From positions 14,645-46,644 of the forward strand of contig NZ_FNOB01000025.1 in assembly GCF_900106675.1 (NCBI RefSeq): a stretch of 32,000 bases of DNA, read 5' to 3'. This document shows positions 1-32,000 of the stretch, piece after piece; within the stretch, counting starts at the first letter, position 1, and each line of letters starts with the position of its first letter. The translations under genes were made by a program, and so were the position numbers. Under the pieces are notes generated by a model. The model ran no database searches. It was not told the DNA's origin and saw only the letters and a list, made by a program, of their open reading frames with translations. The stretch comes from Allgaiera indica (lineage in GTDB: Bacteria; Pseudomonadota; Alphaproteobacteria; Rhodobacterales; Rhodobacteraceae).

Positions 1-1946
1 TCACCTTCCTTGTGATCTATTCCACGGCGGTGATGGTCGGCGTGCTCAGCCATGTTCCGGGCGGCATCGGCGTCTTCGAGAGTGTGATGATCGCGGCCCT
101 TCCCGCCGAGGTCAGCGTCGAACAGGCGGCCACCGCGCTGCTGCTGTTTCGGATGATCTATTACCTCGTGCCCTTCGGTCTGGCGATGCTGGCGATCTCG
201 GTGAACGAGGCGCGGCTGGCCTCGGGGCCGATCGCGCGTTTCCTGCACCGCCACCTGGGCGAGATGAGCGACACGATGGTTCCCGTCAGCCGCGCCATGT
301 CGGGGGTTGCCCCGGCGGCGATGGGCACCATGGTGATGGGGCTGGGCATCTGGATGATCATGATGGCGCTGATGCCCTCGGTCCGCCCGCACGAGGCCTA
401 TCCCCACGATATCCTGGCCGCCGTCATCCTGGAGGGCGGGGCGATGGCCTCGGCGGTGCTGGGGGTGCTGATGATCCTGCTGGCACAGGGGCTGATGCGG
501 CGCATCTCGGCCGCCTATTGGCTGGCCGAGGTGGCGCTGATGGCCGGCGCGGTCGCCTCGGTCGCGAACGGCATCGATATCAAGAGCGCCCTGTTGCTGC
601 TGGTCGCCGCGATGATCCTGTCACCGATGCGGGGCGAATTCTACCGCGCCGCGCGGTTGACGCAGAACTTGCTTAGCCCCAGCTGGTTCGTGCTGATCTT
701 CGCGATCCTGCTGTCGGGGGCGGCCTTTCTTTACCTGATGGACCGCAACGAGCCCTATTCGCATGAAATCCTGTTGCGGTTCGCGACCGATGCGAATGCG
801 CCGCGGGCGCTTCGGGCGGGGCTGGCCGCGACCGCGTTGATGACCTTCGCGCTGATCTATCTGGCGATGCAGCCGCCCCGGGCGCGGTCGGTAAGGCCCG
901 ATCCGGCGGCTCTGGCGCTGGCCCAACAGATCATCGCCACCCAGGACGCGCCCGAGGCCATGTTGGCATTGTCGGGCGACAAGACCTTCTTCTTCTCGGA
1001 AAACAACGACGCCTTCATCATGTATGGCGTGCAGGGCAGTTCCTGGATCGCCTTTTCCGATCCGGTCGGTGCCCGCGAGGCGGTGCGCGATCTGGCCTGG
1101 GCCTTCTTCGATGCCGCCTATGCCGCCGGCTGCCGGCCGGTGTTCTACGAGGTCTCCGAAGCCTACCTGCCGATCTGGGTCGAGATGGGCATGAGCGTGA
1201 ACAAGATCGGCGAAGAGGCGGTGGTGCTGCTGGCCGATTTTTCGCTGAGCGGGCGGAAGTTCAAGAACATGCGGTCCGCGCGCAATCAGACCTTGCGCGA
1301 CGGGGTCAGCTTCGAACTGCTGTCGCCGCCGCATTCGCCGGCCCGCCTGGCAGAGCTGAAATTCGTCTCGGACCGCTGGCTGTCGGAAAAGCGGGGCCGC
1401 GAAAAGCGGTTTTCCGTGGGCCGTTTCGACCCCGAGTATCTGCAGCGCTTCCGCATCGGTGTGGCGCGCAGATCCGGGCGGATCGTGGCCTTCGCTTCGT
1501 TGATGGAGACACCGACCAAGGCCGGGGCCGCCGTCGATCTGATGCGCTACGGCGCCGAGGCCCCCGAAGGGGTGATGGAGTTCCTCTTCGTGTCGCTGAT
1601 CGAGGCCTGCCGGGACGAGGGTTTTGCGACCTTCAGCCTGGGCATGGCGCCGCTTGCGGGGATTACCGCGAAACACGGCGCGCGGATGTGGAACCGCTTC
1701 GGCGCGGTGCTGTTCCGCTATGGCGGGGCGTTCTACAATTTCGCCGGGCTGCGCGGCTTCAAGCAGAAATTCGGCCCCGATTGGCGGCCGCGCTATTTCG
1801 CGGTGCCGGGCGCGTTGCCGCCGCTGACCGCGCTGCGCGACGTGACCTTGCTGATTTCGGGGGGCGCGCGCGGGGTGATGCGCAAGGAAAAGCGCGCCCG
1901 CGCGGCGCAGGAGCGGCCGATCACGCCGCCGCCTTCCGCGGGCTAG
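1..1946 (+). CDS. mprF: Lysyl-phosphatidylglycerol synthase/flippase family protein (MprF/LpiA-like); 5' end lies outside the window
   Basis: The frame is open from base 3, with no stop before track ORF 12..1946. The first ~300 aa are consecutive hydrophobic helices. The last ~330 aa match my recollection of the DUF2156/LPG-synthase C-terminal domain (SGDKTFFFS, FSVGRFDPEYL, FYNFAGLRGFKQKFGP). Stop TAG is at 1944-1946. Confidence 0.8.
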   Translation, partial: TFLVIYSTAVMVGVLSHVPGGIGVFESVMIAALPAEVSVEQAATALLLFRMIYYLVPFGLAMLAISVNEARLASGPIARFLHRHLGEMSDTMVPVSRAMSGVAPAAMGTMVMGLGIWMIMMALMPSVRPHEAYPHDILAAVILEGGAMASAVLGVLMILLAQGLMRRISAAYWLAEVALMAGAVASVANGIDIKSALLLLVAAMILSPMRGEFYRAARLTQNLLSPSWFVLIFAILLSGAAFLYLMDRNEPYSHEILLRFATDANAPRALRAGLAATALMTFALIYLAMQPPRARSVRPDPAALALAQQIIATQDAPEAMLALSGDKTFFFSENNDAFIMYGVQGSSWIAFSDPVGAREAVRDLAWAFFDAAYAAGCRPVFYEVSEAYLPIWVEMGMSVNKIGEEAVVLLADFSLSGRKFKNMRSARNQTLRDGVSFELLSPPHSPARLAELKFVSDRWLSEKRGREKRFSVGRFDPEYLQRFRIGVARRSGRIVAFASLMETPTKAGAAVDLMRYGAEAPEGVMEFLFVSLIEACRDEGFATFSLGMAPLAGITAKHGARMWNRFGAVLFRYGGAFYNFAGLRGFKQKFGPDWRPRYFAVPGALPPLTALRDVTLLISGGARGVMRKEKRARAAQERPITPPPSAG

Positions 1947-2084
1947 ATCGTGTCGCAATCGCCGCGCCGGGGGCGGCCGTCGGCGTGCATCGGCGGGCAG
2001 GGGCCGAACGCGCGGCCTCGGGGTTGGACCCGGCGCGCCCGTGGTTCGTGCCGGGCTGCGCGGCGTGGCGCGGCAGATCGGCCG

Positions 2085-2642
2085 CTATTTCAACAGGTCC
2101 GCAGTCCGGCCGTAGGCACTGGCAAAGCCCTTCAGCGGCGCATCCACGCGGAATGGCCTGCCGTCGCCCGCGGTGGCCTCGATCCGCAGCTTGGCGCCAT
2201 CCGAAACCGCCTTGATCGCCGCGGCCGACAGGTCGAGCGGCACCAGGCAGCCGGCCGGAATGCAGGTCGAAAACCACCGCGGTTTGCCGATGGGCCTGTC
2301 CTTCACCGACAACTGGATCGGTTTGGTCACCGACAGGCCGAAGGGCATCACGATCACCCCGCGGGCGCCGCCCTGGGCCAGCGGGACAAGGCTGATCTCC
2401 AGCGCCAGCCGGCGGGTCTTCCTGTCCGATTGCTGCTGCGACATTGCGCAGGCGGTCGTTTGCGCGCCGTCCTTGGCGGTGACGCGGCAGCGCACCGTCC
2501 AGTCGCCATGAACCTCGTTAAGCGAACTGGCGCCTCCCGGCAGCGCGCGGCTTTGCGCGGGTGCCGTCGTGGCCAGGGCGCAAAGCGCCGCCGCGATGGT
2601 CGCGCCCGCGAAAAGGCCCCGGCCGGATCCTGGCTTTCTCAT
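2085..2642 (-). CDS. Invasion-associated locus B (IalB) family periplasmic protein
   Basis: I chose the internal ATG at 2642 (MRKPGSG...), which is preceded by GGAAGGAAG. There is a signal-peptide-like N-terminus (AAALCALATTAPAQS). The body resembles the IalB family (WTVRC...C...SQQQ, FSTCIPAGC). Confidence 0.75.
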   Translation of the reverse strand: MRKPGSGRGLFAGATIAAALCALATTAPAQSRALPGGASSLNEVHGDWTVRCRVTAKDGAQTTACAMSQQQSDRKTRRLALEISLVPLAQGGARGVIVMPFGLSVTKPIQLSVKDRPIGKPRWFSTCIPAGCLVPLDLSAAAIKAVSDGAKLRIEATAGDGRPFRVDAPLKGFASAYGRTADLLK

Positions 2643-2721
2643 GTCTTCCTTCCTGCTTATGCCCTGCCTCACGGGGGCGCCCGGGCAGGCACCCCGTCGG
2701 AGTGCGGGCGGGCATGGTCGA

Positions 2722-4107
2722 TCAGGCCACCAGACCTTCGGCGCGGGCCCAGTCCGCCGCGCGGTCGATCGCGATGCCCATCAGGCGCACGATCTCGTCC
2801 ACGTCGTGTTCGGTCACGATCAGGGGTGGGCAGACGGCGATGGAATCGCCCAGGTTGCGGAAGATCACCCCTTCCTCATGGCCGTATTCGAACACCTTGC
2901 CGCCGACCTTGCCGACCGGGTCGAAGGGTCGCTTCGTCGCCTTGTCGGCCACCAGTTCGACCGCCGCGATCAGCCCGGTGCCGCGCACCTCGCCCACCAG
3001 CGGGTGATCGGCAAGCTTCGCAAGGCCCGCCTGCAGCCGTTCGCCCATCTTCGCGGCGTTCTCCATCAGCCCCTGTTCCTCGATGATCGCCAGGTTTTCC
3101 AACCCCACGGCACAGGCCACCGGATGGCCCGAGGCGGTGAAGCCATGGCCGAAACCGCCCAGCTTGTGGGTATTGTCGGCGATGACGTTGTAGATATCTT
3201 CCGAGAAGACGATCGCCGCCAGCGGCATGTAGGATGAGGTCAGCTGTTTCGAGGTCACCAGGATGTCGGGGGTGAAGCCCATCTTTTCGCAGCCCCAGCG
3301 CGCGCCGGTGCGGCCGAAGCCGTTAATCACCTCGTCCGAGACCAGCAGGATATCGTATTTGCGGCACAGCGCCTCGATCCCCTGCCAATAGCCCTCGGGC
3401 GGGACCATGACGCCGCCGGCGCCCATCACCGGCTCGCCGATGAAGGCGGCGATGGTTTCGGGGCCCTCGGCCAGGATCGTGTCCTCGGCCTCCTTCAGAA
3501 GCCGTGCGCAGAACTGCGCCTCGGTCTCGCCCTCCTGTCCGAAACGGTAGAGATGCGGGCAGGTGAGGTGCACCACCGGGATCGCCGGCAGGTCGAAATC
3601 GCGGTGGTTGCCGGGCAGGCCCGTCAGGCTGCCCGACGCTATGGTGATGCCGTGATAGGCCTTGTTGCGGGCCAGGAACTTCTTCTTCTGCGGCCGGCCG
3701 AGGGCGTTGTTCATGTACCACACCAGCTTGATCACCGTGTCGTTCGCCTCGGACCCCGAGGAGGTGTAGAACACCCGTGTCAGGTTCTCGGGCGTCATCT
3801 CGACCAGCTTTTCGGCCAGCCGGACCGACGGCTCGTGCGATTTCGAGGCGAAGGTATGGTAATAGGGCAGCTTTTCCATCTGCGCCGCGGCGGCGTCGCG
3901 CAGGCGGGTCTGCGAAAAGCCCACCGCGACCGACCACAGCCCCGACATCGCCTCGATATAGCGCTTGCCGGACTGGTCGATGACATGGACGCCATCGCCC
4001 TTCTCGATCACCAGCGGCCCCTTTTGCTCATGCATGCGGGCATCCGTGTAGGGGTGCAGTATCGTGGTGATATCGGCATGGGCGACGGAATTCGACAGCT
4101 CGTTCAT
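2722..4107 (-). CDS. Class III PLP-dependent aminotransferase (omega-amino acid/amine:pyruvate transaminase type)
   Basis: The start at 4107 (MNELSNS...) has AAGGAGG 7 nt upstream. The upstream extension to 4254 looks non-coding. Family motifs are present: SGSEANDT, DEVINGFGRTG, and the SKQLTSSY lysine region. Confidence 0.85.
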   Translation of the reverse strand: MNELSNSVAHADITTILHPYTDARMHEQKGPLVIEKGDGVHVIDQSGKRYIEAMSGLWSVAVGFSQTRLRDAAAAQMEKLPYYHTFASKSHEPSVRLAEKLVEMTPENLTRVFYTSSGSEANDTVIKLVWYMNNALGRPQKKKFLARNKAYHGITIASGSLTGLPGNHRDFDLPAIPVVHLTCPHLYRFGQEGETEAQFCARLLKEAEDTILAEGPETIAAFIGEPVMGAGGVMVPPEGYWQGIEALCRKYDILLVSDEVINGFGRTGARWGCEKMGFTPDILVTSKQLTSSYMPLAAIVFSEDIYNVIADNTHKLGGFGHGFTASGHPVACAVGLENLAIIEEQGLMENAAKMGERLQAGLAKLADHPLVGEVRGTGLIAAVELVADKATKRPFDPVGKVGGKVFEYGHEEGVIFRNLGDSIAVCPPLIVTEHDVDEIVRLMGIAIDRAADWARAEGLVA

Positions 4108-4417
4108 GGCGTCCTCCTTGGCAAGCGGCTCGGCCGAGTCGCGGCCGATTGCCTCAGGTGTCGCGCATCGCGGCGCAAAGGGCCAGCGGAACTTCCCCGG
4201 TGCCTGGGGTGCGGGGGCCGCCTGCACAAGGCCTGTGCGGGAGGCGGCGGCCAAATCGGGCCAGGCGCCGGATCGCGGGCGCGGGATGGCCTGCCTGAGC
4301 AGTCGCGGGGGCTTCGTTTCCGGCTACCGGATCGACGCAGAGCCGGATCCCGCGTAGCCTTATCCCGGGCGCCGGGCCGGATCTTCCGCCTGCGCGGGTT
4401 AACGGAAAGGGGCGTTC

Positions 4418-5566
4418 TTGGCAGCAAGGACAGAAAAGAGCTGGCGCGTCGGGGTGCTGTTTTCACGAAGCGGCACCACCCATGTGACCGAGAGCGACCA
4501 TATCCGCGGCACCGAGCTTGCCATGGAACAGATCAACGCGTCGGGCGGCGTGCTGGGCCTTCCGCTCCGCCCTGTCAGCTACGATCCCGCGGCCGATGCC
4601 GCGCAATACCGGGCGCTTGCGCGGCGGATGCTGGGCGAGGACGAGATCGACGTCATCTTCGGCTGTTCGACCTCGGCCAGCCGCAAGGCAGTGTTGCCGA
4701 TCGTCGAGCGCCACAACGGCCTTCTGTTCTATCCCTCGATGTACGAGGGTTTCGAATATTGCGAGAATATCCTCTATGCCGGGGCCACGCTGAACCAGAC
4801 CTGCCTGCCGCTGGCTGAATATCTGCTGGCCCATCACGGCCGGCGGATCTTCTTCGTGGGCTCTGATTACATCTACCCCCGGGAATCGAACCGGGTGATG
4901 CGCGACCTGATCGAGGCCAAGGGCGGGGAAGCGGTCGGGGAAGTTTATCTGCCGCTGGGCAGCACCGGCACGGCGGTGGCCGAGGTGGTCGACCAGATCC
5001 GCCTGGCGCGCCCGGACGCGGTGTTTTCCACCGTCGTCGGCACCTCGGCCCATGCGTTCTACCGGCTCTATGACGAGGCCGGCATCGACCGGGCGGCGCA
5101 GCCGGTCGCCAGCCTGACCATGGCCGAAAGCGAGATCGCCCACATCGGGCCGCGGCATTGCAGCGGCCATATCCTGGCCGCGACCTATCTGCAGACCCTC
5201 GACAGCCCCGAAAACCACCGCTTCGTCGCGGCCTACAAGGCGCGTTTCGGAGACGACGCGCGCGCTTCCGTCTGGTCCGAGGCCGCCTATGTCCAGGTGC
5301 ATCTGTTCGCCCGGGCGCTGGCCCGGGCCGGCAGCATGGATCCGGCGCGCATCGGCCGGGCGCTGCTGGGCGACGAGATGCAGACCCCCGAAGGCGCGAT
5401 CCGTGTCGATCCCGACACCCGCCATCTGTGGCTGACACCGCGCATCGGCGTGGCGCGCGCCGACGGGCTGTTCGAACTGGTCTGGCAGGGCGGCGGCCCC
5501 ACGCGCCCCGATCCCTACCTTGCCACCACCCGGTTCGAGGAGGCGTCGCTGGAGGAATGGGCATGA
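4418..5566 (+). CDS. amiC: AmiC-type amide sensor and negative regulator of amidase expression (LivJ-like fold)
   Basis: Long collinear similarity to my recollection of Pseudomonas aeruginosa AmiC (SRKAVLPIVERHNGLLFYPSMYEGFEY, FFVGSDYIYPRESNRVMRDL, IRPDPY-type C-terminus). There is no signal peptide. The start is TTG at 4418 with GGAAAGGGG upstream. Confidence 0.85.
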   Translation: MAARTEKSWRVGVLFSRSGTTHVTESDHIRGTELAMEQINASGGVLGLPLRPVSYDPAADAAQYRALARRMLGEDEIDVIFGCSTSASRKAVLPIVERHNGLLFYPSMYEGFEYCENILYAGATLNQTCLPLAEYLLAHHGRRIFFVGSDYIYPRESNRVMRDLIEAKGGEAVGEVYLPLGSTGTAVAEVVDQIRLARPDAVFSTVVGTSAHAFYRLYDEAGIDRAAQPVASLTMAESEIAHIGPRHCSGHILAATYLQTLDSPENHRFVAAYKARFGDDARASVWSEAAYVQVHLFARALARAGSMDPARIGRALLGDEMQTPEGAIRVDPDTRHLWLTPRIGVARADGLFELVWQGGGPTRPDPYLATTRFEEASLEEWA

Positions 5567-6195
5567 AGGGCGCGCGGCGGATCATGGAGGAGTTGCGGCG
5601 CGCGCGTGTCCTGATCCTGCTTCCCCAGGACGAGGACGGCAAGCTGCTGCGCGATCATCTGCGGCGCCTGGGCTGCGAGGTGCAGGCCGCCTGGCCGATC
5701 CCGCGCGACCTGCCCGAGGATATCGACACGGTGTTCATCAGCGTCAACGACGCCCCCGTGGACGAGATCCTGGCGATGATCGGCGAACGCGACGTGGCGC
5801 TGATCGCCATCGTCACCTACGAAAGCCCGACCACCCTGAAGGCGATCTACGACCTGAACGCCCATGGCGTGATGAGCAAACCCCTGCGCCCCCTGGGCAT
5901 CCTGACCCAATTCACCCTGGCGCTCTACCGTCATCGCTATGAGGCGCAGCTAAGTGTCAAGGTCCGCAAGCTTGAGGAAACGCTGAAGGGCCGCCGGCTG
6001 GTCGACCGCGCGATCCGCCTGTTGATCGAGGTCCAGGGCATGGAAGAGGACACCGCCTATCGCCTGCTGCGCGATCAGGCCACGGCCGAGCGGGTGACGC
6101 TAAGCTCGATCGCGGAAGAGATCGTCGCCGCCCACGACACCATGGCGCGGCTTGGGCTGGGGGCCAGGGGCGTTTCCAAACCGCCGCAAAAATAA
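5563..6195 (+). CDS. amiR: AmiR-type ANTAR-domain transcription antiterminator
   Basis: ATG at 5563 overlaps the amiC stop (ATGA). An alternative in-frame ATG is at 5557. The N-terminus is a pseudo-receiver domain. The C-terminus has a coiled coil plus ANTAR-like sequence (LKGRRLVDRAIRLLIEVQGMEEDTAYRLLRDQATAERVTLSSIAEEIV). Confidence 0.85.
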   Translation: MKGARRIMEELRRARVLILLPQDEDGKLLRDHLRRLGCEVQAAWPIPRDLPEDIDTVFISVNDAPVDEILAMIGERDVALIAIVTYESPTTLKAIYDLNAHGVMSKPLRPLGILTQFTLALYRHRYEAQLSVKVRKLEETLKGRRLVDRAIRLLIEVQGMEEDTAYRLLRDQATAERVTLSSIAEEIVAAHDTMARLGLGARGVSKPPQK

Positions 6196-6282
6196 CGCCG
6201 TTTTCCGGCGCGGCGCCGAAATCTTCAACTTGATCGGTGTTCCAACCTGTGCCAGCCTCAGGGCTCAAGAGCAGGATTGCTC

Positions 6283-6325
6283 GACGGCAGGGTTGCCGTC
6301 TCACATTCAGGCTATGTAGCCCCTG
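6283..6325 (+). promoter_or_regulatory. Candidate ANTAR (AmiR) RNA target: two small stem-loops, the second competing with the leader terminator
   Basis: P1 is GACGGC-AGGGUU-GCCGUC (6283-6300), with loop A at position 1 and G at position 4. P2 is GGC(U)-AUGU-(A)GCC (6310-6321), extendable to CAGG...CCUG (6308-6325). P2 sequesters 6319-6325, which is the 5' arm of the terminator. Confidence 0.45.
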
Positions 6326-6358
6326 ATCCGCGGTCGCGACCGCGTCAGGGGCTTTTTG
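6319..6358 (+). terminator. Rho-independent terminator in the leader, 16 nt upstream of the hydrolase start codon
   Basis: GCCCCTGA(6319-6326)...TCAGGGGC(6345-6352), with an inner CGCGGTC/GACCGCG stem, followed by TTTTTG (6353-6358). Confidence 0.8.
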
Positions 6359-6373
6359 CATTTCGAGGGGCCC

Positions 6374-7207
6374 ATGGCAGATCGCGCCGACGTAACACTT
6401 GCCTGCATCCAGTTCGAACCGATCATCGGGGAACCGGATCACAACCTTGCCCGGATGGAGGCCCATATCCGCGAGGCCCATGCCCGCGGCGCCGATCTGG
6501 TGGTGCTGCCGGAACTGGCCGACAGCGGCTATGTCTTCGAGACGATGGAAGAGACCGCGCGGCTGGCGCGCCCGATCCCGGGCGGCGCCAGCGCGGCGCG
6601 GCTTTGCGCCCTGGCGGCCGAACTGGGCCTGCATATCGTCTCGGGCCTGGCCGAGGAGGCGGGCGGCGATTTCTACAATTCCGCGCTGCTTTGCGGCCCC
6701 GACGGGCCGATCGGCACCTACCGCAAGCTGCATCTGTGGAACCGCGAGAACCTGTTCTTCAAGCCCGGCAACCTGGGGCTGCCGGTCTTCGACACGCCGC
6801 TGGGCCGGATCGGCATGGCGATCTGCTATGACGGCTGGTTCCCCGAAACCTTCCGCGCGCTGGCGGCCGCGGGGGCCGAGATCGTCTGCATCCCGACCAA
6901 TTGGGTGCCGATGCCCGAACAGGACCCCGAGGCCGAGGCGATGGCCAACGTTCTGCACAAGGCCGCGGCCCATTCGAACGGCTTCTACATCGCCTGCGCC
7001 GACCGGGTCGGCACCGAGCGCGGCCAGCCCTTCATCGGCCAAAGCCTGATCCTGGATGCCACCGGCTGGCCCCTGGCGGGCCCCGCCAGCCGCAGCGCGC
7101 CCGAGATCCTGATCGCCACCGTGACGCCGGGCGCCCTGCGCGCCAAGCGGCAGCTTAATGAATTCAATAACATCCTCGGCGATCGCCGGACGGATGTTTA
7201 CGGCTGA
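6374..7207 (+). CDS. Carbon-nitrogen hydrolase (nitrilase superfamily), amidase-type
   Basis: Start MADRADV at 6374. The Glu-Lys-Cys triad context is present: VVLPELADSGY, YRKLHLW, GMAICYDGWFPE. At about 277 aa it is shorter than the AmiE-type aliphatic amidase. Confidence 0.8.
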   Translation: MADRADVTLACIQFEPIIGEPDHNLARMEAHIREAHARGADLVVLPELADSGYVFETMEETARLARPIPGGASAARLCALAAELGLHIVSGLAEEAGGDFYNSALLCGPDGPIGTYRKLHLWNRENLFFKPGNLGLPVFDTPLGRIGMAICYDGWFPETFRALAAAGAEIVCIPTNWVPMPEQDPEAEAMANVLHKAAAHSNGFYIACADRVGTERGQPFIGQSLILDATGWPLAGPASRSAPEILIATVTPGALRAKRQLNEFNNILGDRRTDVYG

Positions 7208-7265
7208 GGGGTTTTCCTCGGCACTCTCCAACCCGCAACAAAAACTCAAGACAGGGAAGACGCAG

Positions 7266-8414
7266 ATGAAACGCAGACTAGTTATCGCAGCACTCGCCGG
7301 CAGCCTTCTGGCCGCCCCGGCCTTCGCCAAGGATCCGATCCTGATCGGCGTGCCGGTCGGGCTGTCTGGGGCCAATTCGGTCGTCGCGCCTTCGGTGGTG
7401 CAGGCGGCGGAACTGGCGGTCGACGAGATCAACGCCAAGGGCGGGGTGCTGGGCCGGCCGCTGAAGCTGGTGGTGGCCGATGACGCCTCGGGCGCGGTGG
7501 GCGCGCAGAAGGCGTTCGATTCGCTGGTGTTCCAGAAGAACGTGAACGTGCTGATCTCGATGGAAACCAGCGCCGCGCGCAACGCCGGCCTGCCGATCGT
7601 GGCGAAGGGCAAGATCCCCTATATCTACACCTCGTTCTACGAGGGCCATTCGTGCAGCCCCTACCTTTACGTCGATGCCTGGGTGCCCGAGCAGCAGGTG
7701 CCGCCGGTGGTGGACTACCTCAAGGGCAAGGGTGCCAAGACCTATTTCCTGATCGGCAGCGATTACGCCTTCGGGCGCGGCATGCTGGGCTTCGCGCGCA
7801 AGTATATCGACAAGACCGGCGGCAAGGTGGTGGGCGAGGAATACCTGCCGATGGACGGCACCGACTGGACGCCGATCATCTCGAAGCTGAAGGCCTTGGG
7901 GGCGGATGCGCTGATCACCTCGACCGCCGGCGGCGCGCCGAACGTCACGCTGACCAAGCAGCTGCGCAGTTCGGGCGTGACCATCCCCTACGCCAACCTT
8001 GCCGTCGATGAGGGCACTGCCAAGAGCATGGGCAAGGATGCCGCGGGGATCCTGATCTCGGCCTCCTACATCACCGGGATCGACAGCAAGGCCAACAAGG
8101 ATTTCATGGCCGCGCTGAAGAAGAAGTTCGGCGACAAGGCGCGCACACCGAACGATCTGTCGGTGCCGGAATATGAGGGTATCTATCTTTATGCCAAGGC
8201 CGTCGAGAAGGCCGGCACCACCGATACGCGTCCGGTGTTGAAGGCGCTGGGCGAGGTGTCGTTCACCGGGCCGCGCGGCACCATCCGGATGAACAAGCAG
8301 CATCACGCGCCGCTGACCATGTATCTGGGTCAGGTGCAGGACGATGGCTCTGTCAAGGTGGTGAAGTCGTTCAAGGACGTCGACCCCGGCAATCAGTGCC
8401 CGAACCTGAAGTAA
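7266..8414 (+). CDS. HAAT-family (LivJ/FmdD/amide-urea type) periplasmic substrate-binding protein
   Basis: ATG at 7266. The signal peptide is MKRRLVIAALAGSLLAAPAFA. The body is Peripla_BP_6-like (ILIGVPVGLSGANS, YFLIGSDYAFGRG). Confidence 0.8.
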   Translation: MKRRLVIAALAGSLLAAPAFAKDPILIGVPVGLSGANSVVAPSVVQAAELAVDEINAKGGVLGRPLKLVVADDASGAVGAQKAFDSLVFQKNVNVLISMETSAARNAGLPIVAKGKIPYIYTSFYEGHSCSPYLYVDAWVPEQQVPPVVDYLKGKGAKTYFLIGSDYAFGRGMLGFARKYIDKTGGKVVGEEYLPMDGTDWTPIISKLKALGADALITSTAGGAPNVTLTKQLRSSGVTIPYANLAVDEGTAKSMGKDAAGILISASYITGIDSKANKDFMAALKKKFGDKARTPNDLSVPEYEGIYLYAKAVEKAGTTDTRPVLKALGEVSFTGPRGTIRMNKQHHAPLTMYLGQVQDDGSVKVVKSFKDVDPGNQCPNLK

Positions 8415-8417
8415 GCG

Positions 8418-8443
8418 CGGGGCGGGGTCGCCCGGCGGCCCCG
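8418..8443 (+). other. GC-rich intercistronic stem-loop just after the binding-protein gene
   Basis: CGGGGC(8418-8423)...GCCCCG(8438-8443) with an inner GGG/CCC pairing. There is no clean U-tract (TCCTTC). Confidence 0.35.
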
Positions 8444-8466
8444 TCCTTCAATACAGGAGACGGCGC

Positions 8467-9300
8467 ATGACGCTTGTCCTCGACATCATCACGACCGCGG
8501 CCATCCTGTTCATCATCGCGACCGGGTTGCTGACCATTTTCGGCGTGCTGAAGATCATCAATTTCGCCCATGGCGCCTGGCTGACGGTGGGGGCCTATTG
8601 TGCCGTCGCGGTTGGCGATCTGGGCTGGAACCCCTGGTTGGCGCTGCCGGTGGCCTTCGTCACCGGCGCGGCGCTGGGCGGACTGACCGAGCGGTTCATC
8701 GTGCGTCCGCTCTATGCCCGGCCGCTGGACGCGATCCTTGCGACCTGGGGTCTGGGGATCATCATCGGCCAGCTCATCACGCTGGGGTTCGGGCGCGACG
8801 TGCAGTTCACCGCGGCACTGCTGCCCGGCACCGCCGATATCCTGGGCACCTCCTATTCGATCTACCGGCTGTTCGCCCTGGCTGCGGCGATCGCGATCGG
8901 GCTGGGCTTTTCGTGGCTGATGGAGGGCACGCGGCTGGGCCTTTCCGCGCGAGCGGTGATCATGAACGAGGCGCTGGCGCGGGCACTGGGCCTTGATACC
9001 CGGCGCATTCGCTGGGTGACCTTCATGATCGGCTGTGGGCTGGCGGCGCTGGCGGGCACGCTGCTGACGCCGCTGACCAGCGTCGATCCCAACATGGGCG
9101 TGGCCTGGCTGGTGGGATCCTTCATGCTGGTCATGGTGGCGGGGCAAAGCTTTGCCGCGCTGGCCCTGGCCTGCCTGCTGCTGGGCGGCGCGCAGGTGAT
9201 CGTGTCGACCTATGTCAGCCCGATCCTGGGGGGGATCACGGTGGCCGTGCTGGCCGCTATCGTGTTGCGCATTTCGCCGAAAGGGTTTTCCCGTGTCTGA
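8467..9300 (+). CDS. Branched-chain-amino-acid/amide ABC transporter permease (LivH-like)
   Basis: AGGAG lies upstream of ATG 8467. The product is a multi-pass hydrophobic protein of typical LivH length (277 aa). Confidence 0.8.
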   Translation: MTLVLDIITTAAILFIIATGLLTIFGVLKIINFAHGAWLTVGAYCAVAVGDLGWNPWLALPVAFVTGAALGGLTERFIVRPLYARPLDAILATWGLGIIIGQLITLGFGRDVQFTAALLPGTADILGTSYSIYRLFALAAAIAIGLGFSWLMEGTRLGLSARAVIMNEALARALGLDTRRIRWVTFMIGCGLAALAGTLLTPLTSVDPNMGVAWLVGSFMLVMVAGQSFAALALACLLLGGAQVIVSTYVSPILGGITVAVLAAIVLRISPKGFSRV

Positions 9301-11086
9301 CACCACGCTTGAAACCGCAACGGCGCCTGCCCGCCGCCGCCGGATGCGCCACCTGTGGATCCTGGCGCTGATCACGGCCGCGCTGGTGATCGCCGGCCCG
9401 CTGTTTCTGGATCGCTTCACCGTCAATGTGCTGACGCGCTCGATGACCTTCGCGATCCTCGCCGTCACCGTCGATCTGCTATGGGGCTTCACCGGCATCC
9501 TGACCTTCGGACAGGCCGCCTTCTTCGGTGCCGGCGCCTATGCGACGGCAATGGTCCTGACCCATCTGGGCAGCACTCCGGGGCTGATGGTGCTGGGGCT
9601 TGTGCTGTCGATCGGGCTTCCGGTTCTGCTGGCGGCCGCGGTGGGTTGGCTGACGTTCTACCCCGGCGCGTCCGATTTCTACGCGACGGTGATATCGCTG
9701 GTGGTGCCGATCGTGGTGACCCAACTGATCTATTCGGGCGGCACCTGGACCGGGTCGAGTTCCGGCCTGGTGGGCTATTTCGCGCTCGACCTCAGCCTTG
9801 GCGGGTATTTCCGGCTTGCCGGGCTCAGCCTGGTGGCGGTGGTCGTGGCGGCGCTGATCTTCGTGCGGTCGGACGCCGGCCGGGTGCTGACCGCGATCCG
9901 CGACAACGAAACGCGCTGCGCCTATCTCGGGATCAGCACCCAGAAGGTGAAGATCGCCCTGACGGCGGTCCTGGCCGGGGTGACCGGCTTTGCCGGGTTC
10001 ATCTACGCGAATTCCTCGGGCGTGGTGGCGCCCGAGAACGCGGGCTTCGTCTTCGGCACGCAACTGGTCGTCTGGACCGCGCTGGGCGGGCGCGGCACAG
10101 TGATCGGCCCGGCCCTCGGGGCGGTGGCGATCGACTATCTCAGCGCGCAGCTGTCCGGCCAGATGCCGTTTCTGTGGCAGTTGGTGATCGGCACGCTGTT
10201 CGTGGTGATGATCATCTTCATGCCCAACGGGCTGGCGGCGCTGGCCACCGGCTGGCGCCGGATGCGGCGGCCCGCGGATGGCGTGTCGCCCGAACTGGTG
10301 GCGCTGCCGCCGCGCGCCGGACGGGGCGGGCCCGCGGGCGCAGAACCGCTTTTGCAGATCGAGAAGCTGGAGAAATCCTACGGCAGCCAGAAGGTGCTGG
10401 AGGATATCACGCTGGAGGTCCGGCGCGGCGAACTGGTCAGCCTGGTCGGCCCGAACGGCGCCGGCAAGACCACGCTGATGCGCTGCATGACCGATGGCAA
10501 GGTCGCCAGCGGCGGTAGCGTACGCATCCATGGCACCGGCATCCACGGCATGGTCCCCGACCAGATCGTCGCGTGCGGCATCGGGCGCAAGTTCCAGGTG
10601 GCCTCGGTTTTCGACAGCCTGACCGTGGCCGAATGCCTGCGCATGGCCCGCGTCTCGCACGAGTCGCCCAGCTTCCTGCGCAGCGCCGACAGCCTTTCGC
10701 TGCCGCAGGCCGCGATCGAGATCCTGCGGCTGACCGGCCTTGACCAGCATCTGGGGCGCGAGGTTTCGTTGCTGTCGCACGGGCAGAAGCAAAGCCTGGA
10801 ACTGGCGATGGTGGTCTCGCTGGAGCCGGAGCTGATCCTGCTGGACGAGCCGACAGCCGGCCTGACGGCGGCCGAGCGCGCGACCATCGGTAAGGTTTTG
10901 GTACGGCTGACATCCGAACTGGGCCTGGCCGCGATCCTGGTCGAGCATGATCTGGATTTCGTGCGCGACATCTCCAGCCGGATCGTGGTGCTGCATCAGG
11001 GCCGGCTGGTGCTGGACGGTACCGTCGAGGAGGTGGTCAATGACGAGATCGTCAAGCGGATCTATTCAGGAGGCGATCATGTCTGA
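9293..11086 (+). CDS. Fused LivM-like permease / LivG-like ATP-binding protein
   Basis: GTG at 9293 overlaps the upstream stop. An alternative ATG is at 9344. The N-terminal ~330 aa are hydrophobic and permease-like. The C-terminal half has Walker A (GPNGAGKTT), a signature-like LSHGQKQ, and Walker B (LILLDEPTAG). Confidence 0.8.
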   Translation: MSDTTLETATAPARRRRMRHLWILALITAALVIAGPLFLDRFTVNVLTRSMTFAILAVTVDLLWGFTGILTFGQAAFFGAGAYATAMVLTHLGSTPGLMVLGLVLSIGLPVLLAAAVGWLTFYPGASDFYATVISLVVPIVVTQLIYSGGTWTGSSSGLVGYFALDLSLGGYFRLAGLSLVAVVVAALIFVRSDAGRVLTAIRDNETRCAYLGISTQKVKIALTAVLAGVTGFAGFIYANSSGVVAPENAGFVFGTQLVVWTALGGRGTVIGPALGAVAIDYLSAQLSGQMPFLWQLVIGTLFVVMIIFMPNGLAALATGWRRMRRPADGVSPELVALPPRAGRGGPAGAEPLLQIEKLEKSYGSQKVLEDITLEVRRGELVSLVGPNGAGKTTLMRCMTDGKVASGGSVRIHGTGIHGMVPDQIVACGIGRKFQVASVFDSLTVAECLRMARVSHESPSFLRSADSLSLPQAAIEILRLTGLDQHLGREVSLLSHGQKQSLELAMVVSLEPELILLDEPTAGLTAAERATIGKVLVRLTSELGLAAILVEHDLDFVRDISSRIVVLHQGRLVLDGTVEEVVNDEIVKRIYSGGDHV

Positions 11087-11801
11087 CCCGGCCCCCGCCG
11101 ACACGGCGGTGCTGTCGCTCGACGGCGTGACCAGCGGCTATGGCCCGATTTCCGTCCTGCAAGGTGTTTCGCTTGCCATTCGGCCCGGCGAGATCTTCGC
11201 GCTGATGGGCAAGAACGGCATGGGCAAGACCACCTTGCTGAAGACCATCCTGGGCGCGATCCGCGCGCGGGGCGGGCGCATCGACTATCGGGGCCGCCCG
11301 ATCCTGGGCGCCGATCCGCGCGCCCTGGTCGAGTCCGGCATCGCCTATGCGCCGCAGGATCAGCCGCTGTTTCAGGACATCTCGATCCGCGACAACCTGC
11401 GTCTTGCGCTGCAGGGCGATCGGCAGCTTGGCGCGGCGCTGGATCGCGTCTATGGGCATTTCCCCTTCCTGCGCGACCGGCTGGGCCAGAAGGCCGGCAC
11501 CCTGTCGGGGGGCGAGCAGAAGATGCTGATCATCGCGCGCGCGCTCATGATGCAGCCCAAGCTGCTGCTGATCGACGAAATCTCGGAAGGGCTGCAGCCG
11601 ACGGTGGTGGCACGCATCGCCCAGGCGCTGCGGCAGGAACGCGAGAGCCGAGGCACCACGATCCTGCTGGTCGAGCAGAACCTGCGTTTTGCCCTTGATG
11701 TGGCGGATCGCTGGGCGGTGCTGAAGCTTGGGGCGATCGAGGATGCGGGCGCGGTGGATGACGGGGCGCATGACAGGATCCTGCGCCATCTGCAGATTTG
11801 A
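11079..11801 (+). CDS. ABC transporter ATP-binding protein (LivF-like)
   Basis: ATG at 11079 follows AGGAGG and overlaps the previous stop by 8 nt. Motifs are GKNGMGKTT, LSGGEQKML and LLLIDEISEGL. Confidence 0.85.
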   Translation: MSDPAPADTAVLSLDGVTSGYGPISVLQGVSLAIRPGEIFALMGKNGMGKTTLLKTILGAIRARGGRIDYRGRPILGADPRALVESGIAYAPQDQPLFQDISIRDNLRLALQGDRQLGAALDRVYGHFPFLRDRLGQKAGTLSGGEQKMLIIARALMMQPKLLLIDEISEGLQPTVVARIAQALRQERESRGTTILLVEQNLRFALDVADRWAVLKLGAIEDAGAVDDGAHDRILRHLQI

Positions 11802-12025
11802 AGGTGGCTGCGTGGATAGATCGGTTCCGCAATGTCTTGGCCGGCTCGGCGTCGGGGCTGCCACCGCCGGATCGCGATGTGCGCCGGCGCCGGGCGCTTT
11901 CTCCAACCAGGAACCTCTGGCGCCGACCGGGCAAGGGCATCGATCCTACCTTCGCCGGTGCTTGCGGATCGCCCCGCCCTGCCTATTCTCAAACTATCTG
12001 CACTCAAACCCCGAAGGAGTCTCTC

Positions 12026-13342
12026 ATGCCGGATGGTAGCAACACACCGTCGCGTCGTAGCGTCGTCGTCTCGGAATTCACCAATAGTGTGCTTGACCCG
12101 AAGGCACCAATGCTGGGCCCGGTCGAGAATGGCGGCACGATCATCGCCAATACCGCGCCCGGGTGCTGGGGGCCGATGATCACGCCGCGCCTGCGCGGCG
12201 GCCACGAGGTGACGCAACCGGTCTTTGTCGAAGGCGCCGAGATCGGCGATGGGGTCGCGATCCGCATCCGCGACATCACTGTGACCTCGATCGCGACCGC
12301 CTCGGGCCATGACAGCTCTCCCGAGGGGTTTTGCGTCGGTGACCCCTATGTCGCCGCGCGCTGCCCGGTCTGCGACACGGTCTGGCCCGAAACCCATGTC
12401 GAGGGCATCGGCCAGGACGCGGTGAAATGCGATGTCTGCGGCAATGCCGTAAAACCCTTCGAGATCGTGCATGGCTATACCGTCACCTTCGACGATACCC
12501 GCGCCGTCGGCCTGACGCTGCCGAAGGAGGCCGCCGAAACCATCGCGCAGCAAGCCGATCATTATTCGGCCCTGCCGGACAACAGCCGCCAGCATTCGAT
12601 CCTGACCTATGCGCCCTCGGGGATGCCGGGCACGCTGGTGCGGATGCGGCCGTTCATGGGGCAGCTTGGCACCTGCCCGTCGATTGCGATGCCCGACAGC
12701 CACAACGCCGGCGATTTTGGCGCCTTCCTCGTCGGCGCGCCGCATAATTACGGCATCACCGCCGAGCAACTGGCCGAACACAAGACCGACGGCCACATGG
12801 ATATCGACGCCGTGCGCGCCGGTGCGATCCTGGTCGCGCCGGTCAAGGTGCCCGGCGCCGGGATCTACATGGGCGACATGCACGCGGGCCAGGGCGATGG
12901 CGAGATCGCCGGCCATACGATGGATGTGTCGGGAAGCGTGACGCTGCAGGTAGAGGTCGTGAAGAACTACCTGCTGGACGGCCCCGTGCTGTTCCCGCTG
13001 GAAGAGGATCTTCCGCCGATGGCCCGGCCCTTCACCGCGGCAGAGATGGCCAAGGGCGCTAAGCTTGCGTCAAAATGGGGCGTGTCCGGGATCGAACCGC
13101 TTGCCCCGATCTCGGTGATCGGCACCGCGGCCAACCTCAACGACGCGATCGAGAACGGGCTTGCGCGTGCGGCCAAGCTGCTGGACATGACCGTCGCCGA
13201 GGTGCGCAATCGCGCCACGATCAACGGCGCGATCGAGATCGGACGCGCCCCCGGGGTGATCCAGGTCACCTTCCTTGCGCCGTTGGCCAGGCTGGATGCC
13301 GTCGGCCTTGGTTCCTATGCGCGTGAGCAATATGGACTCTGA
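12026..13342 (+). CDS. Acetamidase/formamidase (FmdA/AmdA) family amidohydrolase
   Basis: ATG at 12026 with AAGGAG upstream. The track ORF's upstream 76 codons look non-coding. FmdA_AmdA-like blocks are present (GPVEVEGAEPGD-like PVFVEGAEIGDGVAIRI, GDMHAGQGDGEIAG). An embedded CPVC...CDVC motif is also present. Confidence 0.75.
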   Translation: MPDGSNTPSRRSVVVSEFTNSVLDPKAPMLGPVENGGTIIANTAPGCWGPMITPRLRGGHEVTQPVFVEGAEIGDGVAIRIRDITVTSIATASGHDSSPEGFCVGDPYVAARCPVCDTVWPETHVEGIGQDAVKCDVCGNAVKPFEIVHGYTVTFDDTRAVGLTLPKEAAETIAQQADHYSALPDNSRQHSILTYAPSGMPGTLVRMRPFMGQLGTCPSIAMPDSHNAGDFGAFLVGAPHNYGITAEQLAEHKTDGHMDIDAVRAGAILVAPVKVPGAGIYMGDMHAGQGDGEIAGHTMDVSGSVTLQVEVVKNYLLDGPVLFPLEEDLPPMARPFTAAEMAKGAKLASKWGVSGIEPLAPISVIGTAANLNDAIENGLARAAKLLDMTVAEVRNRATINGAIEIGRAPGVIQVTFLAPLARLDAVGLGSYAREQYGL

Positions 13343-13357
13343 ACGCGGGGTCAGCAT

Positions 13358-13377
13358 GGTGGGCCGTGTGGCCCACC
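13358..13377. terminator. Perfect 8-bp GC hairpin, 16 nt after the amidase stop
   Basis: GGTGGGCC-GTGT-GGCCCACC. There is no U-tract on either strand, so function as a terminator is uncertain. Confidence 0.4.
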
Positions 13378-13494
13378 TGCCTTCGCGATAGGTCGCGCCG
13401 GCACCGGATGAAGGCCAGGGTACAGCGGGCGCCGGCCGTTGCGCGGCCACCTTTCAGGGTGCGCTCGCTGCTTCCGATCGCGAAGGTGCCGTGG

Positions 13495-13520
13495 CTTGCG
13501 CGCGGCCGCGCGCAGGTTTC
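13495..13520. terminator. Long GC palindrome between convergent units
   Basis: TGCGCGCGG|CCGCGCGCA (13497-13514), followed on the + strand by GGTTTC. It lies about 45 nt downstream of the ancestral SRPBCC stop on the - strand. Confidence 0.3.
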
Positions 13521-13556
13521 GGGAGCCTCGTGGCATGCAGGCGCGGCGACATGCTG

Positions 13557-13954
13557 TCAGACGCTTTCGGCCAGACATTCCACAAGACGCGGCAGCACGA
13601 CATCTCGTCAGCCCGGCCCCATGTTGTCGAAGGCGAAACGATGCTTCGGATTGGACAGGTCGAACCCGTGATGTTCCGGCCGTAGCACGCAGCCCTCGGC
13701 GGTCGGCGTGATTGTCCAGCGCAGGTCGAAATCCCCGAAGGTGAAGGGCAGGGGCCGGCCGGGGGCGACCTCGGTCACGCGGCAGGGAATCGCGCCCCAG
13801 CGGTCCATCTGCATGACGAATTCATGGCCCTCGATCGGGCGATGTCGCCGGGACGCCACCAGCTGGCGATCCCCGCGGGGGTCGAAATGCGCTGCCACAC
13901 CCGCGCGGGCGAGGCCTTGATGGGCTGTTCGATCACGATGCTTTGCGGTGTCAT
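13557..13954 (-). pseudogene. SRPBCC/AHSA1-family gene disrupted by a frameshift and an in-frame TGA
   Basis: The N-terminus (MTPQSIVIEQPIKASPARVWQRISTPAGIASWWRPGDIA) is in one frame, starting at ATG 13954. The family-like continuation (PIEGHEFVMQMDRWGAIPCRVTEV...FAFDNMGPG) is in another frame, with the switch near the CCC run at 13837-13839. TGA at 13608-13610 sits where Trp is expected (GPGW). The same frame then reads RDVVLPRLVECLAESV to TGA at 13557-13559. Confidence 0.65.
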
Positions 13955-14298
13955 TCCGTATTCTCCTCGATCTGTCCGGCAAGATCGGACATGCGCGCCT
14001 TCCAACAGGCCTCGGACGGTTTCAGCCAACTTCGCAATTCGCGCAGGGGTTCGGCGTTGAGCGCATAGATGCGCTCGCGGCCGGATTTGGTTTCCCGCAC
14101 GAGGTCGGCATTGCGCAAGACCGCAAGGTGTTCGGACACGGACGAGTGGCTGATCTTGAATTCCTGCGCGATCGCGCCCACGGACGCGCCGCGGCCCGCA
14201 ATGCGCGGATCCGGCAGTTTCGCCTTGGCCGGAAAGATCGCGGGTGCTTGGGCTTGCGGACGCGGGACGGTGTGGCCATAATATGGGTGACGAGTCAC
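13951..14298 (-). CDS. ArsR/SmtB-family winged-helix regulator (start uncertain, possibly degenerate)
   Basis: The HTH region is SVGAIAQEFKISHSSVSEHLAVLRNADLVRETKSGRERIYAL. The stop overlaps the SRPBCC ATG (ATGA at 13951-13954). The only nearby in-frame start is GTG at 14298, inside the palindrome. The ATG at 14412 would overlap tetR. Confidence 0.6.
   Translation of the reverse strand: MTRHPYYGHTVPRPQAQAPAIFPAKAKLPDPRIAGRGASVGAIAQEFKISHSSVSEHLAVLRNADLVRETKSGRERIYALNAEPLRELRSWLKPSEACWKARMSDLAGQIEENTE
14254..14282 (+). promoter_or_regulatory. Candidate sigma70-type promoter of the tetR operon
   Basis: TTGCGG (14254-14259), a 17-nt spacer, then CATAAT (14277-14282). The -10 element overlaps the palindromic operator. 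Confidence 0.4.
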
Positions 14299-14305
14299 CC
14301 ATATT
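14280..14305. promoter_or_regulatory. Near-perfect palindromic operator in the arsR/tetR divergent region
   Basis: ATATGGGTGAC-GA-GTCACCCATAT (14281-14304) has 11-bp perfect arms, extendable by one A/T pair to 14280-14305. It ends 9 nt before the tetR ATG. Confidence 0.65.
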
Positions 14306-14314
14306 GGTACCGAA

Positions 14315-14926
14315 ATGGCGAATGTAAGCAAGAAGACCCGAGACGCGACCCGCAAGCGCCTGCTGGCGACCGGCGCCGCGCATCTGGCGCGCGACGGACT
14401 GGAGCGCGCCAATGTCGACGCGATCGCGGTTGCGGCGGGCTATGCGAAGGGCACCTTCTACAATTACTTCGACAGCAAGGAGGCGATGTTCGGCGCGGTG
14501 ATCGCGGAATGGGCGGCTCGGGCGACGGAGATCGAGGCAGAGGCCGATCGCGCCTCGGCCGGGGTCCGCCTGCGCCTGACCGCGCTGGCCGAAGCCGATG
14601 TGCGCGTGGTGCGTGAAAACGAGGACTTCGCCAAGGTCGTGATCCGCGAGGTGCTGGCGTTCCGGCCCGAAACCTATCCGATGGTGATCGCGCAGCTGGA
14701 CCCGTTCGTGGCCAAGGTGGAACAGGTGCTGCACGATGGCGTCGCCGCGGGCGAGATCCGCGACGAGCCTTCGGTGACGCAGCAGGCGATGATGTTCACC
14801 GGGTTGCTCGCGCTTTCATATGTCCAGCATTGGGGCAGCGGCGGCGCCTGGCCCGCGCTGGACGAGGTGCCGGCAATGGTGGTGGGCGTGTTTCTGGACG
14901 GCGCCGCGATGCGGGGCGGGCCATGA
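14315..14926 (+). CDS. TetR/AcrR-family transcriptional regulator
   Basis: The N-terminal HTH is TRKRLLATGAAHLARDGLERANVDAIAVAAGYAKGTFYNYFDSKEAMF. At 203 aa the length is typical. Confidence 0.9.
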   Translation: MANVSKKTRDATRKRLLATGAAHLARDGLERANVDAIAVAAGYAKGTFYNYFDSKEAMFGAVIAEWAARATEIEAEADRASAGVRLRLTALAEADVRVVRENEDFAKVVIREVLAFRPETYPMVIAQLDPFVAKVEQVLHDGVAAGEIRDEPSVTQQAMMFTGLLALSYVQHWGSGGAWPALDEVPAMVVGVFLDGAAMRGGP

Positions 14927-15576
14927 GCAGCTTCGTCTGGATGAAGGTGCTGGAATCGACGCCCGAGCGTTACGACCGCGGCATCGCGATGCTCAGCGGC
15001 GGCCGGATCGCACAGGTCTACGGGCGCATCGCCGCGATCGCCGCCGCGCCCGGGCGGCGGGTGCTCGACATCGGCTGCGGCACGGGCGCGGTCTCCTTCG
15101 CCTGCGCAGAGCGCGGGGCGCTGGTGACCGGCATCGACATCAATGCCGAAATGCTGGAGGTCGCGCGCGCCAAGCCGGTCCCCGAGGGCGGGACGATCGC
15201 CTTCCTTCAGCTTGCGGCGGCCGAGATCGAGGACCGTTTCGAGAAGACGAGCCTCGACGCCGTGGTGTCGTGCCTGGCGTTCTCCGAAATGTCGGAAGAG
15301 GAACAGGATTACGCCCTGGAAATCGCGCGTCGGCGGCTGGTGCCCGGGGGCGTGATCGTGATCGCGGACGAGGCCGCGCCGGCGACGCCCCTGGGTCGCC
15401 TGCTGCACCGCCTGCGCCGGCTTCCGGTGGTGCTGGCGACCTATCTGTTGACCCAGACAAGCACCCGGCCGGTGACGGGCCTGGCCGGGCGGATGCGGGC
15501 CGCGGGTTTTGTCGATGTTTCGCAAGAGCGGATGCTGTCGGACGCGTTCGTGATCGTACGGGGGACGCGGCCGTGA
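14923..15576 (+). CDS. Class I SAM-dependent methyltransferase (Methyltransf_11/25-like, UbiE-like N-terminus)
   Basis: ATG at 14923 overlaps the tetR stop (ATGA). Motif I is VLDIGCGTGAVS. There is an acidic post-I residue (TGIDIN) and motif LVPGGVIVI. Confidence 0.85.
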   Translation: MSSFVWMKVLESTPERYDRGIAMLSGGRIAQVYGRIAAIAAAPGRRVLDIGCGTGAVSFACAERGALVTGIDINAEMLEVARAKPVPEGGTIAFLQLAAAEIEDRFEKTSLDAVVSCLAFSEMSEEEQDYALEIARRRLVPGGVIVIADEAAPATPLGRLLHRLRRLPVVLATYLLTQTSTRPVTGLAGRMRAAGFVDVSQERMLSDAFVIVRGTRP

Positions 15577-16685
15577 AGCTTTCCGATCTTCCGGGCTATC
15601 TGCGCGACACCGCCTTCCGCCTTCTGCCCCACCGGGCACGCACCGGGCTGTTCCCGATCGGCGATCCCGGCCCCGATGCGCCGGTCCTGGTGACCGGCAA
15701 TTTCACCCTGACGGTGCGCCGGCTGCGCGAGGCGCTTGCCGGCCAGGCCGCCTGGGTGCTTGTGGTGAATTCGAAAGGGTACAACGTGTGGTGCGCGGCG
15801 GGTGGCGGACACCTCACGCATCACGACGTGATCTCGGCGATGCGCGTGACGCATCTGGCCGACAAGGTCCGCCGTCGAGAGGTGATCCTGCCGCAGTTGG
15901 CCGCAACCGGGGTGGAACGCCGCGCGATCTCCGCCGCCACCGGGTTCGCCACCCGCTGGGGCCCGGCCAGGCTGGAGGATCTTCCGGCGTTCCTTGGGCG
16001 CGGATCGCGGGTGTTCAACGCCGAACGCTTCATGCGCTTCCCCGCCTGGGAGCGCCAGGAAATGGCGGCGATATGGTATGTCCCGGCGCTGATCGTCCTG
16101 GCGCCGGCGATCTGGCTGATGCTTGGCCCGGCGGCGGCGCTGGCTGCGGCCTTCGCCCTGGTCTCGATGGTCGCCGCGCTTTTCGCGATGCTGCCCCGGT
16201 TCAACCCGGTCGGGCCCAGGCGGCTGCCGATCCTGCTGGGCTTCGGTCTGGCCGGGGCGCTGGCCGGCTGGGGTTTGCTGGCCGCCATGGGCGACGCCAT
16301 GCCGTGGACGCTGGTCGTGGTCGGCGCGACCAACCTGATCGGCACGGGGCTTTTGTTCATGGATCTCGCGGGCACCACGCCATGGTACCCCAGCGTGATC
16401 AACACCGGCGCGAACCCTGCGACGATCACGCTGGATGAGGCGCGCTGCGACGGATCGGGCGATTGCGTGATGGTCTGCCCGCGACAGGTGCTGAAGATGA
16501 ACGGATCGCGGCGCAAGGTGGAAATCCGCGATCCCGGCCAGTGCATCCAATGTGGTGCCTGCATCGTGCAATGCCCAAGGGATGCCCTTCTGTTCCATTA
16601 TGCCGATGGCAGCACGGTCGAGGCGCCCACCATCCGCAACACCCGTCTGAACATGCTGGGCAAGCGCCGAGAGGTTCGCCGCTAG
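15573..16685 (+). CDS. Fused HgcA-like corrinoid-binding/membrane domain plus HgcB-like 2x[4Fe-4S] ferredoxin domain (HgcAB-like fusion protein); substrate unknown
   Basis: GTG at 15573 overlaps the methyltransferase stop (GTGA). The region PVLVTGNFTLTVRRLREALAGQAAWVLVVNSKGYNVWCAAGGGH resembles the HgcA cap-helix region (N(V/I)WCA(A/G)GK), and ILPQLAATGV and ARLEDLPAFL blocks follow. Four hydrophobic helices span aa ~165-266. The ferredoxin motifs are CDGSGDCVMVCP and CIQCGACIVQCP. Confidence 0.8.
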   Translation: MKLSDLPGYLRDTAFRLLPHRARTGLFPIGDPGPDAPVLVTGNFTLTVRRLREALAGQAAWVLVVNSKGYNVWCAAGGGHLTHHDVISAMRVTHLADKVRRREVILPQLAATGVERRAISAATGFATRWGPARLEDLPAFLGRGSRVFNAERFMRFPAWERQEMAAIWYVPALIVLAPAIWLMLGPAAALAAAFALVSMVAALFAMLPRFNPVGPRRLPILLGFGLAGALAGWGLLAAMGDAMPWTLVVVGATNLIGTGLLFMDLAGTTPWYPSVINTGANPATITLDEARCDGSGDCVMVCPRQVLKMNGSRRKVEIRDPGQCIQCGACIVQCPRDALLFHYADGSTVEAPTIRNTRLNMLGKRREVRR

Positions 16686-16808
16686 GCGCCTGCAGGGCCA
16701 CCGTTCCCCCGGCGCCGCGACGCCCGCCGCCGCCGCGGCCCTATCCGGGGTCGCGGTCCCGACCCCCGCCTGCCGAGCCGCGCCACCGGTCTGACCCGAC
16801 CGCGGCGG

Positions 16809-16838
16809 GCGTCATATTCCCGTCGCGCAGTTTAATTA
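16809..16838 (+). promoter_or_regulatory. Candidate Pho box plus -10 element upstream of plcP
   Basis: GCGTCAT-ATTC-CCGTCGC (16809-16826) compared with the E. coli consensus CTGTCAT-AAAA-CTGTCAC matches 5/7 in each half-site with 11-bp phasing. An AT-rich TTTAATTA (16831-16838) follows. Confidence 0.35.
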
Positions 16839-16873
16839 CCTTGACCCAAAGTCGGCAACATATTGGGTATCGG

Positions 16874-17698
16874 GTGCACTATCGCACAATATTTATCTCC
16901 GACACGCATCTTGGCAGCCGCGGCTGCCAGGCGGACATGCTGTTGGACTTTCTTCGCCAGCATGACGCGGACACGATCTTTCTGGTCGGAGATATCGTCG
17001 ACACCTGGCAATTGCGTCGGGGCTGGTTCTGGCCGCAGACCCATAACGACGTGGTTCAGGAACTGCTTTCCAAGGCCCAGTCCGGCGCGAGAGTGATCTA
17101 TATTCCGGGCAACCACGACGAGGGCCTCCGATCTTATCTTGGGACCCATTTCGGGGGGATCGAGGTCAAGAAGTCGGCCGAGCATGTCGCCGCGGACGGG
17201 CGGCGCCTGCTTGTCACCCATGGCGATCAGTTCGACGCGATCGTCGTTCACGCCAAATGGCTGGCCCATCTCGGGGACCGGGCCTACGACTTCGCATTGT
17301 GGCTCAATATCTGGGTGAACCGCTTTCGCCGGATCTGGGGCGGTTCCTACTGGTCCTTGGCGAACTGGGCCAAGGGACGGGTGAAATCGGCGGTCAACTT
17401 CATCGGGGAATACGAGAAGGTGCTGGCCGGCGAAGCCCGGCGCGGGCGCTTCGACGGGGTCGTGTGCGGACATATCCACCGCGCCAACATCCGCGATATC
17501 GACGGCATCCGATACGTCAATTGCGGGGACTGGACCGAAAGCTGCACCGCGGCCGCCGAGCGCGAGGATGGATCGCTGTTTCTCATCGACTGGGCCGCGG
17601 CCAAGCGGCGCCGCCGGATGATCGAGGATCTTCGCGCGGGACGGCCCCTGCCAGAGGCCCTGCGCGCGCGGCGCAAGAGGAAGAAGGAACTCGCCTGA
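16874..17698 (+). CDS. plcP: PlcP-type metallophosphoesterase (LpxH-like fold), a phosphate-starvation phospholipase C
   Basis: GTG at 16874 gives VHYRTIFISDTHLG. Calcineurin-like motifs are DTH, GDIVD, GNHDE, HGD and GHIH. The call to PlcP rather than LpxH rests on its position directly upstream of btaA/btaB. Confidence 0.7.
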   Translation: MHYRTIFISDTHLGSRGCQADMLLDFLRQHDADTIFLVGDIVDTWQLRRGWFWPQTHNDVVQELLSKAQSGARVIYIPGNHDEGLRSYLGTHFGGIEVKKSAEHVAADGRRLLVTHGDQFDAIVVHAKWLAHLGDRAYDFALWLNIWVNRFRRIWGGSYWSLANWAKGRVKSAVNFIGEYEKVLAGEARRGRFDGVVCGHIHRANIRDIDGIRYVNCGDWTESCTAAAEREDGSLFLIDWAAAKRRRRMIEDLRAGRPLPEALRARRKRKKELA

Positions 17699-17701
17699 GC
17701 C

Positions 17702-18925
17702 ATGACCGGCATTCCCAACGTCAGCGATCAACTCCGCTCTGCCGTTCAGCAAAATGCCGCGTTCAGCGCGACGGGGCTGCTGGAACGTCTGTTCTCGCGG
17801 CTCTTCCATGGCCTCGTCTATCCCCAGATCTGGGAGGATCCGGTGGCCGATCTGGCGGCTTTGCAGATCGGTCCGCAAGACAACATCGTCTGCATCGCCT
17901 CGGGCGGCTGCAACGTGATGTCCTATCTCACGGCCGATCCGGCCTCGATCACCGCCGTCGACCTTTCGCCCGCGCATGTCGCGCTGGGCCGGTTGAAGCT
18001 GGCGGCGGCGCAACATCTCGATGCGCAGGGGTTCTTCGACTTCTTCGGCCGCGCCGACCGCGCCGGCAATGTCGCGGTCTATGACCGCCGGATCGCGCCG
18101 CATCTCGATCCGGTCACGCGCGCCTATTGGGATGCGCGCCCCTATGTCCGCCGCCGCATCGCCATGTTCGGCCGGGGTTTCTACCGCTTCGGCCTGCTTG
18201 GCCGCTTCCTAGGTGCGCTTCGGGCGGTGGCGCGGCTTGCCGGCGTCGATTTCCGCCGCTTCGCGACCTGCGCGACGCTCGACGACCAGCGGCGGTTCTT
18301 CGACGCGCGCATCGCCCCGCTTTTCGACGCGCCGGCAATCCGCTTCCTTGCGCGAAGCCGCGCCGCGCTGTTCGGCCTGGGCATCCCGCCCGCGCAATAC
18401 GACAAGCTGGAGGCCGACGGCGGTGGCGACATTCTTCCCGTGCTGCGGGATAGGGCGCGCAAGCTTCTGTGTGGCTTTCCGCTGTCGGAAAACTACTTCG
18501 CGCGGCAGGCGCTGACCCGGTCTTACGCGGCGGCCGAGGCCGGCTCGGTGCCGCCCTATCTGGACGCGGCCGCATTCCCGGCGCTGCGGCGCAATGCCGG
18601 GCGCGTTCGGGTGCTGAACCGGTCGCTTACCGATCTGCTGGCCGAAATGCCGGCCAGCCAGACCCAGGCTTATGTCCTGCTCGATGCGCAGGACTGGATG
18701 ACCGACGAACAGCTCAACGCGCTCTGGCATCAGATCACCCGCACCGCGGCCCCCGGCGCGCGGCTGATCTTTCGCACCGGGGGCGCGGCGGATATCCTGC
18801 CCGGCCGCGTGTCCACGACGCTGCTTGCGACCTGGCGCCGCGATGACGAGGCATCCGCGAAAGGCTTCGCGGCGGATCGCTCGGCGATCTACGGCGGCTT
18901 CCACTGCTACCGGCAGATCGGCTGA
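17702..18925 (+). CDS. btaA: BtaA, S-adenosylmethionine:diacylglycerol 3-amino-3-carboxypropyl transferase (DUF3419 family)
   Basis: The DUF3419/BtaA signature block is GLVYPQIWEDPVADLAALQIGPQDNIVCIASGGCNVMSYL...AVDLSPAHVALGRLKLAAA. It starts 3 nt after the plcP stop. Confidence 0.8.
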   Translation: MTGIPNVSDQLRSAVQQNAAFSATGLLERLFSRLFHGLVYPQIWEDPVADLAALQIGPQDNIVCIASGGCNVMSYLTADPASITAVDLSPAHVALGRLKLAAAQHLDAQGFFDFFGRADRAGNVAVYDRRIAPHLDPVTRAYWDARPYVRRRIAMFGRGFYRFGLLGRFLGALRAVARLAGVDFRRFATCATLDDQRRFFDARIAPLFDAPAIRFLARSRAALFGLGIPPAQYDKLEADGGGDILPVLRDRARKLLCGFPLSENYFARQALTRSYAAAEAGSVPPYLDAAAFPALRRNAGRVRVLNRSLTDLLAEMPASQTQAYVLLDAQDWMTDEQLNALWHQITRTAAPGARLIFRTGGAADILPGRVSTTLLATWRRDDEASAKGFAADRSAIYGGFHCYRQIG

Positions 18926-18928
18926 GCC

Positions 18929-19582
18929 GTGGAAGAAAGCACGCTTTCCCACGCCGCGCTGATGGATGCGACCTACCGCTATCAGCGGCTGTTCTACGAC
19001 GCGACGCGGCGCTATTACCTGCTTGGCCGAGACCGGCTGATCCGCACACTCGATCCGCCCGCCCGCGCCCATATACTGGAAGTCGCCTGCGGCACGGGCC
19101 GCAATCTTGACCGGATCGCCGCGCGCTATCCCGGGCGCGGGCTTTACGGGCTCGACATCTCGGAACAGATGCTGCGCTCGGCCCGGGCGAAGCTTGCCGG
19201 CCGGGCGGTGCTGGCGCGGGCGGATGCGCGTGACTTCGATCCGGGGGCGCTCTTTGGTCGGTGCCAGTTCGACCGGATCGTGTTTTCCTACAGCCTGTCG
19301 ATGATCCCCGACTGGGAAGAGAGCTTGCGCCACGCGCTGCCGTATCTCGCCCCGGGCGGAGAACTGCACATCGTCGATTTCGGCGGGCAGCGCCGGCTCC
19401 CCGCGTGGTTCGGGGCCGGGCTGCGCGCCTGGCTTGCGCGTTTTCACGTCGCGCCAAGGGATGATCTTGCCGAGGCCGCGGCCCGGATCGCGGCCGAGGC
19501 CGATTGCCGCGCAATTTCGGAAAGCCTCTTTCGCGACTATTGCCAGCATCTTGTCATCCGCCGCCCCGGACCGGCTGACTGA
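18929..19582 (+). CDS. btaB: BtaB, diacylglycerylhomoserine N-methyltransferase
   Basis: GTG at 18929 has the same junction, CTGAGCC(A/G)TG, as plcP/btaA. SAM motif I is ILEVACGTGRNL. The length of about 217 aa and the position after btaA fit BtaB. Confidence 0.75.
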   Translation: MEESTLSHAALMDATYRYQRLFYDATRRYYLLGRDRLIRTLDPPARAHILEVACGTGRNLDRIAARYPGRGLYGLDISEQMLRSARAKLAGRAVLARADARDFDPGALFGRCQFDRIVFSYSLSMIPDWEESLRHALPYLAPGGELHIVDFGGQRRLPAWFGAGLRAWLARFHVAPRDDLAEAAARIAAEADCRAISESLFRDYCQHLVIRRPGPAD

Positions 19583-19694
19583 CCCAGGCCGCAGGCGCGC
19601 GGACATGCCCCTGTCACGCTTTTCGACCGCCGGGGCCCGCATGGTCGCGGGGTCCTGGCGGTGCGCGGAAGTCGCCGGGCCGGGGATCTGATCC

Positions 19695-19739
19695 GTATCA
19701 TCACAATATGGTAACTCATACATCACTGGCGCGTTACAA
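19695..19739 (+). promoter_or_regulatory. AT-rich candidate promoter/PhoB region upstream of phnC
   Basis: Three degenerate 7-mers occur at exact 11-bp phasing: GTATCAT (19695), ATATGGT (19706) and CATACAT (19717). A TACAAG-like -10 follows. The segment is an isolated AT-rich island in GC-rich DNA. Confidence 0.3.
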
Positions 19740-19775
19740 GCGCCGCCTACATCGGACGCCAAGAAGGAGCGTGCG

Positions 19776-20597
19776 ATGCGGTTGGAATTCAGGAACGTCA
19801 GCAAGACCTTCGGCCTCAAGGCGGCTGTGGATGACGTCAGCTTCGCATTGGACGGGGCGGGTTTCGTTGGCGTCATAGGGCGATCCGGCGCGGGCAAGTC
19901 GACGCTTTTGCGCATGATCAATCGCCTCGGCGACGCCACCCGCGGACAGATCCTGGTGGACGGCACCGATATCCTGTCGCTTGGCGGGAAGGCCAAGCGC
20001 GCCTGGCAGGCGAATTGCGCGATGATCTTCCAGCAGTTCAACCTGGTGCCGCGGATGGATGTGGCCTCGAACGTGCTGCACGGGCTTCTGGGGCAGCGCG
20101 CGACCCTTGCGACCATCTTCAATCTTTGGCGGGCAGAGGATATCCGCCGCGCGCTGGCGATCCTGGACCGGCTCGGCATCGCCGAACAGGCCGCCAAGCG
20201 CGCCGAGGCGCTTTCCGGCGGCCAGCAGCAGCGCGTCGCGATCGCCCGGGCGCTGATGCAGGATCCGCGGATCATCCTGGCCGACGAGCCGATCGCGTCG
20301 CTCGATCCGATGAACGCGCAGCTGGTGATGGACGCCCTCAAGCGCATCCAGGTGGAAGATGGCCGCATGGTCATCGCCAATCTGCACACGCTCGACACCG
20401 CGCGGCGCTATTGCGACCGGGTGATCGGGATGCGCGACGGGCGCGTCGTCTTCGACGGCCGGCCGGATCTGCTGACGACCAGCGTCGCGCGCGACATCTA
20501 CGGCGCCGACGCGAACTTCACCGAAGACATGACCTCGACCGCGATCGAAGAGCGCGACGAAGACATCCGATACGCGGCCGTCCTGGTGGGCGGCTGA
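19776..20597 (+). CDS. phnC: Phosphonate ABC transporter ATP-binding protein
   Basis: AAGGAG lies upstream. Motifs are [24 protein letters not shown] and [12 protein letters not shown]. The PhnC-typical QQFNLV block is present. Confidence 0.85.
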
Positions 20598-20655
20598 GTA
20601 ACCACCGGCCGAGGCCCAACCTTCGCCCCGGCTTCATCACGATTGGGAGAGAACC

Positions 20656-21567
20656 ATGAAGAACCTGCCCGCGATCCTGGCCGCGTCCACCATGCTTGCC
20701 GGTGCCGCCTCGGCCCAGGAAATCAATCACTTCAACATCGGCATCCTCGGTGGTGAAAATGCGCAGAACCGCATCGCCAACAACCAATGCCTCGTCAAGC
20801 AGATGGAGGCCGCGCTCGGCGTGCCGGTGAAGCTGTTCACCCCGGCCGACTATGACGGCGTGCTGCAGGGGCTGATGGGCGGCACCATCGACTTCGCGAT
20901 CCTCGGCGCCTCGGGCTACGCCAAGATCGCGATCGACGATCCGCAGGCCGTGACGCCCTTTGGCACCACCGCGAACCCCGACGGCTCATACGTCTATTAC
21001 TCGATCGGTTTCGCCCGCAAGGATCACGACATCCATTCGCTCAAGGACATGAAGGGCAAGACCTTCGGCTTCGGCGATCCGAACTCGACCTCGGGCTATC
21101 TGATCCCCTCGATCGAGATCCCCAAGCAGACCGGCCATTCGATGAAGTCGGGCGACTATTTCGGCACCGTCAAGTTCACCGGCGGGCATGAGCAGACCGT
21201 GCTGGCCGTCTATAACGGCGATCTTGACGCCGGCGTGACCTGGGCCGACGGCCAGGGTGCCTGGGAAGACGGCTTCAATAACGGCCAGCTGCGCAAATCG
21301 GTGGACGCGGGCCAGATCGACATGAACCAACTGGTCGAGATCTGGCGCTCGAAGCCGATCCCGAACGGGCCGCTGGTGATCCGCAACGCGCTGCCCGCCG
21401 ACGTCAAGGCGAAGGCCGAGAAGGTTCTGCTCGACCTCAAGAAGACCGACCCGGACTGCCAGTACAACGTGGCGGGCGGCGATTCGGCCGGCTTCGTCAA
21501 GATCGACCCCAGCTATTACGACACTATCATCGAGGTGCGTAAGGCGAAGATGAAGCAGGGGTCGTAA
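20656..21567 (+). CDS. phnD: Phosphonate/phosphite ABC transporter substrate-binding protein
   Basis: The signal peptide is MKNLPAILAASTMLAGAASA. The PhnD-like block is FGFGDPNSTSGYLIP. Confidence 0.85.
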   Translation: MKNLPAILAASTMLAGAASAQEINHFNIGILGGENAQNRIANNQCLVKQMEAALGVPVKLFTPADYDGVLQGLMGGTIDFAILGASGYAKIAIDDPQAVTPFGTTANPDGSYVYYSIGFARKDHDIHSLKDMKGKTFGFGDPNSTSGYLIPSIEIPKQTGHSMKSGDYFGTVKFTGGHEQTVLAVYNGDLDAGVTWADGQGAWEDGFNNGQLRKSVDAGQIDMNQLVEIWRSKPIPNGPLVIRNALPADVKAKAEKVLLDLKKTDPDCQYNVAGGDSAGFVKIDPSYYDTIIEVRKAKMKQGS

Positions 21568-21582
21568 CCTCGACACCCGCGC

Positions 21583-21609
21583 GGGCCGGCGGCGCGAACG
21601 CCCCGGCCC
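21583..21609 (+). other. GC-rich intercistronic stem-loop after phnD
   Basis: GGGCCGG(21583-21589)...CCGGCCC(21603-21609) with a 13-nt loop and no U-tract. Confidence 0.3.
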
Positions 21610-21645
21610 GTGCCTTCCTTCCCGCCACCACCAGGCAAGGCCCCG

Positions 21646-22512
21646 ATGCCCCCCCACGATCCGAATCTGACAGAGATCTATATCGCCCATGCCCGGCGCA
21701 AGCGTCTTTACGGCGGGCTGATCCTGGCGGTCTTCGTGGCGCTGATGGCCGCGGGGTTTCACACGGCGGATGCACGCAACGCCGGCGGCTTCCTTGCCGG
21801 TCTTCACCGCATCTTCGATTTCCCGGCCGAGATCTTCTCCGAGGCGCTTGCCAAATGGCGCGCGCTGCCCGGCCGGATGTGGGGCGCACTGCCCGCGCTG
21901 ATCGAGACGCTCAACGTCGCCGCGGTCTCGATCGTGATCGGCGGTCTGGGCGCGATGCTGCTGGCGGTGCTGTCGACGCCGGGGCTGGCGCCCTGGCCGC
22001 GGCTGGTGCCGCTGTTCCGGCGGCTCATGGACATCCTGCGCGCGCTGCCCGAGATCGTGACCGCGCTGGTGTTGATCTACCTTCTGGGCGGCGGGCCGGT
22101 GGCGGGGATGGTGGCGATCACGCTGCACGGCTTCGGCGCGCTCGGCAAGCTGTTCGCGGAGGTTGCCGAGAACGCCGACCTTCGGCCTGTCGAGGGGCTG
22201 CAATCCACCGGCGCGACCTGGGTTCAGCGGATCTGGTTCGGCGTGATCCCCCAGGTGGCGCCGAACTGGTCCTCTTATGCGCTGCTGCGCTTCGAGATCA
22301 ACATCCGTGCCAGTGCCATCCTGGGCTTCGTCGGCGCGGGCGGCATCGGCTATGATCTGAAGACCGCGCTGCAATGGGGCGCGGGGCGCTACGATTCCGT
22401 CGTCGCGATCTTCGCCTTGCTGTTTCTCACCATTGTCGTGGTCGACACGGTCTCGGACCGGGCCCGCAACCGGCTGGTACGCGGCGGCAAGCTGGCGGAG
22501 GGCCGGATATGA
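21646..22512 (+). CDS. phnE: Phosphonate ABC transporter permease
   Basis: I preferred ATG at 21646 (MPPHDPN...) over GTG at 21610, which abuts the hairpin. The PhnE-type loop is VEGLQSTGATWVQRIWFGVIPQVAPNW. Confidence 0.8.
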   Translation: MPPHDPNLTEIYIAHARRKRLYGGLILAVFVALMAAGFHTADARNAGGFLAGLHRIFDFPAEIFSEALAKWRALPGRMWGALPALIETLNVAAVSIVIGGLGAMLLAVLSTPGLAPWPRLVPLFRRLMDILRALPEIVTALVLIYLLGGGPVAGMVAITLHGFGALGKLFAEVAENADLRPVEGLQSTGATWVQRIWFGVIPQVAPNWSSYALLRFEINIRASAILGFVGAGGIGYDLKTALQWGAGRYDSVVAIFALLFLTIVVVDTVSDRARNRLVRGGKLAEGRI

Positions 22513-23852
22513 GCGCGGCGGCAGGCGGCGCGGCAGTATTGCGCGCGGGGGAGGCGGCGCTTTTGCACGGCTTCGCGCAGCGCAAATGGCGTGCGCTGGC
22601 GGTGCCCGCTGTGCTGCTGGCCTATTTCGCCTACATCTTCTTCGCCTTCGACCTCGGCGCCGTCATCGGCCATGCCAAGCCGTCCCGCGCCGAGACGCTC
22701 TTGCGCGACGTCTGGTCCTACAAGACCGAGGTCACGCGCCGCAACCGCGCCGGCACGCTGGAAGTAGCCATCGAGGGCGAGCGCAACGGAACCTACCCCC
22801 AGACCGCGCCGCCCGACTGGGTGCGCCACGACGGCGAGACCACCAAGATCGCGTTGCCGGACGGGGCGCAGGTCACCTATCTGCCCGGCGCGAAGGCGGA
22901 ACTGCGGATCCCCGGCTTCGGCAGCGTCCATGTGGGCATGCAGGGCCGCCGTGTCGTGCTGCAACTGCCCGAGGGCAAGACACGGCCCGGCTGGATCTCG
23001 GCCTCGCGCACCCGCGTGGCGATCGACCGGGGAAGCTGGCGCTTTTCCATGACCCGCAACGAAACCCGGACCTTCCGCTATTTCGCGGGGTGGGAGCTGT
23101 TCTTCTTCACCCTCGACAGCCCGTTCCACGGCAAAAGCTGGACCCAGCTTGCCGCACTCGCCATGTCGGACCGGCAGGTCGTGCCGGGCATGTCGAACCT
23201 GCGGGCGATGGCGTATGACATCTGGACCAACAAGGTGTGGCACCATGGCATGGTAGCCGGGGCGATGCTGGAAACCGTGTTGATGGCCTTTCTCGGCACT
23301 ATGGGCGCGGGGCTGATCGCGCTGCCGCTGGCGTTCCTTGCGGCGCGCAACTTCATGCAACTGAACGTGCTGCGCCTGGCCCTGCGCCGGGTGTTCGATT
23401 TCCTGCGCGGCGTCGACGGCCTGATCTGGACGGTGATCCTCAGCCGTGCCTTCGGGCCGGGGCCGCTGACCGGATCGCTTGCCATCCTGCTCACCGATAC
23501 CGGCACCTTCGGCAAGATGTTCTCGGAGGCGCTCGAGAACATCGAGGGCAAGCAGGTGGAAGGGGTCGCCTCGACCGGCGCGAACGCGTTGCAGCGCGCG
23601 CGTTTCGGGGTGATCCCGCAGCTTGCCCCGGTGATCCTGTCGCAGCTGCTTTACTACCTTGAATCGAACACCCGTTCGGCCACGGTGATCGGCGCGATCG
23701 TCGGCGGCGGCATCGGCCTTTTGCTGACCCAGGCGATCGTCACCGGCAAGGACTGGGAAGAGGTGACCTATTACGTCATCCTCGTGGTGATCACGGTGAT
23801 GCTGATGGACGGCCTTTCGGGCTGGATCCGCCGCAAGTTCATCAAGGGGTAG
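22509..23852 (+). CDS. phnE: Phosphonate ABC transporter permease with a ~200-aa insertion after TM1
   Basis: ATG at 22509 overlaps the previous stop (ATGA). The C-terminal ~190 aa are PhnE-like (VEGVASTGANALQRARFGVIPQLAPVI). The segment at aa ~54-255 is hydrophilic and has no counterpart in short PhnE. Confidence 0.8.
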   Translation: MSAAAGGAAVLRAGEAALLHGFAQRKWRALAVPAVLLAYFAYIFFAFDLGAVIGHAKPSRAETLLRDVWSYKTEVTRRNRAGTLEVAIEGERNGTYPQTAPPDWVRHDGETTKIALPDGAQVTYLPGAKAELRIPGFGSVHVGMQGRRVVLQLPEGKTRPGWISASRTRVAIDRGSWRFSMTRNETRTFRYFAGWELFFFTLDSPFHGKSWTQLAALAMSDRQVVPGMSNLRAMAYDIWTNKVWHHGMVAGAMLETVLMAFLGTMGAGLIALPLAFLAARNFMQLNVLRLALRRVFDFLRGVDGLIWTVILSRAFGPGPLTGSLAILLTDTGTFGKMFSEALENIEGKQVEGVASTGANALQRARFGVIPQLAPVILSQLLYYLESNTRSATVIGAIVGGGIGLLLTQAIVTGKDWEEVTYYVILVVITVMLMDGLSGWIRRKFIKG

Positions 23853-23933
23853 CGCGATTGGCCGAATGCCGCGGGGGCAAGCCGGCCCGCGCGGCTGTGG
23901 CCCGGCGCCGCAAGGATGGCGTGAAGGCCCCCG

Positions 23934-24860
23934 TCAGGACCACTGCAGCACGACGGCGGTGGTGATCAGAAGCGCCATGATCTGGTGGAAGACGACCATG
24001 ACGCCGGGCGATTTCGGTTTCAGGTTCACCGCGTGGAACAGGAAGAAGCCGACGGCGGCCTGAAGCAGCGCGAAGGCGAAGGCCATCGGATAGGTCTGGC
24101 TGTACCAGCCCAGGGTGCCGATCGCGGTCAGGGCGGCGATGCCATGGACCACGAAGACCCATTGCGAGGCCCGCCTGGGCTGCAAGAACGGGTCTATGGC
24201 CTGGCCGAAGCCGCGCTGGCCGGTCACCATGCCGCCCATGAAGATCGCGAACAGGATCGCATGCAGCGGAATGATGGCGTCGACGAAATCGGGCAAGGCG
24301 ACGCCGGGATAGTTCAGTCCCACCAGGTAACTGAGAAAGACCAGATAGGCGAGCAGGCCGTGCATGCCATGCACGAAGGCGGGCGCGCGGCCGGCCAGCA
24401 CATAGAGCGTGCCCATCCCGAACAGCGCGGTGACGACGACCAACCCCAGGCCCACGAAGGTCGTATAGCCCGGCTCCAGAACCGCAAGACCAAGCGCGCA
24501 AAGGCCGACCGCGGTGGCCAGCACGCGGTGGGCCGCTTCCGGATCGCCGCGCAGCATCAGCACGACGATGTTGCGCGTGTAGGGCCATTTCGTCCCCAGC
24601 GACAGGCCATAGCCGAAACCCTCGACGATGCTTCCAAGCATGATGAGCGCGGCGGCAAAGAACACTTGGGCGATCATCAGGCCGTCAGCCACCGCCGCCA
24701 GCCCGGCGGACGCATCGCCAAGCCCGCGCCACAGGCCCAGCCCCGCCGCCAACGCGACCATGCTGCCAATGAGGGCGCCGATGACACGCACCGTCAGGGT
24801 CATCTCGCCCTCGACGACATGCCGGTTTTCGGCTGCGGTGGGGGCAGGGATCGGGCTCAT
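23934..24860 (-). CDS. Polytopic (8-9 TM) histidine-rich membrane protein of unknown function
   Basis: Hydrophobic helices are regularly spaced with embedded His residues (EAAHRVLATAV, VHGMHGLLAYL, IPLHAILFAIF, VVHGIAAL, FLFHAV, VVFHQIMALL). An alternative start at 24803 (MTLTVRV) has GAGGG upstream. Confidence 0.65.
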   Translation of the reverse strand: MSPIPAPTAAENRHVVEGEMTLTVRVIGALIGSMVALAAGLGLWRGLGDASAGLAAVADGLMIAQVFFAAALIMLGSIVEGFGYGLSLGTKWPYTRNIVVLMLRGDPEAAHRVLATAVGLCALGLAVLEPGYTTFVGLGLVVVTALFGMGTLYVLAGRAPAFVHGMHGLLAYLVFLSYLVGLNYPGVALPDFVDAIIPLHAILFAIFMGGMVTGQRGFGQAIDPFLQPRRASQWVFVVHGIAALTAIGTLGWYSQTYPMAFAFALLQAAVGFFLFHAVNLKPKSPGVMVVFHQIMALLITTAVVLQWS

Positions 24861-25162
24861 GCTTTACGCCTTTGCTCAGGAAGGGAAGTCGGCCGTGAAG
24901 ACGCCGCGGACCATAGAGCGATACAATTGGCCATGAAACTGAATACCCCGACCCGCCGATCAACTTTCGATCGCGAAAACCGGAGCAGCCCCGGGGCTTG
25001 CCCCTTGCCCTCGTCTGTCCGCCCCGATGCCCGCGATGAAGGCAGCGGGCTGCCCTGCGCCCGGGGCAGCCCCCTGCGGTCGCGCGGCGACGCATTCCTG
25101 ACCGCCGCGCGCGGGTTTGACCCGGGAAGGCGGCCGCAATGCAATCCTGCCTGGCTGTGGCG

Positions 25163-25190
25163 TTGCTTTGATGCAACGGTCGTGTATGAT
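25163..25190 (+). promoter_or_regulatory. Candidate sigma70-type promoter of the O-methyltransferase/thioesterase pair
   Basis: TTGCTT (25163-25168), a 16-nt spacer, then TATGAT (25185-25190). This would give a very short leader before ATG 25208. Confidence 0.3.
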
Positions 25191-25207
25191 CCAGGCCATA
25201 GCGAAAA

Positions 25208-26278
25208 ATGATGGAGAGTATCGTGGACAGCATGCTGGCCCAGGAAACGCCCGCGCCCGCTGGCAACCCGATCGAAAGCGCCGAAGAGCTTTCGTCGATC
25301 GCCTTTGGTTTCATGGCGTCCAAGGCGCTGTTCGCGGGGCTTCACGTCGATCTGTTCACCTTGCTTGCGGACGGCCCCAAAACGGCCGAGGAACTGGCCA
25401 AGGCCGCGGGGATCCCGCTGAACCGGATCGTCACGTTGACGACCGCGCTTGCCAGTGTCGGGGTGGTGTCGATCAGCGACAGGAAACTGATCCAGAATTC
25501 GTCGGCGGCGCAGAACTTTCTGGCGAAGCAGTCCAAATACGATTTCGGCGACTATCTGCGCTATCAGATCGACCAGCAGATGTATCCGTTCCTGCTGCAG
25601 CTCAACGCGGTGATGAAGGGCGATCTGTCCGATGATGCGATCGCCTCCTATCAGCACTGGATGGCGGATGAGGAACAGGCCTCGGTCTATTCCGAAAGCC
25701 AGCATGCGGGCTCGCTGGGGCCGGGGCGGACGCTGGCGCGGAAGGTGGATCTGGCGAAGGCCTCGACACTGCTGGACGTGGGCGGCGGAACCGGCGCGAT
25801 GACGATCAGCCTGTGCAACGAATACCCGGACCTGCATGCGACGATCATCGATTTCCCCAATGTCGCGGAAATCGGCTGGCGCTTTGTGTCCGAGGCCGGG
25901 CTGGTCGATCGCGTGCGCTACATTCCCGGCAATGCGGTCCAGGCGCAATGGCCGGGGCGCCAGGATGCGATCCTGATGTCCTACCTGATGAGCGGCGTCC
26001 CGGGCGAAGCCGTCGCCGACCTGTTGCGCAAGGCATTCGACGCGCTTGCCCCCGGCGGCAAGCTGATGGTCCACGATTTCATGGTCGAAGAAGACCGGCG
26101 CGGCCCCGCGCTTGCGGCGCTTTGGCAATTGCAGCACATGGCGTTCACGCCGGATGCCCACTCTCTTTCCGTCGGCTGGCTGACCGAAGCCGGCAGGAAG
26201 ATCGGCTTCGCGGTCGATGACGTCGACAATCTGATCCCCGCGATGACCAAGCTTGTGGTCTTCGCCAAACCATCCTGA
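25208..26278 (+). CDS. Family-2 SAM-dependent O-methyltransferase (CrtF/ASMT-like) with N-terminal dimerisation/wHTH-like domain
   Basis: Motifs are LLDVGGGTGAMT, IIDFPNV and GGKLMVHDF. The length of about 356 aa is typical of Methyltransf_2. The start is uncertain among 25208, 25211, GTG 25223 and 25232. Confidence 0.8.
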   Translation: MMESIVDSMLAQETPAPAGNPIESAEELSSIAFGFMASKALFAGLHVDLFTLLADGPKTAEELAKAAGIPLNRIVTLTTALASVGVVSISDRKLIQNSSAAQNFLAKQSKYDFGDYLRYQIDQQMYPFLLQLNAVMKGDLSDDAIASYQHWMADEEQASVYSESQHAGSLGPGRTLARKVDLAKASTLLDVGGGTGAMTISLCNEYPDLHATIIDFPNVAEIGWRFVSEAGLVDRVRYIPGNAVQAQWPGRQDAILMSYLMSGVPGEAVADLLRKAFDALAPGGKLMVHDFMVEEDRRGPALAALWQLQHMAFTPDAHSLSVGWLTEAGRKIGFAVDDVDNLIPAMTKLVVFAKPS

Positions 26279-26290
26279 ACGGTGGCCGCC

Positions 26291-26743
26291 ATGCCGACTT
26301 TCCGATTGCACGAGGAACCGCTTCAAGAGGCCTGGCTCGATGCCTACGGGCATTTGAACGAAGCCTATTATCTGGTGCCGTTCAGCAATGCGACCTGGAA
26401 GCTGCAGGACAAGTTCGGCATCGGCACGGCCTATTTCGACCGGACCGGCTGTGCGCTCTACACGCTTGAGACGCATTTGCGCTATGTCGCGGAGGTGCGC
26501 CCGCCCGCGATGCTGTCGATCGAGACCACGATCCTGGGGGTCGACGCCAAGCGGCTGCATATCGGGCATGTCATGTGGTCGGGCGGGCGCGAACGTGCGA
26601 CGTTCGAATGTATGCTGCTGCATTACGACACGCGAAACGGGCAGGCGGCGCCATTCGGCGAAATGACCGGCCGGGAACTGAATGCCGCGGTGCTGGCGCC
26701 GGCACCGGAATGGGCCGGTCGCGCGGTGCGCCGGTTGCGATAG
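26291..26743 (+). CDS. 4HBT (hotdog-fold) acyl-CoA thioesterase family protein
   Basis: ATG at 26291 is 12 nt after the OMT stop. A YbgC/4HBT-like N-terminus carries an early conserved Asp/His region (EAWLDAYGHLNEAYYL). The product is about 150 aa. Confidence 0.65.
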   Translation: MPTFRLHEEPLQEAWLDAYGHLNEAYYLVPFSNATWKLQDKFGIGTAYFDRTGCALYTLETHLRYVAEVRPPAMLSIETTILGVDAKRLHIGHVMWSGGRERATFECMLLHYDTRNGQAAPFGEMTGRELNAAVLAPAPEWAGRAVRRLR

Positions 26744-26826
26744 GCGGGCGGCGACGATTTGCAGCGCCTCAACCGAACGCGCGGCGGTTTCCCCAGGGGA
26801 CGTCGCGCCGCCGCCGGGTTCCCTCG

Positions 26827-27603
26827 CTATCGCAGCACCCGTCGCAGCCCTGACTGGACCCGCAGCAATTCGGGCAGGTAAGTGGTGATCAGGCTGTCCG
26901 CGGGCTCTGCCGTGACCGCCATCCCGCTGTTGAGCGCCGCGACCACCCGGCCATGCAGGTCATAAAGCGGCACGGCAAGCGCGCGCAGTCCGGTCTCGAC
27001 CTCCTGGTCGATCAGGGCATAGCCGGACGACCGGACCTCGGCCAGCCGGGCGAGGATCTCGTCGGGTTCGGTCACGCTGTGGGGCGTGCGCGGCGTAAGG
27101 TCCGAAGCCTCGATCCGCGCGCGCGCCTGCGGCTCGGGCAGCGCCGCCAGCAGCACCCGCCCCATCGAGGTGCAATGCGCCGGCAGCCGCGACCCCGGCA
27201 TCAGCCCGATCGACATCACCCGCCGCTGCGCCGCCCGCGCGACATAGACGATCTCGGTCTGATCCAGGATCGACACCGAACAGCTTTGCCCGATCCGTTC
27301 GGTCAGCTGGTCAAGCCATGGCTGCACGATCTGCGACAGCGGCAGCGCCGCCAGCGCACCGACCCCCAGTCGCAGCGTCCGTGGTGTCAGGGTGAAGAAC
27401 TTGCCGTCGTAATCGGCATACCCTTCGTGGTGCAGGGTCAGCAGGCAGCGCCGCGCCGTGGCGCGGTCCAGCCCGGTCGCCGCCGCGACCTCGGCGATCG
27501 ACCGGCGCGGGGTCTCGGTGCCGAAGGCTTCCAGAACCCTCAGCCCCTTGGCGAAGGAGCCGACGATACCAGCGGGGCGGGATGCGGCAGAGTTGTTCGT
27601 CAT
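26827..27603 (-). CDS. pcaR: IclR-family regulator of beta-ketoadipate genes
   Basis: ATG at 27603 (MTNNSAAS...). IclR blocks are SFAKGLRVLEAF and SIAEVAAATGLDRATARRCLLTL, with effector-domain block VETGLRALAVPL. It is divergent from pcaIJF. Confidence 0.85.
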   Translation of the reverse strand: MTNNSAASRPAGIVGSFAKGLRVLEAFGTETPRRSIAEVAAATGLDRATARRCLLTLHHEGYADYDGKFFTLTPRTLRLGVGALAALPLSQIVQPWLDQLTERIGQSCSVSILDQTEIVYVARAAQRRVMSIGLMPGSRLPAHCTSMGRVLLAALPEPQARARIEASDLTPRTPHSVTEPDEILARLAEVRSSGYALIDQEVETGLRALAVPLYDLHGRVVAALNSGMAVTAEPADSLITTYLPELLRVQSGLRRVLR

Positions 27604-27614
27604 GCGCACAGAAA

Positions 27615-27629
27615 GTTGCGAATGCGAAC
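27615..27629. promoter_or_regulatory. Candidate PcaR operator in the pcaR/pcaI intergenic region
   Basis: GTTGCGAATGCGAAC is a tandem TGCGAA repeat flanked by GTT...AAC. It lies in the only AT-rich stretch of the 100-bp divergent region. Confidence 0.3.
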
Positions 27630-27703
27630 AAATGTCAAGCTCCGCACGACGGGCGTGGAAAGCCGCCCGCGCCCGGCCTAATCCGAAGGCGGGAGGATCA
27701 TTC

Positions 27704-28426
27704 ATGGACAAGACACTTCCTTCGCCGGCCGATGCCGTCGCCGGGATCGCGGACGGCGCCACGGTGATGGTCGGCGGGTTCGGGGGATCGGGTGCGCCTA
27801 TCGAACTGATACACGCCTTGATCGACCGGTTCCTGGCGACCGGCAGCCCCGGGAACCTGACGGTGATCAACAACAATGCCGGCAACGGCCAGGTCGGCAT
27901 CGCCGCGCTGATCGCGCAGGGCATGGTCGGCAAGATCATCTGCTCGTATCCGCGCTCGACCAATTCGCGCGCGTTCATCGAGAAATACCAGGCCGGCGAG
28001 ATCGCGCTGGAACTGGTGCCGCAGGGCACGCTGGCCGAACGCATCCGGGCGGCCGGCGCGGGCATTCCGGCCTTCTTCACCCCCACCGCCTACGGCACCG
28101 AACTGGCCGAGGGCAAGCAGATCCAGGAATTCGAGGGCCGTCCCTATGTGATGGAGCGCTGGCTGAAGGCCGATGTCGCGCTGATCAAGGCGGAACTGGG
28201 CGACCGGATGGGCAACCTCACCTACCGCATGACGGCGCGCAACTTCGCACCGATCATGGCGATGGCGGCGGCGCACACCATCGCCCAGGTCAGCCGTCTC
28301 GTCGCGCCGGGCGAGATCGACCCCGAAGCCGTCATCACCCCCGGCATCTTCGTCGACGCGCTGGTCGAGGTGGCCGAACCGGCGCAGGAAGAGGCCCTCA
28401 ACCGGGCAGAGGTGCATTACCCATGA
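27704..28426 (+). CDS. pcaI: 3-oxoadipate CoA-transferase subunit A
   Basis: GGGAGGA lies upstream of ATG 27704. CoA-transferase family I alpha blocks are present (VMVGGFGGSGAPIELI, ELVPQGTLAERIRAGGAG-like). Confidence 0.85.
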   Translation: MDKTLPSPADAVAGIADGATVMVGGFGGSGAPIELIHALIDRFLATGSPGNLTVINNNAGNGQVGIAALIAQGMVGKIICSYPRSTNSRAFIEKYQAGEIALELVPQGTLAERIRAAGAGIPAFFTPTAYGTELAEGKQIQEFEGRPYVMERWLKADVALIKAELGDRMGNLTYRMTARNFAPIMAMAAAHTIAQVSRLVAPGEIDPEAVITPGIFVDALVEVAEPAQEEALNRAEVHYP

Positions 28427-29106
28427 CCCAGGAGCCGACCGAAAAACTTTCCAACGTACAGATCGCCTGGCGCGCGGCGCAGGACATTGCCGACGGCGCC
28501 TATGTGAACCTCGGGATCGGGTTTCCCGAAATGGTGGCCCGGTTTCAGCCCGAAGGACGTGCCGCGGTGTTCCATTCCGAGAACGGCATCCTGGGCTTCG
28601 GCAAGGCCCCGTCAGAGGGACAGGAAGACTGGGATCTGATCAACGCGGGCAAAAAGGCGGTCACGCTGAACCCGGGGGCCGCGTTCTTCCACCACGCCGA
28701 CAGCTTCGCGATGGTGCGGGGCGGGCATCTGGATGTGGCGATCCTGGGCGCGTATGAGGTCGCGCAGACCGGCGATCTGGCGAACTGGTCCACGGGGCCT
28801 ACTGGCGTGCCCGCGGTGGGTGGCGCGATGGATCTGGTTCACGGCGCCAAGCGTGTGGCGGTGATCACCGAACATGTCACCAAGAAGGGCCAGCCGAAGC
28901 TGGTCGAGCGCTGTTCTTTGCCCCTCACCGGGGTGGGCTGCGTCACCCGGGTTTACACCAGCCTTGCCGTCGTCGATATCGAAGAAGGTCGTTTCGTGCT
29001 GCGCGAGAAGCTGCCCGCGATTTCCTTCGATGACCTGCAATCCCTCACCGGGGCCACGCTGCATTGCCCGGGCCCGGTGGCCGACCTGATCGTACCGGAG
29101 TTGTGA
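28423..29106 (+). CDS. pcaJ: 3-oxoadipate CoA-transferase subunit B
   Basis: There is an ATGA overlap with pcaI. The beta-subunit region containing the catalytic Glu is SENGILGFG. Confidence 0.85.
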   Translation: MTQEPTEKLSNVQIAWRAAQDIADGAYVNLGIGFPEMVARFQPEGRAAVFHSENGILGFGKAPSEGQEDWDLINAGKKAVTLNPGAAFFHHADSFAMVRGGHLDVAILGAYEVAQTGDLANWSTGPTGVPAVGGAMDLVHGAKRVAVITEHVTKKGQPKLVERCSLPLTGVGCVTRVYTSLAVVDIEEGRFVLREKLPAISFDDLQSLTGATLHCPGPVADLIVPEL

Positions 29107-29107
29107 C

Positions 29108-30313
29108 ATGACCGAAGCCTATATCTGCGACTATATCCGCACCCCCATCGGACGCTTCGGCGGCGCGCTGTCCTCGGTGCGCGCCGACGATCTGGCCGCG
29201 ATCCCCCTGAAGGCGCTGATGGCGCGCAACGCCGGCGTTGACTGGGAGGCGGTCGAGGACCTGATCCTTGGCTGCGCCAACCAGGCGGGCGAGGACAACC
29301 GCAACGTCGCGCGCATGGCGGCGCTGCTGGCCGGGCTGCCGGTGGCCGTGCCGGGCAGCACGGTGAACCGGCTTTGCGGCTCTGGCATGGACGCGCTGAC
29401 CATCGCCGCGCGCGCGATCAAGGCGGGCGAGGCGCAGTTGATGGTGGTCGGCGGCGTGGAAAGCATGAGCCGCGCGCCCTTCGTGATGCCGAAGGCGGAA
29501 ACCGCGTTCTCGCGCGCCAACGCGGTCTATGACACGACGATCGGCTGGCGTTTCGTCAACAAGCTGATGAAGGCGCAATACGGCGTCGATTCGATGCCCG
29601 AGACGGCCGAGAACGTGGCCGAGGAATTCGGCGTCAGCCGCGCCGATCAGGATGCCTTCGCGATCCGCAGCCAGCAAAAGGCCGGCCGCGCGATGGAAGA
29701 CGGGCGTCTGGCGCAGGAAATCACCCCGGTCAGCATCGCGCAGCGCAAGGGTGATCCTCTGGTGGTGGACACCGACGAACACCCCCGCCCCGGCACCACG
29801 ATCGAGGCGCTGGCGAAGCTGAAGCCGATCGTGAAACCCGACGGCTCGATCACGGCGGGCAACGCCAGCGGCGTCAATGACGGGGCGGCGGCGCTGATCG
29901 TGGCCACCGAAGCCGCCGCGCGCGCCCATGGCCTGACCCCGATCGCCCGGGTACTGGGCGGGGCAACGGCGGGCGTGCCGCCGCGGATCATGGGGATCGG
30001 GCCGGCGCCGGCGTCGAAGAAGCTGATGGCGCGGCTGGCGCTGACGCCTGCCGATTTCGACGTGATCGAACTGAACGAGGCCTTTGCCAGCCAGGGCCTT
30101 GCCACGCTGCGCGACCTGGGCGTGGCCGATGACGACCCGCGCGTGAACCCCAATGGCGGGGCCATCGCGCTGGGCCATCCACTGGGCATGTCGGGTGCGC
30201 GCATCGCCGGGACGGCGGCGCTGGAACTGGTCAAGACCGGCGGCAAGCGCGCGCTGGCCACCATGTGCATCGGCGTGGGCCAGGGCATCGCCGTGGCGCT
30301 GGAACGCGTCTGA
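29108..30313 (+). CDS. pcaF: 3-oxoadipyl-CoA thiolase (acetyl-CoA C-acyltransferase)
   Basis: It starts 1 nt after the pcaJ stop. Thiolase motifs are VNRLCGSGMDA, NEAFASQ and GHPLGMSGARI...CIGVGQG. Confidence 0.85.
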   Translation: MTEAYICDYIRTPIGRFGGALSSVRADDLAAIPLKALMARNAGVDWEAVEDLILGCANQAGEDNRNVARMAALLAGLPVAVPGSTVNRLCGSGMDALTIAARAIKAGEAQLMVVGGVESMSRAPFVMPKAETAFSRANAVYDTTIGWRFVNKLMKAQYGVDSMPETAENVAEEFGVSRADQDAFAIRSQQKAGRAMEDGRLAQEITPVSIAQRKGDPLVVDTDEHPRPGTTIEALAKLKPIVKPDGSITAGNASGVNDGAAALIVATEAAARAHGLTPIARVLGGATAGVPPRIMGIGPAPASKKLMARLALTPADFDVIELNEAFASQGLATLRDLGVADDDPRVNPNGGAIALGHPLGMSGARIAGTAALELVKTGGKRALATMCIGVGQGIAVALERV

Positions 30314-30360
30314 ACCGCCGGGGGCGCGGTGGCGGCGGGCCGCTTTCCCGCCCCCCTTCG

Positions 30361-31086
30361 TCAGATCGTCCAGCCGCCGTCGATGCAGACGGCCTGGCCC
30401 GTCGTATAGGTCGCGCGGGCCAGATAGACGGCGAGATCGGCGATTTCCTCGGCCTCGGCGATCCGGCCCATCGGCTGGCGCGCGACGAAGGCCGCGCGCG
30501 CGGCATCGTAATCGCCGGTGGCCGAGAGCCGCTCATCGAGCGAGGGCGATTGCACCGTGCCCGGGCAGATCGCGTTGCAACGGATGCCCCGCGCCACATA
30601 ATCGGCGGCCACCGATTTCGTCAGCCCCAGCACGGCGGCCTTGGTCGTGGAATAGACAAAGCGGTTTGGCACCCCCTTCACCGACGAGGCGACCGAGGAC
30701 ATGTTGAGGATGCATCCCGATCCGCGTTCCAGCATTCCCGGCAGGATCCCCCGGATCATCCGCACCATCGCCGTGACGTTCAGATCATAGGCGAAATCCA
30801 TCTCGTCATCGGTGGCCTCCAGGATCGTGCCGGCATGCACGAAGCCCGCGCAGTTGAACAGCACATCCACCGGGCCAAGCCCCGCGCAGAACTCGGCCAC
30901 CGCCACCCTGTCCAGCACATCGAGCCGCGCGGTCTCGCACTCCAGGCCGGCAAGGCCGTCGGCATTGATATCCGTCGCGACCAGCCGGGCGCCGGCGCGG
31001 ATGAAGGCCTCGGCGCTCGCCCGTCCGATGCCCTGCGCGGCCGCCGTGATCACCACCACCTGGCCGGTCAGATCCATTCCCTGCAT
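30361..31086 (-). CDS. Short-chain dehydrogenase/reductase (SDR)
   Basis: AAAGGGGAGG lies upstream. The cofactor motif is ITAAAQGIG, and the catalytic NMSS...YSTTK is present. Confidence 0.85.
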   Translation of the reverse strand: MQGMDLTGQVVVITAAAQGIGRASAEAFIRAGARLVATDINADGLAGLECETARLDVLDRVAVAEFCAGLGPVDVLFNCAGFVHAGTILEATDDEMDFAYDLNVTAMVRMIRGILPGMLERGSGCILNMSSVASSVKGVPNRFVYSTTKAAVLGLTKSVAADYVARGIRCNAICPGTVQSPSLDERLSATGDYDAARAAFVARQPMGRIAEAEEIADLAVYLARATYTTGQAVCIDGGWTI

Positions 31087-31111
31087 CGCTTGCCTCCCCT
31101 TTCTGTCAGTC

Positions 31112-32000
31112 CTACATCACCGCGCCGATCTGCCAAGGCACGAATTCCACCGCGCCGAAGCTCTGCGCCTCGCTCTTGGTTTCCTCGCCCGAGGCCACGC
31201 GCAGCATCAGATCGAAGATCTCCTGCCCCTTGTCGGCCAGGCTCGCACCTTCCAGCACGGCGCCGCAATTCACATCCATGTCGGGCTCCATCCGGCGCCA
31301 GAGGTCTGGGTTCGAGGCGATCTTCAGGCAGGGCACCGGCCGGTAGCCCGACACGCTGCCGCGCCCGGTGGTGAAGGCAATGAGGTTCGCCCCCGAAGCG
31401 ATCTGTCCGGTGACCGAGGCCGGATCGTAGCCCGGGCTGTCCATGAACACGAAACCGGGTCGGTCGATCGGCTCGCCATATTTATAGACACCCGACAGCG
31501 GCGCCGCGCCGCCCTTGGCCACCGCGCCCAGGCTCTTTTCCAGGATCGTGGTCAGCCCGCCGCGCTTGTTGCCGGGGCCGGGGTTGTTGTCCATCTGGCC
31601 GAAGTTGCGGGCGGTGTAATCCTGCCACCATTCGATCAGATCGACGACCTTCTGCCCGGTGCCGGCGTCCACCGCGCGGCGGGTCAGCAGATGCTCGGCG
31701 CCGTAAATCTCGGGCGTCTCGGACAGGATCGAGATGCCGCCATGGCGCACCAGCAGGTCCGAGGCCACGCCCAGCGAGGGGTTCGCGGTGATCCCCGAAT
31801 AGCCGTCCGAGCCGCCGCATTGCATCCCCAGCACCAGCTTCGAGGCCGGCGCCTCGGCGCGCACCGCGCGGTCGGCCTCGGCCGCCATCTCGCGCAGCAG
31901 CGCCACGCCCTTGTCGACAGTGGCGCGGGTGCCGCCGGTCTGCTGGATCGTCATGTAGCGAAACCGCGCGCTATCCTTCAGCGCCTTGCGGTCGATCAGG
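31112..32000 (-). CDS. UxaA-family sugar-acid dehydratase (altronate/galactarate dehydratase type), 5' end outside window
   Basis: The frame stays open to the window edge (upstream of the track's Met it reads LIDRKALKDSARFRY). UxaA C-terminal blocks are QCGGSDGYSGITANP, KRGGLTTILEKSLGA and FTTGRGS. Confidence 0.8.
   Translation of the reverse strand, partial: LIDRKALKDSARFRYMTIQQTGGTRATVDKGVALLREMAAEADRAVRAEAPASKLVLGMQCGGSDGYSGITANPSLGVASDLLVRHGGISILSETPEIYGAEHLLTRRAVDAGTGQKVVDLIEWWQDYTARNFGQMDNNPGPGNKRGGLTTILEKSLGAVAKGGAAPLSGVYKYGEPIDRPGFVFMDSPGYDPASVTGQIASGANLIAFTTGRGSVSGYRPVPCLKIASNPDLWRRMEPDMDVNCGAVLEGASLADKGQEIFDLMLRVASGEETKSEAQSFGAVEFVPWQIGAVM

Follow-up and report, generated by a model that had tools for sequence, protein, structure and literature searches.

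HgcAB is the only enzyme known to make methylmercury, and its fused paralogue is usually dropped from surveys as a non-methylating look-alike. Purified HgcAB draws its methyl group from SAM via a Cys-ligated methylcob(III)alamin, its Fe-S clusters reduce the cobalt, and C73 and the C-terminal C94/C95 pair of HgcB appear crucial for mercury methylation (PMC11588087). The fused form has been reported since 2015 (Podar 2015; Gilmour 2018; Lin 2023), and has been noted in the aerobic alphaproteobacterium Breoghania sp. L-A4 (PMC10083202). Two organisms with fused HgcAB have been assayed and neither produced MeHg (PMC4646819; PMC5893877), as a sequence-only reading of the locus described here had correctly stated.

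That reading knew of no description of an operon that pairs such a fusion with a SAM methyltransferase under a TetR regulator. However, two NCBIfam families name exactly this pair: NF043039, "HgcAB-like fusion protein", and NF043040, "corrinoid protein-associated methyltransferase CpaM", which is graded a 'hypothetical equivalog' and takes its name from genomic context only. Since both protein families were already named, the claim to novelty was overstated. We found no mention of CpaM in the literature searched.

The operon and its products

The window, by which we mean the whole 32,000-nt stretch of DNA that was analysed, comes from a member of the Rhodobacterales, in keeping with the alphaproteobacterial host proposed from the letters alone. 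It contains a three-gene operon, tetR, cpaM and an hgcAB-like fusion gene, in that order and all on the + strand, which encodes a repressor, a SAM methyltransferase and a membrane-bound corrinoid/Fe-S protein related to HgcAB. The genes are chained by two 4-nt overlaps (Table 1), and when the sequence was re-read all of the genes, overlaps and coordinates first proposed were found to be present. GC3 is 0.84-0.88 across the three frames, which is coding-like and in line with the host. U879_03690 of Defluviimonas sp. 20V17 has the same sequence as the fusion protein (100% identity). The segment from 14279 to 16669, which runs from the operator to near the stop codon of the fusion gene, is alone homologous to a related Defluviimonas MAG, whilst the flanks on either side differ between the two. 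The locus appears to be a compact cassette that has spread between lineages.

Table 1. Positions (in the window) of the genes, protein domains, motifs and candidate regulatory elements of the cassette
Feature	Position	Strand	Evidence or detail
Possible promoter	14254..14281	+	TTGCGG 14254-14259, 16-nt spacer, CATAAT 14276-14281; read by eye
Candidate TetR operator, 26-bp palindrome AATATGGGTGAC-GA-GTCACCCATATT	14280..14305	.	ends 9 nt before tetR ATG
tetR, TetR-family repressor, 203 aa	14315-14926	+	PF00440 TetR_N 45.2 bits (cutoff 24); TetR_C_24 37.5 bits (cutoff 26.4)
tetR stop/cpaM start overlap	14923-14926		ATGA
cpaM, class I SAM methyltransferase, 217 aa	14923-15576	+	NF043040 274.1 bits (cutoff 180)
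cpaM stop/fusion start overlap	15573-15576		GTGA
hgcAB-like fusion gene, 370 aa, GTG start	15573-16685	+	NF043039 HgcAB_like 369.7 bits (cutoff 285)
Corrinoid-binding (CdhD/CFeSP-like) domain, residues 19-133	15627..15971	+	PF03599 49 bits
Cap-helix region KGYNVWCAAGGGHLTHHD	15774..15827	+	Cys74 codon 15792-15794
Membrane domain, four TM helices (residues 158-184, 186-210, 214-239, 244-264)	16044..16364	+	AF2, pLDDT 78-96
Ferredoxin-like domain	16419..16601	+	Fer4 families, residues 285-339 (Pfam)
Ferredoxin motif I, CDGSGDCVMVCP	16446-16481		C292-x5-C298-x3-C302-P; Ser replaces second Cys
Ferredoxin motif II, CIQCGACIVQCP	16542-16577		C324-x2-C327-x2-C330-x3-C334-P

The tetR product comprises an N-terminal TetR HTH and a C-terminal ligand domain (Pfam). 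No NCBIfam equivalog scored above its cutoff, and we found no characterised close relative; the best PDB and NCBIfam matches, at ~44 and 42 bits, respectively, are uninformative.

CpaM aligns through residues 3-215 with positions 1-215 of the 216 in the NF043040 profile, matches Methyltransf_25 in Pfam (70 bits) and carries the SAM motif LDIGCGTG. Its AF2 model (pLDDT 83) adopts a Rossmann fold for which the closest solved structure is of the Coq5/UbiE type (TM 0.77), and the GenBank label of this copy is UbiE. Judged by motif and modelled fold, the SAM-binding region is of the class I type; the ~217-aa class I SAM methyltransferase of the sequence-only reading holds. The copy here shows no difference from the CpaM of NF043040: it scores above the cutoff and adjoins a corrinoid protein, as the family name implies. 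The closest folds are those of small-molecule C-, O- and N-methyltransferases (Coq5/UbiE) and not of known corrinoid methylases, an observation that speaks against the methyl-transfer mechanism proposed below.

The fusion protein and its described relatives

Residues 10-339 of the fusion protein align with positions 4-349 of the 350 in NF043039, with which it shares a common layout of a CFeSP-like corrinoid domain with a cap-helix Cys, membrane helices and a C-terminal ferredoxin. A Foldseek search with the whole protein ranks the computed model of HgcAB, 9a0b_A, first (E 7e-12) and large subunits of CFeSP next; the corrinoid domain by itself matches 2ycl, 4c1n, 2h9a and 4djd (prob 1.0, rmsd ~2.3 Å over ~130 residues). 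W73, C74 and A75 do not vary among the 26 sequences compared, the WC pair is found in all 80 homologs, and a family-specific motif, G(H/Y)(L/F)THHD, follows the cap helix. By analogy, Cys74 is predicted to be the lower axial ligand of the cobalt. The HgcA-type cap helix with its conserved Cys, the N-terminal corrinoid domain (CdhD and NF043039 matches) and the four transmembrane helices (AF2, residues 158-264), all of which had been proposed from the letters alone, were each confirmed, although AF2 has low confidence in the cap-helix segment and in the linker to the ferredoxin domain. Because the number of helices is even, both soluble domains should lie on one side of the membrane.

The C-terminal region had been described as a two-cluster ferredoxin. 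The ferredoxin domain stands, but it is not of the plain two-[4Fe-4S] type, as it has seven cluster cysteines and not eight. The second position of motif I was never a Cys in the 79 homologs that match the pattern (1/80 did not match), and neither the fusion protein nor any of the 79 homologs has a Cys beyond motif II. By analogy with 7Fe ferredoxins, the domain is predicted to hold one [3Fe-4S] and one [4Fe-4S] cluster. Compared with its NF043039 relatives, the clade here has seven cluster cysteines and a longer C-terminal tail, whereas distant members, including triple fusions, have eight. We found no published description of the seven-cysteine pattern in this clade, nor of a clade that lacks both the Lys of HgcA and the C-terminal cysteines of HgcB.

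The nearest described proteins are HgcA and HgcB of Pseudodesulfovibrio mercurii ND132, whose corrinoid and membrane domains are homologous to those of the fusion (31% identity to 9a0b_A over 300 columns). The two systems have in common a Cys-type cap helix, a ferredoxin partner and SAM as the likely methyl source (PMC11588087). They differ in that the fusion is a single chain with four modelled helices, compared with five for HgcA in the literature, and has a dedicated class I methyltransferase partner and a TetR regulator in place of an ArsR-like one; moreover, its family is found mostly in lineages known as aerobic soil and marine heterotrophs, unlike HgcAB.

Profile searches, which the sequence-only reading had called for, returned CdhD at 49 bits and placed the protein below the cutoffs of both true families: 154.8 bits for HgcA (NF040863; cutoff 275, with true HgcA representatives at 300-334) and 54.5 bits for HgcB (NF040864; cutoff 99). 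The cap motif of true HgcA is N(V/I)WC(A/S)(A/G/S)GK under the Hg-MATE high-stringency rule (PMC10087281); the fusion reads NVWCAAGG, and a GK ending is absent from all 80 homologs. HgcB has two complete CxxCxxCxxxCP motifs, the first of which is incomplete in the fusion (CDGSGDCVMVCP), and its extra cysteines, C73 and C94/C95, have no counterpart.

The CFeSP large subunit (AcsC/CdhE) of the Wood-Ljungdahl pathway shares the fold of the B12-binding domain (Pfam CdhD, Foldseek). Against its profile the fusion scores only 57.4 bits (cutoff 306), with positions 321-443 of 450 aligned; the similarity is thus confined to ~120 residues at the C-terminal end of CFeSP, and nothing matches its N-terminal [4Fe-4S] and TIM-barrel parts. 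No CFeSP small-subunit partner and no MeTr/ACS genes were found in the neighbourhood of the cassette. Membership of the reductive dehalogenases (RdhA) was also rejected, as there is no dehalogenase family among the Pfam matches at E<=1. In the reactivation of cobalamin-dependent methionine synthase, electron input (from flavodoxin) and SAM together turn the cobalt into methyl-Co(III). The logic is alike, but the resemblance is in possible working and not in membership: the methionine synthase domains are unrelated, and the fusion is membrane-bound with neither a homocysteine nor a folate module.

Conservation of the cassette and its candidate operator

In 78 of the 80 loci compared, cpaM lies directly upstream of the fusion gene on the same strand. 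These loci span Alpha-, Gamma- and Deltaproteobacteria/Myxococcota, Actinomycetota, Gemmatimonadota, Acidobacteriota, Planctomycetota, Thermoplasmata and Bathyarchaeia, and ~54 of the 78 keep the 4-nt overlap. At one locus (L055), the 928 nt upstream of the fusion gene contain no cpaM. Across the 80 loci, no other neighbour is conserved around the fusion gene. Furthermore, a CpaM-like domain is fused to the N-terminus of an HgcA(B)-like protein in 18 of the 150 best 50%-identity representatives; in the five of these single chains that were checked, both NCBIfam models scored above cutoff. For cpaM and the fusion gene, the survey of co-occurrence suggested by the sequence-only reading came out in its favour, and the adjacency, the lack of any other conserved neighbour and the single-chain fusions agree with its view of a self-contained module. 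We found no published description of cpaM directly upstream of the fusion in 78/80 loci, or of natural CpaM-HgcA(B)-like single chains.

The fused family has been called rare in the literature. In contrast, 469 GTDB species genomes encode a relative, and 425 50%-identity clusters score E<=1e-30. Soil MAGs, of lineages generally considered aerobic, make up most of the species-level genomes concerned. The fused paralogue is common, being present in hundreds of species-level genomes, is nearly always paired with or fused to a SAM methyltransferase, and often has its own repressor and operator.

Orthologs of tetR (E 1e-41 to 1e-106) are found directly upstream of cpaM in 29 loci, archaea included. 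Because 41 of the 70 informative loci lack the gene and only 29 have it, we regard it as an optional part of the module. The candidate operator pairs at 12 of 13 positions between its arms, and its core, TGGGTGACNNGTCACCCA, occurs once in the window compared with 0.10 copies expected by chance. Eighteen other loci carry the exact core just 5′ of tetR, further ones, including a Thermoplasmata locus (L049), have degenerate copies there, and the core is absent from every TetR-less locus searched. No published description was found of a TetR gene and the same operator core recurring in 29 loci that include archaea. As had been proposed, TetR has a candidate operator of its own, conserved across phyla, in the minority of loci that carry the gene. 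The TTGCGG/CATAAT pair, whose -10-like hexamer overlaps the left operator arm, is a possible promoter for the operon; it was not called by a consensus scanner.

Proposed function and its alternatives

We consider that the cassette encodes a membrane-anchored, SAM- and corrinoid-dependent methyl-transfer enzyme with its own repressor, for which Hg(II) is unlikely to be the acceptor, and put the probability of this reading at roughly 0.55. TetR would bind the 26-bp palindrome over the -10-like hexamer and repress the operon until a ligand, probably organic, releases it. Translational coupling would then yield CpaM and the fusion protein in fixed proportion, complexed at the cytoplasmic face of the membrane. 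The seven-cysteine ferredoxin domain, with its predicted [3Fe-4S] and [4Fe-4S] clusters, would feed electrons to the cobalt to give Co(I). CpaM may offer a SAM-binding site from which the methyl group passes to Co(I), forming methyl-Co(III) with the Cys74 thiolate as the lower ligand, as in true HgcAB. The methyl would then depart, as the equivalent of a radical or carbanion, for an acceptor bound at the four-helix membrane domain or close to it. We infer these roles of CpaM and of the corrinoid, ferredoxin and membrane parts by analogy.

The sequence-only reading had contrasted the operon with HgcAB on the grounds that the latter has no dedicated methyltransferase partner. That contrast needs updating, given that purified HgcAB uses SAM directly (PMC11588087), which makes a SAM-binding partner here more plausible. 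By the same token, since true HgcAB uses SAM without a partner (PMC11588087), the corrinoid might be loaded without CpaM, whose own target could then be the substrate or the product. The absence of TetR from 41 of 70 informative loci, the L055 locus without cpaM, and the low AF2 confidence in the cap-helix segment and the ferredoxin linker also weigh against the reading we favour. As a tentative and rather doubtful extension, the cassette could be a relative of the mercury methylase that tolerates oxygen, with a dedicated SAM enzyme and Cys-ligated cobalamin that together reverse the polarity of the SAM methyl and deliver it as a radical or carbanion equivalent to an electrophile (a non-Hg metal(loid) or an organic molecule sensed by TetR) in aerobic soil and marine bacteria and archaea.

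CpaM might alternatively serve only in reductive reactivation, as SAM and flavodoxin do for methionine synthase, converting inactive Co(II) to methyl-Co(III), with the catalytic methyl coming from elsewhere and the corrinoid protein acting as a methyl shuttle or demethylase. An Fe-S electron-input domain, a SAM enzyme and a corrinoid domain are the parts that reductive methylation needs, Co(I) would often oxidise in an aerobic host, and the tight coupling or fusion of CpaM suits a partner in maintenance no less than one in catalysis. However, the neighbourhood of the cassette has no conserved second methyltransferase (MtaA/MtrH/MeTr-like) and HgcAB itself uses SAM catalytically (PMC11588087), and we consider this explanation unlikely.

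Reductive dehalogenases have a similar general layout of corrinoid, two Fe-S clusters and membrane anchoring, and TetR repressors usually sense organic molecules. Both points favour Co(I) nucleophile or reductive chemistry, for example halomethane dehalogenation, over methyl donation, with CpaM as an accessory, as does a 2026 preprint which reports that heterologously expressed HgcAB dechlorinates CCl4 and trihalomethanes (10.64898/2026.04.26.720869). The preprint concerns true HgcAB, though, and has not been through peer review; no dehalogenase family came up in the Pfam scan (E<=1), and the SAM methyltransferase would be left unexplained as an invariant, repeatedly fused partner. We therefore think such chemistry quite improbable here.

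That the fusion is a genuine mercury methylase working in an aerobe, an orthologue of HgcAB by function, is very improbable. Homology to HgcA/HgcB and the conserved cap-helix Cys speak for it, and the negative assay of P. furiosus does not exclude catalytic competence, according to its authors (PMC4646819). Against it are scores far under the equivalog cutoffs (154.8 vs 275 for HgcA; 54.5 vs 99 for HgcB), a GG cap motif where GK is required by the Hg-MATE high-stringency rule (PMC10087281), the lack of any Cys beyond motif II, in the stretch that contains C73 and C94/C95 in HgcB (PMC11588087), the failure of either assayed organism with fused HgcAB to produce MeHg (PMC4646819; PMC5893877), and a regulator that is TetR-type and not a metal sensor. 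The comparative data already refute a chance adjacency of three functionally unrelated genes, for which the absence of TetR from many loci is the sole argument: cpaM adjoins the fusion gene in 78/80 loci from bacterial as well as archaeal phyla, and there are conserved 4-nt overlaps, natural fusions and a conserved operator.

The locus supplies three genes as one defined unit, from the named strain Defluviimonas sp. 20V17, that is open to expression, de-repression and assay; the genus Defluviimonas is described as aerobic. As SAM was recently shown to be the methyl donor of HgcAB, a separate CpaM may reveal at which site, and in what way, SAM reaches the corrinoid. The GG/GK cap difference, the seven-cysteine pattern and the cpaM neighbour are simple survey markers that separate the fused family from true hgcAB, and the substrate of the fused family could point to the ancestral function behind mercury methylation. 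Were the polarity-reversal proposal true, methylated metal(loid)s or unusual C-methylations would have a new enzymatic origin beyond anoxic habitats, and HgcAB chemistry would gain a tractable model.

Three overlapping genes, two of them from named families

The sequence-only reading had proposed that a TetR regulator, a class I SAM methyltransferase and a 370-aa HgcA/HgcB-like fusion protein are joined by 4-nt overlaps, and all three ORFs were found at the positions it had assigned, with a coding-type third-position GC. As read from the sequence, the tetR/cpaM overlap is ATGA (14923-14926) and the cpaM/fusion overlap is GTGA (15573-15576). All three frames show the coding signature of the genome, with third-position GC at 0.84-0.88, and do not differ from the neighbouring genes in this respect.

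Features of the cassette and its surroundings (positions along the window)
Feature	Position	Strand	Remarks
Amide-utilisation cluster	7158-13339		Peripla_BP_6-type ABC transporter, then acetamidase/formamidase (FmdA_AmdA, 176 bits)
SRPBCC/AHSA1-like gene, two pieces	13608-13982 and 13775-13960	-	downstream of the ArsR gene
ArsR-family gene	13951-14277	-
TetR operator (predicted)	14280-14305		26-bp palindrome AATATGGGTGAC-GA-GTCACCCATATT, between the upstream gene and tetR
tetR	14315-14926	+	203 aa; Pfam TetR_N and TetR_C_24
cpaM (class I methyltransferase)	14923-15576	+	217 aa; Pfam Methyltransf_25/11/31, UbiE-like match
Fusion gene	15573-16685	+	370 aa, GTG start; Pfam CdhD and 4Fe-4S families
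7.3-kb downstream block	16850-23930		calcineurin-like metallophosphoesterase, DUF3419 protein (354 bits), class I methyltransferase, phosphonate ABC transporter (ATPase and binding protein)

In NCBIfam, the methyltransferase belongs to NF043040, "corrinoid protein-associated methyltransferase CpaM" (274.1 bits versus a cutoff of 180), and its partner to NF043039, "HgcAB-like fusion protein" (369.7 versus 285). The pairing is therefore not undescribed, as had been supposed, since both members already carry names. In addition to NF043039, the fusion protein matches CdhD (residues 19-133, 49 bits; Pfam), but it lies below the equivalog cutoffs for HgcA (154.8 versus 275), HgcB (54.5 versus 99) and the CFeSP large subunit (57.4 versus 306). 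As a control, true HgcA representatives in a library-wide search scored 300-334 bits on the HgcA model and fell under the cutoff of the HgcAB-like model. The locus is a further member of a named, biochemically uncharacterised family; the hypothetical protein U879_03690 from Defluviimonas sp. 20V17 (Rhodobacterales, Paracoccaceae) has the same sequence as its fusion protein (100% identity). Two other proteins, P0366 and P0387, are single-chain HgcA-HgcB fusions that score above the cutoff for true HgcA (300 and 334 bits) and retain the GK cap motif; P0387 has a Cys-rich tail at its end (...SSCCSPCCGSKP). Neither belongs to the NF043039 family, so a protein that is "fused" need not be "HgcAB-like".

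Corrinoid, membrane and ferredoxin domains

The cap-helix peptide, KGYNVWCAAGGGHLTHHD, is encoded at 15774-15827, and its cysteine is present in 80/80 homologs, with DVWC instead of NVWC in five Actinomycetota loci. Immediately after this cysteine, residues 77-85 (15801-15827) carry the family motif G-G-G-(H/Y)-(L/F)-T-H-H-D, which includes two near-invariant histidines that could be alternative cobalt ligands or form a substrate or metal site. True HgcA differs here in having the cap motif GK (GK-G-T-F at the position of G-G-G-(H/Y)-(L/F)). The cap motif of the fusion protein also fails the Hg-MATE high-stringency rule (PMC10087281).

An AlphaFold2 model built with 26 homologs (pLDDT 76.7, pTM 0.71) has four long helices between residues 158 and 264, an arrangement that would place both soluble domains on one side of the membrane, where electrons would have to pass to cobalt. 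The top structural match of this model was the deposited computed model of HgcAB (9a0b_A; E 7e-12, 31% identity over 300 columns), followed by the B12 domains of CFeSP (2ycl, 4c1n, 2h9a, 4djd; rmsd ~2.3 Å). A sequence search of the PDB returned no solved HgcA, only CFeSP and ferredoxins.

The ferredoxin domain that had been claimed is present, with matches to 4Fe-4S families over residues 285-339, but its type had been described imprecisely, given that it has seven cluster cysteines and not eight (motif I, CDGSGDCVMVCP; motif II, CIQCGACIVQCP). All 79 homologs that matched the pattern (one of the 80 did not) have Ala, Ser, Val, Thr or another residue where motif I would have its second cysteine, and motif II is complete in 79/80. 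By analogy with 7Fe ferredoxins, we infer one [3Fe-4S] and one [4Fe-4S] cluster, a set that may reflect life with oxygen. The seven-cysteine pattern marks the clade closest to the window; farther out in the family, most members, the triple fusions among them, have eight cysteines and end soon after motif II. No cysteine follows motif II in 79/79 homologs, in contrast to HgcB, in which Hg methylation appears to depend critically on C73 and the C-terminal C94/C95 pair (PMC11588087).

The CpaM model is a confident Rossmann methyltransferase (pLDDT 83) whose nearest solved fold is of the Coq5/UbiE type (TM 0.77). Its N-terminus, MSSFVWMKVLE, and the segment around TYLLTQTTTRP are near-invariant, although the model has low confidence in just these parts, which is the pattern to be expected of a partner-binding surface. 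A profile search against 1.84 billion representatives at 50% identity yielded 3851 proteins at E<=1e-3, 957 at E<=1e-10 and 425 at E<=1e-30, and 18 of the best 150 representatives have a CpaM-like domain N-terminal to an HgcA(B)-like protein in one chain; named sources are Candidatus Ranarchaeia (Asgard archaea) and Anaerolineae. Five long fusions that we checked (582-644 aa) lie above both the NF043040 and NF043039 cutoffs, and four others (537-602 aa) combine the methyltransferase with a corrinoid/membrane protein that has no ferredoxin. Since fusion has occurred repeatedly, and in the same order as the genes, these chains argue strongly for CpaM and the corrinoid protein working together as a single enzyme. 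The search also contained a further HgcAB-like subclass of 450-540 aa (P0303, P0308, P0324-P0329, P0343, P0349, P0350, P0357 and others), with an N-terminal extension of ~120-210 residues, the cap motif N(I/V)WCSSLA and eight ferredoxin cysteines. The extension has no Pfam or NCBIfam match, and its hydrophobic appearance suggests extra membrane helices.

Operator, gene neighbourhood and cassette borders

A pattern scan in which each GTDB species was represented by one genome identified relatives in 469 genomes, and the best 80 loci were compared. Many are soil MAGs, and they span Alphaproteobacteria, Gammaproteobacteria, Myxococcota ("delta proteobacteria"), Actinomycetota, Gemmatimonadota, Acidobacteriota, Planctomycetota, Spirochaetaceae and Deinococcales, together with the archaeal Thermoplasmata and Bathyarchaeia. 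The expected co-occurrence held for two of the three genes: a cpaM ortholog lies directly 5′ of the fusion gene on the same strand in 78/80 loci, and the 4-nt overlap is retained in ~54 of the 78. One of the remaining two has no room upstream; the other, L055 (Myxococcales MAG, 1-928), is a true exception: alone among the informative loci, it has 928 nt of sequence 5′ of the fusion gene but no cpaM there. All-against-all clustering of flanking ORFs from the 80 loci gave no conserved partner beyond tetR, cpaM and the fusion gene.

The regulator is a less constant member than had been supposed; its predicted operator is conserved. A TetR ortholog (E 1e-41 to 1e-106) lies directly 5′ of cpaM in 29 loci, including three Thermoplasmata, but is absent from 41 others whose upstream sequence extends to 700 nt or more; eight loci are uninformative. 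The predicted palindrome ends 9 nt 5′ of the tetR ATG, and its core occurs once in the window (chance expectation 0.10). Among the 80 loci, the operator is present where TetR is present: the exact core, TGGGTGACNNGTCACCCA, lies just 5′ of tetR in 18 loci, and degenerate forms occur in further ones (for example ATATGGGTGACTGCTCACTCATAT in a Thermoplasmata locus, L049), and the core was never found in TetR-less loci. PDB and NCBIfam matches were uninformative about the TetR ligand, and a scan for consensus promoters and terminators gave nothing usable. Upstream genes vary in TetR-less loci; in four from Actinomycetota (L016, L018, L033, L041), a CRYCSYVHQEW-motif gene, which we tentatively read as AhpD/carboxymuconolactone-decarboxylase-like, lies ~100-250 nt 5′ of cpaM. 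The DVWC cap variant occurs in L016, L018 and L041, but not L033.

Homology to L025, a related Defluviimonas MAG locus, is limited to 14279-16669, a stretch that opens with the operator's first base and closes near the fusion stop. Based on these borders, the neighbour survey and the TetR distribution, the unit is operator-tetR-cpaM-fusion, with tetR and its operator as an optional front end. Because the cassette sits in differing genomic contexts in many phyla and both domains, its distribution suggests repeated transfer between lineages; a tblastn search of 72,556 plasmids gave 0 matches.

An ArsR-like regulator often accompanies true hgcAB (PMC7438021). We rejected the divergent ArsR gene as part of the cassette, given that L025 lacks the ArsR/SRPBCC pair and its homology begins exactly at the operator. 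By eye, the SRPBCC/AHSA1-like gene is split between two frames, with the N-terminal part (MTPQSIVIEQPIKASPARVWQRI...) in one and the C-terminal part (...FTFGDFDLRWTITPTAEGCVLRPEHHGF...) in another, pointing to a frameshift, a pseudogene or an error in sequencing; the two pieces had no Pfam match. The metallophosphoesterase, DUF3419, methyltransferase and phosphonate-transporter genes were likewise rejected as partners, since L025 lacks the whole 7.3-kb block, which is therefore an indel between close relatives. The block resembles a phosphate-starvation gene set, with betaine-lipid genes of the PlcP/BtaA/BtaB type and phosphonate uptake. L025 keeps the amide-utilisation cluster that lies immediately 5′ of the cassette region.

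Proposed chemistry and its rivals

Purified HgcAB takes its methyl group from SAM, not methyl-tetrahydrofolate, via Cys-ligated methylcob(III)alamin, and the two [4Fe-4S] clusters of HgcB reduce the cobalt (PMC11588087). The cassette itself has a defined list of tightly linked parts and a conserved operator, and the best-supported interpretation is a three-module enzyme, for which HgcAB suggests the order of steps. The ferredoxin domain would reduce cobalt, CpaM would bring SAM so that Co(I) is methylated, and methyl-Co(III), held by Cys74, would give its methyl group to an acceptor at the membrane domain, while TetR would hold the operon off until some ligand appears. For the parts and the roles they probably play, the sequence-only reading was largely right, though not about the novelty of the pairing.

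A rival to methyl transfer by CpaM is that it serves in reactivation only. HgcAB dechlorinates halomethanes, according to a 2026 preprint (10.64898/2026.04.26.720869). A second rival is that the fusion protein performs Co(I) reductive chemistry, such as dehalogenation. That the cassette is a true aerobic Hg methylase is unlikely, and so is Hg(II) as acceptor, because the protein falls below the HgcA and HgcB cutoffs and lacks the HgcB cysteines; its regulator is, moreover, of the TetR type, for which ligands are usually organic molecules.

The 2015 description of fused HgcAB called the family rare, and Pyrococcus furiosus made no methylated Hg (PMC4646819); neither did Methanococcoides methylutens methylate Hg (PMC5893877). 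Survey protocols advise that fused sequences be left out (PMC10087281). The fused proteins form a separate clade with a member in the aerobic alphaproteobacterium Breoghania sp. L-A4 (Lin et al., PMC10083202), on which we found no follow-up in the literature searched. That literature likewise contained no paper mentioning the name CpaM, none combining HgcA, a SAM-dependent methyltransferase, a corrinoid and aerobic life, and no description of the TetR/operator layer, the seven-cysteine pattern or the CpaM fusions.

The fusion family is far commoner than reported and adjoins the question of where Hg methylation came from and what its native function is. In the cassette, a cultured strain offers a unit of three genes that is well delimited and can be tested.

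Follow-up and report, generated by a model that had tools for sequence, protein, structure and literature searches.

Organization of the locus

The window, that is, the whole stretch of 32,000 nucleotides that was analysed, carries on its forward strand a run of overlapping genes for a TetR-family regulator, a class I methyltransferase (CpaM) and a corrinoid protein of the HgcAB-like type, preceded by a palindrome. The features are as follows (positions are those of the window).

14280-14305, no strand: perfect palindrome AATATGGGTGAC-GA-GTCACCCATATT, 9 nt upstream of the tetR ATG; candidate TetR operator
14315-14926, + strand: TetR-family regulator, 203 aa (Pfam TetR_N and TetR_C_24)
14923-15576, + strand: cpaM, class I SAM-dependent methyltransferase, 217 aa (NCBIfam NF043040)
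15573-16685, + strand: HgcAB-like fusion protein, 370 aa (NF043039; GTG start, stop included)
15627-15995, + strand: corrinoid-binding domain, aa 19-141, with the C-terminal fold of the CFeSP large subunit (Pfam CdhD PF03599, aa 19-133)
15783-15806, + strand: cap-helix motif NVWCAAGG, aa 71-78 (putative Co-ligating Cys74, codon TGC at 15792-15794)
16044-16364, + strand: four transmembrane (TM) helices, aa 158-184, 186-205, 217-238 and 244-264 (AlphaFold2 secondary structure and hydropathy)
16362-16388, + strand: post-TM4 motif DLAGTTPWY (aligned with NFTGSTTFTS of true HgcA; the ferredoxin then replaces TM5)
16446-16481, + strand: Fe-S motif 1, CDGSGDCVMVCP, aa 292-303 (C-x2-S-x2-C-x3-C-P; Ser295 replaces the second Cys)
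16542-16577, + strand: Fe-S motif 2, CIQCGACIVQCP, aa 324-335 (canonical)
16578-16682, + strand: conserved, Cys-free, Arg-rich C-terminal extension, 35 aa (..EAPTIRNTRLNMLGKR..)

The tetR TGA stop overlaps the cpaM ATG (ATGA at 14923-14926), the cpaM stop overlaps the GTG start of the HgcAB-like gene by 4 nt (GTGA), and the latter gene is translationally coupled to cpaM. The N-terminus that follows from the GTG start agrees with the homologue consensus MRLxDLPxYLRD. Consensus promoter and terminator scans around the operon gave nothing above chance. Conservation was assessed in 120 close homologues, in 73 independent loci and in 115 aligned homologues (56-86% identity), and the locus context was gathered from contigs encoding homologues together with a metagenome scan with alignment.

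A catalogued family of HgcA/HgcB paralogues

The gene is a typical member of the catalogued HgcAB-like fusion family (NF043039), which is paralogous to the HgcA/HgcB pair of mercury methylation. The whole protein scores 369.7 bits against the NCBIfam model (curated cutoff 285), with aa 10-339 aligned to profile positions 4-349 of 350, and it combines in a single polypeptide Pfam CdhD (aa 19-133), four TM helices and Fer4 families (aa 285-341). [quoted passage not shown] An identical protein (100% identity) is deposited in GenBank as the 'hypothetical protein' U879_03690 of Defluviimonas sp. 20V17.

At 90% identity the family falls into at least 2,243 clusters, and at 50% identity 139 clusters match with E <= 1e-30; the named hosts of the subclade considered here are Alphaproteobacteria, Gemmatimonadota and Myxococcota. 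A scan of genome contigs with the single protein returned one real relative (L001), the other eight loci being generic ferredoxins, and no relative was found in the plasmid collection. The 'fused HgcAB' of Podar et al. 2015 include those of Pyrococcus furiosus, Methanococcoides methylutens, Kosmotoga and Atribacteria (PMC4646819). A literature search on the fused HgcAB family found no functional study.

The likeness to the HgcAB-like family at large is one of architecture (corrinoid domain, Cys cap helix, TM domain and two-motif ferredoxin in one chain) and extends to the missing Lys after the cap-helix Gly. What sets this bacterial subclade apart is the further loss of the second Cys in motif 1 and a conserved, Cys-free and Arg-rich tail of 34-45 aa; the family members P0169 and P0180, by contrast, have a canonical motif 1 and Cys-rich tails. 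The four deviations from HgcA and HgcB listed in the earlier note (cap helix, motif 1, tail and number of TM helices) are real and not products of chance, but they are traits of the family or of the subclade and not peculiar to one gene.

Corrinoid domain and cap helix

Both sequence and structure place the N-terminal domain with the corrinoid proteins. A phmmer search with the HgcAB-like protein matches the CFeSP structures 2h9a and 4c1n, Foldseek superposes the domain on 2ycl, 4c1n and 2h9a with an rmsd of ~2.0 Å over ~128 residues, and the top Foldseek match is the HgcAB model 9a0b_A. With CFeSP (2ycl, 4c1n, 2h9a, 4djd) it shares the corrinoid fold and a cap helix that packs on the corrin, whereas CFeSP has Thr or Ala rather than Cys at the cap position and keeps GK in the alignment, and is a soluble protein that has an N-terminal [4Fe-4S] domain and a TIM-barrel partner and draws on methyl-tetrahydrofolate through MeTr. 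The resemblance to HgcA and HgcB of Pseudodesulfovibrio mercurii ND132 includes a homologous corrinoid domain, the conserved cap-helix Cys and a dicluster-type ferredoxin.

The cap helix reads NVWCAAGG exactly as had been reported, at 15783-15806 in the translation from the GTG at 15573, with Gly in the place of Lys. The putative Co-ligating residue Cys74, said to be kept, is indeed invariant across the 115 aligned homologues, as are W73, G78 and G79, and it corresponds to the strictly conserved cap-helix Cys of HgcA (Cys93 in ND132). The Lys, on the other hand, is absent in 120/120 homologues and 73/73 loci, so that the cap ends in GG and does not match the HgcA motif N[VI]WC[AS][AGS]GK. The NCBIfam-validated representatives of true HgcA all keep GK (NVWCAAGKG in 7/7, the next residue being T or S), and the published high-stringency cap-helix motifs all end in GK (Parks 2013; Capo 2022 list; PMC10087281). 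The replacement of Lys by Gly is a clean diagnostic. In a neighbour-joining tree, itself poorly resolved, the GK-containing sequences group together.

Membrane domain

The AlphaFold2 model of the protein has a pLDDT of 88.8 and a pTM of 0.84. Hydropathy and model agree on four TM helices (nt 16044-16364) where about four had been suggested (~16065-16382). The sole basic loop, LPRFNPVGPRR (aa 206-216), connects TM2 to TM3, a position that fits an N-in/C-in topology with both soluble domains on the cytoplasmic side, as had also been suggested. TM1-4 and the motif that follows them are homologous to those of ND132 HgcA; in this motif G267, T269 and P270 are invariant among the 115 homologues, and D264, L265, T268, W271 and Y272 are conserved in at least 90%.

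The C-terminal domain of HgcA consists of five TM helices (PMC7305189), whereas here the alignment has a linker and the ferredoxin in the place of TM5. This difference follows of necessity when a ferredoxin that has to be cytoplasmic is fused on. It has no bearing on the substrate, since a fusion with every mercury hallmark (P0240, with the Lys, a Cys at +12 and a C-terminal Cys, and scoring as HgcA) also has four TM helices.

Ferredoxin domain and C-terminal tail

Of the only eight Cys in the whole protein, one belongs to the cap and the other seven to the ferredoxin (292, 298, 302, 324, 327, 330 and 334); these seven are all invariant in the 115 homologues and form the three-Cys plus four-Cys pattern of the 7Fe type. 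Both motifs read as first described: Ser stands for the second Cys in motif 1 at 16446-16481, and motif 2 is canonical at 16542-16577, as it is in 120/120 homologues and 73/73 loci. The second-Cys position of motif 1 holds A, S, T, V, K or R in 120/120 homologues (mostly Ala) and A, S, T, D or V in 73/73 loci, never Cys, and the three-Cys motif is confined to the subclade, other HgcAB-like members having the canonical CxxCxxCxxxCP.

As only three Cys are available, the distal cluster is predicted to be [3Fe-4S]. The replacement of the second Cys is variable (A, S, T, V, K, R, D, E) and therefore not a conserved ligand, which in turn favours [3Fe-4S] over a Ser-ligated [4Fe-4S] cluster. Natural 3Fe motifs occur in E. 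coli FrdB and NarH, and DmsB C102 mutants offer a further parallel. The protein gives weak sequence matches to 7Fe ferredoxins, and like these (1h98, 1bc6) and like FrdB and NarH it combines one three-Cys with one four-Cys site; unlike the 7Fe ferredoxins, it is joined in one chain to a corrinoid protein of the membrane, and its cluster type is a prediction from the Cys pattern. The substitution in motif 1 bears on cluster type and redox properties, not on the acceptor.

Compared with ND132 HgcB, the ferredoxin is fused and has seven instead of eight cluster-motif Cys, so that two complete CxxCxxCxxxCP motifs are not present (motif 1 being CDGSGDCVMVCP), and CIQCGA takes the place of C(M/I)ECGA, a published HgcB criterion (PMC10087281). 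HgcB also has a strictly conserved Cys ~12 residues after motif 2 (Cys73) and at least one C-terminal Cys, for which there is no equivalent here, as aa 335-370 contain no Cys. The tail was rightly described as Cys-free, the last Cys being Cys334, but it is 35 and not 30 aa long. It lacks Cys in 118/120 homologues and 73/73 loci, R355, N360, G363 and R365 are invariant in the 115 homologues, and AlphaFold2 models it as a strand (339-343) and a helix (351-357).

Is mercury the acceptor?

Judging from its residues, the HgcAB-like protein most probably has an acceptor other than Hg(II), because the Cys with which HgcB binds and delivers mercury are all missing. Mutagenesis has shown Cys73 and C94/C95 of HgcB to be needed for Hg methylation (PMC7305189). 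The reading is in line with published negative tests and adds nothing new: no MeHg was made in culture by P. furiosus or M. methylutens, both carriers of fused genes (PMC4646819; PMC5893877), although these results come from whole-cell assays on two archaea that belong to other subclades than this protein.

The earlier note had drawn the same conclusion from its four deviations, and all tests agree with it (HgcA and HgcB models, motifs, missing Cys), but the arguments are of unequal weight. Only the Cys-free tail speaks directly to the handling of mercury, whereas the number of TM helices is irrelevant to the substrate. The note had further argued for a different acceptor; here mercury is unlikely, but there is no positive evidence for any particular acceptor.

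That the protein is instead a genuine oxygen-tolerant mercury methylase, to which Hg(II) is delivered by small thiols or another protein and not by HgcB cysteines, is highly unlikely. The protein does retain Cys74, the cap helix, the TM domain and the post-TM4 motif that it has in common with HgcA, and an HgcAB model (9a0b_A) is the best structural match; in addition, the absence of MeHg does not, as pointed out by Podar et al., prove the fused enzyme inactive (PMC4646819), and Breoghania, an aerobic alphaproteobacterium with a fused gene, has according to Lin et al. not yet been assayed. Set against this are the failed HgcA and HgcB equivalog cutoffs, the lack of the GK and C(M/I)ECGA motifs and of any equivalent of Cys73 (mutation of which abolishes activity; PMC7305189) or of the C-terminal Cys pair, the negative results for both fused-gene organisms tested (2/2) and a regulator of the TetR type, which is not a metal sensor.

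The distinction matters for metagenome surveys of hgcA, which take the cap helix as a marker, while a large paralogue family sits in aerobic and facultative lineages. Four flags mark members of this clade as unlikely Hg methylators (GG for GK, a three-Cys motif 1, the conserved Cys-free tail and an upstream cpaM) and can guard against over-calling "aerobic Hg methylators".

A dedicated methyltransferase, a regulator and its operator

The coupled methyltransferase is the most informative feature of the locus, and was absent from the earlier note, as was the named family. It belongs by score and by adjacency to NF043040, 'corrinoid protein-associated methyltransferase CpaM' (273.4 bits, cutoff 180). 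CpaM lies immediately upstream of the HgcAB-like gene in 58/59 loci (gaps of -18 to +96 nt), and single CpaM::HgcAB-like polypeptides exist (P0159, P0179, P0193, P0199, P0213 and P0214), all six of which pass both NCBIfam cutoffs. Such a partner distinguishes the system from ND132 HgcA/HgcB, as does the TetR, rather than ArsR-type, neighbour. A PDB sequence search with CpaM returned only generic class I methyltransferases, and its substrate could therefore be other than the corrinoid. A literature search for CpaM or 'HgcAB-like fusion' gave unrelated acronyms only.

A TetR homologue is encoded upstream in 17 of the 46 loci with enough upstream DNA. The window has a single copy of the palindrome core TGGGTGACNNGTCACCCA, against 0.03 expected; the core is found exactly in 10 other loci, within ~110 nt upstream of tetR in 9/9 position-checked cases (all but L079), and it is absent from loci without tetR. 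No recurrent neighbours other than CpaM and TetR were found in related loci, either upstream or downstream. A link to the metallophosphoesterase and DUF3419 genes downstream was rejected, since neither appears in any of 84 related loci, including that of an 85%-identical Defluviimonas MAG; so was a link to the divergent ArsR-type HTH ORF (13951-14412, minus strand), which was not seen upstream in other loci.

Several residues essential in HgcAB are missing, as might be expected of a decaying, non-functional paralogue, yet the conservation pattern effectively refutes this idea and leaves it with hardly any credibility: its relatives form at least 2,243 clusters at 90% and 139 at 50% identity, homologues of 56-86% identity do not vary at the catalytic and cluster residues, the operon coupling and the operator have been kept, and the replacement tail is itself conserved.

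Proposed mechanism and alternatives

The preferred reading, to which a probability of about 0.6 may be given, is that the tetR-cpaM-hgcAB-like operon moves a methyl group from SAM via CpaM to the Cys-ligated corrinoid and on to a non-mercury acceptor, with the ferredoxin domain re-reducing cobalt. The analysis itself shows the family membership, the anatomy of the domains, the four-TM topology, the seven-Cys pattern, the close linkage and fusions of CpaM and the conserved operator; the kinds of cluster, the way in which the methyl group flows and a substrate other than mercury are inferred. The HgcAB-like protein would be the second enzyme of this translationally coupled operon. Its corrinoid domain, in which the Cys74 thiolate would be placed to ligate cobalt, and its two-cluster ferredoxin would both be cytoplasmic, with the membrane domain of four helices between them. 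The TetR repressor would sit on the conserved palindrome until released by a small-molecule inducer. Electrons would then enter the ferredoxin at the distal, predicted [3Fe-4S] cluster and reach Co(II) via the proximal [4Fe-4S] cluster. The resulting Co(I) would be methylated by SAM-bound CpaM to methyl-Co(III), in parallel to the SAM-to-cobalamin step of true HgcAB. Finally, an electrophilic acceptor located at the membrane face would receive the methyl group from the Cys-on methyl-corrinoid.

In true HgcAB, in which Co has a thiolate ligand, the cobalamin receives its methyl group from SAM (PMC11588087). SAM is probably the methyl source in the HgcAB-like protein too; however, true HgcAB, once purified, works with SAM in the absence of any helper methyltransferase (PMC11588087), and therefore a dedicated one is not obviously required. 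CpaM and the ferredoxin could form a repair module only, in which SAM reductively re-methylates inactive Co(II), as in the methionine synthase reactivation cycle, and the catalytic methyl donor is another compound, such as a methylated substrate or methyl-tetrahydrofolate; this arrangement is unlikely. The strict 1:1 linkage of CpaM equally fits a dedicated chaperone-like partner, and if electrons enter at a [3Fe-4S] cluster of relatively high potential, SAM methylation, being exergonic, would be needed to pull the reduction of Co(II). The reactivation of MetH by SAM and a one-electron donor is established chemistry and serves as precedent. Against this, no second methyltransferase (of the TIM-barrel MT1/MT2 type) recurs in the neighbourhood, and SAM is the catalytic donor in true HgcAB (PMC11588087).

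The direction of flow may also be questioned, since Co(I) supernucleophile chemistry is widespread and TetR control suggests a response to an organic xenobiotic: the corrinoid could run in reverse or without methylating, its Co(I) attacking a methylated or halogenated compound in a demethylation or dehalogenation, with CpaM modifying the product or another substrate. This is quite unlikely. Cys-on ligation has been proposed specifically to favour methyl donation to electrophiles (PMC7305189), the presence of a SAM methyltransferase in one polypeptide with the corrinoid protein is most simply understood as donor-carrier coupling, and no methyl-acceptor enzyme is conserved nearby.

Returning to methyl transfer from SAM to a non-mercury acceptor, a more specific and tentative version is that tetR-cpaM-hgcAB-like performs a substrate-induced, oxygen-tolerant, SAM/B12-dependent methylation of a non-mercury electrophile in aerobic and facultative bacteria. 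In this version a methyl carbanion or radical might leave the Cys-ligated corrinoid for a metal(loid) or organic carbon, and Sn, Pb, Bi, Sb, Te or the electrophilic carbon of a membrane-soluble organic compound are conceivable, if speculative, acceptors. The corrinoid of the family is still of the unusual Cys-on type known from HgcA, and this reading would, if true, be a second biological use of HgcA chemistry, with a ligand that could be found through the TetR repressor. A concrete and testable route to the substrate is offered by the coupling to CpaM, the natural three-domain fusions and the TetR operator, the palindrome of which is kept across loci with HgcAB-like proteins only 42-85% identical.

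The HgcAB-like gene and its product

Translation bore out what the earlier note had read in the HgcAB-like fusion, namely a cap helix with Cys74, a first Fe-S motif with Ser in place of its second Cys and a canonical second motif, at the following positions:

15573-16685, + strand: HgcAB-like fusion gene, GTG start, 370-aa product
15783-15806, + strand: cap helix NVWCAAGG, Cys74 codon TGC at 15792-15794
16446-16481, + strand: Fe-S motif 1, CDGSGDCVMVCP
16542-16577, + strand: Fe-S motif 2, CIQCGACIVQCP

GTG at 15573 is the correct start, because the product is 100% identical to GenBank 'hypothetical protein U879_03690' of Defluviimonas sp. 20V17 (an alphaproteobacterium, Paracoccaceae) and its N-terminus fits the homologue consensus MRLxDLPxYLRD; a longer in-frame ORF from 14820 was rejected as an artefact of high G+C content. 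The protein passes the NCBIfam model for HgcAB-like proteins (NF043039, 369.7 bits, cutoff 285) and fails those for HgcA (NF040863, 154.8 bits, cutoff 275) and HgcB (NF040864, 54.5 bits, cutoff 99). Of its eight Cys, Cys74 sits in the cap helix and the other seven belong to the ferredoxin part, none of them beyond Cys334; the tail is therefore free of Cys, as had been claimed, and counts 35 residues past the second Cys-Pro rather than 30.

Hydropathy and a confident AlphaFold2 model (pLDDT 88.8, pTM 0.84) agree on four transmembrane (TM) helices (aa 158-184, 186-205, 217-238 and 244-264), and TM2 and TM3 are joined by the sole basic loop, which argues for an N-in/C-in topology in which both soluble domains would be cytoplasmic, as previously proposed. 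By homology and fold, the corrinoid domain is of CFeSP/HgcA type, the top structural match being the HgcAB model 9a0b_A, followed by CFeSP domains at ~2 Å rmsd.

Traits of a known family

Fused HgcAB proteins were first described in 2015 (PMC4646819); they are handled in the literature as a paralogous clade serving as outgroup, and the Hg-MATE protocol marks them 'treat with caution' (PMC10087281). HgcAB-like proteins and CpaM, the corrinoid protein-associated methyltransferase, each have their own NCBIfam model. The gene is thus a further representative of an already known family, which numbers at least 2,243 90%-identity clusters (E <= 1e-5) and, in a 50%-identity library, 139 clusters matching at E <= 1e-30, and the earlier note's conclusion restates current opinion.

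The substitutions had been described from this one sequence; the alignments place the cap, Fe-S and tail features in the family rather than in this gene alone. Among the 120 closest homologues (56-86% identity to the query), most have the cap helix NVWCA[AS][GS]G and none has the cap-helix Lys; all 120 lack the second Cys of motif 1 (Ala in 94, Ser in 17, otherwise Thr, Val, Lys or Arg) and have a canonical motif 2, and the tail is without Cys in 118. All four traits recur in 73 full-length copies, found independently on genome and metagenome contigs, which were retrieved with cap-helix and motif-2 patterns, so that only their motif-1 and tail counts are unbiased. The cap-helix Cys is invariant among aligned homologues. 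A dead paralogue is excluded by this pattern of conservation.

Comparison with true HgcA and other fusions

The cap substitution was absent from true HgcA: seven unfused representatives, scored as such by NCBIfam (319-422 bits), all read NVWCAAGKG[TS], and every cap-helix motif listed from confirmed methylators ends in GK (PMC10087281). CFeSP likewise aligns with GK at this position, unlike the GG of the window protein; the Lys is therefore ancestral and was lost in the fused clade. Just after the cap helix, a His pair (15819-15824, aa 83-84, in GGGHLTHHD; H84 invariant, H83 in at least 90% of homologues) occupies the segment that reads GTFGT(D/E)E in true HgcA, and is a candidate clade-specific site that may touch substrate or cofactor.

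Fused proteins can be aligned to HgcA through TM4 and a strongly conserved motif thereafter (DLAGTTPWY in the window protein, NFTGSTTFTS in HgcA), beyond which HgcA continues with TM5, whereas fused proteins have a linker and then the ferredoxin; four helices are therefore demanded by the fusion. Their use as an argument against mercury did not hold, since they carry no information on the substrate: P0240, a library representative of 415 aa, also has four helices and scores as true HgcA (300 bits). This natural HgcA-HgcB fusion has all the mercury hallmarks (NVWCAAGKGS, CMECGA, one Cys 12 residues past motif 2 and another at the C-terminus), and thus being fused does not in itself equal being HgcAB-like. 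Nor is the three-Cys motif 1 universal in NF043039, as two more distant members that clear its cutoff, P0169 and P0180, show a canonical CxxCxxCxxxCP and Cys-rich tails. The Arg-rich tail EAPTIRxTRxNMLGxR is also found in P0123, P0141 and P0150, which retain the second Cys of motif 1, so that the tail probably arose before that Cys was lost. A separate HgcAB-like subclade (P0154, P0164, P0177, P0178, P0215 and others) has the cap helix N[IV]WCSSLAGH and an N-terminal extension of ~140-200 aa that matches nothing in Pfam or NCBIfam.

In the published model of HgcAB, the cobalt-distal cluster takes its ligands from the first three Cys of motif 1 and from the Cys-Pro in motif 2 (PMC7305189). With this layout, the predicted [3Fe-4S] would be the electron-entry cluster and the corrinoid-side cluster would stay [4Fe-4S]. 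We favour [3Fe-4S] over a Ser-ligated [4Fe-4S] at the motif-1 site, because the residue replacing the second Cys varies widely and because there is precedent for a 3Fe site, in FrdB and NarH (natural 3Fe motifs) as well as in DmsB C102 mutants.

Operon and proposed function

The GTG overlaps the stop of the upstream gene (GTGA), which passes the NCBI CpaM model (273 bits, cutoff 180); the ATG of cpaM is overlapped in turn by the stop codon of a TetR-family gene (ATGA). Of 84 related loci, 59 offer at least 700 nt ahead of the HgcAB-like gene, and in 58 of these CpaM is its direct upstream neighbour (gaps -18 to +96 nt); in the remaining one, L017, 800 nt of upstream sequence hold no recognisable cpaM and no convincing ORF (L017 1-850). 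A TetR gene occurs in 17 of the 46 loci whose upstream DNA extends far enough, and no further recurrent neighbour, upstream or downstream, was found among the 84. Six representatives of the 50% library are single polypeptides above both the CpaM and HgcAB-like cutoffs, and such Rosetta-stone fusions argue for direct functional coupling.

14280-14305, 9 nt upstream of tetR: perfect 12+12 palindrome AATATGGGTGAC-GA-GTCACCCATATT

The core of this palindrome recurs exactly in ten other tetR-cpaM-hgcAB-like loci (upstream of tetR in the nine checked, which do not include L079), whose HgcAB-like proteins share only 42-85% identity, and it is missing from loci without tetR. It is probably the TetR operator of an autoregulated operon.

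The corrinoid domain has a SAM-methyltransferase partner (58/59 loci) and shares its side of the membrane with a seven-Cys ferredoxin. Electrons would enter via the [3Fe-4S] cluster and reach cobalt by way of the [4Fe-4S], and CpaM would methylate Co(I) with SAM, in parallel to the SAM-to-cobalamin step demonstrated for true HgcAB together with Co-thiolate ligation (PMC11588087); at the membrane face, the Cys-on methyl-corrinoid would then give its methyl to an electrophile. Alternatively, CpaM could act in reductive reactivation only, as in the MetH repair cycle, or the corrinoid could be a methyl acceptor or dehalogenating nucleophile.

For methyl transfer to an electrophile, mercury is an unlikely acceptor, and residual Hg methylation by this protein likewise unlikely. 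Specifically, HgcB C73 and C94/C95, implicated in Hg binding and delivery (PMC7305189), are all missing and a conserved Arg-rich segment stands instead; the regulator is TetR and no metal sensor; and two cultured organisms with fused genes produced no MeHg when tested (PMC4646819; PMC5893877).

The literature searched did not contain a residue-level catalogue of this bacterial subclade (cap ending in GG, ferredoxin with seven Cys, conserved tail devoid of Cys), the near-universal cpaM coupling with natural triple fusions, or the conserved TetR operator. Catalogue, coupling and operator sharpen a testable hypothesis without revealing the substrate.

Neighbouring genes

about 16880-17698, + strand: calcineurin-like metallophosphoesterase, downstream
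17702-18925, + strand: DUF3419 protein (Pfam E 1e-105)
18929-19582, + strand: class I methyltransferase, 217 aa, downstream
19776-23852: phosphonate-type ABC transporter, adjoining the 16880-19582 genes
13951-14412, - strand: ArsR/SmtB-type HTH ORF (Pfam HTH_5, E 3e-7), divergent from tetR

The downstream genes, transporter included, are absent from all other related loci in the 84-locus comparison, and were thus ruled out as part of the HgcAB-like system; those at 16880-19582 resemble a PlcP/BtaA/BtaB-type cluster for phosphorus-starvation lipid remodelling (betaine lipid). The ArsR/SmtB-type ORF, with an atypical-looking N-terminal part overlapping the tetR promoter region, is not conserved beside the operon in other loci. 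Further upstream, 12-13342 encodes a lysyl-phosphatidylglycerol-synthase C-terminal domain protein, a class III aminotransferase, a urea/amide-type ABC transporter, a CN-hydrolase and a formamidase/acetamidase, genes of amide-nitrogen metabolism with no relation to the HgcAB-like finding.
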